Virus record (IMG/VR): IMGVR_UViG_3300030099_002195 | Location: 1-50,535 of that record | DNA: 50,535 nt | Reading direction: 5' to 3' (one strand) | DNA from: a virus | Lineage: Duplodnaviria; Caudoviricetes | Shown here: positions 1 through 50,535 of the stretch, piece by piece | How the letters are laid out: each line of letters starts with the position of its first letter | Numbering within the stretch: position 1 is the first letter of the stretch | Notes under the pieces: model-generated | Database searches by the model: none | What the model was told of the DNA's origin: nothing | The model's input: the letters and a program-made list of their open reading frames with translations, nothing else | Translations under genes and position numbers: made by a program

Positions 1-114
1 GTGGATAGTATGACCCAAGCGTTGATGCGTTACAGGCAGGGTAACTTCATACAGCTTCCGTCTGATGACTGGGATGAAGAAGATAATTACGCTAGGGTAC
101 ACGCTTATTATTAG
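1..114 (+). CDS. terL: Terminase large subunit, C-terminal fragment (truncated by window edge)
   Basis: Frame 1 reads VDSMTQALMRYRQGNFIQLPSDDWDEEDNYARVHAYY*, matching the end of the TerL nuclease domain (HDD-x-VD-S-x-TQA); lies upstream of the portal. Confidence 0.8.
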   Translation: MDSMTQALMRYRQGNFIQLPSDDWDEEDNYARVHAYY

Positions 115-129
115 AGGGACAGCGGGCGC

Positions 130-702
130 ATGGGAAATTCTGTAGTAGATCTTGGGGCGGCAGCCGTTGACTATGTTAGTGATGTTGCATCCGATATAGG
201 TGAGGGCATTGAGTCTTTTTATGATTACCTAACAGAGACCCCCAAAGCTTCTGCCGGTGGGTATTACAAAAGGCTTGGTCCCGGTGCAAGGCAATACTTT
301 TCGGGGCCCGGAGAGGATGACAGCCCCAGTATTTTGGATCGTATTGGTTTTGCAAATGGCGGTGACGTACCAGAGGGCATCATGTCTGTAGACCTCGGTA
401 TGGGGGCGGACACGACTGGCCCTGATACCATGCGGCCTATTCCGCAATATTCGGGGATAGAGGGTTTTGACATATACAAGGATCTTGCTCCTGAACAGTT
501 TGATCGTCGTAAGATACAGGATCAGCGTTTTAATGAGAGCAGGCAGTTTCAAAAAGGTCAGATGGTTCAGCGCGATGATGCGGTTGGCGGCAAGTTATTG
601 AAGCAGGCTGGTATTATGACGCCTGTAGATCAGGTAAAGCAAACTGTTGATCCGAAGGTGATGGAGCAGATGTCACGGATCTTGGGGCGGGAAGTTGTCT
701 GA
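130..702 (+). CDS. Hypothetical protein, possible virion cargo
   Basis: 190 aa ORF between terL and portal; contains FANGGDV and GIMSV motifs shared with internal virion proteins. Confidence 0.65.
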   Translation: MGNSVVDLGAAAVDYVSDVASDIGEGIESFYDYLTETPKASAGGYYKRLGPGARQYFSGPGEDDSPSILDRIGFANGGDVPEGIMSVDLGMGADTTGPDTMRPIPQYSGIEGFDIYKDLAPEQFDRRKIQDQRFNESRQFQKGQMVQRDDAVGGKLLKQAGIMTPVDQVKQTVDPKVMEQMSRILGREVV

Positions 703-2413
703 TTACCCTACGATGAGGAGATATCCTGAAAGGGACGGACCCATTGAAGGAGAGATACCGGCTACTCTGAAAGGTCTGGCTCAAGGTGCGACCACTGATT
801 TAGGTGGTGGTATCTTGGACGCGGGGGCAGCAATCACAGGTGCTGCTTCAGAGATAGACCCTAGTGTACAGGCTTTTTCTCCTACTGCTTCGGCCTTGTC
901 CGCGGCCAATCCTTTTCTTCAAGGTCTTGTAGATAAGTACGGATCAGAGGCTTTAGGTGAAGCTATTTACGGTAAAGAGGACACCCCTTTACTGCAAAAA
1001 ATCCGGGATGACGCCCGCTTGATTGGTGGCGTAGCCGGTCTAGGTGAGATGGCTACAGCTAAAGCGGCTAAATTTACTGCTGAAGGCATTGGGGATTTCA
1101 TGCGGTTTTTGCCTAATGTACGCCCGCAGGCAGTAACTCCGGATGGTCAAATTATTCCGTTACCAAACGAGTCCCTTCCTAACACCTCTGTAATGTCTAT
1201 GTCTTCGGACGATTTCACATCAGGTTTAAAAAATTTACAGTCTTCCAAGTCAAAGATTTTGTCGCTGACGGACAGGGATGAGGCTTTTGAGGCTACGGCT
1301 AATTTACAACGTGGGACGCCTGAAGTTCAAATGGTTAATACCCAAAGGCTTATGGGCGGAGGAGTTTTAAGCTATGCGATTGAGCATGGTGGCGATTTGT
1401 TACACAGGATGACTGACCGCGGGGGCCGTGCAGCACTTGAAGACACCGCCCCAAAAGTTAAAAGTTTAATTCGGTCTTTGGAGAGCGAATACGGTTTTGG
1501 GCGCGAGTTCACGGAAAACATGCGTAACAATTACCGGTCTAAGTTAGAAGCAGCTAAATCGCAGGGCGAAGAATTTTACCCGACTTTTGAAGATTACGAA
1601 GATGCTGTTCTAAAAAATTTAGATAATTATGCAGCATATCACTCACAGTTGCCTGTATTTAACGAGTTGCAACAAGCCGCAAGAGATACGGCTATATCTT
1701 TGGGCAAGCGTGATTTTGATGGAGCCTTAGATAATTTACGAATATTAGACGACGCCATTGAAGACGGGTCTTTTGTAGAGCGCAATAGAAGTTTTGATCC
1801 GGAGTTTGAAACGAAGGCCGCGGACCAAAGTTCTACTTTGTATCGCTCTGAGGCAGCAAGTTATGAAAACCCAAATGAGGGTGCGATTTTTTATACTCCC
1901 GATAAGTCGTATTCGGATCTCTATGCGAGTGAGGACCGAGTTTTGCGGAAAACAAGTTTACCCGCAGATGTTTTTGACATTCGGGAGCCCCGCAACTCAG
2001 AAGCTGTGCTAAATTGGGTTAACCAGAAAGTTTCAAACTTAGAAGACCTTTCTGGTGCTTCAGTGGACATAAGGGATGTTTATGCCGGTATTGAACAAGG
2101 TGGCCCGCAGGGCGCGTCTCGTGCTTTAGCTGCTTATAACAACATTTTATCTAAACAGGCGGAGCGTTCTATAATTCCGGGTCAAGCGGAAAAGATGTTT
2201 ATGCAGGATTTCGGCGTTGACGCGATGACTATAAAAGAGGCTGGTCGAGACTTAGATGAATATAGCGTAGCTTTCAAGGACGTTCCCGTGGATAAAGCAG
2301 AAGGCGGCGTAATAACCTTGGCCGACGCAGCGCGGAACACGGGCCGCGGCCCTATGGGCGTTGCGTCCCTTGCGTCAACAGCTAGGAATATGAACCGGCC
2401 TATGGTAAGTTAG
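695..2413 (+). CDS. Multidomain protein with putative ADP-ribosyltransferase-like domain
   Basis: 572 aa, TTG start overlapping previous stop; LYRS...GAIFYTPDKSYSDLYA...FGVDAM...DEYSVAF pattern; C-terminal KAEGG and GVASL motifs. Confidence 0.55.
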   Translation: MSDYPTMRRYPERDGPIEGEIPATLKGLAQGATTDLGGGILDAGAAITGAASEIDPSVQAFSPTASALSAANPFLQGLVDKYGSEALGEAIYGKEDTPLLQKIRDDARLIGGVAGLGEMATAKAAKFTAEGIGDFMRFLPNVRPQAVTPDGQIIPLPNESLPNTSVMSMSSDDFTSGLKNLQSSKSKILSLTDRDEAFEATANLQRGTPEVQMVNTQRLMGGGVLSYAIEHGGDLLHRMTDRGGRAALEDTAPKVKSLIRSLESEYGFGREFTENMRNNYRSKLEAAKSQGEEFYPTFEDYEDAVLKNLDNYAAYHSQLPVFNELQQAARDTAISLGKRDFDGALDNLRILDDAIEDGSFVERNRSFDPEFETKAADQSSTLYRSEAASYENPNEGAIFYTPDKSYSDLYASEDRVLRKTSLPADVFDIREPRNSEAVLNWVNQKVSNLEDLSGASVDIRDVYAGIEQGGPQGASRALAAYNNILSKQAERSIIPGQAEKMFMQDFGVDAMTIKEAGRDLDEYSVAFKDVPVDKAEGGVITLADAARNTGRGPMGVASLASTARNMNRPMVS

Positions 2414-2430
2414 GCCAAAGGAGATAACAC

Positions 2431-4863
2431 ATGGCTCGTGAACCGATTGCCGGAATGATAGACAAGAACGTCCCGTCTCAGTTGGACATGGAGGACTTGG
2501 CGGCTGAAGTGGAGCTTGAGCTACCGGGCAGCATGGACGACAACGTGGTTGCTTTTGAAGGTGTTGCCGAGGGCATGGACATTGAGATGACCCCGGACGA
2601 GGACGGTGGTGTAACCATTGATTTTGATCCGCAGGACCAGCGCGGCAAGGGTGATGATTTTTATATGAACTTGGCCGAGGAGATACCGGACCGTGAGTTG
2701 TCCCGTATTGCTGGCGAGTTGATGGCAGAGTTTGATGCTAATAAGTCGGGACGACAGGAGTGGGAAGATGCTTACGCCAACGGTTTGGAACTTCTTGGTT
2801 TCTCCTACGAGGAGAGAGCGCAGCCATTCCGAGGAGCTTCCGGAGTTACGCATCCCCTGCTCGCAGAGGCTGCTACACAATTCCAAGCGCAGGCGTTTAA
2901 CGAGTTGTTGCCAGCGTCGGGTCCCGTGCGAACTGCTGTCTTGGGAGCCGAAACAAGGGAAAAAGAGCAGCAGGCCATTCGCGTAAAGCAGTTTATGAAC
3001 TATTACATCACCAACGTGATGGAGGAATACACCCCTGAACTTGACCAGATGTTGTTCTTTTTGCCTTTGGCGGGGTCTACGTTCAAGAAAGTTTACTATG
3101 ATGAGACAAAAGGACGTGCTGTAAGTAAATTTGTACCGGCAGAACACCTAGTTGTCCCATATGAGACGTCAGATTTAGAGACTTGTCCCAATATAACGCA
3201 GGTTATCCGCATGTCATTGAACGATTTGCGGAAGAAACAGGTGTCTGGGTTCTATCTGGACATGGATGTGTTGCCCGCGCAGGGTGAGTCAGGGTCCGTG
3301 GAGGACGAAATACAGCGTATTGACGGTGTAACACCCACTCAGATCGACTATGACTGCACGATTTTGGAGTGTCACGTTGATTTGGACCTTGAGGGGTATG
3401 AAGAAGAGGACGAAGACGGTGAATTAACCGGTATTAAGATACCATATATTGTCACCATCAGTCAGGATAACGGTCAGATACTGTCAATTAGGCGAAATTA
3501 TCGTGAAGATGACGAAGATAAGCGAAAAATACAGTATTTTGTGCATTATAAGTTCCTTCCGGGCTTTGGTTTTTACGGATTAGGGCTAATTCACACGATT
3601 GGCGGGCTGTCACGGACCGCCACAGCGGCACTGCGACAGTTAATCGACGCTGGTACGTTGTCCAACCTCCCAGCGGGCTTCAAAGCCCGCGGACTGCGGA
3701 TCAGAGACGACGATGACCCGTTGCAGCCCGGTGAGTTTCGCGATGTGGATGCTCCCGGAGGGGCTATTCGTGACAGCCTGATGCCGCTGCCATTCAAGGG
3801 GCCCGACGCGACGCTGTTTAACCTGCTTGGGTTTGTGGTTCAGGCGGGTCAGCGCTTTGCGACGATTACGGATTTGAAGGTTGGAGACGGAAACCAGCAG
3901 GCTGCGGTGGGTACGACTATCGCGATGCTAGAGCAGGGGTCTCGTGTGATGAGTGCGGTGCATAAACGCCTGCATTACGCCATGCGGATTGAGTTCAAGA
4001 TGCTGGCACGGGTCATGTCTGAGAGCCTGCCACAAGAATATCCGTATACTGTAGAGGGTGCAGAGTCCGCGGTGATGGCGAGTGATTTTGATGACCGGAT
4101 TGATGTAATTCCGGTATCTGATCCCAATATGTTTAGTCAGGCGCAGCGGATTGCATTAGCGCAAACCAAGCTGCAATTGGCTGGGGCGGCTCCAGAACTT
4201 CATAACATGTACGAGGTCTACAAGGATATGTATGAGGCTCTGGGTGTAAAAGACACTGACAGGATAATGAAGCGTATTCCTGATGAGGAACCGGAACCGA
4301 AGGACCCGGCGCAGGAAAACATAGACGCTTTGGACATGGTGCCTTTGCAGGCGTTTGAAGGTCAGGAGCATGAGGCGCATATCATGGCGCACTTGGTGTT
4401 TGGGTCTACACCTATGGTAGGCGGGATGCCTGCCATTGCGATGGCTTTGCAGAAGCACGTTATGGAACATGTGAAGATTGCAGCGCGAGAACGTGCGGCG
4501 GTGCAGTTTATACAGCAAAGACAAGCTACGGGCGGTGCGGCTGCCACCGAAGAAGAGATGCTAGCCATTGAGGGCCTGACGGCGCAGTTTGTTGCCGAGG
4601 GTATGCAGATGGTCAAGCAGATGTCTCAACAGGTATCTGGTCAGGGTCCAGATCCGTTAGTTAAACTGAAGGAGCAGGAGCTACAGATTAGAGCGCAGGC
4701 AGAACAGTCAGATGCTCAGAATGAAGCAGCCAAGCTCAATCTTGACGCGCAGAACCAGCAGATGCGGGCATCACAGTTCCAGCAGAAACTGGCCAGTCAG
4801 GAAAAACAGACCCAAGCACGTATTCAGTCTGCAATGGAGAGAGAACTACTAAAGAAACAATAG
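2431..4863 (+). CDS. Portal protein
   Basis: 810 aa after terL; GASGVTHPLLAEA, LPLAGSTFKKVYYD, GFYGLGLIH motifs; Q-rich coiled-coil C-terminus like P22-type portals; SD GGAG. Confidence 0.9.
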   Translation: MAREPIAGMIDKNVPSQLDMEDLAAEVELELPGSMDDNVVAFEGVAEGMDIEMTPDEDGGVTIDFDPQDQRGKGDDFYMNLAEEIPDRELSRIAGELMAEFDANKSGRQEWEDAYANGLELLGFSYEERAQPFRGASGVTHPLLAEAATQFQAQAFNELLPASGPVRTAVLGAETREKEQQAIRVKQFMNYYITNVMEEYTPELDQMLFFLPLAGSTFKKVYYDETKGRAVSKFVPAEHLVVPYETSDLETCPNITQVIRMSLNDLRKKQVSGFYLDMDVLPAQGESGSVEDEIQRIDGVTPTQIDYDCTILECHVDLDLEGYEEEDEDGELTGIKIPYIVTISQDNGQILSIRRNYREDDEDKRKIQYFVHYKFLPGFGFYGLGLIHTIGGLSRTATAALRQLIDAGTLSNLPAGFKARGLRIRDDDDPLQPGEFRDVDAPGGAIRDSLMPLPFKGPDATLFNLLGFVVQAGQRFATITDLKVGDGNQQAAVGTTIAMLEQGSRVMSAVHKRLHYAMRIEFKMLARVMSESLPQEYPYTVEGAESAVMASDFDDRIDVIPVSDPNMFSQAQRIALAQTKLQLAGAAPELHNMYEVYKDMYEALGVKDTDRIMKRIPDEEPEPKDPAQENIDALDMVPLQAFEGQEHEAHIMAHLVFGSTPMVGGMPAIAMALQKHVMEHVKIAARERAAVQFIQQRQATGGAAATEEEMLAIEGLTAQFVAEGMQMVKQMSQQVSGQGPDPLVKLKEQELQIRAQAEQSDAQNEAAKLNLDAQNQQMRASQFQQKLASQEKQTQARIQSAMERELLKKQ

Positions 4864-4875
4864 CTTGGGGGCTAA

Positions 4876-5358
4876 ATGGAACCAATTAGTGCGGCGTTAG
4901 CAGGATTTGCATTATTTAAAAGTGCGGTCGATGGCATTAAAACGGCTATCGGAACCGCTAATGACGTGTCCGATATAGCGGGGTATCTGGATAACCTGTT
5001 TGAGGGTGAAAAGCAGGTACAGCAGGAACGTAACAAAAAGTCGGGCATAGGCGTAGGAGATCAGTTTGGTATCAAGTCTGTAGCGCAAGAAATCATAAAC
5101 GCCAAACTAGCTCAAGAACAGATGAGAGAAATAGCCAGTATGGTGGATCTTCGTTTTGGTCACGGGACGTGGAAGAGCATAGTTGACGAGCGGGCTAGAC
5201 GTATTCAAGCTGCTAAGGAGGCTGAGGCTGCTGCTAGAAAAGCAAAGATACAAAAACAAAAGGATTTTGAGAACACCATGCAGCAGGTCGTTATGGCCGG
5301 AGCGGTCATATTGATGTCTCTTTTGTTTTTTGTGATGATGTTTAAGGTGATGTTATGA
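4876..5358 (+). CDS. Hypothetical membrane-anchored coiled-coil protein
   Basis: 160 aa, hydrophobic C-terminal helix. Confidence 0.7.
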   Translation: MEPISAALAGFALFKSAVDGIKTAIGTANDVSDIAGYLDNLFEGEKQVQQERNKKSGIGVGDQFGIKSVAQEIINAKLAQEQMREIASMVDLRFGHGTWKSIVDERARRIQAAKEAEAAARKAKIQKQKDFENTMQQVVMAGAVILMSLLFFVMMFKVML

Positions 5359-5675
5359 GTCAGAAAAGGTTACAGGAAAAGTCTGTTTACGCTGAATACG
5401 ACGAGGACGGCGACGGCATTGTCAGTGACGAAGAGCTTAGTCACATCAAAGAGATAAAAAAGACGGAAACGGAGCTTCGTAAGAACGTAGCTCAATTACG
5501 TATGGCCAGATATACCTTGATATTTATGGGATGTTATGCTGTGTTTCTAGCATCACCGTGGTGCTCTGCGGAAAAACTTGAGGGTCTAGGTGCAGTCACC
5601 GACCTTATATTCCTTAGTGGAGCGGGCATTGTTGGCGCATACATGGGCACGACGGCGTGGATGTCGAAGAAATAA
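5355..5675 (+). CDS. EF-hand-motif membrane protein (holin-like topology)
   Basis: DEDGDGIVSDEEL EF-hand loop followed by two hydrophobic segments; ATGA overlap. Confidence 0.65.
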   Translation: MSQKRLQEKSVYAEYDEDGDGIVSDEELSHIKEIKKTETELRKNVAQLRMARYTLIFMGCYAVFLASPWCSAEKLEGLGAVTDLIFLSGAGIVGAYMGTTAWMSKK

Positions 5676-5687
5676 CAGAGTGAGATT

Positions 5688-5858
5688 ATGGAAAACATTA
5701 TAATAGCGGCCATGTTGGCAGCCATGATATATGGCCATGTTACGGGCGGTGAAAAACAAAAAGTTGTAAAAGATGATATAAACTGGGATCTTGCTGGTAA
5801 TTTCAGAACGGAAAGCAGTCCCAATACTGTTCAATGGGTCATAATTACTGATGAATAG
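5688..5858 (+). CDS. Small hypothetical protein with N-terminal hydrophobic helix (56 aa, not in ORF track)
   Basis: Manual translation MENIIIAAMLAAMIYGHVTGGEKQK...WVIITDE*; fills the gap between neighbours. Confidence 0.55.
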   Translation: MENIIIAAMLAAMIYGHVTGGEKQKVVKDDINWDLAGNFRTESSPNTVQWVIITDE

Positions 5859-6093
5859 TATTCATCATACCGTTGAAACTCTATTTATACTTGTCATAAG
5901 TATGTGGGGATTTGACGGTTATGAGTGGCAGTATATTGGCAATCAAGTTTCTTTGCAGCAACCCATGACCGAGGCTCAATGCTTGTATTTAATTGATGAA
6001 CAAATGTGGCAAGCAACATATCAAAATAAATATTATAAAATGGTGGCACACTGTTTTCCCACAGATTGTGCAGGAAAGACAGCGTGTGACTGA
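5851..6093 (+). CDS. Small hypothetical exported protein
   Basis: Hydrophobic N-terminus, four Cys, coupled to next gene. Confidence 0.55.
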   Translation: MNSIHHTVETLFILVISMWGFDGYEWQYIGNQVSLQQPMTEAQCLYLIDEQMWQATYQNKYYKMVAHCFPTDCAGKTACD

Positions 6094-6482
6094 TGCCGAA
6101 ATTGAGCGAGAACACAGAATTAGCAATGCCAATACGCAATTTGATTGCGTTGCTGATAGCTGCAACTGTTGGCACATGGGCTTATTTTGGAGTTATCGAA
6201 CGTCTTAACACCATCGAAAACAAGTTGATTTTGATGGAAACAGATTTGAATATGAATACAGAGTTCCGTATTAAGTGGCCTAGAGGTGAGATGGGTAGTC
6301 TGCCAGCAGATAGCGAACAGTTTATGATGATCGAACATCTTGCTGGAGAGCTAGAAAAATTGGCACAAAATATAGAATCAGGTAATGCTCCACACGACCA
6401 GCAACAGAAACTGGTCTTGGAGTTTTACGACAGGCGGCTCACAAAGATTGAAGACAACATTGAGAAGTTGACTAATAAATGA
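6093..6482 (+). CDS. Membrane-anchored coiled-coil protein (possible spanin-like lysis accessory)
   Basis: N-terminal TM helix plus coiled coil, upstream of holin and lysozyme. Confidence 0.6.
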   Translation: MPKLSENTELAMPIRNLIALLIAATVGTWAYFGVIERLNTIENKLILMETDLNMNTEFRIKWPRGEMGSLPADSEQFMMIEHLAGELEKLAQNIESGNAPHDQQQKLVLEFYDRRLTKIEDNIEKLTNK

Positions 6483-6691
6483 TTGAGATGACTTTTGTTT
6501 TGCTGTTGATGATAGGAGAAGAGCGTGTCGAGTATACGCCCTATAAGAACTTGTCTGAGTGTCTGAACATACGCCGCAAGATTAAACGCAATGTTGGACA
6601 CACGGCCGACTTTGATAAAAAGTGGTCATGTAAACAACTCAAGGTTAGACTTGAAGCTGGCGAGATTATGGAAATCTTGGAGGACGAATGA
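6479..6691 (+). CDS. Small hypothetical protein
   Basis: 70 aa, ATGA overlaps on both sides. Confidence 0.6.
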   Translation: MIEMTFVLLLMIGEERVEYTPYKNLSECLNIRRKIKRNVGHTADFDKKWSCKQLKVRLEAGEIMEILEDE

Positions 6692-7065
6692 TACAGGCAC
6701 TTATAGGACCTATAGCTAATTTAGCCGGTTCCTTCATGGAGTCGAAGATAGAACAAACAAAGGCTAAAGGCAGAGTCGCACAAGCAAAGGCCGAAGCCGA
6801 AGCCGAAGTTATGAAAGTCGCAGCCACTCACGAAGCGGGCTGGGAAAAGATAATGGCACAGTCCTCTGACAACAGTTGGAAGGACGAGGCGTGGACAATT
6901 TTGTTTATTGTCATAATCGCCATGTGCTTCATTCCGTTTACGCAACCGTATGTCGAGGAAGGGTTTGCGGCTCTTTCTCGTACACCAGAATGGTTTCAGT
7001 GGGCGATGTACGCTTCAATCGGCGCTAGCTTCGGAATACGCGGGATAAAAGGATTTAAGAAATGA
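6688..7065 (+). CDS. Putative holin (3TM, GTA-type)
   Basis: SWKDEAWT motif, hydrophobic helices, ASFGIRG..K basic tail; adjacent to lysozyme. Confidence 0.7.
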   Translation: MIQALIGPIANLAGSFMESKIEQTKAKGRVAQAKAEAEAEVMKVAATHEAGWEKIMAQSSDNSWKDEAWTILFIVIIAMCFIPFTQPYVEEGFAALSRTPEWFQWAMYASIGASFGIRGIKGFKK

Positions 7066-7514
7066 ACAAAGACAAGTTACGCGAAGAGATCGCGGAAGAT
7101 GAAGGATGTAAGTACGAGATATACCTAGATCATCTTGGTCTGCCAACTTTCGGAATTGGAGGACTTATTAAAGAAGGTGATCCAGAGTATGGCTTACCTG
7201 TCGGCACAGTCATTGAACAAGATCGAGTGCAACAACGGTTTGCTTTGGATATAGCCGTGACGATTGATGATTGCAAAGTTTTGTATGATGACTTTGATGA
7301 TCTGCCAGAAGAGTGTCAACATATCATTGCAAATATGATGTTTAACATGGGTCGTCCTCGACTATCTAAGTTTAAGGGCATGAAAGCTGGCGTTGATGCT
7401 AGGGACTGGAACAAAGCAGCGGATGAGATGGTTGATTCCAGATGGTATACTCAGGTGCCAAATCGCGCACGGCGTTTGGTTGATAGGATGAGAGCTCTTG
7501 CAGAAACGGATTAG
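7062..7514 (+). CDS. Lysozyme/endolysin (GH24, T4-lysozyme-like)
   Basis: EDEG...YLDHLGLPTFGIG catalytic E-D-T pattern; NMMFNMG; AADEMVDSRWYTQVPNRARRL. Confidence 0.9.
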   Translation: MNKDKLREEIAEDEGCKYEIYLDHLGLPTFGIGGLIKEGDPEYGLPVGTVIEQDRVQQRFALDIAVTIDDCKVLYDDFDDLPEECQHIIANMMFNMGRPRLSKFKGMKAGVDARDWNKAADEMVDSRWYTQVPNRARRLVDRMRALAETD

Positions 7515-7556
7515 TGTGTTATAAGAACACCTGAGAGTTAATGCGGAGTTATCAGA

Positions 7557-7754
7557 GTGGATGAGGTTTATTTTGCGGAGGCTGTCTTCCGCATAGTTAA
7601 AGAAAGACGGCAAGCTATTTATGATTTGTTAATCTATGACAACGTAAGTAGCATGGAGCAATATCGTGAGCTCATGGGTAATTTAAAGGCTCTAGATCAC
7701 GTGGAACAGGAACTCAAGAGCCTGCTAGATAAACAGGAGCGAAGTGATGATTGA
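7557..7754 (+). CDS. Hypothetical protein
   Basis: 65 aa, GTG start with GGAG SD, precedes GroES. Confidence 0.65.
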   Translation: MDEVYFAEAVFRIVKERRQAIYDLLIYDNVSSMEQYRELMGNLKALDHVEQELKSLLDKQERSDD

Positions 7755-8184
7755 CTTAGAGGCTGCATCTGAAGGTGTGGCAAATCTATCAGAGGCTTAC
7801 AAAGAGCCAAGCGATAGAGTCCTAGACCCCGAAGCTATAGGGGGTTCTCTCTTAGAAAGAATGCCAGATCCAACAGGATGGCGTATTTTGGTCTTACCTT
7901 ACAGAGGTAAGGGCAAAACGGATGGTGGCATTTATCTTCCTGACGCGGTCGTTCAAGAGCAAACGGTATCTACACAGGTAGGTTACGTCTTGAAAGTGGG
8001 TTCGTTGGCCTACAAAGATACAGAAAAGTTTCCTACGGGAAGTTGGTGTGAGCAGGGGGACTGGGTGATGTTTGCGCGTTACTCAGGCTCACGCTTCAAG
8101 ATAGACGGTGGGGAAGTTCGTATTTTAAATGACGATGAAATATTGGCAAAGATTAAGGAACCGGAAGATATTCTTCATTTCTAG
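7744..8184 (+). CDS. groES: GroES-like co-chaperonin
   Basis: PTGWRILV...KTDGGIYLPD...VLKVG...GDWVMFARYSG...RILNDDEILA Cpn10 signature. Confidence 0.9.
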   Translation: MMIDLEAASEGVANLSEAYKEPSDRVLDPEAIGGSLLERMPDPTGWRILVLPYRGKGKTDGGIYLPDAVVQEQTVSTQVGYVLKVGSLAYKDTEKFPTGSWCEQGDWVMFARYSGSRFKIDGGEVRILNDDEILAKIKEPEDILHF

Positions 8185-8193
8185 GAGCGATAG

Positions 8194-9063
8194 ATGGCAG
8201 AAGAAAAACAACAAATTGAATTAGATCTGGAAGATGAACAAGATACGGAAGTTGAGGTTGAGGCGGCCAAAGAAGAAGAGCCGCAAGTAGAAGCTGCAAC
8301 GGAGGATCAGTTTGAAAAAGCTGAGACCAACACTCAAAAACGTATTGATCGTCTGACCAAGAAAATGCGTGAGGCAGAGCGTCAGAAAGACGAGGCTCTA
8401 CGATATGCACAAGGTGTTCAGGCAGAAGCTGAACAGCTTAAAGAACGCATGAACACGATGGATACGAATTACGTTAACGAGTACAGCAATCGTGTTACTA
8501 GTGAGATGGGGACTGCCGAAGGTGAACTGGCTCGTGCTATTGAGATAGGTGATACAAACGGTGTTGTGGAGGCGCAGCGTAAGATCACTAGGCTTGCAAT
8601 AGAAAACGACCGAGCCGAGCAGGCAAAGGCGCAACAGCAGCGCTACGCACAGCAGGCACAGGCACAAGTTCAGGCACAAGTTCAACAGCCCATGCCGCAG
8701 CAACAGCCGCGTCGTCCTGATCCAAAAGCAGAAAGTTGGGCACAACGGAATGAGTGGTTTGGCACAGATGAGGCCATGACATATGCCGCTTTTGGAGTTC
8801 ATAAAAAACTTGTCGAAAATGAAGGGTTTGACCCGCAGAGCGATGAGTACTATAGTGAGTTAGACAAGCGTATGCAGAGCGAGTTTCCGCATAAGCTTAA
8901 AAACGGGGAAAGCAGACGGCCCGCTCAGACGGTTGCTTCCGTATCCCGATCTACCTCTGGGCGCAGTAGTGGGAAAAAGGTTAGACTCACCCCTAGCCAA
9001 GTCGCAATAGCGAAGAAATTGGGTGTGCCGCTTGAAGAATACGCGAAATACGTGAAGGAGTAA
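8194..9063 (+). CDS. Putative capsid scaffolding protein
   Basis: Acidic coiled coil, QKRIDRLT, C-terminal LTPSQVAIAKKLGVPLEEYAK; upstream of capsid genes. Confidence 0.7.
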   Translation: MAEEKQQIELDLEDEQDTEVEVEAAKEEEPQVEAATEDQFEKAETNTQKRIDRLTKKMREAERQKDEALRYAQGVQAEAEQLKERMNTMDTNYVNEYSNRVTSEMGTAEGELARAIEIGDTNGVVEAQRKITRLAIENDRAEQAKAQQQRYAQQAQAQVQAQVQQPMPQQQPRRPDPKAESWAQRNEWFGTDEAMTYAAFGVHKKLVENEGFDPQSDEYYSELDKRMQSEFPHKLKNGESRRPAQTVASVSRSTSGRSSGKKVRLTPSQVAIAKKLGVPLEEYAKYVKE

Positions 9064-9064
9064 G

Positions 9065-9556
9065 TTGATGTCAGAAGAACAAAAAGAAATGTTTGAAGGC
9101 GGAATTAAACGTGCTTCTCGCGCAAACCAAACTAGGGAGAAAACGGCGCAGCGTAAGCCGTGGGCTCCCCCGTCTATGTTGGACGCACCACCTGCACCGG
9201 ATGGTTATAAGCATCGTTGGATAAGAGTAGAAACTCGTGGTTTTGACGATACTAAAAACATCAGCGCAAAATTGCGTGAAGGTTATGAGCTTGTCCGTAG
9301 AGATGAGTACCCAGACTTTGAGGCCCCGGTAATTGACTCAGGTAAATATGAAGGTGTGTTTGGAGTAGGTGGACTTATTCTAGCTCGTATTCCAGACGAA
9401 ACTGTTGCTGAGAGAAGCGCTTATTTTAACAAAAGAAGCTCCGATCAAATGCAAGCGGTGGACTCTGATATGATGCGAGAGAATGCACATTCGACTATGA
9501 CGATCAATAAACCTGATCGTCAATCTCGTGTAACCTTTGGTGGTCCTCAGAAATGA
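9065..9556 (+). CDS. Conserved head-module hypothetical protein
   Basis: PWAPPSMLDAPPAPDGYKHRWIR...LREGYELV; between scaffold and capsid. Confidence 0.7.
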   Translation: MMSEEQKEMFEGGIKRASRANQTREKTAQRKPWAPPSMLDAPPAPDGYKHRWIRVETRGFDDTKNISAKLREGYELVRRDEYPDFEAPVIDSGKYEGVFGVGGLILARIPDETVAERSAYFNKRSSDQMQAVDSDMMRENAHSTMTINKPDRQSRVTFGGPQK

Positions 9557-9587
9557 TGGCTACCTTTTTGTCAATCAGGAGTAGATA

Positions 9588-10220
9588 ATGGCAAATACCC
9601 TAACAGGTGGTTTTGGCCTTCGTCCTATTGGTAAAACGGGCGGCAATATCAATAACAACGCTACGACGATGTATGAAATTGCTAACAACTACACAACCGC
9701 TATCTATAACGGTGGAATTGTTATTCCACTCGCAGGAGGCACAATCGCTTGTACCGATCAGGCAGTGGCTCCTTTGGGCGTTCTAGGCGGTGTTGAGTAT
9801 GTTGATTCCGTTACCGGTAAATCGACCCACCTTAATTATTGGCCCGGTTCAAACGCTGTAAGTGTTAACACCAACTTTCCGGTTAAAGCTTACGTGTATG
9901 ACGATCCAATGCAGCTATATGTTGTGGTAGCAGATGGCACAAATACCGACCGGGCAACCGCGTTGGCAGATGTGTTTGCTAACTGTGATATGGCTAGTGT
10001 TAACAACGGTAGCACTAATACAGGTAAGTCTTCTGACATGCTTGATATTAGCACCGCTGCAACAACTGCTGGTTTGGATGTTCGTATTGTTGGACTCTAT
10101 GAAGAGGAAGGCAACACGGATTATTCCGCAGTTGGACATCAGTATATCGTTCGTTTGAACGCACCTTTCAACTCAGGCTTTGCTGCTGCCGTAGGCACCG
10201 CAGCGAACACCGGCATATAG
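9588..10220 (+). CDS. Putative capsid decoration/minor capsid protein
   Basis: MAN...FGLRP N-terminus, beta-rich, directly upstream of major capsid gene. Confidence 0.65.
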   Translation: MANTLTGGFGLRPIGKTGGNINNNATTMYEIANNYTTAIYNGGIVIPLAGGTIACTDQAVAPLGVLGGVEYVDSVTGKSTHLNYWPGSNAVSVNTNFPVKAYVYDDPMQLYVVVADGTNTDRATALADVFANCDMASVNNGSTNTGKSSDMLDISTAATTAGLDVRIVGLYEEEGNTDYSAVGHQYIVRLNAPFNSGFAAAVGTAANTGI

Positions 10221-10231
10221 GAGGCTAGGAA

Positions 10232-11143
10232 ATGGCTATTTCAAGAGCACAACTAGCTAAAGAGCTAGAACCCGGTCTAAATGCACTTTTTGGGCTTGAG
10301 TATGATCGTTATGAAAACGAACATGCTGAGATCTTTGCAGAAGAAGCATCTGATCGTTCATTTGAAGAAGAAGTGATGCTTGGGGGTTTCTCAACAGCAC
10401 CGACTAAGGAAGAAGGCGCAGCCATCTCTTTTGACGATGCTCAAGAGACATTCACAGCACGGTACACACATGAGACAATCGCTTTGGCCTTCTCAATTAC
10501 TGAGGAAGCCATTGAGGATAATCTGTATGACCGTCTGGCATCTCGTTACACCAAGGCTCTGGCCCGCTCTATGGCTCAGACCAAGCAGATTAAAGCTGCG
10601 GCTATCTTGAACAATGCGTTCACGGCAGGCGCTTCTGCAATCGGTGACGGTGCATCACTTTGCTCTTCGTCTCACCCATCACTCACAGGTAACCAGCGCA
10701 ATTTGCTGTCAACTGCTGCTGACTTGAATGAAACTTCTCTTGAGCAGATGTTGATTGATATTGCAGGTTTCACTGATGAGCGTGGTCTGAAAATTGCAGT
10801 TCGTGGAATGAAGCTTATCATTCCAAAAGAGTTGCAGTTTATCGCAGAGCGTGTGATTAACTCAAACTTGCGTTCAGCAACGGCTGATAACGACGCAAAC
10901 GCTATCAAGAACATGGGTATGCTGCCTGAAGGTGCAGTCGTAAACCATTTCTTGACAGATACGGATGCGTTTTTCATCAAGACCGATGCTCCAAACGGTT
11001 TCAAATATTTCAACCGTTCTCCAATCAAAACTGCAATGGAAGGTGACTTTGACACCGGCAACATGCGGTTTAAGGCCCGTGAGCGTTACAGCTTCGGCGT
11101 TTCTGATTGGCGTTGTGTGTTTGGAACACCGGGCGCAGCATAA
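10232..11143 (+). CDS. Major capsid protein
   Basis: MAISRAQLAKELEPGLNALFG...FSITEEAIEDNLY...GDFDTGNMRFKARERYSFG; strong SD AGGAGG; followed by terminator. Confidence 0.9.
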   Translation: MAISRAQLAKELEPGLNALFGLEYDRYENEHAEIFAEEASDRSFEEEVMLGGFSTAPTKEEGAAISFDDAQETFTARYTHETIALAFSITEEAIEDNLYDRLASRYTKALARSMAQTKQIKAAAILNNAFTAGASAIGDGASLCSSSHPSLTGNQRNLLSTAADLNETSLEQMLIDIAGFTDERGLKIAVRGMKLIIPKELQFIAERVINSNLRSATADNDANAIKNMGMLPEGAVVNHFLTDTDAFFIKTDAPNGFKYFNRSPIKTAMEGDFDTGNMRFKARERYSFGVSDWRCVFGTPGAA

Positions 11144-11169
11144 TAACCTCTTTTCCCGTAGAGGTTTCA

Positions 11170-11197
11170 AAGGGCGGCTTCACAGTCGCCCTTTTTT
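11170..11197 (+). terminator. Rho-independent terminator after major capsid gene
   Basis: AAGGGCGGCT-tcac-AGTCGCCCTT stem (one G-U) followed by T tract. Confidence 0.85.
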
Positions 11198-11262
11198 ATT
11201 GTATGGTTATTTTATCCTGACAGCCCATGATGGGCTGACAATAGCCAAGACAGGAGAAAAAA

Positions 11263-11883
11263 ATGGCTACAACTACTTTTTCGGGCTCCGTCCGTTCAAA
11301 AGCAGGTTTTAAAGTAATCAACGAGGGCTCCGGCACTGGCACGATTACAGAAACCGGATTTTCTGTAAACTCAACTGGTCAGTTGATTTCTTTGGGATCA
11401 AGAAAGATCCAAACTTTTGTTGGATCACTGGCAGACACAGATACCAGTTCAGCATATGCCGACGGTGACGTTCTTGTTGAGTTGGGAACTCTTAACACAG
11501 ATCACCCAGACGCATTGGTGACAGCAACAAAGTTTTTCATTCATAAAGCCGTGATCGGTATTACCACTGCCGCGGGTCAAACTTTGGTGGGTTCTTTACA
11601 GTTGAGTGCTACGAGTGGGACTGCAACTAATGCTGCGGTATCATCAGGAACAGAGATTGTTGGAGCAGGTGTAACAGCCTTTTCACCAACATTATCTGCG
11701 GCATTGTCCATAACTGAGGTTGATATTAATTTCAATAACTCAGCCGGTAATTTCCATGTGTTTGAACCAAATGTTACTGCTCCGATTGCAAGCACTCATT
11801 TGTATGCTGCGGCCACAACCACGCTAAACGCAGACGCAACAGCAGGCAGATTTACGGTTGAACTAGAATACTCAGTATTCTAA
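11263..11883 (+). CDS. Putative structural protein
   Basis: MATTTFSGSVRS N-terminus, Thr/Ala/Gly-rich. Confidence 0.65.
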   Translation: MATTTFSGSVRSKAGFKVINEGSGTGTITETGFSVNSTGQLISLGSRKIQTFVGSLADTDTSSAYADGDVLVELGTLNTDHPDALVTATKFFIHKAVIGITTAAGQTLVGSLQLSATSGTATNAAVSSGTEIVGAGVTAFSPTLSAALSITEVDINFNNSAGNFHVFEPNVTAPIASTHLYAAATTTLNADATAGRFTVELEYSVF

Positions 11884-11893
11884 GGAGGCTGAA

Positions 11894-12298
11894 ATGGCGG
11901 ATGCTGTAACCTCGCAAACACTGATTGACGGCCCTAAACATGCCGTTATGAAATTCACCAATGTCTCTGACGGGAGTGGAGAGTCTGCCGTAAAAAAAGT
12001 AGACGTTTCTGCTCTTGCCAGCAGTTTAGATGGTGTTGCGTGTAGTGAGGTCGTCATAGAGCGTATATGGTGGCAGTGTAACGGCATGAAGGTACAAATG
12101 CTGTTTGATGCTACCTCTAACGCTTTTGCTATTGAGTTAGGTGAAAACCAAAGCGGTCATCACGATTATAACTCTTTTGGCGGCCTAACAAACAACGCAG
12201 GCAGTGGTAAGACAGGGGACATTTTGTTTACAACAGTTGGTCATTCTTCTGCGGACACATATACAATAATTTTGTACATGCGTAAGAAGTATGCGTAA
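11894..12298 (+). CDS. Conserved structural-module protein
   Basis: MADAVTSQT...FTNVSDGSGESAVKKVDVS; SD AAGGAGG. Confidence 0.7.
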   Translation: MADAVTSQTLIDGPKHAVMKFTNVSDGSGESAVKKVDVSALASSLDGVACSEVVIERIWWQCNGMKVQMLFDATSNAFAIELGENQSGHHDYNSFGGLTNNAGSGKTGDILFTTVGHSSADTYTIILYMRKKYA

Positions 12299-12309
12299 GA
12301 GGTAAATAA

Positions 12310-12597
12310 ATGGCTCCTCGTAAAGCTACGATGCCAAAAAAAAATAAGAAAAATTTCCGCCCCACAGAAAAAGGGGCGGGAATGACTAAAGCCGGGGTGG
12401 CTGCTTATAGACGTGCAAATCCCGGTTCTAAGTTAAAAACGGCTGTCACAGGAAAAGTAAAAAAGGGTTCAAAAGACGCAAAACGTCGTGCATCATATTG
12501 TAGTCGGTCAAAAGGTCAAATGAAGATGCACAACATAAATTGTAAAAAGACTCCTAAAAAGCGTATTTGTGCAGCACGTAGAAGATGGAAATGTTAG
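12310..12597 (+). CDS. Small basic protein
   Basis: 95 aa Lys/Arg-rich, RRASYCSRS and RRRWKC end. Confidence 0.7.
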   Translation: MAPRKATMPKKNKKNFRPTEKGAGMTKAGVAAYRRANPGSKLKTAVTGKVKKGSKDAKRRASYCSRSKGQMKMHNINCKKTPKKRICAARRRWKC

Positions 12598-12756
12598 ATG
12601 AAAGCCGACGATGTTTTAAAACTTTTGGAAAAGCACGAAAAAGAGTGCAATGGCCGGTATGCTCAGATACAAAAACAGTTAGATAAGCTGGATCAAAGGC
12701 TCTGGGGCATAGCTGGGTTAATTGTTGCAGCCGCCGTCGTGCAGAAAGTGTTTTAA
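12598..12756 (+). CDS. Small coiled-coil plus TM protein (52 aa, not in ORF track)
   Basis: Manual translation MKADDVLKLLEKHEKECNGRYAQIQKQLDKLDQRLWGIAGLIVAAAVVQKVF*; abuts both neighbours exactly. Confidence 0.7.
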   Translation: MKADDVLKLLEKHEKECNGRYAQIQKQLDKLDQRLWGIAGLIVAAAVVQKVF

Positions 12757-13005
12757 ATGACTAGTGCAGTAAGAATAGGGGCAGCAGCTTGTCCTATACC
12801 AAAACGCGCTTCAAATAGTGCTGTTCGTATGAAAAAAGGGGGGAAGGTAAAAAGTGGTGGTAAGATCTGTCCCGAAGGCAAGGCTTGGGCTAAACGCACA
12901 TTTGACACATACCCGTCAGCGTATGCAAACTTGGCCGCATCAAAATACTGTAAAGACCCCAACTATGCTAAAAAATCAAAGGGTGGTAAAAGGAAGGGCA
13001 AATGA
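12757..13005 (+). CDS. Small basic protein
   Basis: MKKGGKV motif; ICPEGKAWAKRTFDTYPSAYAN. Confidence 0.7.
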   Translation: MTSAVRIGAAACPIPKRASNSAVRMKKGGKVKSGGKICPEGKAWAKRTFDTYPSAYANLAASKYCKDPNYAKKSKGGKRKGK

Positions 13006-13136
13006 CACTAACAGCGCCGAAGAGAAAAAAAATTAAAAAAGTTGTAAAGGGTTTGAATAAAGCGTCTAAATTACACGCTAGTCAGGCACGGACACTATCT
13101 AAGTTGGTAAAAAATGGGAAACGGAAAAGATCCTAA
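13002..13136 (+). CDS. Small basic protein (44 aa, not in ORF track)
   Basis: Manual translation MTLTAPKRKKIKKVVKGLNKASKLHASQARTLSKLVKNGKRKRS*; ATGA overlap. Confidence 0.6.
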   Translation: MTLTAPKRKKIKKVVKGLNKASKLHASQARTLSKLVKNGKRKRS

Positions 13137-13404
13137 AAAGGGGACAGGAAAAAAGCCCAAGGGATCTGATAGACGTTTGTACACAGATGAGAACCCTAGA
13201 GATACTGTTTCTATAAAATTTGCCACACCGGCTGATGCAAGAGCCACGGTGGCAAAGGTAAAAAAGTTAAAAAAACCATTTGCTAGGAAGATACAAATAC
13301 TTACTGTTTTAGAACAAAGAGCAAAGGTAGCGGGTAAGTCTGAGCAAGCTAGAATAGCAAAAGCTGGTAAAAATGCGATACGCAAACAGCGCGAGAAAGT
13401 ATAA
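13114..13404 (+). CDS. Small basic protein
   Basis: KDPKKGTGKKPKGSDRRLYTDENP; 96 aa. Confidence 0.7.
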   Translation: MGNGKDPKKGTGKKPKGSDRRLYTDENPRDTVSIKFATPADARATVAKVKKLKKPFARKIQILTVLEQRAKVAGKSEQARIAKAGKNAIRKQREKV

Positions 13405-13769
13405 TGGGACAGTTAAAGCAATGGCTGAAACAAGATTGGGTAAGGATTGGATCTGATGGCTCTATTAAAGGCCCATGTGGTACTTCAAAAGATAAGAAAA
13501 ACCCTGATCGTTGCTTGCCTAGATCTAAGGCTAATAGTTTATCCAAAAGTGAACGCGCTACGACAGCACGTAAAAAAAAGAAAGCAGGCGCTAAAGGAAA
13601 AACTACAGTTGCTAACACAAAAGCTGCGAAGGTAACAGGTTTAAAGAATGGTGGGGCGGTAACAAAGCCTAAGAGACCTTTTAGGGGTAAGAACATACCC
13701 GGAACTGTTGTAGCGCGAGGATGCGGCGCTGTAATGGCTAACAGAAGAAAACGCACCAAAATTGCATAG
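13404..13769 (+). CDS. Small basic protein
   Basis: LKQWLKQDWV, CGTS...RCLP, LKNGGAV, ARGCGAV. Confidence 0.7.
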   Translation: MGQLKQWLKQDWVRIGSDGSIKGPCGTSKDKKNPDRCLPRSKANSLSKSERATTARKKKKAGAKGKTTVANTKAAKVTGLKNGGAVTKPKRPFRGKNIPGTVVARGCGAVMANRRKRTKIA

Positions 13770-13778
13770 GAGCAAAAA

Positions 13779-14096
13779 ATGGCAAAAGAATTTATGACAA
13801 TGGATGAGTACGCATCCAGTCTTGTTGGTAATGTAGCACCTACCATGAAGAAAAAAGGCATGGCTAAAGGTGGCAGGGTAAAAGCCAAGGGCATGGCTAA
13901 AGGCGGTAAAGTCCAGAAGATGGCTGGCGGTGGAGCCATGAAGAAGAAGGGTTATGCCAAAGGCGGTAAAGTCCAGAAGATGGCCAACGGCGGCATGATG
14001 AAGAAAAAAGGCATGGCTAAAGGTGGCAAGGTTCAGAAGATGGCCAACGGCGGCATGATGAAGAAGAAGGGTATGGCCAAGGGCGGTAAGGTATAA
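13779..14096 (+). CDS. Lys/Gly/Met-rich repeat protein
   Basis: Eight [MY]AxGG copies in 105 aa; SD AGGAG. Confidence 0.75.
   Translation: MAKEFMTMDEYASSLVGNVAPTMKKKGMAKGGRVKAKGMAKGGKVQKMAGGGAMKKKGYAKGGKVQKMANGGMMKKKGMAKGGKVQKMANGGMMKKKGMAKGGKV
13845..14093 (+). repeat. Coding tandem repeat (~60 bp / 20 aa period)
   Basis: KKKGMAKGGKVQKMANGGMM units repeated with synonymous codon variation. Confidence 0.85.
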
Positions 14097-14100
14097 GACC

Positions 14101-14778
14101 TTGTCCTATCTCCAAAGTAATATTCCGCACTTCAAGTGTTGGGTGCGAAGAGAGTATACGTGTAATCACTCCAATTATCATGGCGAGTTTCTTCACGCTA
14201 TGGCGATTGCTGTTACTACGATGCCCAGCCGGTGTTTAAGTTTTCAGATGATATTCACCGGCTGTGAAACCGATGACACGGACGAACAGAATGTGCACGG
14301 GGGAGCGATGTGGGCTAGAATGCCCATAACTGCGCTTGTTGGGGACACGCCTTTTGAGGAATGGCCAGAACCTATGCCTGTCCATTTGGCGCAGCCTTGG
14401 GACTGTATGTCCCATACACACGCAGTTTATCGTTTAGATCGCGCTCATCCGTGCCCTTGGATTGCCAAAATAGGGCCTGAGTTTTATCCGGCTAAATACT
14501 ATTTTACGGTAGATTATACGGAGAGCGAGATCGCTGATGACCCGGCGCAGCATAAACAGAGCCACGTTTTAGAGCTTTTGGATGCTGGTCCGTACACGGG
14601 TAACATCGTTGCTCTGCCTAATAATCGTGTCCGAGTCACACATCCTGCGTGGTTTGAAACAGGACAAGGTGCGCCTGATTTCTTGCCGTCTCAGCATATA
14701 CACTATTCAAAATCAGATTTAGACTATACAATGGACGTAAATCAGATATTCGACAATCTATATGCGAAAGATAAGTAA
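14101..14778 (+). CDS. Conserved hypothetical protein (Cys/His/Trp-rich)
   Basis: 225 aa, TTG start; GGAMWARMPITALV, QPWDC, HKQSH, ALPNNRVRV. Confidence 0.75.
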   Translation: MSYLQSNIPHFKCWVRREYTCNHSNYHGEFLHAMAIAVTTMPSRCLSFQMIFTGCETDDTDEQNVHGGAMWARMPITALVGDTPFEEWPEPMPVHLAQPWDCMSHTHAVYRLDRAHPCPWIAKIGPEFYPAKYYFTVDYTESEIADDPAQHKQSHVLELLDAGPYTGNIVALPNNRVRVTHPAWFETGQGAPDFLPSQHIHYSKSDLDYTMDVNQIFDNLYAKDK

Positions 14779-15446
14779 TGGCTGTTTCTGGAAGCGTAAA
14801 CTTTGAATTAGACGTATCAGATTATGTAGAAGAGGCTTTTGAGCGTTGTGGCTTGGAGGTTAAAACAGGATACGATCTTGTAACTGCCAGACGATCTTTA
14901 AATATAATGCTGGCCGAATGGGCTAACCGTGGTCTTAACCAGTGGACAATTACACAACGCACACAAGCCTTAACATCTGGGACAAGAACCTATGCCTTAT
15001 CCGCAGATGTGATTGATATATTAAGTGCAGTTGTGACCCGCAGTAGCACGGACTTTTCTTTAACTAGAGTTAGTCGGGATGATGATTTAAATATTCCCAA
15101 TAAAGCTACTACAGGTAGACCAACTCAGTTTTTCTTGGACAGACAAGTGACACCAAGCCTGCGTGTATGGCCGACCCCAGAAAACAGCACCGATGTTGTG
15201 GTTTATAACGCTTTGACACGCATAGATGATGCAGACACAGCCATAAATACATTAGATGTACCTTTTAGGTTTTATCCGTGTTTAGCTGCCGGTCTGGCTT
15301 ATTATTTATCTATTAAAAGAGCTCCTAATCGAACTCAAATGCTTAAAGCTATGTACGAGGAGGAGTTTGAAAGAGCTATGGGTGAAGATAGAGACCGATC
15401 TAGCTTCACGGTGACGCCAGAGTACGCATACTTTAGGACAAACTAA
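14778..15446 (+). CDS. Putative head-tail adaptor (tail tubular A-like)
   Basis: EEAFERCG...TARRSLN...EWANRGLNQWT; LAAGLAYYL; position after head genes. Confidence 0.65.
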   Translation: MAVSGSVNFELDVSDYVEEAFERCGLEVKTGYDLVTARRSLNIMLAEWANRGLNQWTITQRTQALTSGTRTYALSADVIDILSAVVTRSSTDFSLTRVSRDDDLNIPNKATTGRPTQFFLDRQVTPSLRVWPTPENSTDVVVYNALTRIDDADTAINTLDVPFRFYPCLAAGLAYYLSIKRAPNRTQMLKAMYEEEFERAMGEDRDRSSFTVTPEYAYFRTN

Positions 15447-16216
15447 TGCCTAGATACGCTACAGGAAAGTATGCCAAGGCCATATCAGATCGTTCTGGGC
15501 TGGAGTATCGCTATAAAGATATGCGAAAAGAATGGAACGGGTTACTCGTTGGCAAGGACGAATTTGAAAGAAAACACCCACAACTAGGACCGTTTCGCAA
15601 GATACATGATCCTCAAACTTTGAAAGAGGCCCGACCCAACAATAATAAAATACCTGTTACTGTTAAGTTTCCAGTTTTTAGCACTGTAACTCTACAATAT
15701 CAATTAGTGCCTCAAGCGGAAGCTCTGTTAGGAAAGGTTACATTTGGCGGAGATGTAATTACACCCACGGATGCAACCACTACGGGGGTTTCTGGAACAG
15801 GTTCTGTAGGTACGGTTACAGCCTCTGGCACAGGTTTAAGCATTACACAAACTTACACAGTAACAGTGGTTGGGGGAAATCCTGTAAATCACCCATATTA
15901 TAATGTTGGTTCGGCCAATAAATTTGCGATTGATGGATCTACGGCCACGGCAGATGTCTTGTTAAGTCTATCGGAGGGAAATACTTATAGATTTGATCAA
16001 AGTGACTCCTCTAATTCAGGTCATCCCTTGCGTTTCAGCACGACGGCTAATGGCACACATGGCGGAGGGTATGAGTATACGACAGGTGTGACCACTAACG
16101 GCACTCCCGGTTCTTCTGGTGCGTACACTCAAATAACAGTAGCCTCTGGAGCTCCGACATTGTATTACTATTGCACTAATCACAGCGGCATGGGTTGGCA
16201 GGCGAATACACCATGA
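15446..16216 (+). CDS. Structural protein with C-terminal cupredoxin-like domain
   Basis: ISDRSG N-terminus; GHPLRFS and LYYYCTNHSGMG motifs. Confidence 0.65.
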   Translation: MPRYATGKYAKAISDRSGLEYRYKDMRKEWNGLLVGKDEFERKHPQLGPFRKIHDPQTLKEARPNNNKIPVTVKFPVFSTVTLQYQLVPQAEALLGKVTFGGDVITPTDATTTGVSGTGSVGTVTASGTGLSITQTYTVTVVGGNPVNHPYYNVGSANKFAIDGSTATADVLLSLSEGNTYRFDQSDSSNSGHPLRFSTTANGTHGGGYEYTTGVTTNGTPGSSGAYTQITVASGAPTLYYYCTNHSGMGWQANTP

Positions 16217-17067
16217 GTTTTACATACAGTACATTAAAGTCCGCAATAAAAGACTATACCGAAAACCAAGAAACTACTTTTGTTTCTCATCTTGTTGACT
16301 TTGTAAAGACAGCCGAGGAACGCATATTTAAAAGCGTTGACCTAGAGTTTTTTCGCAAGAATGCAACGGGCACCACAACTTCAGGTAACCAATTTTTAGC
16401 TGTACCCGACGATTACATAGCATCTTTTAGTCTATCTTTAGAAAGTTCTAGTAATAAGAACTTTTTATTAATCAAAGACGTTAACTTCTTACAAGAATAT
16501 AACCCAAATTCAGCTACCACTGGTCTCCCAAAATATTATGGTGTGTATGACTTCCAAAACTTTTTATTAGCTCCCACTCCAGATGCTGATTACACAGCAG
16601 AGCTTCATTACTATTATAGACCAACCAGTCTAACGCAAAGTCAGTTTTTATTAACGGTTAGCAGCGTAAGTGGGACTTTTGTAGCTGGAGAAACGATTAC
16701 GGGTGGAACCAGTGGTGCAAATACAACAATAGCTTCTATTGTTAGCGCGACGACGTTCAATATTGTTATACCAAGCACAGATTTAACTGTGGGAGAAACA
16801 GTCACTGGAGCGACCAGTGGGGCTACGGGAACAGTAGTTTCTACTTCGGCAGACTCTACTACAACCTTTTTAAGTGTTAATGCCCCTAACGCTTTATTAT
16901 ACGGCAGTTTGATTGAAGCTTATACTTATATGAAGGGTGAACCGGACGTTATGAAAATGTACAGTGAGCGCTTTGTAGAGTCTTTAGTTAGATTGAAGGA
17001 TCTTGGGGAAGCTAGAGAAAACGATGATGCAAACAGACAGGGGTTACCAAGAAGGGCCCGTACATGA
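16213..17067 (+). CDS. Putative adaptor/tail protein
   Basis: AEERIF, PTPDADYTAELHYYYRP, ALLYGSLIEAY; start moved to ATG 16213 (ATGA overlap). Confidence 0.6.
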   Translation: MSFTYSTLKSAIKDYTENQETTFVSHLVDFVKTAEERIFKSVDLEFFRKNATGTTTSGNQFLAVPDDYIASFSLSLESSSNKNFLLIKDVNFLQEYNPNSATTGLPKYYGVYDFQNFLLAPTPDADYTAELHYYYRPTSLTQSQFLLTVSSVSGTFVAGETITGGTSGANTTIASIVSATTFNIVIPSTDLTVGETVTGATSGATGTVVSTSADSTTTFLSVNAPNALLYGSLIEAYTYMKGEPDVMKMYSERFVESLVRLKDLGEARENDDANRQGLPRRART

Positions 17068-17741
17068 AAGTTGCCATCGTTGGCTTAGGAGGCAGTTATG
17101 CCGACTACATAGCCGCAAGAGTTGCCTCTCAAACTTTTGATGAAGTTTGGGGAATTAATTGTATCGGAGGTATTATACACGTCGATAAGACGTTTATGAT
17201 GGACCCTGTTTCTCGTTTTTTAGATACTGAAAACGCTGGTTCTCAAACCGGAATAGCTAGAGAGTTTTTACTTAAAAATAAAAACACAATATACTCGTGC
17301 CAAAAACACAATGATTTTCCAGCCATAAAACCTTATCCTCTTGAAAAGGTTGTAAAATCAACAGGTTATTGTTATTTTAACAACACGGTGGCTTATGCGG
17401 TGGCTTATGCCATTTGGAAAAAAGTAACGAAGATTTGTTTGTACGGTATTGATTTTACTTATAAAAACGTAAACATGGCTGAGTCAGGAAGAGCTTGTGT
17501 AGAGTTTTGGTGTGCAATTGCTGCATCGAAGGGAATAAAATTAGAGATAGCTCACCGTTCCGGGTTGTTAGACACAAATGTCCCAGATAATGAAAAACTG
17601 TATGGTTACCATAGGCTAGATGATCCTTTAGTTCAAACGATTGAAGGGGGCAACATATTAATAACAAAACAGTCTGATATAAGACCGCCAGAACCGGTAG
17701 AATCAAATCCGGTTATTTTTGGGAGACATGATCATGTTTGA
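17064..17741 (+). CDS. Rossmann-like putative transferase (sialyltransferase/Maf-like)
   Basis: KVAIVGLGGS, VWGIN, NTVAYAVAYAI, KICLYGIDF motifs. Confidence 0.5.
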   Translation: MKVAIVGLGGSYADYIAARVASQTFDEVWGINCIGGIIHVDKTFMMDPVSRFLDTENAGSQTGIAREFLLKNKNTIYSCQKHNDFPAIKPYPLEKVVKSTGYCYFNNTVAYAVAYAIWKKVTKICLYGIDFTYKNVNMAESGRACVEFWCAIAASKGIKLEIAHRSGLLDTNVPDNEKLYGYHRLDDPLVQTIEGGNILITKQSDIRPPEPVESNPVIFGRHDHV

Positions 17742-18021
17742 GGTTAACGTAGCATCCGTAGGCTCTGTTAAGGTAATATCCTCTGATAACGGCGGATTAT
17801 CTAACGACCAAATAGCTGATATGGCAGCCGATAAGATATTATATATATCCGATGAAGCCCCTGAACCAATTAGATTGCAGGCAGAGGCTTTTAAGGATCG
17901 TGTTAGAAATTTAGTGCAATATTATGTAGAGTTGGCTAGAAAAGAAGAACGTGCTACAATTTGTGCGAAGGTCCGTGAGGCGGGTCAACATCAACTAGCT
18001 GACGCTATAGGGAGACTATAA
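17734..18021 (+). CDS. Hypothetical protein
   Basis: Helical ~95 aa ORF with GGAG SD, coupled to next gene. Confidence 0.65.
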   Translation: MFEVNVASVGSVKVISSDNGGLSNDQIADMAADKILYISDEAPEPIRLQAEAFKDRVRNLVQYYVELARKEERATICAKVREAGQHQLADAIGRL

Positions 18022-18473
18022 TGGCAATAGCACAAGCAATGTGTACCGCATTCAAACAAGAGTTGATGTTGGGCACACACAATTTCGCAACAAACGGTAA
18101 CGCCTTTAAACTGGCTCTATATGCAGAAAGCAGTGGCGGAAAGTCTAGCACCACAGCCACTTTAGGGGCGACAACCACGGCATTTACCACAACAGGTGAG
18201 GTAGCTTCTAGTGGCTCATATGCAACTGGGGGTGGCACACTTACAAAAGTCGCGCCAACTACATCTGGAACCACAGCGTTTACTGATTTTGCAGATCTTA
18301 GCTTTACTACGGCTACGATTACTGCGATGGGTGCTTTAATATATAACAGCACTAACAGCAACAAAGCTGTGGCTGTGTTGGATTTTACATCTAATAAAAC
18401 CTCAACATCCGGCACTTTTACCATTCAATTCCCAACAGCCGATGCAAGCAACGCTATTATTCGTATAGCGTAA
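18021..18473 (+). CDS. Tail/structural protein
   Basis: AMCTAFKQEL, FKLALY, GALIYN, AVAVLDF, FTIQFP. Confidence 0.7.
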   Translation: MAIAQAMCTAFKQELMLGTHNFATNGNAFKLALYAESSGGKSSTTATLGATTTAFTTTGEVASSGSYATGGGTLTKVAPTTSGTTAFTDFADLSFTTATITAMGALIYNSTNSNKAVAVLDFTSNKTSTSGTFTIQFPTADASNAIIRIA

Positions 18474-18485
18474 CGGAGTAATACG

Positions 18486-19052
18486 GTGAGCATAGCGGGA
18501 TGGGGTAGAGGCACTTGGGGCGAGGGTCCTTGGAACCAAGCCATACCCATATCTGTCACAGGGGTCTCAGCTACAGCATCCGCTGGGGCTGTAACGCCAG
18601 CAGGAGCGGTGCTTCATGTACCCACGGGTGTTTCGGCTACGGGAACCGCAGGAAACCCAGTTTTAATAGGAACAGCCCTTTTCTCAGTCACGGGTGTAGC
18701 AGGAACCTCTGCTCTTGGCGATGAACAGACCAACGCCGGAGCAAGGGTAATAGGTGTTGGCGCGGTAGCCACAACAAGTCTGGGTGAGGAGGGCATTAGT
18801 GGGTCTTCTTTACTTTCTGTTACGGGTGTTACAGGGACCGGGGAGACAGATACAGGAACTGTTGCCCCAATACTATCTTTAGGAGTTTTTCCAACAGGGG
18901 TTACAGCGACGGGAAATACTGGTATAGTCCTTATTTATACAGAGATTGTAGCAGCGCAAACTCCAAACTGGGGTGTTGTAACAGGGGCTACAACAAATTG
19001 GGGCGACGTAACGCCGTCACAAACACCGTCTTGGACAGATAAGGCGGCATAG
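18486..19052 (+). CDS. Gly/Thr/Val-rich structural protein
   Basis: GWGRGTWGEGPW N-terminus; repeated VTGVSAT units. Confidence 0.65.
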   Translation: MSIAGWGRGTWGEGPWNQAIPISVTGVSATASAGAVTPAGAVLHVPTGVSATGTAGNPVLIGTALFSVTGVAGTSALGDEQTNAGARVIGVGAVATTSLGEEGISGSSLLSVTGVTGTGETDTGTVAPILSLGVFPTGVTATGNTGIVLIYTEIVAAQTPNWGVVTGATTNWGDVTPSQTPSWTDKAA

Positions 19053-19061
19053 GAGTAACAG

Positions 19062-19574
19062 ATGGCAAGCTCGTTTAGTACAAACCTTGGTATAGAAAAA
19101 CCAGCTACAGGTGAACTTTCTGGTAGTTGGGGCGATGTCACCAACTTTAACTTTGATATATTTGATAGAATAACAGGCGCTACTGACTTAACAGCCTCTG
19201 ACCTGACCACAGACTTGACCGTAAGGTTAGGGTCTCCGACCTCTGGCTCCAGTAATGTTCAGACTGGTATGTTCTCTGTAATTAATTTAAAAGATAGTGG
19301 TTCTGATCTTGGTGGCACAAACGTGGTTACGATTGCACCAAACACCACCAGTAAATTTTTTATTATAAAAAATTCTTTGTCTGGTAGCAGAGCAGCCACT
19401 ATACAACAAGGATCAGGAGCTACAGTGTCTATACCAAATGGTACATCTGACATTGTGTTCTGTGATGGTGCAGGATCAGGGGCGGCAGTCACTGGACTTG
19501 CTACATCTTTTAACGTAGGTAGTAGTGCAGAGGTCGCTGGTACAGCTACTGCTTTAGCCATAGCTTTAGGATAG
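19062..19574 (+). CDS. Tail fibre-associated protein
   Basis: ATGELSGSWGDVTN; C-terminal ATALAIALG. Confidence 0.65.
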   Translation: MASSFSTNLGIEKPATGELSGSWGDVTNFNFDIFDRITGATDLTASDLTTDLTVRLGSPTSGSSNVQTGMFSVINLKDSGSDLGGTNVVTIAPNTTSKFFIIKNSLSGSRAATIQQGSGATVSIPNGTSDIVFCDGAGSGAAVTGLATSFNVGSSAEVAGTATALAIALG

Positions 19575-19583
19575 GAGTTAAAA

Positions 19584-20036
19584 ATGGCAAATGATGGATC
19601 CGCAACAATACAGGCGACAGTTTTGCCAGACGAGATTGCTAAGACCTTTTCTGCAAGCATGACTGTTACTCCCGCTGATGCTAACGATAAGTGGTATTAC
19701 AAAAAGACTAGCGTCTCTAACTCAAGCACAGACTTGATCGCTGGTAATTACACAGATTACACCGCAGTTGACGACGACACAGCCCCCACCGCTGTGGCTA
19801 CGGGCGACAAAGTAAAGTTTTTGTTTATCAAGAACATCGACACTAACAGTCGTAGTATTTTCATAGTTCTGGATGCAGGCACCGCATCTTCTAGTGCAAA
19901 TGACGGTATTACTATTGGCCCAAGCGAGGCTTTCGTAGCCAGACTGCCAAACACAACTGTAGCGGATATACACGCTATTTCATCTGCATCAACAGCCGAA
20001 TGTATAGTATGTGCTTTGCTAGATGATGTAGCATAG
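19584..20036 (+). CDS. Structural hypothetical protein
   Basis: 150 aa, SD AGGAG, beta-rich. Confidence 0.65.
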   Translation: MANDGSATIQATVLPDEIAKTFSASMTVTPADANDKWYYKKTSVSNSSTDLIAGNYTDYTAVDDDTAPTAVATGDKVKFLFIKNIDTNSRSIFIVLDAGTASSSANDGITIGPSEAFVARLPNTTVADIHAISSASTAECIVCALLDDVA

Positions 20037-20045
20037 GAGTAGAAC

Positions 20046-20375
20046 ATGGCTAATACCTTTAAAAATAAGGTGTTCAACGGTGGAACAGCCAGTGCCAATT
20101 CAGACATGGCTGTTTACACCGTGCCAAGTTCCACCACTACCGTTGTTATTGGTCTGACTCTGGCGAACACTTCATCTGCCCAAATCACTGCTGACATAAA
20201 GCTAAACGCTGGCGATATGGTGTTTTTGGCAAAAGACATACCGATTCCTGCGGCATCTAGTTTTGAATATATGGCAGGTAACAAGATTGTCATGGAAACA
20301 GGGCATAGCTTGATTGTGCAAAGTGACACGGCAAACAGCTTAGATACTGTAGCGAGTATAATGGAGATCACCTGA
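20046..20375 (+). CDS. Structural hypothetical protein
   Basis: MANTFKNK, YTVPSSTTTVVIGL, SIMEIT. Confidence 0.7.
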   Translation: MANTFKNKVFNGGTASANSDMAVYTVPSSTTTVVIGLTLANTSSAQITADIKLNAGDMVFLAKDIPIPAASSFEYMAGNKIVMETGHSLIVQSDTANSLDTVASIMEIT

Positions 20376-20827
20376 TGCCTCTTCTTGGCAATACTATAGT
20401 GCCTAGTTTTCAGGCCAGACCTACAAGACAGGAGTTTAGTGGTGATGGAAGCACTACCACCTTTACTCTTAATCAGACGGTTCGTGCAGAAGATATAGTC
20501 GTTTCCGTAGATGGGGTGGTTCAAGAGCCAACTGGATCATATACCGTACCTGACGGAGCCACTCTTACGTTTGATGAAGCGCCATCAAGTAACTCTGGCA
20601 ATAATATCTTTGTTATGTACATGGGTGTGACCAGTGGATCCATCTCACCTGCCACAGAAAATAGAGGCAACTTTAAGTCCGGCGGTATCTTCCGCACAAA
20701 CAATCAAAGCCTAACTGTAGACACCACTATCCTAGCCACAGAAAACGCTAACGTAACTGGTCCGTTTACTGTGGCTTCTGGTGTAACTCTTACAGTCGAG
20801 TCTGGCGGGACGTTGGTGACGCTATGA
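20375..20827 (+). CDS. Tail fibre module, class A
   Basis: FSGDGSTTTFTL, VSVDGVVQEP; C-terminus similar to 23707-24165. Confidence 0.7.
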   Translation: MPLLGNTIVPSFQARPTRQEFSGDGSTTTFTLNQTVRAEDIVVSVDGVVQEPTGSYTVPDGATLTFDEAPSSNSGNNIFVMYMGVTSGSISPATENRGNFKSGGIFRTNNQSLTVDTTILATENANVTGPFTVASGVTLTVESGGTLVTL

Positions 20828-21216
20828 GTACATTAAAAGCAGATACAATCCAAAGCACCGCCGGTGGTGCGGCTACGCTGACTAAGCAAAGTGCGGCAAA
20901 GGCGTTTGGTGTGTTTGACCAAAGAGGTGATAAACTTGGTGCAAATACTGGTGGTGACACCTTCAACGTAAGCAGTTTTAGTGATACTAGCACAGGAATT
21001 TTTTCAACATCACTTACTAATAATATGTCTAGTACTCAATATGCATCTATTACAAATTCTCACTATACAGGATTAAACGGAAGTAATTCTCGGTATAGTC
21101 GCTTTTCTGCATCATCTGCATATGCTTCGGGGTCTTTTACCACTGCAAGTCAATATCAAAATACTTCAAGTGAAGACAATTATTTGACTATTAATGTTCA
21201 CGGAGATTTAGCATGA
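20824..21216 (+). CDS. Tail fibre module, class B paralog 1
   Basis: MSTLKADTI...SAAKAF...FNVSSFSD..TG...HGDLA. Confidence 0.7.
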   Translation: MSTLKADTIQSTAGGAATLTKQSAAKAFGVFDQRGDKLGANTGGDTFNVSSFSDTSTGIFSTSLTNNMSSTQYASITNSHYTGLNGSNSRYSRFSASSAYASGSFTTASQYQNTSSEDNYLTINVHGDLA

Positions 21217-21623
21217 GTGAGGTAAAAACAAACAAACTCACTGGCGTAAGCACTGCTAATGACATCACCGTGACGGTTGGTGCTAGTGCTACACAGTCTA
21301 TGCAAGAAGGGTTATTGAAAGTTTGGATTAGCATAGATGACACAAACCCACCAACAAAAAGAAACTCTGGTGTAGGCGATAGCCTTAATGTTTCTTCGAT
21401 TGGTGATGGTGGTGCGCTTCAATTTGAATTAAATTTTACTAATAACTTTTCGAATGATGCAACAGCACAAGCGGGATATGCTGGAAACAGAGACGGTACA
21501 ACTACTGGTGCTAGGTCAATAGTAAATGATGGGACGCAATCTACTTCAACCAAACATTTTAGAGTTATAAGTGGCGGTTCTGATGAAGATGTTACCTTTA
21601 TGATGGCGGGGGATATTGCGTAA
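21213..21623 (+). CDS. Tail fibre module, class B paralog 2
   Basis: MSEVKTNKL...GLLKVW...SLNVSSIGD...AGDIA. Confidence 0.7.
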   Translation: MSEVKTNKLTGVSTANDITVTVGASATQSMQEGLLKVWISIDDTNPPTKRNSGVGDSLNVSSIGDGGALQFELNFTNNFSNDATAQAGYAGNRDGTTTGARSIVNDGTQSTSTKHFRVISGGSDEDVTFMMAGDIA

Positions 21624-22012
21624 TGGCACTAGGAAAGATAAAAGCAGATACCCTAGAACACAGCACCGCTGGGTCAGTTGATACACAGTTTGTGGTGAAT
21701 GGTAGTGCAAAGGCGTGGTCACAGTCACAAATGTACACTAGTAATTTAATAAATGACAGTTTAAATCACTCGTCATTAACAGATGAGGCGGCGGGTGACT
21801 TCACCTTAACTGTCACTAGTGCTTTTGGAAATGCAAAATTTTGTATATCCGCAAGTACATCAACGGGTCACTCTTTACAGGACAGAAGCACTAGAGATGA
21901 AGCTCACGACAATCGAAGGACAACATCTACACAAAGAGTTAAGACAGAAGATGATGGAACCACGCAAGATTGTAATCATAACTGCGTTTCATTTCACGGA
22001 GATTTAGCATAA
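21623..22012 (+). CDS. Tail fibre module, class B paralog 3
   Basis: IKADTL...GSAKAW...SLNHSSLTD...HGDLA. Confidence 0.7.
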   Translation: MALGKIKADTLEHSTAGSVDTQFVVNGSAKAWSQSQMYTSNLINDSLNHSSLTDEAAGDFTLTVTSAFGNAKFCISASTSTGHSLQDRSTRDEAHDNRRTTSTQRVKTEDDGTTQDCNHNCVSFHGDLA

Positions 22013-22488
22013 TGGATACACCAGAATTTCAAGGCACACACTTATTTGACAGACTCTGCTGGGCTAAAGAAAACCTAGACGGTGTACAGTCTGACTATCG
22101 TGTAGTCTATGAGGACAGCATAGACGAATGTGCAAAGATACTTGTACCTGACCCTAACTGGATGGCTTGTGCGCTACAGGGCGGCATCCTACCACCAGTG
22201 CAAGTATACTGGGAACTAGCCAAAGATGAAGCGCAGCCTGACTTTAAAAAGCACACAAGAGGATATTTGCTCCATAACACTGAGCCTGTCGAGGCGATGA
22301 CCGAAGAGCAAGCAATCGAGTATTTGATTATGAAAGACTGCCCACAGCATGTGTGGCGAGACTATGATAGCGGTAATAAGCCAAAGATGGTAATATGCCG
22401 CAAGGAACAGCTTCCAGCGACAAGAGAGTGGCGCAACGCTTGGAAGATTAGTGAAGAGCTAGCCACTGATGAAACCGTAGCCGCATAG
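22012..22488 (+). CDS. Hypothetical protein, possible fibre assembly factor
   Basis: EAMTEEQAIEYLIMKDCP; LPATREWRNAW. Confidence 0.65.
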   Translation: MDTPEFQGTHLFDRLCWAKENLDGVQSDYRVVYEDSIDECAKILVPDPNWMACALQGGILPPVQVYWELAKDEAQPDFKKHTRGYLLHNTEPVEAMTEEQAIEYLIMKDCPQHVWRDYDSGNKPKMVICRKEQLPATREWRNAWKISEELATDETVAA

Positions 22489-22498
22489 GAGAAACCTC

Positions 22499-22873
22499 AT
22501 GGCACCAACAACATATATCGTAGATAAGGACGGTAATCAGATTGATGCTTCAACCGCTACCGTTCCATCAGACCGTCACTTCAGAGGCGCATGGACTCTG
22601 AGTGGCAAAGTCATTTCTGAAGATTTGGCTGAAGCAAAAAAGATTTTTAAGGACAAAATCCGTGAAGTACGTCAGCCACTGCTTGATGCAGAGGATGTTG
22701 TGTACATGAAGGCTCTTGAAGCTGATGATGCAACTGCAAAGACTAACTCTGTCAACAAGAAGAAGGCTTTGCGTGATGCACCTGCTGCAAAAGCAATTAC
22801 AGACGCAGACACCATTGCAAAGCTCAAAGCTGCTTGGGATACATCTGTATTGGGTGACAGCCCTTACGCATAA
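22499..22873 (+). CDS. Putative tail fibre assembly chaperone
   Basis: PSDRHFRGAW, IREVRQPLL, KKALRDAP. Confidence 0.65.
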   Translation: MAPTTYIVDKDGNQIDASTATVPSDRHFRGAWTLSGKVISEDLAEAKKIFKDKIREVRQPLLDAEDVVYMKALEADDATAKTNSVNKKKALRDAPAAKAITDADTIAKLKAAWDTSVLGDSPYA

Positions 22874-22883
22874 GGAATAGGTT

Positions 22884-23381
22884 ATGCCCTTAACTAAAAT
22901 TATCGGCGGTGGCGTAGCAGCATCAGGTTCTATATTGCAAATAGTCCATGTGCTTTATGAAACTGAGCAGAGTTTGACGCAAAGTGCAAACACTCCACAA
23001 GCAACAGGATTAGCCGCTACAATCACACCAACTGATGTGACCAGCAAAATACTTGTGACATATAGTCTCTGCACCTCATCAAATAACACAGGGGCGGCTT
23101 ACGGTGCTTATCACATGATTTATCACGATATTGGACAAACTGGTTCTGACACAGCATTTAGTTCACGTTTTTTTGGAGCAAGGGCTGGTCAATATAGCAA
23201 CTATACAATGGTAAACTTTGGTGGTCAGATTTACCACGACCACAATACTACCAGTGCAATAGATTACACGGTCTATGTAGATAACAACAGTGCGGCGACA
23301 ATTTACATTAACAGAGGTGGATCAAGCGATACTGATTTAAATGGCGCAAGCAGTATAACACTCATGGAGATCGGACAATAA
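22884..23381 (+). CDS. Tail fibre module, class C
   Basis: GSILQIV, ATITPTDVTSKILV, SSITLMEIG. Confidence 0.7.
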   Translation: MPLTKIIGGGVAASGSILQIVHVLYETEQSLTQSANTPQATGLAATITPTDVTSKILVTYSLCTSSNNTGAAYGAYHMIYHDIGQTGSDTAFSSRFFGARAGQYSNYTMVNFGGQIYHDHNTTSAIDYTVYVDNNSAATIYINRGGSSDTDLNGASSITLMEIGQ

Positions 23382-23707
23382 TGCAACACGAAGCAATATA
23401 TCAACTCTATGATAACGTGGTTTCCATAACTGGCACTGGGTCCGATGCGGTTGCTATTGATAAAGATGGAAAAACGGTTTCTTGGGACGCTTCTACTGTG
23501 GCAACAAAGCAAGCAGAGTTAGAAAAAGCCGCCAGCCTTGAAGATTTAAGATTAGAGCGTACAAGATTATTATCAGAAACAGATTGGTGGGACGCATCTG
23601 ATACGCCTGCCATGACGGATGCACAAAAAAAGTATCGTCAAGACTTACGAGATATAACAAAAACTGCAACATCACTTGATGATGTTAAGTGGCCGGAGAA
23701 ACCATAA
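23381..23707 (+). CDS. Phage tail assembly chaperone
   Basis: LRLERTRLLSETDWW...YRQDLRDIT...WPEKP. Confidence 0.75.
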   Translation: MQHEAIYQLYDNVVSITGTGSDAVAIDKDGKTVSWDASTVATKQAELEKAASLEDLRLERTRLLSETDWWDASDTPAMTDAQKKYRQDLRDITKTATSLDDVKWPEKP

Positions 23708-24165
23708 TGCCATACATAGGAAAATCTCCAGAGTTTGGTGTTCGCAACCGCTTCGTATATCAAGCCACAGCTAGTCAAACGACATTCAGTGGCAGTGATG
23801 GCGATGCGAAGACACTAAAGTATACAGATAGCCTGTACATGGACGTGTATCAAAACGGGGTGCTTCTCAAACCCGGAACTGACTATGCAGCCACAACAGG
23901 CACAAGCGTTGTATTAGTTACAGCCGCCAGCCTAAATGACATTGTTGAGATGGTGGTCTATGACACCTTTGCTATATCTAGCAGTTACACTAAAACAGAA
24001 AGTGACACACGCTATCCGTTCAAAGGTAACAACAGCATCATCCGTTTGAATGGGCAGACCATCAGCGCAGACATTACAATTGACAGCGATGAGAATGGTG
24101 TATCGGCTGGGCCTATCACACAGAACGCAACCGTAACTGTTAACGGTTATTGGAGTATCGTATGA
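23707..24165 (+). CDS. Tail fibre module, class A
   Basis: MPYIGKSP, DVYQNGVLL, IIRLNGQTISADITI; start moved to ATG 23707. Confidence 0.7.
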   Translation: MPYIGKSPEFGVRNRFVYQATASQTTFSGSDGDAKTLKYTDSLYMDVYQNGVLLKPGTDYAATTGTSVVLVTAASLNDIVEMVVYDTFAISSSYTKTESDTRYPFKGNNSIIRLNGQTISADITIDSDENGVSAGPITQNATVTVNGYWSIV

Positions 24166-24545
24166 CCAGTGTATTGAATGTAGACACTATTGCAGATAAG
24201 GCTGGCACTGGTCCGGTTGGGTTGACTAAGCAAGCAGCAGTAAAAGTTTTTGCACACTCAAACAACATTACACCTGCTTTAGAAAACGCCTTAAACACTG
24301 CATCACTTACAGACAATGCGACAGGTTCATTCACCTATAATTATACCAATAATATGAGTGATGCTACTTATGCAACTTGCGAACAAAGTGGTGAAGAAAG
24401 TGGCGCATCAGGAAATGCTAGTATTAGAACTACAAGTGCAAGTCATAGGACAACAAGTTTGTTTAGAACGTCAAATAGAAATTCTAGCAACTCGCTAACT
24501 GATGCTGGACAATCAAATATTTGTGTATTTGGAGACCTCGCATAA
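24162..24545 (+). CDS. Tail fibre module, class B paralog 4
   Basis: MTSVLNVDTI...AAVKVF...LNTASLTDNATG...FGDLA. Confidence 0.7.
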   Translation: MTSVLNVDTIADKAGTGPVGLTKQAAVKVFAHSNNITPALENALNTASLTDNATGSFTYNYTNNMSDATYATCEQSGEESGASGNASIRTTSASHRTTSLFRTSNRNSSNSLTDAGQSNICVFGDLA

Positions 24546-24952
24546 TGGCTAGTATTCTTAAAGTAGATACTCTTACAGGTAATACAACGGCTAAAACCGT
24601 CACTGTTACCGTTGGTGCTACTGCTACGCAATCTCTGGAACAGGGTCTTGTAAAGGCTTGGGCAATGATTGCTACTGTTTCTAGCATCAATGACAGCTTA
24701 AATTCTAGTAGCTTTACAGACTTAGGCACGGGTAAACCACAGGTAAATTTGACTAATGCTTTTAGTGACGCTGATAACTGTTGCGGTGCGGCCAATCCGT
24801 TTCAATACGCAAGTGGAACAGCACATCTTGCCGTTCAATCTGCTGGGTTTTTGATATCAACCTCTGCAATGGGGGCTGAGTGTGGTAGCAATACGACTAC
24901 TTTAGTTAATTGGCACAGAGCCAACATCTTTATGATGGGGGACCTAGCATAA
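24545..24952 (+). CDS. Tail fibre module, class B paralog 5
   Basis: MASILKVDTL...GLVKAW...SLNSSSFTDLGTG...MGDLA. Confidence 0.7.
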   Translation: MASILKVDTLTGNTTAKTVTVTVGATATQSLEQGLVKAWAMIATVSSINDSLNSSSFTDLGTGKPQVNLTNAFSDADNCCGAANPFQYASGTAHLAVQSAGFLISTSAMGAECGSNTTTLVNWHRANIFMMGDLA

Positions 24953-25326
24953 TGGCAAGCGAACTTAGAGTTAACACCCTAAAGGATGCCAGCGGTAATA
25001 ACAGTATTGCCACCAGCTTTGTTGCGAATGGTAGCTGTAAATGTTGGGCTGACTCAAATGCGGGTGCAGCGGCAGATGCCTCACTTAATCTTGCAAGCAC
25101 AACAGATAATGGCACAGGAGATTATACATTCGCACTTTCTTCAAGTATAAGTTCAGCAAATTATTCTCATCCTATTGTTCCCGCAGATGCAGATGGAGGA
25201 GGTGGGTTAGATATTAGCGTTGCATCAAAAGCCGCTGGTTCTATACGAGTAGGCACTATTAGAGATGACAGCACTAAAACAGACAATGCAAACATTTCTG
25301 TATCCATATTTGGAGAACTAGCATGA
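24952..25326 (+). CDS. Tail fibre module, class B paralog 6
   Basis: MASELRVNTL...GSCKCW...SLNLASTTDNGTG...FGELA. Confidence 0.7.
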   Translation: MASELRVNTLKDASGNNSIATSFVANGSCKCWADSNAGAAADASLNLASTTDNGTGDYTFALSSSISSANYSHPIVPADADGGGGLDISVASKAAGSIRVGTIRDDSTKTDNANISVSIFGELA

Positions 25327-25859
25327 GTAGAGCAGCAGAATTAGCGGCATTTATTGGTGGGGGAAGCACGGGCAAAATTTTGCAAGTCCAACGCACTCAA
25401 TTTACTGGTACAAATACAATTTCACTTACTGGTTTAGCAGACACTGTTTTTACAGATTTGACAGTGAACATCACCCCGACAGCTACAAGTAGCGTTTTTA
25501 GATTAGACGCTCAAATTTTTGGGGAGCATGGGCTTATTGCAAACGCATGGAACCACATCTTCTTTTTTTACAGGGACACAACCAAACTTGGTCATGACGC
25601 CGCTGGAGATCGAGCGAACGGCGTGTCAATGATTACACAAACCTATAGTCAAGCAAATCAAAACGCGGCATCGACCCCAGAGTGTGGAATGTACAGTTTT
25701 TTTGACTCACCCTCAACCACATCACAGATTACCTATAAGGTGGGCATAAGAGCTAGACAGGACGGGAATTTTTTCCTTAATAGGACGTTGGAAGATAATG
25801 ATGATACCTATTATGAACGCGGCGTCTCTTTCATCACTGCAACAGAGATAGCGGGATAA
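25323..25859 (+). CDS. Tail fibre module, class C
   Basis: GKILQV, VNITPTATSS, DSPSTTSQITYK, SFITATEIAG. Confidence 0.7.
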   Translation: MSRAAELAAFIGGGSTGKILQVQRTQFTGTNTISLTGLADTVFTDLTVNITPTATSSVFRLDAQIFGEHGLIANAWNHIFFFYRDTTKLGHDAAGDRANGVSMITQTYSQANQNAASTPECGMYSFFDSPSTTSQITYKVGIRARQDGNFFLNRTLEDNDDTYYERGVSFITATEIAG

Positions 25860-25864
25860 GATGC

Positions 25865-27733
25865 ATGCCTCTAAGCAAATTGCAATTCAAACCGGGCATC
25901 AATAGAGAGGGTACGAATTACTCTAATGAGGGCGGTTGGTTTAACGGAGATAAGATACGTTTTAGGGCTGGATACGCAGAGCGTATAGGCGGTTGGACTC
26001 GTGTATCTAATACTCAAGTCACGGGAACACCTCGTAAGATATTTGACTTTGTCACTTTAGACTCACAAAATCTCCTGTTTATAGGCACCGAAAAGAAGGT
26101 GTTTTTAGAAAATGCAGGCACGTTTAACGACATCACACCCATTAGATCTACGGTCAGTCTTGGTTCAAACCCAGTAAATACTACAGGTGGAGCAGGCAGC
26201 GGCGTTGTCACTGTCACGACACAAGCTGCACATGGTGCAATAGTGGGGGACTTTGTCACATTAGCTAGTCTTACAACCACTGATGGTATAACAGCCGCAC
26301 AGCTAAACACCGAACACACAATAACTTCTGTTCCTAGCACCACAACTTTTACAATTACCACTGCCGGGTCGGCTACTTCAGGTAGCACCGCTGGAGGCGG
26401 TTCGTCCGGCACCGCAGCGTTTCAAGTCAATGTTGGGCTAAACACCACGGTCCTCGGTTCTGGTTGGGGTGCTGGCACATGGGGTCGATTTACTTGGGGT
26501 TCCGCGGCTGGATCATTGTCAGGTCAGACACTACGCCTGTTCTCAGTGGATAACTTTGGAGAGGACCTGCTATTCAATATATCTGACGGGACTGTGTTTT
26601 ACTGGGATGCAACCAACGGAACTAGTACAAGGGCAGTCCGATTAGACAGCTTAACAGGTGCAAGCGATGTCCCCACGGTGGTTCGTAAATTATTGGTCTC
26701 CGATGTAGATAGGCACATTATTTTCTTCGGCACTAACCCGGTTGGCACTGGCATACTTGACCCCTTACTAATTAGGTTTGGAAGCCAAGAATCTTTGACT
26801 GATTTTACACCCACGGCCACTAACACAGCGGGTGATTTAAGGTTGTCAAAAGGCAGTGAGATCATCACGGCTGTACAAACTAGTCGTCAGATACTGGTGT
26901 ACACAGATCAGTCCTTATATTCCATGCAGTTTATCGGCGCACCCTTTACTTTTGGTATATCACTTCTTGGTGACAATATACGTATAGCTGGACCAAATAC
27001 AGCTATCGCCGTAAACGACATTGTCTTCTGGATGGGACAAGAAAACTTTTACGCATATGACGGACGTATACAAACCATACCGTGCTCTGTTAGAGATTAC
27101 GTGTTTAATGACATGAATAACCAACAATCGTTTAAGTTTCATGCAGGGTCCATAGGCAGCCAAACCGAGATTTGGTGGTTCTATGTATCTTCCGGTGCAA
27201 CGGAGATAGACCGATATGTTGTGTATAATTATGGTCAGCAGATTTGGTACTACGGAACTTTAGTTCGCACCGCGTGGAATGACCGGGCCTCTGGTCTGCG
27301 TAGCTTCCCGCAAGCCACCGGTGCTGATTTTTTCTTATACAATCATGAAGATGGGTTAGATGATTTTAGCACGGGTAGCGCCGTCGCTATCAACGCCTTT
27401 ATTGAGTCCTCCGACTTTGACATAGGTGATGGTCAACAGTTCATGATGGTCAACCGTATACTACCGGATCTTAGTTTTAGTGGGTCAAGCACAAGTAGTC
27501 CATCTGCTCTATTTACTGTAAAGAGCAGGGATTTTAGCGGTAACAATTTTACAGAGTCCCCTTCTGGTTCTGCTGTAAGAACAGCTACTGCTCCAGTAGA
27601 ACAGTTTACGGAAAAGATTGACCTAAGAGCTCGTGGCAGACAGATGTCGGTCAGAGTTGAGAACACCGACACGGGCGTAAACTGGAGATTAGGGGCGTCT
27701 AGACTTGATGCGAGGCCGGATGGTAGGCGATGA
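25865..27733 (+). CDS. Putative tail nozzle/head-closure protein (tubular B / P22 gp10-like)
   Basis: 622 aa beta-rich; KPGINRE, DKIRFR, RARGRQ, PDGRR end; precedes internal virion genes. Confidence 0.7.
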   Translation: MPLSKLQFKPGINREGTNYSNEGGWFNGDKIRFRAGYAERIGGWTRVSNTQVTGTPRKIFDFVTLDSQNLLFIGTEKKVFLENAGTFNDITPIRSTVSLGSNPVNTTGGAGSGVVTVTTQAAHGAIVGDFVTLASLTTTDGITAAQLNTEHTITSVPSTTTFTITTAGSATSGSTAGGGSSGTAAFQVNVGLNTTVLGSGWGAGTWGRFTWGSAAGSLSGQTLRLFSVDNFGEDLLFNISDGTVFYWDATNGTSTRAVRLDSLTGASDVPTVVRKLLVSDVDRHIIFFGTNPVGTGILDPLLIRFGSQESLTDFTPTATNTAGDLRLSKGSEIITAVQTSRQILVYTDQSLYSMQFIGAPFTFGISLLGDNIRIAGPNTAIAVNDIVFWMGQENFYAYDGRIQTIPCSVRDYVFNDMNNQQSFKFHAGSIGSQTEIWWFYVSSGATEIDRYVVYNYGQQIWYYGTLVRTAWNDRASGLRSFPQATGADFFLYNHEDGLDDFSTGSAVAINAFIESSDFDIGDGQQFMMVNRILPDLSFSGSSTSSPSALFTVKSRDFSGNNFTESPSGSAVRTATAPVEQFTEKIDLRARGRQMSVRVENTDTGVNWRLGASRLDARPDGRR

Positions 27734-28017
27734 CAAAAAAGGTATTACGTCCGATCATACCGACGGCACCGCAAGAGTACGATCCGGTGTATGTCAATCA
27801 GTTAGCGCGGGCTTTGGAACAGTTGATCGACGAAGTGCGGTCCGCGGACATTAACTTTCAGGGCATACCCGGTAGCGGCGCGGCTAACACATTAGAAGTA
27901 GGTGATTTTTTTATAGGTGAGGCTAATTTCATACAGACTATAGTGCAAAACGAGGTGCATTCGGGAAGTGTAGTGGGAACCACGGCTCTCGGAACTGTAA
28001 CAATAGCCGTTGCATAG
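27730..28017 (+). CDS. Hypothetical protein
   Basis: PTAPQEYDPVYVNQL; ATGA overlap. Confidence 0.65.
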   Translation: MTKKVLRPIIPTAPQEYDPVYVNQLARALEQLIDEVRSADINFQGIPGSGAANTLEVGDFFIGEANFIQTIVQNEVHSGSVVGTTALGTVTIAVA

Positions 28018-28019
28018 TG

Positions 28020-28048
28020 TAGACGGAATTTGAAAAACAAGGTAGACT
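28020..28048 (+). promoter_or_regulatory. Possible sigma70-like promoter for internal virion genes
   Basis: TAGACG-N17-TAGACT in one of the few intergenic gaps. Confidence 0.35.
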
Positions 28049-28078
28049 GCGAGGAACCTTATACTAGGGAATTAAAAA

Positions 28079-29794
28079 ATGGCACAAGCAACAGCAGAAG
28101 TTTTTGAGTTTCCAGCGGGCGGTATCGCCGATTTTTATATGGAAGACCACGAGATCGAAGCTCTGGAGCGTGAAGAAGCGGCGCAGGAGTTTGGATCTTC
28201 TGGTATTGCTACGTTTGAGCCTATTGCCACGCGTATGGCATCTTACGGTCGTTACGGTGACGACACCGTTGCTCACGTTGAAACCGGTGAGTTGATTGTC
28301 CCGAAAGCCCTGATTGACGACAACCCAAAGCTACGAGACTCTATATTTAGTCATCTGCGGGATCTTGGTGTAGAGGACCCAGAGCGCTATGTGGTTGGTT
28401 CTGGTGTAAACTCCATCAATCCAGACACAGGTATGCCTGAGTTCTTTCTGAAGAAGCTGTTTAAGGGCGTAAAAAAGGGTGTAAGCAAACTAGCTAAAGG
28501 CGTGAGCAAAGCTCTCAAGGGCGTGACTAAGGTAATTAAGAAAGCTGCTCCAGTAATTATACCGTTTGCTTTGAACGCAGTCTTTCCCGGCCTTGGTGCA
28601 ATTTATTCAGGTGCTCTTGGAGCAGGTATTGGTACACTCGTTCAGGGTGGTAACCTAAAGGACGCCTTCAAGAACGCCTTGATTGGTGGCGCTATCGGCG
28701 GCGCAACTGCTGCTATTGGTGGCGGTTTACAGGCGGCTAAAACTCCCGGTGGTAGCTTTAGTCAGGGCGCTATGAAAGGTATTCAGGATGCCGCTAAGTT
28801 CTCTAACCTACAAACAGCCGGTAAACAGCTTGCTACGGGTCAGTTTGGTCAGTCCGGGTATGAAAAAGTTTTGTCTGACCAAACTTTGGTTACTCCGGCT
28901 TCCGAGACTTTAGCTAGTGTTAAAGAGGGCATCACTCCGGAGAGTGTGGCGGCGGATGCAACAAAAGGTGTGGATGGGGCCGCGTCCGCTCCTGTTGCTG
29001 CGGGACCAGATCAAATGTATCTTGGAACAGCTTCTGATGCTTTACCACCCGCTTCACCGCTCACTACACCAAGTCCGCTTCAGTCTCCAAATCCTGCTGA
29101 CCAAGCTTTCTTTGGATCTGGTCAAATATCAAGCGCACAGCCTACACCGCCTCCTACAATGTTGGAACAGTTACAGAGCGCTGGCAAAACTGCTATGGAC
29201 TACGGCGGTAAGGCGATGGACTTCTTGACAGGAAGCGATCCAACATTTGCTCAAAAGAACAAGTTAGCCCTTGATTTTGTAAAAGAGTCCGGAGGAAAAT
29301 TAACTTATGACAAAGCCCTTGAGATGGCCACCGCTGAGTTAACCCCCGGCCTAATTCGCACATACGGACCATCTCTGGCCTTGGCTGGTGGGGCTACTTA
29401 TTTAGCTGGCGGATTTACACCGCAAGAACTAGATGAGATGAGCGACGAAGAGCGGTTAGCGGCCCTCGGACCTTCTGGTTATGACCTTTACATGGCAAAC
29501 CAAGCTAAATATGGGTTACCGGCTGAAACCCCGAAGTTAGCTCAAGGTTTGTTCTCTGTTCCAACAACTTTTGCAGCGGACGGCGGTGAGATATTCCCAC
29601 GACGTGTAGGTGGTATCATGCCAGATGAGGGCACTCCCGGCAAAGACAGCGTAAAAGCCATGTTAATGCCCGGTGAGTTTGTAATGACTACAAATGCCGT
29701 AAAGGGCTTGGGTGACGGCGATAACAACAAAGGCATTAATAGAATGTACGACATGATGCGCGGTCTTGAGGCTAAAGGGAAGGCGATGGCATAA
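28079..29794 (+). CDS. Internal virion/ejection protein with cationic amphipathic helix
   Basis: GRYGDDTVAHVETGE, INPDTGMPEFFLKKLFK, Gly/Ala hydrophobic segments, C-terminal DSVKAMLMPGEFV. Confidence 0.7.
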   Translation: MAQATAEVFEFPAGGIADFYMEDHEIEALEREEAAQEFGSSGIATFEPIATRMASYGRYGDDTVAHVETGELIVPKALIDDNPKLRDSIFSHLRDLGVEDPERYVVGSGVNSINPDTGMPEFFLKKLFKGVKKGVSKLAKGVSKALKGVTKVIKKAAPVIIPFALNAVFPGLGAIYSGALGAGIGTLVQGGNLKDAFKNALIGGAIGGATAAIGGGLQAAKTPGGSFSQGAMKGIQDAAKFSNLQTAGKQLATGQFGQSGYEKVLSDQTLVTPASETLASVKEGITPESVAADATKGVDGAASAPVAAGPDQMYLGTASDALPPASPLTTPSPLQSPNPADQAFFGSGQISSAQPTPPPTMLEQLQSAGKTAMDYGGKAMDFLTGSDPTFAQKNKLALDFVKESGGKLTYDKALEMATAELTPGLIRTYGPSLALAGGATYLAGGFTPQELDEMSDEERLAALGPSGYDLYMANQAKYGLPAETPKLAQGLFSVPTTFAADGGEIFPRRVGGIMPDEGTPGKDSVKAMLMPGEFVMTTNAVKGLGDGDNNKGINRMYDMMRGLEAKGKAMA

Positions 29795-30636
29795 TGGCTA
29801 CAAATACCGAAATACAAATAATCAAAGAAGCTCCAGAAATAGAAGCCTATAAGATTGGGCTTCTTGAGTCTGCAAAGAAACTAGCTGACCAGCCGATTAC
29901 CCTTCCAATTCAGCAAATCGCTCAAATGTCTGGGTTGCAACAACAGGCTATTGCTGATGCGTCCTCTGCCACAGGCGGTATTGGTGGCTTCCAACAGTAC
30001 TTGTCGGATGCAGGCACCGCGTTGGGTGAAGCAAAGACCACGCTAGACCCGTCTGGCATCACGCAGTTTATGAACCCGTATCAAGCAGCCCTTCAGGCTG
30101 AGATTGACAGGTCCTTTGATATACAGGCCGCACAGGCAGGGCTTGGTGCAGTAGGTCAACCCGGTGGGCCGTCTGCCTTTGGCGGATCACGGGCCGCGAT
30201 ACAACAGGCAGAGATAGGGCGTAACCGTGCAGCGGCTTTAGCGCAATCGCAGGCACAGAACTTTTTACAAGCTCAACAGGCGCAGGCGGCACAAGCAGAA
30301 GCATTAGGAAAGCTTGGACTTCAACAAGCGGCGCTGGGGCAGCAATCACAGCAGCAGACACTGCAAGACATTGAAACACAGTTTAATTTGGGTAAACAGC
30401 AGCAGGCGCAGCAGCAGGCGGAAATTGCAGCACAGCAACAAAGTGATTTGGCTCAACTCTATGAGCCTTATAATAGATATTCTTTCTTATCAGACATTTA
30501 CAAGGGTGCGCCGTCTTCGCAACAAACTATTTCATCAGCTACCGCGCCCAATGTATCACCGGCTCAGACTTATCTGGGTCTGGGTATTGCAGGATTATCA
30601 GCGGCAGCAGGCGCTAAAACAGCGGGGTTATTCTAA
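29794..30636 (+). CDS. Internal virion/ejection protein (Gln/Ala-rich)
   Basis: FMNPY, AFGGSR, Q-rich coiled coil, hydrophobic C-terminus. Confidence 0.65.
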   Translation: MATNTEIQIIKEAPEIEAYKIGLLESAKKLADQPITLPIQQIAQMSGLQQQAIADASSATGGIGGFQQYLSDAGTALGEAKTTLDPSGITQFMNPYQAALQAEIDRSFDIQAAQAGLGAVGQPGGPSAFGGSRAAIQQAEIGRNRAAALAQSQAQNFLQAQQAQAAQAEALGKLGLQQAALGQQSQQQTLQDIETQFNLGKQQQAQQQAEIAAQQQSDLAQLYEPYNRYSFLSDIYKGAPSSQQTISSATAPNVSPAQTYLGLGIAGLSAAAGAKTAGLF

Positions 30637-33600
30637 TGAACAGAAGCGTATTAGCCAGACAGATGTTTGCCAAGGGTGGTCAGGCCGTGCCTAACGAGTA
30701 CAAGGGCTTTTCAAAGCTGCCTGAAGAGGTGCAGATGAAGATGGACCCTGTTGCTGCCAAGAAATATCAGGAAGGCGGGGAAATTAGAGCAGGGATTAGT
30801 GAAGAGTTACGTCGAGATATAGACAGAGTTAAAGCACAATTAATAAATGAAAAAATGGACCAACAACGTCAGATGGAGAATATAACTGCTTTACAAGCAC
30901 TTAGGAATAAAGCCAGATACGATGTTCCACTCCTTGGTTTAAATGATGTAAGCAGAGAACTCCCCGCTAACGAGGAGGGCTTCAACCCAAATAATATTTA
31001 TAATATTCTTCGTTTTTTTGATCAAAATCCAGAATTTGATGTATCGGATTATAATGAATTTTTTAAAACAAACTTAGACCCAAGAGATTTTTCAGTATTG
31101 GAAAAAGAGGCAGAACCTCCTGCTGTAGGCATGGCAATGGGCGGTGATCCGGTTATGGCACAGGGCGTTGGTTCAATGATGCCGCCTCCACCTGCCATGC
31201 CCTCCGCACCAGCAGGGGGCGGACAGGCCATAGACCCGCAAGTGCTTGAGGGCGCTTTAGCTACGGCAGAGCAGGAGATTACAAACCTCGACCAAGCCGA
31301 AGACTTTGAAACGGTTATGAACACCATACGTGGTGATGAAGCGACAGTTGAAGAGCGCTATGAGGAGCTTGCCGGTATCGTAGGCGAAGAAGACGCCAGA
31401 CAGACGCCTGAGTCTGTCCTTACACTGGTGCAGCCCGCTATGGTCATGGGCGCAGTAGACCAAGGCATTGGCGGCTTGGCGCAACAAGAGATGATGGAGC
31501 CTGTACAGGGCGCTATGGCGCAGGGGATTATGTCAAACGTGGCACCTCCACCGCCGCCCGCGGCACCTATGCCTACTGGTGGTATGGGGGGACCACCACC
31601 CGCAAATTTTAAGGAAGGCGGGCTGGTCCGCCGCGGAGACAACCAGCCAGTTCAAATGTACGCCAACGGAGGAGAGACAATTGCGGATTTCCGCAGGTCT
31701 TTAAATATACCGCCCCCTGTAAACGCTTTCCCGGTTCTTAGTCAGGCAACCGGTCCTGTTCGGGTAACTCCACCACCTGCACCTGCACCTGCACCTGCTC
31801 GTGGAGACGGTTCTCGTTTGAGAGAATTAGTAGAGGCTCAAAAAGATATTTACCGAGAGTACGGGTTAGGTGATCCCGCAGCACGAGCCGCGGAACTTGA
31901 GTCACAAAAAGATTTAACCAAGGCACAGATGCTGTTTGATATAGCGCAAACGGCCCTTACCTTTGCGGGTCCAATGCAAGGGGAGCGACCCGGTGCCAGC
32001 GCAGCAGAGCGCCTAGCTATGGCTGCTTCAGCAACAAAGTTACCACAAACCATAGGTGCACGAGCTCAGACGCTTGCGGAACAGAAGAGAGCCGCGGCTA
32101 AAGAAGAAAGAGCCTTGGACCTCGCAGCACTTCAATCGGCAGAAACAAAACTTGCCGCAGAGGTGAAAGCAGCAGATGAGCTTGCGCTTGCAAGAGCTAA
32201 ACCTAAAACTCCAAAACCTATGGTTCTTCTTGATAAGACGGGAACTCAAGTTTTAGGTCAATTTAATATTAACGACTCCGACGATTATGCACGTGCTAGA
32301 GTTATGCGGGACCAGAATCCGGGTTCTAGGCTTTCTGATGGCGGTCCGCAAAAACCCAATACGGTAACTATTGAAGGTCAAGTTATTGATATTACAGACA
32401 TGAAAAGTCCAAAAGTTGTCTTTGGTGATAAAAAGAGAGACACCAAAACTGTAAACGGGCAGATCGTAGATTATACCGACCCGAATAACGTGAAAGTTAT
32501 TTTTGGAACACCTGATGTCAAGACCGTTACAGTGAAAGGTCAAGTTATTGACATTACAAAGCCGGAAACTCCAAAAGTTATTTTTGGAGAGAAAGATCCT
32601 AATATAAAGATAGTAGAGGGACAAATTGTTGACATCACAGATAAGGCTAATCCTGTAGTTGTTTTCGGAGATCCTAAAAAAGATACTGCAATGGTTAACG
32701 GTCAACTTATTGATTATACGGACTCAGATAATCCAAAAGTTATATATGGAGATAAGGACACAAAAACAGTTACCGTTAACGGTGAGGTCGTGGACATCAC
32801 TGACTCACAAAATCCAAAAGTTATATTTGGTAAACCCAACGTCAAAACAGTTACGATTGATGGTCAAGTTGTTGATATTACAGATCCAGATGATGTTAAA
32901 ACTATTTTTGGTAAGAAAAAACGAGATATTAAAATTGTTAGAGGTCAACTGGTTGAAATTCCAGCAGATGGCGGGGCTCCTGTCCCGATCTTTGGTGAGC
33001 GCACTCCAAAGACCGGCACTTTTGAAAATATGATACTGGCTAACGGAAAGAGCGTCATAGTTAAAAAGGTCGGGTCTACTTTATATGATACAACTGGCGA
33101 GATTATTGATCTAGCATCTGATACGTATAAAGATGCCGTGATAGTCAGTAAGGACACGGCTTTCACCGCTTCAAAAACAGCAACAAAACAAGCCAGAGCA
33201 CGGGCTGAAATAGATCGGTTAGATAGGGCCGAAGGTGATGATAGGTTGTCAGGCCAGTTAAGGGGTCAAGACGATGTTATTAATCAGCGTGTTGAAGCTT
33301 TAGGTGGCTCTTTATCTCCAGATATTGAAGCAGTAAGCTTTGATGCTCTTAGAAACGCCAGAAAAGGTGTTGGCTTCTATAATAAAATAAAACAGTCACT
33401 TAGTGAATTTGGGGGTGCTTTAGTTCCTGCCTTTGAAAATGCTTTTGCAGATGAAGTAGAAGCCGGGAACTTTATAGATACTGTAAATGTTCTTGGTAGG
33501 GTGGCATTGGCTAACAGCCCAAGATATGCTGAAGGTGAACAAACTAGATTAGCTAATTTGTTCCCAGATACACAAAGACTTCTAGCTAACCCGGAAAATG

Positions 33601-33836
33601 CGGTTAGAAAACTAATTGGGTTAAAGAGGGTTATGCGTTTTGAATACAGGCAGAATTTAAACGTGTTAGCTGAGTCAACGGATAGTGTTCTCATACGACA
33701 GGCAGAACAGTCCAATTACGCTATTCAAAGTGTTTTAAAGATGCTGGAGACCATACCGGATCGCGGCGTTCTTGATGATGCATCTGTGGACGCAACCATA
33801 GACGCTTTACGTAGAGCGCGAGGGCAAACGCAATGA
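30636..33836 (+). CDS. Large internal virion protein with beta repeats
   Basis: 1066 aa; five xxGG motifs, Pro-rich linkers, eight ~27-aa repeats. Confidence 0.7.
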   Translation: MNRSVLARQMFAKGGQAVPNEYKGFSKLPEEVQMKMDPVAAKKYQEGGEIRAGISEELRRDIDRVKAQLINEKMDQQRQMENITALQALRNKARYDVPLLGLNDVSRELPANEEGFNPNNIYNILRFFDQNPEFDVSDYNEFFKTNLDPRDFSVLEKEAEPPAVGMAMGGDPVMAQGVGSMMPPPPAMPSAPAGGGQAIDPQVLEGALATAEQEITNLDQAEDFETVMNTIRGDEATVEERYEELAGIVGEEDARQTPESVLTLVQPAMVMGAVDQGIGGLAQQEMMEPVQGAMAQGIMSNVAPPPPPAAPMPTGGMGGPPPANFKEGGLVRRGDNQPVQMYANGGETIADFRRSLNIPPPVNAFPVLSQATGPVRVTPPPAPAPAPARGDGSRLRELVEAQKDIYREYGLGDPAARAAELESQKDLTKAQMLFDIAQTALTFAGPMQGERPGASAAERLAMAASATKLPQTIGARAQTLAEQKRAAAKEERALDLAALQSAETKLAAEVKAADELALARAKPKTPKPMVLLDKTGTQVLGQFNINDSDDYARARVMRDQNPGSRLSDGGPQKPNTVTIEGQVIDITDMKSPKVVFGDKKRDTKTVNGQIVDYTDPNNVKVIFGTPDVKTVTVKGQVIDITKPETPKVIFGEKDPNIKIVEGQIVDITDKANPVVVFGDPKKDTAMVNGQLIDYTDSDNPKVIYGDKDTKTVTVNGEVVDITDSQNPKVIFGKPNVKTVTIDGQVVDITDPDDVKTIFGKKKRDIKIVRGQLVEIPADGGAPVPIFGERTPKTGTFENMILANGKSVIVKKVGSTLYDTTGEIIDLASDTYKDAVIVSKDTAFTASKTATKQARARAEIDRLDRAEGDDRLSGQLRGQDDVINQRVEALGGSLSPDIEAVSFDALRNARKGVGFYNKIKQSLSEFGGALVPAFENAFADEVEAGNFIDTVNVLGRVALANSPRYAEGEQTRLANLFPDTQRLLANPENAVRKLIGLKRVMRFEYRQNLNVLAESTDSVLIRQAEQSNYAIQSVLKMLETIPDRGVLDDASVDATIDALRRARGQTQ
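32356..33000 (+). repeat. Eight degenerate ~27-aa coding repeats
   Basis: Consensus TVTV-x-GQVVDITD-xx-NPKVIFG. Confidence 0.85.
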
Positions 33837-36800
33837 CGACTAATCCTACACCCTCTGTTTTTACTGAAAACAGCCCGTTTAAAGCTATTGAGTTCAATGC
33901 GGAAGAATTACAATTTGTTTACGATCAGCATGGCGATAAAGCGGAGGAGGCTTTAGCTAAAACTACGTCTGCTTTTCTAAATGAAATGCCTGAGTTTAGA
34001 GGGACGGCGGATTACGGTGAGTTACTTCAGGGAACGGCTCCCATTCTTGATTTAGTGCCGATGAGACCTGAAGATCGTGGGAAGGCGATAACTGACGATC
34101 AAATCTTACGTTTGTTTTCAAGTTTAAAAACATTAGGTGAAGACGGTGCGCCAACAGAAACTGACGCTTTTCTGCGAGGTTTAATACGAGGAGGTGGTTC
34201 ATTTGCCACAGGCGTTGCTGGAGCAAAAGCAGCAGCCGCCGCCGCTCCGCCATATGTCCCACTTCCCGGTCCTCTTGCCCCATTAGGCGTTTTATCTAAA
34301 CCAGCGGCGGGTCTTGGAGGTTTTTTAGCAGGATCTGTTCTCGGCGATGTGCTTGTAGGAACGCCCGTAGCAAATATGCTTACTCCGGGGCTAGACGATG
34401 TAAATTTGACACCTAGAGCAGAAGCCACCTTTAGAGCGTATGAGTCTGCTGGTAGTGTAGCACCGTTTATATTTATGCCGCACACTGCACCAAAAGCGGC
34501 TTTTAGCACGGTATCTTCACTAAGAAAACTGCCCCTTGCTAATCAGGTTACCGTGCTTTCCGCTGACGACATGGCAAACCCTCTGGTTACACAGTATTTA
34601 TCCGGTAGATTAACAGGAATACCTACGTCTCGCCAATTTAGGGCTACACGAGATCAAATATTTAGAGAGGCTAAAGAGGCTGGCCAAGACATAACCTTGA
34701 AGGAAGCTGCAAAACTTGCTGCTCAACAGTTAAATCAGTCAGGGCGAATGGTTCGTGGGACCATAGGTGCTTTTGATTATGCTGAACGAGCTCTTGTGGC
34801 TGGAGGTCAATCCTTCCGATCTTTATCTCCGGGCCAAAAAGGCTTTTTTATGGGTGTGGAAACAGCCGCCATTCCTGCAACGGGTGCTGCGGTTCAAATG
34901 CAAGAGACAGCCGCCCCAAGAAGCCCCTCTGCCAGACTGGCTGCGGAAACAGCCGGTAGCCTTGCACCTCAATTATCCTTACTAAAAATAGCTCCATCAA
35001 TCGTTAAATCGGGAAAAAATTTTTTAACAAGAATAGCCGAAAACAGAGCGCTTAAAAAACCTTTAGATATATTTGGAACCAGAGCTAGGGCTGAAAACAG
35101 AGCCACTCAAGATATCTTAGATATTTTTGAGCAAAATAAAGAAAATCCGGATGATCTTTTAAAAGCTTTAGAAGAAACCCTTGTTGATCCTGTTATTAAA
35201 AACGGAGAAATTGTGGGTTACAAGCTGAAACCAAACTTCCAACCTCAACCCGGAGCGGAAAAAGAAGCCATATTTTCTGGTAAGTTTGTAAACAGCCCTG
35301 CCATAGATCAACTAGAACAAATAGTTTTAGGTAGAGGAGGCCCAAATCTTTCGGCAAAACAAGAGGCCGATTATTTAAAAGCCTTAGAGATGGAAAAAGG
35401 CATAATCTGGGCTATGCAAGGTTCTGGTGATCCTGAACTAATGAAGGTAGCCGGGGATATGATGCAAAATAGGATCTCCATGCTCATTGCTGCGAGAACA
35501 GAAAGAGCAATAGATAATGTCGTAAAGTCTGTTCAAAAAGTTTACCCCGAAGGCGGTGCAGAGGCTAGTGCCCTCATTGGCGCACGACTTAAAGATGTTA
35601 TAAAGACGCAAAAAGATTTATTTCGTAGGTTAGAGGCAAACGCTTGGTCAAGGGTAGACAGAAACCGGGAAATACCTACGTTTTATAGAAAAGACGATGA
35701 GACTGGAGAGTTTGTAGAAAACAATATTCCAAACTTCATTGAAGAGTTTGATGCTGAACTAGCTAGGATGGACAAGCTGGACAGGGACTTTTTAATGAAT
35801 GTCCCCGGTTTTAAAGAAATAAATGCCCGAATATTAGATTATAAACAGCAGCTTGGGCTAGACGCCACAGATGTTTTAGCGAGTAGACCAGATGCGGTTG
35901 TGAGATTTGATGAAGCTTTTTTAAATACGCAGGGAACCCCCGCACGACAAAGTTTTTTAAATATTTTAGAACGGAACGGAATAACTGGAACGACAACAGG
36001 TAGTCGTGTTGACGAGTTAAGAGAACAAGTATCTGAAGGAGCTTTAGAGTCGTTTAATCAAAGAATACGGCTTTCTGAAGCTCGTCCCGGTGCCGGGATA
36101 GATGTAAACAATGTAGAAAATTTACGAGCCGCGGCAAATTCTAATGACGAACTTGCTGACCGCCAAATGGCCTTATTTGAACAAGACCGGGCAGCGGGAG
36201 ATTCTTTTAGAGAAACGGCTGAACGGTTGAGAGAGGAAGCTAATTTATTCCGGGCAAGAGCGGACGATCTTGAAAACCCTGTTGCATCAAATGTTCCAAC
36301 CACTATAGACGATCTAGTTCCTGACGAAGCAACCATAGAACAGTTAGGTGCTTTAGAAGCTCGTTTTGGCCGAAAAAATAGAAATGATCCAGTTGTTCAA
36401 CTTATAAGATTAAAAAGACAAGCTTTAATAGCACAAAGAGCTCAAGCACAGGGCGGTGAAGCTAGCGGCGTTATCACGCAAAATCTTACGCAAGGAAACT
36501 TGACCTCTCTGTACACAAAATTAAGAAAGTTACAAAGAGAACAAGGGCCAACTGATGCAAACACAGCAAGAATATTAAACAATCTTGCGGAAGCGACTTT
36601 AGATGATTTAAACGCTGGTGTCAGAGGTAATCCGGAATACGATGCGGCGCGGGACATATCTTATGCGTACAATGAGTATTTAAAAAGAACTTTTGGTGGA
36701 GACATAGTAAGTCAAAATAGACGTGGCCAAGACGTAGTTAACGAAGCCCTTCTTACAGACAAACTTATGACGGGTAGGCCGGATGCGGTATCTTTAAAAA

Positions 36801-38260
36801 TAGGTCAAATTAATGAATTAGGTAAACAAATTAGAAAGTATGCGGCTGACTCTGGATATGAAATTGTTTCCAAAGATGAAGTAGCTGACTATATGGGGAC
36901 AACAGAGAGTGTCCTGCTTGACACTCTTCGTCTTGCTTTGAGAGAAATAGAATTACCCATTGAGGCTAGAACTTTAAGGACGGATGAGGCCATAGCAGCC
37001 GCTCAAAACGAGGCGATGCAACAGTTTAGGGCTAAAAACCCCCGCATAATGGAGATTTTCCCGCAATTATCAGACATGATAGATGAAGCTGGAAGCGCTG
37101 GAAACTTTTTAGCTAGAACCAAAAAAACAATAGCAAGATTAGAACAGCAGGTAGCTGATCAAAAAGCTTTCGTCAAATTGACCAGAGCAGAAAATCCAGA
37201 ACGAGCAATACTCGCTGCTCTTAATTCTGACAATCCCACTCAAGAATTAAATTCATTAGTAGAGCTTATTAAAGCGGGCTCTAATCCTAGAAACCTAAGA
37301 CGCTTACTCAGAAACAAAGGAATAAGTGCAGATATAGATGCACTAGACATAGAGGCTGCAAGACAAGGTGTTCGTAGAACTGTAATTTCGTTAGCTTTTT
37401 CTAACGGGGGACAATATAGCGCTGCGGGTATAAATGCAAAAGGCGCATACAACATGCTTTTTGAGGCTTTACCAAAAGCCAGTCGTGAAAGTGAAAATCT
37501 AGCTAACTGGATGGTTAGCAATAAAATAATGACAGAGGAAGAGGTACAAGGGTTAGAACTTGGTTTACGTCGGCTTGTTCAATTTGAAACCAAACAAGAT
37601 GTGTCTAAAGCCATATTAACTAATGAGGCTCCGGCTTTGTTAGATTTTTATACACGCATCATAGGTGCTAGAGCAGGAACAACATTCTCCGGTATGCTAC
37701 CGGGGACAAGAGGTGCTGGCGCTGGTTTGATTGAAGCGGAGGCCGGATCTAAATACTTACGTAAGTTGACTCAAGAATTACCTGCTTTACAAGAGTATGA
37801 TGCTTTGGAAAGAATTTTATTAGACCCAGAACTATTAGCTATGGCTCTGCGTAAACCTAGATCTGCCTCTGAAAAAACCAGCATTGTTAATAATATTCTT
37901 AGTGGTTTAAAGACCGTTGGAATAGGCATGACCGTTCCTGCCGGATCCAGAGCAATACCGTTAGGGGCACAAGAATTTGCAGAACCTGAACAAGAACCTA
38001 TAATCCCACCAGAAGAACCCGATGTAGGTCCTGTAAGCTCTGTCGCACCAACAGCTATGCCCGCACCACAACCAGTTCCGGCGCAACCGGTGGCACCACC
38101 TCCCACAACCACCCTTGCGTCGGCAGCGCCACAGGTTCAAGCTCCACCCCCACCTCCGGCTAGTGGACAAGTGAACCGACAACAGTACGCTGCCCTGTTC
38201 CCAAATGACCCAACCTCTGCCCTCATACGGCAACAAGGTATTGGGAGCCTGATGGGATGA
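33833..38260 (+). CDS. Very large internal virion/ejection protein
   Basis: 1475 aa helical; ends YAALFPND...QQGIGSLMG; last large gene of structural arm. Confidence 0.7.
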   Translation: MTTNPTPSVFTENSPFKAIEFNAEELQFVYDQHGDKAEEALAKTTSAFLNEMPEFRGTADYGELLQGTAPILDLVPMRPEDRGKAITDDQILRLFSSLKTLGEDGAPTETDAFLRGLIRGGGSFATGVAGAKAAAAAAPPYVPLPGPLAPLGVLSKPAAGLGGFLAGSVLGDVLVGTPVANMLTPGLDDVNLTPRAEATFRAYESAGSVAPFIFMPHTAPKAAFSTVSSLRKLPLANQVTVLSADDMANPLVTQYLSGRLTGIPTSRQFRATRDQIFREAKEAGQDITLKEAAKLAAQQLNQSGRMVRGTIGAFDYAERALVAGGQSFRSLSPGQKGFFMGVETAAIPATGAAVQMQETAAPRSPSARLAAETAGSLAPQLSLLKIAPSIVKSGKNFLTRIAENRALKKPLDIFGTRARAENRATQDILDIFEQNKENPDDLLKALEETLVDPVIKNGEIVGYKLKPNFQPQPGAEKEAIFSGKFVNSPAIDQLEQIVLGRGGPNLSAKQEADYLKALEMEKGIIWAMQGSGDPELMKVAGDMMQNRISMLIAARTERAIDNVVKSVQKVYPEGGAEASALIGARLKDVIKTQKDLFRRLEANAWSRVDRNREIPTFYRKDDETGEFVENNIPNFIEEFDAELARMDKLDRDFLMNVPGFKEINARILDYKQQLGLDATDVLASRPDAVVRFDEAFLNTQGTPARQSFLNILERNGITGTTTGSRVDELREQVSEGALESFNQRIRLSEARPGAGIDVNNVENLRAAANSNDELADRQMALFEQDRAAGDSFRETAERLREEANLFRARADDLENPVASNVPTTIDDLVPDEATIEQLGALEARFGRKNRNDPVVQLIRLKRQALIAQRAQAQGGEASGVITQNLTQGNLTSLYTKLRKLQREQGPTDANTARILNNLAEATLDDLNAGVRGNPEYDAARDISYAYNEYLKRTFGGDIVSQNRRGQDVVNEALLTDKLMTGRPDAVSLKIGQINELGKQIRKYAADSGYEIVSKDEVADYMGTTESVLLDTLRLALREIELPIEARTLRTDEAIAAAQNEAMQQFRAKNPRIMEIFPQLSDMIDEAGSAGNFLARTKKTIARLEQQVADQKAFVKLTRAENPERAILAALNSDNPTQELNSLVELIKAGSNPRNLRRLLRNKGISADIDALDIEAARQGVRRTVISLAFSNGGQYSAAGINAKGAYNMLFEALPKASRESENLANWMVSNKIMTEEEVQGLELGLRRLVQFETKQDVSKAILTNEAPALLDFYTRIIGARAGTTFSGMLPGTRGAGAGLIEAEAGSKYLRKLTQELPALQEYDALERILLDPELLAMALRKPRSASEKTSIVNNILSGLKTVGIGMTVPAGSRAIPLGAQEFAEPEQEPIIPPEEPDVGPVSSVAPTAMPAPQPVPAQPVAPPPTTTLASAAPQVQAPPPPPASGQVNRQQYAALFPNDPTSALIRQQGIGSLMG

Positions 38261-38730
38261 TCAACGACGTACTGGAACTAATGCTCAAGTCCGATATGCA
38301 CCGTGACTGGTACATTGCCGATCTGGAGCGGCTGGTCCTGCCTGCCATCGAAGCAAAAAAGATGGTTGTCGTGTACGAAGACAAACTAACAGCCAAGACG
38401 GAGATCTTTCCGCGGCCCACGGGTCTGTTCAGCCATGCGTTTCTGACGAAGGAAGCAGCGGAGGGTTACGAGAACGGCACACGCAAGTTACAGCCCGAAG
38501 ATTGGTACACGGACCACGGGTCTGGTATGCTGTACGTCATAGACTTTATCGCACCGTACAATAACGCATTGAAAATAGGACGTTTTGTACAGCAGGAGTT
38601 GACCAGTCGGTATATCGAAGTATACCCGTATGACGGGGCTACATTCTTGCGGCAGGCAAACGGTAAGAAAAAAGGGTACGCTACAGGCGTACAGGAAGAC
38701 ATCGTAGGACGGAGGCATAGCTGTGTATAA
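38257..38730 (+). CDS. RTX toxin-activating lysine acyltransferase homolog (HlyC/CyaC/RtxC family)
   Basis: SDMHRDW (S-x-x-H), LVLPAI, P-x-G...AFLT-x-E, LQPEDW...SG...IDFIAPY and a late Arg reproduce the HlyC motifs in order; 157 aa. Confidence 0.85.
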   Translation: MINDVLELMLKSDMHRDWYIADLERLVLPAIEAKKMVVVYEDKLTAKTEIFPRPTGLFSHAFLTKEAAEGYENGTRKLQPEDWYTDHGSGMLYVIDFIAPYNNALKIGRFVQQELTSRYIEVYPYDGATFLRQANGKKKGYATGVQEDIVGRRHSCV

Positions 38731-39403
38731 AAAGCGTTGGTATGACGGCCTACATGATATCTACGAAGACAAGAACGAATTTGAAATAAAGTTCGGCTGC
38801 TTTGGCGGTGATGGTGGTGGTAAGGGCGGCGGTAGTAAAAATCCTGCGCCTCCGTCCGATCCTGCACCAACACCCGGTCCAGACGATGGCTTCCGCGGTG
38901 AACAAAGCGCCGCTCGTTCTTCTGTGGCAGATACAGCCGCTGCGGCAGCCGCCGCCGGATTAGGCACAGGATACGGCACAGGAAAAACTGACACATCTGC
39001 CAAAGGTGGAAACTTGGACACGTCTATGGAAAATATGTCTATGGATGAGGCGCTTGGTTTAAAAACTAATTTAAGCACCCCCGTAAGTCTCACAACGCCC
39101 ACTGTTGCACCTACAGCTAAAACTCTGGCAGATATGTACGCAGATGCACAGGCTAAAGCCAAGTCTCTTTCAACGCCTACTAATCAAAAGAGTCAAGCAC
39201 AAAAAAATTTAGAAGATAGTTTAAATCAAGGCATACTAGGAGCTCAATATTCTAGTCCTACGACGGTTGGTTTTCAGGGTTTTAGCCCTTTCAACCCAGC
39301 TAGTAAGGGCCTTGGACTTGGTGTACAAGCTAACTTTAAGTATGCCAAGGGCGGCGTAGTGCACCAAGGTATAGGCAGTATATTCCCGTACCCTCGCCGC
39401 TAA
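38723..39403 (+). CDS. Low-complexity hypothetical protein, candidate acylation substrate
   Basis: GTG start with GGAGG SD overlapping acyltransferase stop; FGCFGGDGGGKGGG; C-terminal YAKGGVVHQGIGSIF. Confidence 0.65.
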   Translation: MYKKRWYDGLHDIYEDKNEFEIKFGCFGGDGGGKGGGSKNPAPPSDPAPTPGPDDGFRGEQSAARSSVADTAAAAAAAGLGTGYGTGKTDTSAKGGNLDTSMENMSMDEALGLKTNLSTPVSLTTPTVAPTAKTLADMYADAQAKAKSLSTPTNQKSQAQKNLEDSLNQGILGAQYSSPTTVGFQGFSPFNPASKGLGLGVQANFKYAKGGVVHQGIGSIFPYPRR

Positions 39404-40851
39404 ACCAACCACTCTCTAGCCTGCTCTCCAAGCACTTGACCGGCAAGATTTATTTTGTTGCGTAGGGTCTTCAGGATCTTTTCGTCAATAGTGCGCGGCG
39501 ATACCAAGTCGATGTATGTCACTTTATTGATTTGGCCTATACGGTGTGCTCTGTCTTCAGACTGCAACCGTATTTCCAAATCATAGCTATTTGAGTAATA
39601 TATCATTGTGTTAGCCGCGGTCAGCGTGATCCCGTAGCCACCTGTCCGCGGCTGACCGACAAAGAAACGAAGCGGGTTATCTTTGTTCTGAAAGCGGTTG
39701 ACCGTTTCTTGACGCTCATCCTGCGGGGTTTCGCCATAATAGGTTGCCACCGCTTCGGGCCCAAAGCGGTGGCGCAGGGCCGAAGCTATCTGTTGAATGT
39801 CGTATGTATACGACGCCCAAATGATGGCTTTTCCCTGTAGCTCATCTGTGATCTCCAGTAATTCTTTAAGTCTATTGCTCTCCACCGGCTGTATCTCGCC
39901 CTCATCTGGTTGCAAATGCCCGCAGCATATCTGTTGCAGGCGCATGATCTGTGTCAGCACACTAGCTGTTGTAGCCAGTTCACCGTTCTCCAGCTTGGCC
40001 AGAGCCAGCTTCTTCATCTGCGTATACAAGCTCTTCTGCTCGTCCGTCAGCGCAACGTCACGTCTAATGTACATTTTGTCTGGCAGATCTAAGCAATCTT
40101 CTTTCAAAGTGCGGTTGCTAAACCGGTCTAGCTTCTGGTTCAGTTCATCCAATCTGCGGTATCCGGTGATCTCCTGAAATGCACGAGTGCCCATAGTGCG
40201 CTTCTGCACAATCGCGTACCTGTTCTGAAAGGCAAAGTAACTGTTGAAGTTGAGCGCAGCCGGTGACAAAAACATACACTGACTGAACAAATCCATAGGT
40301 GATTTAGTAACCGGTGACCCTGTAAGGATGCGCTTATACATAGCGTCCTTGGCCAGCATCATCACGTTCTTGGTGCGTGTGGCTTTACGGTTTTTGATAG
40401 TGGTGCTTTCGTCCACAATCATTATGTTACTGGGGTTTCTACGTAAAAAGGCATATGCGGCCTTCGTACCACGCGCAGTAGACAGCGCCTCTATGTTCAT
40501 TACAAAGATCTTCATGCCGTCAAACGGCTCATACACAAGCGCTTTCATCTCGTCTTGAAACTTTTTAGCAGTAGACGGCGTCCACCGCACCACCATGCGC
40601 TCTATCTCATCTGGTAAGTGCGCCGGTATCTCACCCTGAACCCAGTTGTCATAAACGCCTTTTGGTGCCAGTATAAGTGCCGCGTTTATTTTTTTGGCCT
40701 GATACAGCATACCAATAGTGTCGATAGCCACCTTGGATTTACCTGTACCCATTTCCATGAACAGCGCATAGAACTCCTCGGCCCACGAGTCTTCCAAGAC
40801 TTTTCGCTGGTGGTCAAACGGCTCAGTTTTAAATTTATATTCCCGCATCAT
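39400..40851 (-). CDS. SNF2-family (SF2) helicase
   Basis: MEMGTGKS, VDEST, LTGSP, GGYGITLT, QSEDRAHRIGQ. Confidence 0.92.
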   Translation of the reverse strand: MMREYKFKTEPFDHQRKVLEDSWAEEFYALFMEMGTGKSKVAIDTIGMLYQAKKINAALILAPKGVYDNWVQGEIPAHLPDEIERMVVRWTPSTAKKFQDEMKALVYEPFDGMKIFVMNIEALSTARGTKAAYAFLRRNPSNIMIVDESTTIKNRKATRTKNVMMLAKDAMYKRILTGSPVTKSPMDLFSQCMFLSPAALNFNSYFAFQNRYAIVQKRTMGTRAFQEITGYRRLDELNQKLDRFSNRTLKEDCLDLPDKMYIRRDVALTDEQKSLYTQMKKLALAKLENGELATTASVLTQIMRLQQICCGHLQPDEGEIQPVESNRLKELLEITDELQGKAIIWASYTYDIQQIASALRHRFGPEAVATYYGETPQDERQETVNRFQNKDNPLRFFVGQPRTGGYGITLTAANTMIYYSNSYDLEIRLQSEDRAHRIGQINKVTYIDLVSPRTIDEKILKTLRNKINLAGQVLGEQAREWLV

Positions 40852-40859
40852 TTTTCTCC

Positions 40860-40900
40860 TTGACTATGCGCTAATATCAGATTATATGAGTATTTGTCAA
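40860..40900. promoter_or_regulatory. Overlapping face-to-face sigma70-like promoters between divergent genes
   Basis: + strand TTGACT-N17-TATATG (40860-40888); - strand TTGACA at 40900-40895 with weaker -10. Confidence 0.5.
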
Positions 40901-40939
40901 GGCCCGACAGGTGCCTTTAACAACGAACGGAGAAACACG

Positions 40940-41536
40940 ATGAGTGATTTATTCGCAGAAATGGAGGCAGACTTTGAAGCGAGTCTGTCTAATTCAGTAG
41001 AAAAACTGGATCAAGGTGACCTAACAACGGTCGCCGGTATGGCTAAAGCAATCAGGGACAAAGAAGAGCAGGTCAAAGAGCTTGAGGAAAAACTCAAGGC
41101 TGAGAAAAAGTCGTTGCTAAAGATGACTGACGAAGATCTGCCAACGATGCTCACTGAAATCGGACTAACATCCATGACGTTAGATGATGGGTCTATTGTG
41201 ACGGTGAAAGCTACTTACGGTGGAGCAATCACAACAGGTGAAAAAGGCACCGTGGACAATCGTCCCGCTGCTTATCATTGGTTACGGGAGAACGGGCATG
41301 GCGATATCATCAAAAATACGGTTACGTGTAGTTTTGGAGCAGGCGAAGACGAACAAGCGAATGCGTTCAAGGCTATTGCGGAAAAAGAAGGGTATGTCCC
41401 AGAACAAAAAGAAACGGTCCATTCACAGACGCTTCGTGCCTTTGTCAGGGAACGTGTTGAGAATGGTGACGAGTTCCCAATGGAGCTCTTCGGAGCATAT
41501 GTCGGGCAACGCGCAATTATTAAGAGAGGAAAGTAA
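40940..41536 (+). CDS. Conserved replication-module protein
   Basis: WLRENGHGDIIKN, VHSQTLRAFVRE; start at ATG 40940 with GGAG SD. Confidence 0.7.
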   Translation: MSDLFAEMEADFEASLSNSVEKLDQGDLTTVAGMAKAIRDKEEQVKELEEKLKAEKKSLLKMTDEDLPTMLTEIGLTSMTLDDGSIVTVKATYGGAITTGEKGTVDNRPAAYHWLRENGHGDIIKNTVTCSFGAGEDEQANAFKAIAEKEGYVPEQKETVHSQTLRAFVRERVENGDEFPMELFGAYVGQRAIIKRGK

Positions 41537-41537
41537 A

Positions 41538-42329
41538 ATGGCCGAAAAGAAAAATGATGTGGTTGAGAAAGAGACGGCTGAGATTATCCAGTTTGATCCT
41601 TCTATGTTTGAAGCCGACGCAGGAGTTGGTCTTGAGAATATGAGCCAAGAGGATCTTGCGTTACCTTTTCTCAAGATATTGTCAGGCGTAAGTAAAGAAC
41701 TTGATGATCTGGAAGATGCCCGCAAGGGTGATATCTTTAATACCGTCTCAGGAGCCGTATACAAGGGCAAGGACGGCATTAAGGTCATTCCGGTAGCCTA
41801 CCAGCGTCGGTTCATCCAATGGGCCCCACGGGGCGAAGGAACTGGCGCTCCCGTTGCTATCTATTCTCCGGGCGAGACCATGCCCAAAACGGAGCGGTCT
41901 GCTGAAGATAATAAGGAATATGTTCAGGATGGGTCTGGTCAGTATATTGAAGAGACCCACCAGCACTTTGTAATCGTCTTGCATGACGACGGGTCTGCTG
42001 AAACTGCGTTGATAGCAATGAAATCAACGCAGCTTAAAAAATCACGCAAGTGGAACAGCATGATCTCTTCGTTGACCATGCAGGGTAAGAACGGCCCGTT
42101 TACGCCACCACGCTTTAGTCATATCTACCACCTCAAGACCATTTCTGAGGAGAATAGTAAGGGTAGCTGGCATGGCTGGGAGATGAGCCGTGTGGGTCCT
42201 GTCGAAGATAGAGCTATCTACCAACGTGGTAAGGATTTTGCTACGAGCATTACCGCTGGTGATGTGGTGGTAAAGCATCAGGACGATAGCGTCTCCGATA
42301 ACAATCTAAACGACGACGTGCCGTTCTAA
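41538..42329 (+). CDS. Putative ssDNA-binding protein
   Basis: DLALPFLKIL, MKSTQLKKSRKWNS; acidic DDVPF C-terminus typical of SSBs. Confidence 0.65.
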   Translation: MAEKKNDVVEKETAEIIQFDPSMFEADAGVGLENMSQEDLALPFLKILSGVSKELDDLEDARKGDIFNTVSGAVYKGKDGIKVIPVAYQRRFIQWAPRGEGTGAPVAIYSPGETMPKTERSAEDNKEYVQDGSGQYIEETHQHFVIVLHDDGSAETALIAMKSTQLKKSRKWNSMISSLTMQGKNGPFTPPRFSHIYHLKTISEENSKGSWHGWEMSRVGPVEDRAIYQRGKDFATSITAGDVVVKHQDDSVSDNNLNDDVPF

Positions 42330-42334
42330 ACAGT

Positions 42335-42384
42335 TGGGGTGGTAAGGGTGTTGGCTGCTACGCCCTTGCCGCCTCATCTTTTTT
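42335..42384 (+). terminator. Terminator/attenuator hairpin between SSB and primase
   Basis: 17-bp stem 42335-42351 / 42360-42376 with four G-U pairs, then TCTTTTTT. Confidence 0.7.
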
Positions 42385-42397
42385 GCGGGGAACGTAC

Positions 42398-43936
42398 ATG
42401 TCAGTAGATAAGTTTTCATCCATCTTTGATGGCCTGCGTCTTGCGTATGGCACATATAAAGTAGAGAAACAGCAGGCGAACGGTAAGAATACCGGACGTG
42501 CCGCCATCGTGCGCGAACCACGGACCAAGGAACTGTGGGAAGGGCATCTAGCTGGTAAGGGTCGTGGTATTGGTATTATACCGATCAATGAGGACAATAA
42601 GTGTGTCTGGGGTTGTGTTGACGTAGACCAATACCCGTTAGATCACAAAGTACTCGTTGAGAAGATCCGTAAGCTTAAATTACCTCTTGTGGTGTGCCGC
42701 TCCAAGTCTGGCGGCGCACACTGCTTCCTGTTCGCAACAGAATGGGTGGATGCAAAAGATATGCAGTCAACACTGCAACAGGTTTCAGCCGCTTTGGGGT
42801 ACGGCGGCAGTGAAATCTTTCCAAAGCAGGTTAAGTTGCATCTTGACCGCGACGACGTAGGTAACTTTCTGAACCTACCGTATTATGATGCAGAAGACGG
42901 GTTAAGATACGCAATCAAAGACGACGGCACATCTGCTACGCTTGAAGAGTTCTTTGAGCTTTACGAGACGCATAAGCAGACACCAGAACAGGTAATTAAG
43001 CTTCAGATCACGGAAGATCCTGAAACGTCACGTATGAACGACGGGCCGCCGTGCTTACAGTTCTTAATTAAAAACAAAATATCTGAGGGCGGGCGTAACA
43101 ACGGTTTGTTCAATATAGGTGTGTATCTTCGCAAAGCGTATCCTGATAGTTGGGAGTCAGAGATACTTACGTATAATATGCAGTATCTGGAACCGCCGCT
43201 GCCTCTTAACGAGGTGAACATAGTGGCCAAGCAACTTGAGAAGAAGGATTATGCTTATCGTTGTAGTGACGCGCCTATTAACGCGCATTGTAATAAGGAG
43301 CTTTGCCAGACTAGGAAGCATGGCATTAGTGCGGCCATACAAGGCGCGGCCATAGCTAACTTGCGTAAATATGACTCAACTCCACCTGTTTGGTTCGTAG
43401 ATGTAAACGGCGAACCGCTTGAATTAGATACTGACGGGTTAATGAACCAAACGGCTTTTCAAAAAGCCTGTATGGAGCAGCTTAACACAATGCCTCGCAC
43501 AGTCAGTAAACAGGCGTGGGAGACGCGCATAGGTGGGTTGATGCGAGAGATGACCGCTAATGAAAGCGCAATCATCGACGTAGCAGAAGATGCCAGCACA
43601 GACGGTCAGTTCTACGACTATTTAGAGGAGTTCTGCGCTCATTTACAAAACGCAAAGGATAAAGAAGAGATACTTTTAAAACGTCCTTGGACTGACGAAG
43701 AGTCAAACATGACTTACTTTAGAATAAAGGATTTTGAGGCGTTTTTAAAACGTAACAAGTTTTTTGAGTATAAGCCTTATAAGATGGCTCAGAGGCTTCG
43801 CGATTTAGGTGGTGAAAGTGTGGTTCTTAGAATTAAAAACCGCACCATTAGGGTATGGAAAATACCTGCATACGAGTCTGTTGAGGTAGATCTTAAAACG
43901 CCAGACTTTGGCAGGGAAGAGGAGGCCCCGTTCTAA
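42398..43936 (+). CDS. Archaeo-eukaryotic-type primase with PriCT-like domain
   Basis: WGCVDVD (DxD), RSKSGGAH, GNFLNLPY, PPCL, EGGRNNGLF. Confidence 0.8.
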   Translation: MSVDKFSSIFDGLRLAYGTYKVEKQQANGKNTGRAAIVREPRTKELWEGHLAGKGRGIGIIPINEDNKCVWGCVDVDQYPLDHKVLVEKIRKLKLPLVVCRSKSGGAHCFLFATEWVDAKDMQSTLQQVSAALGYGGSEIFPKQVKLHLDRDDVGNFLNLPYYDAEDGLRYAIKDDGTSATLEEFFELYETHKQTPEQVIKLQITEDPETSRMNDGPPCLQFLIKNKISEGGRNNGLFNIGVYLRKAYPDSWESEILTYNMQYLEPPLPLNEVNIVAKQLEKKDYAYRCSDAPINAHCNKELCQTRKHGISAAIQGAAIANLRKYDSTPPVWFVDVNGEPLELDTDGLMNQTAFQKACMEQLNTMPRTVSKQAWETRIGGLMREMTANESAIIDVAEDASTDGQFYDYLEEFCAHLQNAKDKEEILLKRPWTDEESNMTYFRIKDFEAFLKRNKFFEYKPYKMAQRLRDLGGESVVLRIKNRTIRVWKIPAYESVEVDLKTPDFGREEEAPF

Positions 43937-44187
43937 TGTTGAAAGCAGATGGATTTGATGAAGCGTTTATTGGTGTGTGTCACCGGTTTGGTCAGGAGCC
44001 TTTGGTAGCATACGATTACCATAAGTGCATAGCCATACTTTGTGAGCGTGACGGCATGAGTCACGACGAGGCTATAGACTTTTTCTTCGTTAACGTATTG
44101 GGCTCATGGGTAGGTGAACAAACCCCTGTGTTTGTGCACATGATGCAAGACATACAAGACCTGACGGATGAAGAGCATGGATACTAA
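43936..44187 (+). CDS. Hypothetical protein
   Basis: ADGFDEAFIG, GSWVGEQTPVF. Confidence 0.7.
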   Translation: MLKADGFDEAFIGVCHRFGQEPLVAYDYHKCIAILCERDGMSHDEAIDFFFVNVLGSWVGEQTPVFVHMMQDIQDLTDEEHGY

Positions 44188-45724
44188 GATATTCCGCATC
44201 TACGGCCCGCCCGGAACCGGCAAGACCACCGCGCTTTTGAACAAAGTGGATGAGGCTTTGTCGAGCGGAGTTGACCCCACGCACATAGGTTACTTTGCCT
44301 TTACGCGGCAAGCCGCAAACGAAGCCGTCGAGCGGGCCTGTGCGAGGTTTCATCTGGACAAATCGCAACTGCCTTGGTTCAGAACACTGCATAGCTTTGC
44401 CCTGCGCCTGTCCGGCATACGGCAAGAACAGGTTATGCAACCGGAACACTACAAAGAAGTAGGAATTGCACTGGGTTTCAACTTAGACGTAGAGGGCTCC
44501 AACCTGTCCGGTGAAGATGCTTTTGATCTCAATAAAAGCAGTAGCCCAATCGTCAACCTTATGAACCTAGCGCGGTTGCGTAAGGTAGATCTGCGTCAGC
44601 AGTATAACGAAAGCGAGATAGGAGAAAGCTGGAACACGGTAAAGTATGTGGCCACGGCTTTGCAGGAATACAAAAACAGATACCAGCTTTTCGACTTCAC
44701 AGATATGTTAGAGGTCTTTGTCAACGAGAGTGCACAGTTTTGCCCCCGCCTAGCTGTCACTTTCGTTGACGAGGCGCAAGATCTGTCGCCCCTGCAATGG
44801 GACGTGGCTCATGTATTAGAGCAACACTCTGAGAGGATCTATGCTGCCGGTGATGATGACCAAGCCATATACCGTTGGGCCGGTGCAGATGTTGAGCATT
44901 TCATAAATCTCAACGGTGGCTACGAGGTATTGGAACAGTCCTACCGCGTACCGGCCACTGTGCATCCTATGGCAGAGCGTGTGGTCCGTCGCATTAAACG
45001 CCGTGTGCCCAAAAAGTATCTGCCCCGCGAGGACAGAGGCAACGTAGAACATATAGCCCGCGCTGAGATGATTGATTTTTCTGAGGGTTCGTGGCTCGTG
45101 CTGGCACAAGCCGCATACTTCCTGTCGGATATAACCGCGGACCTACGGAGTCGGGGCTATCTTTTCAACTATCGGGGCCGACGTTCAATCTCAGAAAATC
45201 TGAGTGACGCTGTGAATGGCTGGGAGCAGTTGAGAAAAGGTAAACAGGTGACGGGCAAGACCGCACGAACCATTTACAGTTATATGTCCGTGAACAACAG
45301 AGTCAAGCGCGGATTTAAAAAATTACCGGCACTCGACGATGACGACATGGTGACGCTGGATGAACTGATCGCGCACCACGGACTCATAGAAGGCGTGGAT
45401 CTGATTACATCCATACGAGATATGATCTGGCATACAGCGATGGACAAGTTGCCCAGCGCAGACCGTGCCTATATCACCGCGTTGTTACGTCGTGGTGAAA
45501 AGTTCAATGCAGAGCCTCGCATCAATCTGTCCACGATCCACGGATCTAAGGGCGGAGAGGCAGACAATGTGGTTCTGTTTACAGAGATATCACCAGCCGC
45601 ATCAAAGGCCGCGGAACTCGCGCCTGACGATTTGCACCGTGTTTTTTATGTTGGGCTGACACGGACAAAGCAAAACTTGTACTTGGTTGAGCCTGACGAT
45701 GCCACGAGGAGTTATCAGATATGA
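44177..45724 (+). CDS. UvrD/Rep-like SF1 helicase
   Basis: GPPGTGKT, TLHS, DEAQD, GDDDQAIY, QSYR, TIHGSKGGE, YVGLTR. Confidence 0.92.
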   Translation: MDTKIFRIYGPPGTGKTTALLNKVDEALSSGVDPTHIGYFAFTRQAANEAVERACARFHLDKSQLPWFRTLHSFALRLSGIRQEQVMQPEHYKEVGIALGFNLDVEGSNLSGEDAFDLNKSSSPIVNLMNLARLRKVDLRQQYNESEIGESWNTVKYVATALQEYKNRYQLFDFTDMLEVFVNESAQFCPRLAVTFVDEAQDLSPLQWDVAHVLEQHSERIYAAGDDDQAIYRWAGADVEHFINLNGGYEVLEQSYRVPATVHPMAERVVRRIKRRVPKKYLPREDRGNVEHIARAEMIDFSEGSWLVLAQAAYFLSDITADLRSRGYLFNYRGRRSISENLSDAVNGWEQLRKGKQVTGKTARTIYSYMSVNNRVKRGFKKLPALDDDDMVTLDELIAHHGLIEGVDLITSIRDMIWHTAMDKLPSADRAYITALLRRGEKFNAEPRINLSTIHGSKGGEADNVVLFTEISPAASKAAELAPDDLHRVFYVGLTRTKQNLYLVEPDDATRSYQI

Positions 45725-45966
45725 CTGTAAAATCAAAAGACCATTATGACGTAGACCCTAATGATCCTATTCCTTTTCGCATTCTTGCAGAATACAAACT
45801 GAACGAAGTTGGTTGGGATAAACCGCACACTAATTTAGTAGCGAGTCTGCTTCAAAAACTTTACCACACTTGCCCCAGCACAAAAATAGACATAGATGAG
45901 TTTTGGGGTAATTACATCATGCAAGTGGACGAAGAACTTGAAAAGAGAAGAGCGCATGAAGCGTGA
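45721..45966 (+). CDS. Hypothetical protein
   Basis: 81 aa, overlaps both neighbours. Confidence 0.55.
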   Translation: MTVKSKDHYDVDPNDPIPFRILAEYKLNEVGWDKPHTNLVASLLQKLYHTCPSTKIDIDEFWGNYIMQVDEELEKRRAHEA

Positions 45967-46219
45967 AGAAATACTTCGTAAGGCAGAGAGCCTAGTCAAC
46001 GGACCACGGGCCAAAGAGTATGGTGACGCGCATGAAAACCACGCTCGTATTGCACAGATGTGGTCTGTTCTGCTAGATAAACATGTTACTATTCAACAGG
46101 TTTACCAATGTATGGTTGCTGTTAAGCTGGCCCGTCTGGTAGTAACACCGGACCATGAGGACAGTTGGGTAGACATTTGTGGCTATGGAGCGTTAGGTGG
46201 CGAAGAAACGGGTGATTAA
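45956..46219 (+). CDS. DUF6378-like protein
   Basis: R..EYGDA.ENH.RIA.MWS, MVAVKLAR, HEDSWVDICGY. Confidence 0.75.
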   Translation: MKREEILRKAESLVNGPRAKEYGDAHENHARIAQMWSVLLDKHVTIQQVYQCMVAVKLARLVVTPDHEDSWVDICGYGALGGEETGD

Positions 46220-46334
46220 AAAATCAGATAAGCTCATTCGGTTCATCCGTATTGAACAACTGGACCATTACCTTAATCAGGGCTGGAAAGTTCTTCAACA
46301 GGGCGATGAGATCGTAACCATTTACTGGAAATGA
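46197..46334 (+). CDS. Small hypothetical protein (45 aa, not in ORF track)
   Basis: GTG start after GGAG; MAKKRVIKKSDKLIRFIRIEQLDHYLNQGWKVLQQGDEIVTIYWK*. Confidence 0.5.
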   Translation: MAKKRVIKKSDKLIRFIRIEQLDHYLNQGWKVLQQGDEIVTIYWK

Positions 46335-46335
46335 T

Positions 46336-48228
46336 ATGGCACTACAGATGACAATGTTCGGGCCCAAGAGTGAATGGGTTCCACCGGCAGAGCTACCTGA
46401 CATATTTGATGCTAAACAAATAGCCATCGACGTTGAGACAAAAGACCCAAATCTAAAGTCCAACGGGCCCGGTTGGCCTACCGGTGACGGCGAGGTAGTG
46501 GGCTACGCTGTAGCAGTTGCCGACTGGGCCGGATACATACCCATCCGGCATCTGGGTGGTGGCAATCTGGATGAGCGCATAGTCAACAAATGGCTAAAGA
46601 AAGTGTTTGAGTGTCCCGCCGACAAGATCATGCACAACGCGCAGTATGATGCGGGCTGGATACGTAGCATGGGTTTTACTATCAACGGGCGTATAATCGA
46701 CACCATGCTGGTAGCTTCACTGTTGGATGAGAACCGTTTCAGCTACAGCCTCAACGCGCTTTGTTACGATCTGCTAGGTAAAATAAAAACTGAAAAGACT
46801 CTGCAAGACGCGGCCCGCGAGTTTGGCTTGGACCCCAAGGCTGAGATGTGGAAGATGCCTGCCATGTATGTAGGGCCATACGCCCAGAACGACGCAGAGA
46901 TTACACTTGATCTGTGGAACTACCTGTCTACCCAGCTTACTAAAGAAGAGCTCTGGCCAATCGCAAACCTAGAGCTTGACCTGTTGCCATGCCTGATCGA
47001 CATGACATTGCGCGGGGTGCGGGTAGATCAGGACAGAGTCGAGAAAACGCGGAACACGCTTTTAAGAAAAGAAAAAGATGTGCTTGCTCAAATCAATCGC
47101 GTAGCCGGTATGGACGTGGAGTTATGGGCCGCCGCGTCCATAGCCAAAGCATTTGATGCACTAAGCATACCGTATCCGAAGACAGAAAAAGGTGCTCCAT
47201 CTTTTACCAAATCATTTCTTACAGACCATGACCACGAGTTGGCACGGTTGATCGTGCAAGCCCGCAACCTGAACAAGACCAGCGGCACATTTATCAACAC
47301 TATAATGAAGCACTGCCACTCTGATGGCCGCATACATAGTCACATCAACCAGATCCGTTCTGACGATGGCGGTACGGTATCGGGGCGCATATCCATGTCA
47401 AACCCAAACCTACAGCAGATACCTGCGCGTGACCCTGAGATGGGTCCAATGATACGCAGTCTGTTCCTGCCGGAAGAGGGTGACCAGTGGGCGGCTATTG
47501 ATTTCTCGCAACAGGAACCACGGATCTTGGTTCACTACGCATACGTTTTCGGCAAAACAAGAGGCGCGTTACTTAACGGCGCAGAGGAGTTCGTCAATGC
47601 TTATAGACATAATAATAATATGGACTTTCATACGATGGTCGCAGAAATGGCGGAGATCCCGCGCAAACAGGCGAAGACGATTAACCTTGGCATGATGTAT
47701 GGCATGGGCGTCAACAAGCTATCGGATCAGCTAGATATTGATGTTGATGAGGCCAAGGATCTGGTCAAACAGTACCATGACCGCGTCCCCTTCGTAAAAG
47801 GGTTGATGAACGGTGTACAAAACCATCTGAACAAAAAGGACGGCAGTGGGTCTGTCCGGTCGATACTGGGACGTAAGTGCCGGTTTGATCTGTGGGAGCC
47901 CGATACGTTTGCCATGAACAAGGCCCTACCCTACCAAGAAGCTATACGAGAGTACGGTGAGACCACCAGATTGAAGCGGGCCTACACTTATAAAGCTCTC
48001 AACCGGCTGATCCAAGCGTCTGCCGCGGACATGACAAAGAAAGCGATGGTGGACATATATAAGACCGGACGTGTCCCTTTGGTGCAGGTGCATGACGAGA
48101 TCGCTATGTCTGTGAAGAATTGTGAAGAGGCAAAAGAGGTTGCAGAAATTATGGAAAATGCTGTACCGTTGGAGATACCCAACTTATGTGACATTGAGAT
48201 CGGTCCTAGTTGGGGTGAAGCAAAGTAA
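46336..48228 (+). CDS. polA: DNA polymerase family A (3'-5' exonuclease plus polymerase)
   Basis: DVET, HNAQYD, YAQND exonuclease motifs; DFSQQEPR, KTINLGMMYG, QVHDE polymerase motifs. Confidence 0.95.
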   Translation: MALQMTMFGPKSEWVPPAELPDIFDAKQIAIDVETKDPNLKSNGPGWPTGDGEVVGYAVAVADWAGYIPIRHLGGGNLDERIVNKWLKKVFECPADKIMHNAQYDAGWIRSMGFTINGRIIDTMLVASLLDENRFSYSLNALCYDLLGKIKTEKTLQDAAREFGLDPKAEMWKMPAMYVGPYAQNDAEITLDLWNYLSTQLTKEELWPIANLELDLLPCLIDMTLRGVRVDQDRVEKTRNTLLRKEKDVLAQINRVAGMDVELWAAASIAKAFDALSIPYPKTEKGAPSFTKSFLTDHDHELARLIVQARNLNKTSGTFINTIMKHCHSDGRIHSHINQIRSDDGGTVSGRISMSNPNLQQIPARDPEMGPMIRSLFLPEEGDQWAAIDFSQQEPRILVHYAYVFGKTRGALLNGAEEFVNAYRHNNNMDFHTMVAEMAEIPRKQAKTINLGMMYGMGVNKLSDQLDIDVDEAKDLVKQYHDRVPFVKGLMNGVQNHLNKKDGSGSVRSILGRKCRFDLWEPDTFAMNKALPYQEAIREYGETTRLKRAYTYKALNRLIQASAADMTKKAMVDIYKTGRVPLVQVHDEIAMSVKNCEEAKEVAEIMENAVPLEIPNLCDIEIGPSWGEAK

Positions 48229-48246
48229 TACCCTCCCTTAGAGACT

Positions 48247-48272
48247 GGCCCCGCTTCGGCGGGGCCTTTTTT
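48247..48272 (+). terminator. Rho-independent terminator
   Basis: GGCCCCGC-TTCG-GCGGGGCC-TTTTTT. Confidence 0.92.
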
Positions 48273-48274
48273 GC

Positions 48275-48303
48275 TTGTAAAATAACAACTTCTCTTATAT
48301 ATT
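48275..48303 (+). promoter_or_regulatory. Sigma70-like promoter
   Basis: TTGTAA-N17-TATATT directly after terminator. Confidence 0.5.
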
Positions 48304-48324
48304 CCCTTACGTAAGGAGCTATAT

Positions 48325-48465
48325 ATGGACATTACAAAGTGGAAATCGGTTCTCGTACCCATAGAAGTGTACGAAGAGATCAAAAAATTAGCGAAATTAG
48401 AGGGCCGGACAATATCTGGTCAGCTTCGCGTTATGTGGAACGCCTATCGCAAAACAATCAGTTGA
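48325..48465 (+). CDS. Ribbon-helix-helix (Arc/CopG-like) DNA-binding protein (46 aa, not in ORF track)
   Basis: MDITKWKSVLVPIEVYEEIKKLAKLEGRTISGQLRVMW...; SD AAGGAG. Confidence 0.7.
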   Translation: MDITKWKSVLVPIEVYEEIKKLAKLEGRTISGQLRVMWNAYRKTIS

Positions 48466-48518
48466 CCATTTTTTTTAACTATGGTATGCGATAAGTCTTA
48501 GTTACTAAGGAGAGGTCT

Positions 48519-48737
48519 ATGTTAGATAAGTTTTTGCGTCTGTTTTTTCCCATGTTTTTTTCTGAGCCGGAACGAGCCAGAGATGACAAAGGGCGTCTGC
48601 GGGGTGATAACAAATCAACGCCCACGGTCAACGAAGCATGGGTGGGTGGTAAAGCCCCTGTGAAAAAGAAGAGGGGCCGTCCAGCAAAGATTGCCGCGCC
48701 TAAAAAACGGGGCCGTCCAGCAAAGGCAAAGAAGTGA
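48519..48737 (+). CDS. Small protein with two AT-hook-like motifs
   Basis: KKRGRPAK twice; SD AAGGAG. Confidence 0.7.
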   Translation: MLDKFLRLFFPMFFSEPERARDDKGRLRGDNKSTPTVNEAWVGGKAPVKKKRGRPAKIAAPKKRGRPAKAKK

Positions 48738-48913
48738 CAATAAGTCAGGGTGATGGCAGTATAGGGCGTTTGATAAAAGATGGGCTTTGCCCACGGTGCC
48801 ATACTGCCGCGCCGCCCGTTGAGGTTCACGGGCACTATCAATGTTCGGTATGCAAGATGGTCATATCACAGGGAGAAAGAAATGATATGCCCGAAGTGTC
48901 AGGGAAAGAGTAA
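48734..48913 (+). CDS. Small zinc-finger protein (59 aa, not in ORF track)
   Basis: GTGA overlap; CPRC...VHGHYQCSVC. Confidence 0.6.
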   Translation: MTISQGDGSIGRLIKDGLCPRCHTAAPPVEVHGHYQCSVCKMVISQGERNDMPEVSGKE

Positions 48914-49175
48914 GGTCTACAACAGTAGGCCGCTTGGAGATACAACACGCCGCCACCGGCAGTGTTTAATGTGTGGTCATAAATATTCTACCTTAGAAAC
49001 TTTAGAAACTAAGGTGGTCAAGCTGGACGACATCATGGGTGATCCCATCAAGAAATTAAATAAAGTCACCGTAAAACGTAAGCCTGTTAAGAAACAACGC
49101 TTTGAGGACATGGACTTTGAAAACATGACCGACGAAGAGCTAGAAGAATTAATTCATGGTGACGATTTCTCTTGA
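48882..49175 (+). CDS. NrdR-N-like zinc-ribbon protein
   Basis: MICPKC...KVYNSR...RRHRQCLMCGHKYSTLE; start at ATG 48882 with GGGAG SD; no ATP cone. Confidence 0.75.
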   Translation: MICPKCQGKSKVYNSRPLGDTTRRHRQCLMCGHKYSTLETLETKVVKLDDIMGDPIKKLNKVTVKRKPVKKQRFEDMDFENMTDEELEELIHGDDFS

Positions 49176-49200
49176 CTTTTCCCAAACAATCGCATATATA
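49172..49200 (+). promoter_or_regulatory. Sigma70-like promoter of putative sRNA
   Basis: TTGACT-N17-TATATA. Confidence 0.6.
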
Positions 49201-49204
49201 TGAG

Positions 49205-49278
49205 CTTGTAAAGCCCCCAAGCTTTACAGTTCCCGTAGTAGCCCCCAGAGTTCGCACGACTCTGGGGGTATTTTTTTT
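49205..49278 (+). ncRNA. Putative small antisense RNA
   Basis: Promoter, 8-bp hairpin, single-stranded linker complementary to downstream RBS, terminator; no ORF. Confidence 0.55.
49242..49278 (+). terminator. Rho-independent terminator
   Basis: CCCCCAGAGT-tcgcacg-ACTCTGGGGG then TA and T8. Confidence 0.85.
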
Positions 49279-49282
49279 GTAC

Positions 49283-49311
49283 TTGACAATATGTTGTCAC
49301 CGTAGTATATA
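49283..49311 (+). promoter_or_regulatory. Sigma70-like promoter with overlapping inverted repeat
   Basis: TTGACA-N17-TATATA; TGACAA-tatg-TTGTCA palindrome over the -35. Confidence 0.7.
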
Positions 49312-49339
49312 GGAGTTATCTTATGTACTACGGGAGACA

Positions 49340-49495
49340 ATGATGCCAAAGTTTAAGGTTTACGTCACGGTGTACCACCGGATTGATGTCGAAGCTGATA
49401 ACGCGGAAGAAGCAAAAGAATTAGCTAAAGAAGAAATTTGGGACGATCACATTAGAGATGTGATTATTGATGTTGAGGAGCTCGATAATGGCTAA
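49340..49495 (+). CDS. Small acidic early protein (51 aa, not in ORF track)
   Basis: MMPKFKVYVTVYHRIDVEADNAEEAKELAKEEIWDD...; SD GGGAG. Confidence 0.7.
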   Translation: MMPKFKVYVTVYHRIDVEADNAEEAKELAKEEIWDDHIRDVIIDVEELDNG

Positions 49496-49661
49496 GACAT
49501 ACGAAGTTGAAATCGTGGCTGAAGAAAAAAGTTGTCGGTGCAACAAGTGCATGACGGTGTATTTTGAGGATGGTTTGGAGTTGTTGAAGGATAAGGACGG
49601 TTTTTTTAAAGGTTGTGGGGTTTGTAAGACAGATGCTCACTTAATGGATTTGGGAAAATGA
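49488..49661 (+). CDS. Small Cys-rich protein
   Basis: CNKC...CGVC; SD GAGGAG. Confidence 0.6.
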   Translation: MAKTYEVEIVAEEKSCRCNKCMTVYFEDGLELLKDKDGFFKGCGVCKTDAHLMDLGK

Positions 49662-49664
49662 ACA

Positions 49665-49898
49665 ATGACGGCAGTTAAAGATAAGCGGATATCCTACGAG
49701 GATATGTATGACCGGTTGCTCGACGTGACCGAAGAGTTCTCCCTTCAAGGGGCAAACCCTTTTCATGTGGCGAATGTTATGTCACGCTTTGTCGTTGAGT
49801 TGTCATTTGACTGTGCGCCAAGTGACGCGGAAGCAACGCATCTGCTACTGGACGCAATCACGGCTCGTATTGAAAGGGATCGCGAAAATGACGGTTGA
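49665..49898 (+). CDS. Hypothetical protein
   Basis: 77 aa helical ORF. Confidence 0.6.
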   Translation: MTAVKDKRISYEDMYDRLLDVTEEFSLQGANPFHVANVMSRFVVELSFDCAPSDAEATHLLLDAITARIERDRENDG

Positions 49899-50016
49899 GT
49901 ACTTACCCGTCGAGGGTTGCGAAGAGTGTGAGTTCTTTGAAACTGCTTGCCCTGAGTGTATCCTATATGGGGAAGCAAAAAAGGTCGAAGACAATGCTGA
50001 GTGTAACACGCTGTAA
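49888..50016 (+). CDS. Small Cys-rich protein
   Basis: MTVEYLPVEGCEECEFFETACPEC. Confidence 0.5.
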   Translation: MTVEYLPVEGCEECEFFETACPECILYGEAKKVEDNAECNTL

Positions 50017-50218
50017 TAACTGTAACGAACCGGCTGCCGCAAAAGACGGTGGCCGGTTCTTGTGTTCTGATTGCTGGTTTAACGTATGGGCACCACGGGA
50101 GATGCTTCATGGACAAGAGAGAAGAAATTTTAAAATTGTCGAGAGACATGGATTGGCCGACGGCCCTGAACGAAATAGAACGGGTGGTAGATTTACACGC
50201 TTCACTTACAGTATCTAA
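49994..50218 (+). CDS. Small zinc-finger protein
   Basis: CNNC...LCSDCW; 3' part overlaps next ORF. Confidence 0.45.
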   Translation: MLSVTRCNNCNEPAAAKDGGRFLCSDCWFNVWAPREMLHGQERRNFKIVERHGLADGPERNRTGGRFTRFTYSI

Positions 50219-50294
50219 AGGTGAGCATACCCGTGAAGCTTATAAGCGGGCGTGGAAAACAAGAGCCGCTTGGGAAAGGATACAACGTGGATAG
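50109..50294 (+). CDS. Hypothetical protein
   Basis: MDKREEIL...AWERIQRG; SD GGGAG. Confidence 0.55.
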   Translation: MDKREEILKLSRDMDWPTALNEIERVVDLHASLTVSKGEHTREAYKRAWKTRAAWERIQRG

Positions 50295-50529
50295 CACCGA
50301 TAGCTTTGATGAAGCCGGTCAGCGGGTCGAGGATCTGCTGGATGAAATGGCCAAGGATGGTCACGGCGCAGGGGCCGTCATGGGCGGAGCACTGACCGCG
50401 ATTATCTTCCGGCTGATAATATCCTCGCCAGACTCTACGACGGCCATTGGCATGATCACGTCGTGCATGGCCAGCGGAGCCCGCGCCGCGGTCGAGTATG
50501 AAAATGAAAACCCGAAGACCACGCATTAA
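50287..50529 (+). CDS. Hypothetical protein
   Basis: GTG start after AAGGA; helical with hydrophobic core. Confidence 0.55.
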   Translation: MDSTDSFDEAGQRVEDLLDEMAKDGHGAGAVMGGALTAIIFRLIISSPDSTTAIGMITSCMASGARAAVEYENENPKTTH

Positions 50530-50535
50530 AAAAAC

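What the first reader, a model, noticed from the sequence alone, without database searches (positions are those of the whole stretch)
38257..39403. Phage-encoded RTX-activating (HlyC-type) acyltransferase coupled to a Gly-Lys protein at the end of the ejection-protein operon
Seen: ORF 38257-38730 has the HlyC motifs in order (S12-x-x-H15, LPAI, EDW..SG, IDFIAP, late Arg). It overlaps the 1475-aa virion gene upstream and a 226-aa gene downstream that begins with a 25-aa leader and then CFGGDGGGKGGGSK. No RTX toxin (GGxGxD nonapeptide arrays) or type I secretion genes are in the window. Known: HlyC/CyaC/RtxC transfer fatty acyl chains from acyl-ACP to internal lysines, often in Gly-Lys context, to make pore-forming toxins membrane-active. 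Inference: the phage fatty-acylates its own virion/ejection proteins (the neighbour, or the Lys-rich helix in 28079-29794) using host acyl-ACP so they can insert into the host envelope. I do not know of such a phage lipidation system being characterised.
Basis: partly seen in the sequence, partly recalled or inferred. Interest (0 to 1): 0.9.

Follow-up and report, generated by a model that had tools for sequence, protein, structure and literature searches.

The report
Phage toxin-type acyltransferase with tagged partner
This marine phage carries an enzyme of the family bacteria use to attach fat chains to toxins, next to a gene whose protein start is conserved beside the same enzyme in many unrelated phages; the enzyme likely acylates that protein's front end after a leader is cut off, which would be an undescribed way to lipid-tag a presumed virion protein.

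Summary
ORF 38257-38730 is a real HlyC/TAAT-family protein (Pfam E 1e-13; best fold ApxC; His15 and Asp96 invariant in 34 aligned homologues). What is conserved is the partner's start: a leader ending Cys-Phe/Tyr, then X-Gly/Ser-Asp, or a leaderless Met-Gly/Ser start (105 of 116 phage hlyC loci; control 2 of 172). In sister phages the leader is deleted exactly up to that point, and in one nested lineage hlyC and the leader vanish together while the partner's body is fused to the giant virion gene. Best reading: the enzyme acylates the partner's processed N-terminus (here Gly28), probably with a fatty acid from host acyl-ACP; no acylation, cleavage or virion location is shown. Phage hlyC genes are already annotated in GenBank (HTVC026P, HTVC103P, CRP-235), but my searches found no study of them. 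This scan had no note on this sequence; it noted a related GNAT idea on other DNA.

The parts
38257..38730 (+). HlyC/TAAT-family acyltransferase, 157 aa; S12 (38290-38292), H15 (38299-38301), D96 (38542-38544), R132 (38650-38652)
   Evidence: Pfam PF02794 E 1.1e-13; ApxC alignment and fold; H15 and D96 invariant in 34 of 34
38723..39403 (+). Partner gene, 226 aa, low-complexity, no hydrophobic segment, no known family; predicted substrate
   Evidence: Follows hlyC in 36 of 36 IMG/VR loci and 73 of 74 metagenome loci; max 19-residue hydropathy 0.78; no Pfam/PHROG hit; Atlas model pTM 0.14
38723..38803 (+). Conserved leader, residues 1-27, ending Cys26-Phe27; predicted to be cut off
   Evidence: Leader 35-100% identical to 11 relatives whose bodies are 17-33% identical; codon pattern; exact loss of the equivalent leader in sister phages
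38804..38818 (+). G28-G-D-G-G, predicted mature N-terminus and acyl acceptor
   Evidence: Alignment A3; X-[GS]-[DSGP] after C-[FY] across unrelated leader families
38822..38824 (+).
39341..39382 (+). C-terminal YAKGG and GIGSI motifs shared with the large upstream genes; possible capsid-targeting or processing signal
   Evidence: motif scan; GIGS-like end in 36 of 36 complete clade partners
33833..38260 (+). 1475-aa gene, presumed ejection protein, translationally coupled to hlyC; in three hlyC-less relatives it carries the partner's body as a C-terminal extension
   Evidence: function from gene order only
28079..33836 (+). 571-, 280- and 1066-aa genes of the presumed ejection operon; present also in relatives without hlyC
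39400..40851 (-). SNF2 helicase, convergent; marks the end of the operon and served as the hlyC-independent anchor

Best explanation
The gene at 38257-38730 encodes an HlyC/TAAT-family protein with an intact catalytic dyad, paired with the downstream 226-aa gene, and it likely transfers an acyl group, probably a fatty acid from host acyl-ACP, onto the free N-terminal amine of the partner (predicted Gly28) after a protease would remove the 27-residue leader. Shown: family, fold, dyad, gene pairing, conservation of the partner's start, joint loss. Inferred: (1) the partner is the substrate; (2) the leader is cut after Cys-Phe, by a host or phage peptidase as with P22 gp7; (3) the acceptor is the alpha-amine, not a lysine; (4) the donor is acyl-ACP; (5) the partner is packaged in the capsid and the acyl chain gives this otherwise hydrophilic, disordered protein a membrane anchor during ejection.
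For: Enzyme; His/Asp dyad as in CdiC His37/Asp107 (PMC8510554, passages); Asp in 145 of 145 and the late Arg in 144 of 145 distinct phage sequences, His in 115 of 123 of those with acidic Gly-rich partners. Pairing: motif after the hlyC stop in 105 of 116 loci against 2 of 172 other ORF ends and 1 of 587 other ORFs; reverse search from the CFGGDGG motif: 22 of 25 plausible leadered ORFs have hlyC upstream; helicase-anchored loci that reach the giant gene: 16 both, 31 neither, 1 hlyC with an MG-start partner, 0 leader alone, of 48. Site: sister phages with hlyC 78-89% identical have either leader+CF-NGDPDG or plain M-SGDPEG, with the same ATGA overlap; all 28 leaderless partners start with Gly or Ser, whereas 57 of 85 leadered ones have K, D, N or Q at the same place, residues behind which Met is normally not removed (rule recalled); many partners lack lysine near the motif; all 44 partners of the HTVC026P-type enzymes start M-G. 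Virion link: partner body fused to the giant gene in L046, L048, L067; the module sits next to portal, terminase, tail or internal-protein genes in other phages. Precedents: P22 gp7 loses 20 residues to host OpdA and starts KGGKG (PMC8402733, passages); bacterial N-terminal glycine acylation by AatD (PMC7943197, abstract).
Against: No biochemical or proteomic data. Characterised TAATs acylate internal lysines (PMC8510554). The motif regex was drawn from the same loci it was counted on, and the Asp count is partly circular for the pattern-found sequences. The leaderless forms are three lineages, the fused form one lineage, so the independent events are few. Leadered partners with Lys at X (20 of 85) could be acylated on that side chain. 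Cys is kept at -2 in 76 of 80 leadered partners, which the model explains only as a cleavage signal. The window-clade leader keeps a KK/KR pair and Lys23. In P22 deleting the leader costs little (about 60% burst). The module is dispensable: 31 of 48 relatives lack it. HTVC103P has its hlyC in the replication region, away from virion genes. The C-terminal third of the model is low-confidence (pLDDT under 50 from residue 127), so the donor site is not seen.
Confidence: 0.45

Rival explanations
1. Classical TAAT chemistry: the enzyme fatty-acylates an internal lysine of the partner (K34, leader lysines) or of another virion protein (571-aa Lys-rich helix; the MAKGG-repeat protein at 13779-14096).
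For: All characterised family members work this way, including CdiC on a non-RTX protein, where the modified Lys was not even the Gly-Lys one (PMC8510554). His/Asp intact. Leader K23 is kept in at least 90% of 29 leaders. MG-start partners are Lys-rich amphipathic helices.
Against: Gly-Lys in 7 of 37 and no Lys after the motif in 2 of 37; 35 of 80 with no Lys in leader plus 30 residues; K23 is Arg in several relatives; K3 is partly forced by the overlapping TAA stop; the 571-aa gene occurs without hlyC.
Confidence: 0.2
2. The enzyme caps the freed N-terminus with a short acyl group, or merely binds it as an assembly chaperone; the role is stability or capsid loading, not membrane anchoring, as suggested for T7 gp13-type GNATs.
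For: [quoted passage not shown]
Against: TAATs use acyl-ACP, not acetyl-CoA (PMC8510554); His, Asp and the late Arg are kept in this clade.
Confidence: 0.15
3. Cysteine-centred: the leader is a RiPP-like recognition tag and Cys26 is the acceptor, either S-acylated or N-acylated after a cut before it.
For: Cys at -2 in 76 of 80 leadered partners; T7 gp14 and other ejection proteins start Met-Cys; unrelated leaders accompany divergent enzymes.
Against: 28 leaderless partners have no such Cys; Cys is Leu or Val in several window-clade partners; the leader deletion in L364/L417/L481 removes the Cys while hlyC stays intact.
Confidence: 0.12
4. The enzyme modifies a host protein or drains host acyl-ACP, and the neighbour is only a linked passenger.
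For: HTVC103P/104P-type placement in the replication region; module is accessory.
Against: Tight two-way coupling to one N-terminal motif across unrelated phages; late-operon placement; HTVC103P still encodes an MG-start helix protein (gp58) like the partner of HTVC115P hlyC.
Confidence: 0.06

Closest known systems
RTX toxin-activating acyltransferases (HlyC, CyaC, ApxC; Pfam PF02794, PDB 4WHN)
   Same: Family, fold, S-x-x-H and D-[FW]-I-A-P motifs, late Arg; enzyme gene directly upstream of its presumed substrate
   Different: No RTX repeats or type I exporter in the window; partner is a short disordered phage protein; conserved element is the N-terminus, not a Gly-Lys
CdiC of class IV contact-dependent inhibition (PMC8510554, passages)
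   Same: TAAT co-opted for a non-RTX protein that must engage the envelope of another bacterium; accessory rather than essential
   Different: CdiC puts 3-hydroxydecanoate on internal Lys1467 of CdiA; no cdiB/cdiA here
P22 gp14-gp7 and T7 gp13-gp14 gene pairs (PMC8402733 and PMC6775973, passages)
   Same: Small gene directly before an ejection protein; gp7 has a 20-residue leader cut by host OpdA in front of KGGKGG, much like leader + GGDGG; gp13-like genes are described as GNAT
   Different: No sequence likeness of the window enzyme to gp13 or gp14 or of the partner to gp7/gp14; no acylation reported in the passages read; GNAT fold of P22 gp14 is recalled, not tested
AatD-CexE glycine acylation (PMC7943197, abstract)
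   Same: Acylation of a conserved N-terminal glycine that drives membrane incorporation
   Different: AatD is part of a secretion system (Lnt-like, recalled), not a cytoplasmic TAAT; bacterial, not phage
Annotated phage 'toxin-activating lysine-acyltransferases': HTVC026P gp47, HTVC111P, HTVC112P, HTVC103P gp34, HTVC104P, HTVC115P gp46, Roseobacter phage CRP-235 gp30
   Same: Same Pfam family in cultured marine phages; gp47, gp46 and gp30 precede proteins starting MGGVVKS, MGAISRV, MGGGGGD
   Different: Annotation only (one mention, in a figure legend, in bioRxiv 10.1101/2019.12.14.876532); partners there have no leader; the pelagiphage enzymes lack the catalytic His

Membership tests
TAAT / HlyC family (PF02794) | Profile match above the curated cut-off | tested here: met
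   51.7 bits vs 25, E 1.1e-13
TAAT / HlyC family (PF02794) | ApxC-like (GNAT-related) fold | tested here: met
   4WHN first by Foldseek (E 3.6e-5) and VIA (Z 6.3, rmsd 3.5, 91 aligned); modest scores, C-terminal third poorly modelled
TAAT / HlyC family (PF02794) | Catalytic His/Asp dyad | tested here: met
   H15 and D96 align with the ApxC S-x-x-H and D-W-I-A-P residues, invariant in 34 of 34; dyad per PMC8510554
TAAT / HlyC family (PF02794) | Conserved late Arg (ACP contact; role recalled) | tested here: met
   Profile Arg aligns with the last aligned ApxC Arg; 144 of 145
TAAT / HlyC family (PF02794) | Acyl-ACP as donor | not testable with these tools
   needs in vitro assay
TAAT / HlyC family (PF02794) | Acceptor is an internal lysine, often Gly-Lys, of the cognate substrate | tested here: inconclusive
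   No conserved lysine in partners, but the site itself cannot be measured
RTX toxin operon (hlyCABD-type) | RTX protein with nonapeptide repeats | tested here: not met
   none in window ORFs; record 86% complete
RTX toxin operon (hlyCABD-type) | Type I secretion genes | tested here: not met
   no such family among ORFs scanned
Class IV CDI (cdiB-cdiC-cdiA) | cdiB and cdiA flanking the acyltransferase | tested here: not met
   neighbours have no Pfam, PHROG or NCBIfam hit of that kind
P22 gp14-gp7 / T7 gp13-gp14 pair | Enzyme gene homologous to DUF2824 or PF11090, partner homologous to gp7 (PF25688) or gp14 (PF24072) | tested here: not met
P22 gp14-gp7 / T7 gp13-gp14 pair | Acyltransferase-fold gene directly upstream of a protein with a leader before an xGGxGG start | tested here: met
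   architecture only
P22 gp14-gp7 / T7 gp13-gp14 pair | Leader removed by a peptidase; partner is an ejected virion protein | not testable with these tools
   indirect only: leader loss, fusion to the giant gene
HTVC023P-type marine phages | Shared gene content and order (helicase, clade DNA polymerase, GroES, capsid) | tested here: inconclusive
   helicase best hits 45-55% to 023Pt_psg01, DSL-LC04, HTVC027P, HTVC023P, similar order; no genome-wide clustering run; no hlyC in the fetched parts of HTVC023P/027P

The most novel reading that the evidence does not exclude
Tailed marine phages run a widespread, mobile N-terminal lipidation system: a TAAT-fold enzyme takes host acyl-ACP and fatty-acylates the freed N-terminus of a virion protein (leader-cut X-G-D proteins, or Met-Gly tail and ejection proteins), a bacterial-virus counterpart of N-myristoylation; the GNAT genes beside T7 gp14 and P22 gp7 would be the same logic with another enzyme.
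Probability: 0.35. Interest if true: 0.9.

Novelty: new variant of a known kind. Interest (0 to 1): 0.74.

Why it matters
If true, it extends TAAT chemistry from internal lysines of bacterial toxins to N-termini of phage proteins, and shows lipid-modified proteins in tailed phages, which my searches did not find described. It offers an answer to how hydrophilic ejection or tail proteins enter the host envelope, and a concrete test for the long-unexplained acyltransferase-fold genes beside ejection proteins (T7 gp13, P22 gp14). Cultured carriers exist (CRP-235, HTVC026P, HTVC115P), so one virion mass-spectrometry experiment can decide it. It also warns against reading 'toxin-activating acyltransferase' in phage annotations as a virulence gene.

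Tried and rejected
tblastn of the window enzyme against cultured phages: no match; of the L045 enzyme: one hit at E 0.9, ignored. GTDB genome scan: one 16-residue match, not meaningful, so no host hint. ESM Atlas on the partner: one unnamed viral cluster at 0.75, no fold. NCBIfam: nothing for enzyme or partner. Complex prediction of enzyme with leader peptide was not available, so binding is untested. A second model (L288 enzyme, pLDDT 87) was built but its fold search did not run. Most CFGGDGG matches were off-frame chance hits and were filtered by start, length and frame (80 loci to 25); L312 was dropped because the match overlaps a ribosome site before the real start. 30 of 78 helicase loci were too short to score (23 neither, 4 both, 3 leader only at contig ends). 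Pairwise phmmer found no link between the window enzyme, T7 gp13 and P22 gp14. Papers: ten searches found no study of a phage HlyC or of acylated virion proteins; 'acyl' does not occur in the ejection-protein review PMC8954989 or the 2026 P22 preprint; PMC3765740 passages were uninformative; the ApxC structure paper PMC4466738 is not held, so its residue roles are recalled. Subscription papers and bioRxiv supplements (pelagiphage annotation tables) were not seen. Rejected: Gly-Lys site, 571-aa helix as main target, RTX or CDI membership, chance linkage.
Full report
The observation. The window is an 86%-complete linear phage record with portal, GroES, capsid, tail-fibre, helicase, primase and DNA polymerase genes. 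Its SNF2 helicase is 45-55% identical to those of HTVC023P-type phages; the host is unknown. ORF 38257-38730 (157 aa) overlaps a 1475-aa gene by 4 nt and a 226-aa gene by 8 nt; the convergent helicase closes the operon.

The enzyme. It passes the Pfam HlyC cut-off (51.7 against 25 bits, E 1.1e-13). ApxC (4WHN) is the only PDB sequence hit and the first fold hit by Foldseek and VIA (Z 6.3, rmsd 3.5, 91 aligned; GNAT chains follow at Z 5.0 or less). Scores are modest because the model is unreliable after residue 126. H15 and D96 are invariant in the 34 sequences aligned, the query plus 33 of 67 homologues; a His/Asp dyad drives TAAT catalysis (PMC8510554, passages). Across 145 distinct phage sequences Asp is kept in 145, the late Arg in 144; His in 115 of 123 enzymes with acidic Gly-rich partners but is Tyr in 20 of 21 with Met-Gly helix partners (the Asp count is partly circular, since one search pattern contained it). 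No RTX repeats and no exporter genes were found.

What is conserved in the neighbour. In 36 of 36 IMG/VR loci (L001 is identical to the window) and 73 of 74 scorable metagenome loci (80 kept of 256, 6 too short) the next gene starts with a 25-35-residue leader and then GGDGG or a close variant. Leaders are 35-100% identical to the window's while bodies are 17-33% (11 relatives), and leader changes are mostly synonymous (92 against 23). Lys3 is partly forced by the overlapping hlyC stop codon, and Lys23 is Arg in several relatives.

The pairing is general. A DNA pattern for the HlyC core found 120 viral loci, 119 of them HlyC by profile. Of 116 with flank, 85 are followed by a leader ending C-[FY] (rarely R or Y for C) and then X-[GS]-[DSGP], 28 by a leaderless M-[GS]-[GS] start, and 3 were unclassified. 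With a strict motif the count is 105 of 116, against 2 of 172 other ORF ends in the same loci and 1 of 587 ORFs elsewhere; the motif was derived from these loci, so the reverse test matters more: of 25 plausible leadered CFGGDGG ORFs among 80 pattern loci, 22 have hlyC upstream, and two of the three misses are cut by contig ends. The leaders fall into unrelated families, one without any lysine. The module sits after the portal, before the terminase, among tail and lysis genes or among internal proteins in different phages, so it is mobile within morphogenesis operons.

Two natural experiments. First, L364, L417, L454 and L481 have hlyC 78-89% identical to those of L368, L396 and L437 and homologous partners (E 4e-81). 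In L368 the ATG overlapping the hlyC stop is followed by a leader ending C-F and then N-G-D-P-D-G; in L364, L417 and L481 the same ATG is followed at once by S-G-D-P-E-G, with an in-frame stop just upstream. The leaderless form nests among leadered ones. This places the mature start right after C-F, which is Gly28 in the window. All 28 leaderless partners (three lineages) begin with Gly or Ser, which allow removal of Met (rule recalled), while 57 of 85 leadered ones have K, D, N or Q there: the leader looks like a device to expose a free N-terminus. Second, of 78 loci found by the helicase alone, 48 reach the giant gene: 16 have hlyC and leader, 31 neither, 1 (L045) has hlyC with an MGSSLKK partner, none has the leader alone. 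Three of the 31 (L046, L048, L067) form one clade nested among hlyC carriers (SH-aLRT 96, quick helicase tree); there the giant gene runs on into a tail homologous to the partner body (best E 5e-9 to 9e-9), while hlyC, leader and GGDGG are gone. This is one event, but it ties hlyC to the partner's N-terminus and the partner's body to the presumed ejection protein. The 571-aa Lys-helix gene has homologues in hlyC-less relatives.

Cultured examples. GenBank labels HlyC genes in six pelagiphages and Roseobacter phage CRP-235. HTVC026P gp47 precedes a gpJ-like central tail protein starting MGGVVKS, and 44 of 44 related loci have an M-G start on the next gene; HTVC115P gp46 precedes MGAISRV and CRP-235 gp30 precedes MGGGGGD. 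HTVC103P gp34 lies in the replication region, a counter-example to linkage, though that phage keeps an MGSVFKR protein (gp58) in its virion region. The describing preprint names HlyC once, in a figure legend (10.1101/2019.12.14.876532; passage and part 2 of 5 read).

How it most likely works. Shown: family, dyad, coupling, conserved start, joint loss. Inferred: the partner is translated with the enzyme, a peptidase cuts after Cys26-Phe27, and the enzyme acylates the alpha-amine of Gly28 from acyl-ACP; the partner, which has no hydrophobic segment (maximum 0.78; 3 of 37 reach 1.6) and shares YAKGG and GIGS motifs with the large upstream genes, is packaged and gains a membrane anchor. I give this 0.45; internal-lysine acylation 0.2; short cap or chaperone role 0.15; cysteine acceptor 0.12; host target 0.06. 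Against the best reading: no experiment, characterised TAATs are lysyl enzymes, few independent events, Lys at X in 20 of 85, near-constant Cys, and dispensability of the module.

Comparison with what is known. It is a member of the TAAT sequence family but not of an RTX or CDI system. It works most like CdiC in being a co-opted TAAT (PMC8510554, passages), like P22 gp14-gp7 in layout (leader cut by OpdA before KGGKG; PMC8402733, passages), and like AatD-CexE in the proposed N-terminal glycine acylation (PMC7943197, abstract). GNAT-like genes stand before similar Gly-rich starts in related phages: HTVC023P gp80 before MSFIFGGG, the orthologue of the window's 280-aa gene, which lacks both (the GNAT call is a lead from clusters with 12-67% Pfam share). 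[quoted passage not shown] Ten literature searches found no functional study; subscription papers are not covered.

Verdict. Observation confirmed; interpretation partly supported, with the site moved from Gly-Lys to the processed N-terminus. New variant of a known kind; interest 0.74, and 0.9 if N-terminal lipidation of virion proteins is shown.

Noticed in passing
window 13779-14096 (+): 105-aa very basic protein made of seven MAKGG-type repeats (KKKGMAKGGKV); a true Gly-Lys-rich protein, perhaps DNA-condensing; neighbours 12757-13769 are also short and basic. No such repeat protein in the fetched parts of HTVC023P/027P.
   Followed up: partly
window 130-702, 28079-33836, 38723-39403: A phi-x-x-GG motif (FAKGG, YQEGG, FKEGG, YANGG, YAKGG) recurs in presumed internal proteins, and G-I-G-S-L/I ends both the giant gene and the partner; two such motifs sit at the fusion joint in L046/L048/L067. 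Possible packaging or cleavage signals.
   Followed up: partly
L383 (minus strand, around 1500-4000): One locus carries both a T7 gp13-like gene (phrog_308) before an MCMGGGGDGG protein and an hlyC before an MSSDSS protein, followed by a gp14-like MCNP start.
   Followed up: partly
L085 8055-9346; L116 42727-44021; L118 18097-19241: GNAT-like gene directly before MSFIFGGG / MSFGGG proteins; the window's orthologue (29794-30636) lacks both the gene and the Gly-rich start, a parallel joint loss.
   Followed up: partly
L117 21400-21813, L485 5911-6360, L119 4459-4908, L035 10001-10432: Pelagiphage HlyC-family proteins and L035 lack the catalytic His while keeping Asp and Arg: a possible second catalytic class.
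   Followed up: partly
window 20824-25326: Six short paralogues of tail-fibre family phrog_11355 in a row with an assembly chaperone; possibly a variable receptor-binding cassette.
   Followed up: no
window 30636-33836, residues about 577-800: Tandem 23-residue beta-like repeats (TVxGxVxDIT...PKVIFG) in the 1066-aa gene, weak RodZ_C hit; length of this gene varies widely among relatives.
   Followed up: no
L011, L017, L022, L027 downstream of the partner: An extra 138-163-aa gene (MPLP.G.IF.PARY) follows the partner in some relatives and is fused to it in L016.
   Followed up: no
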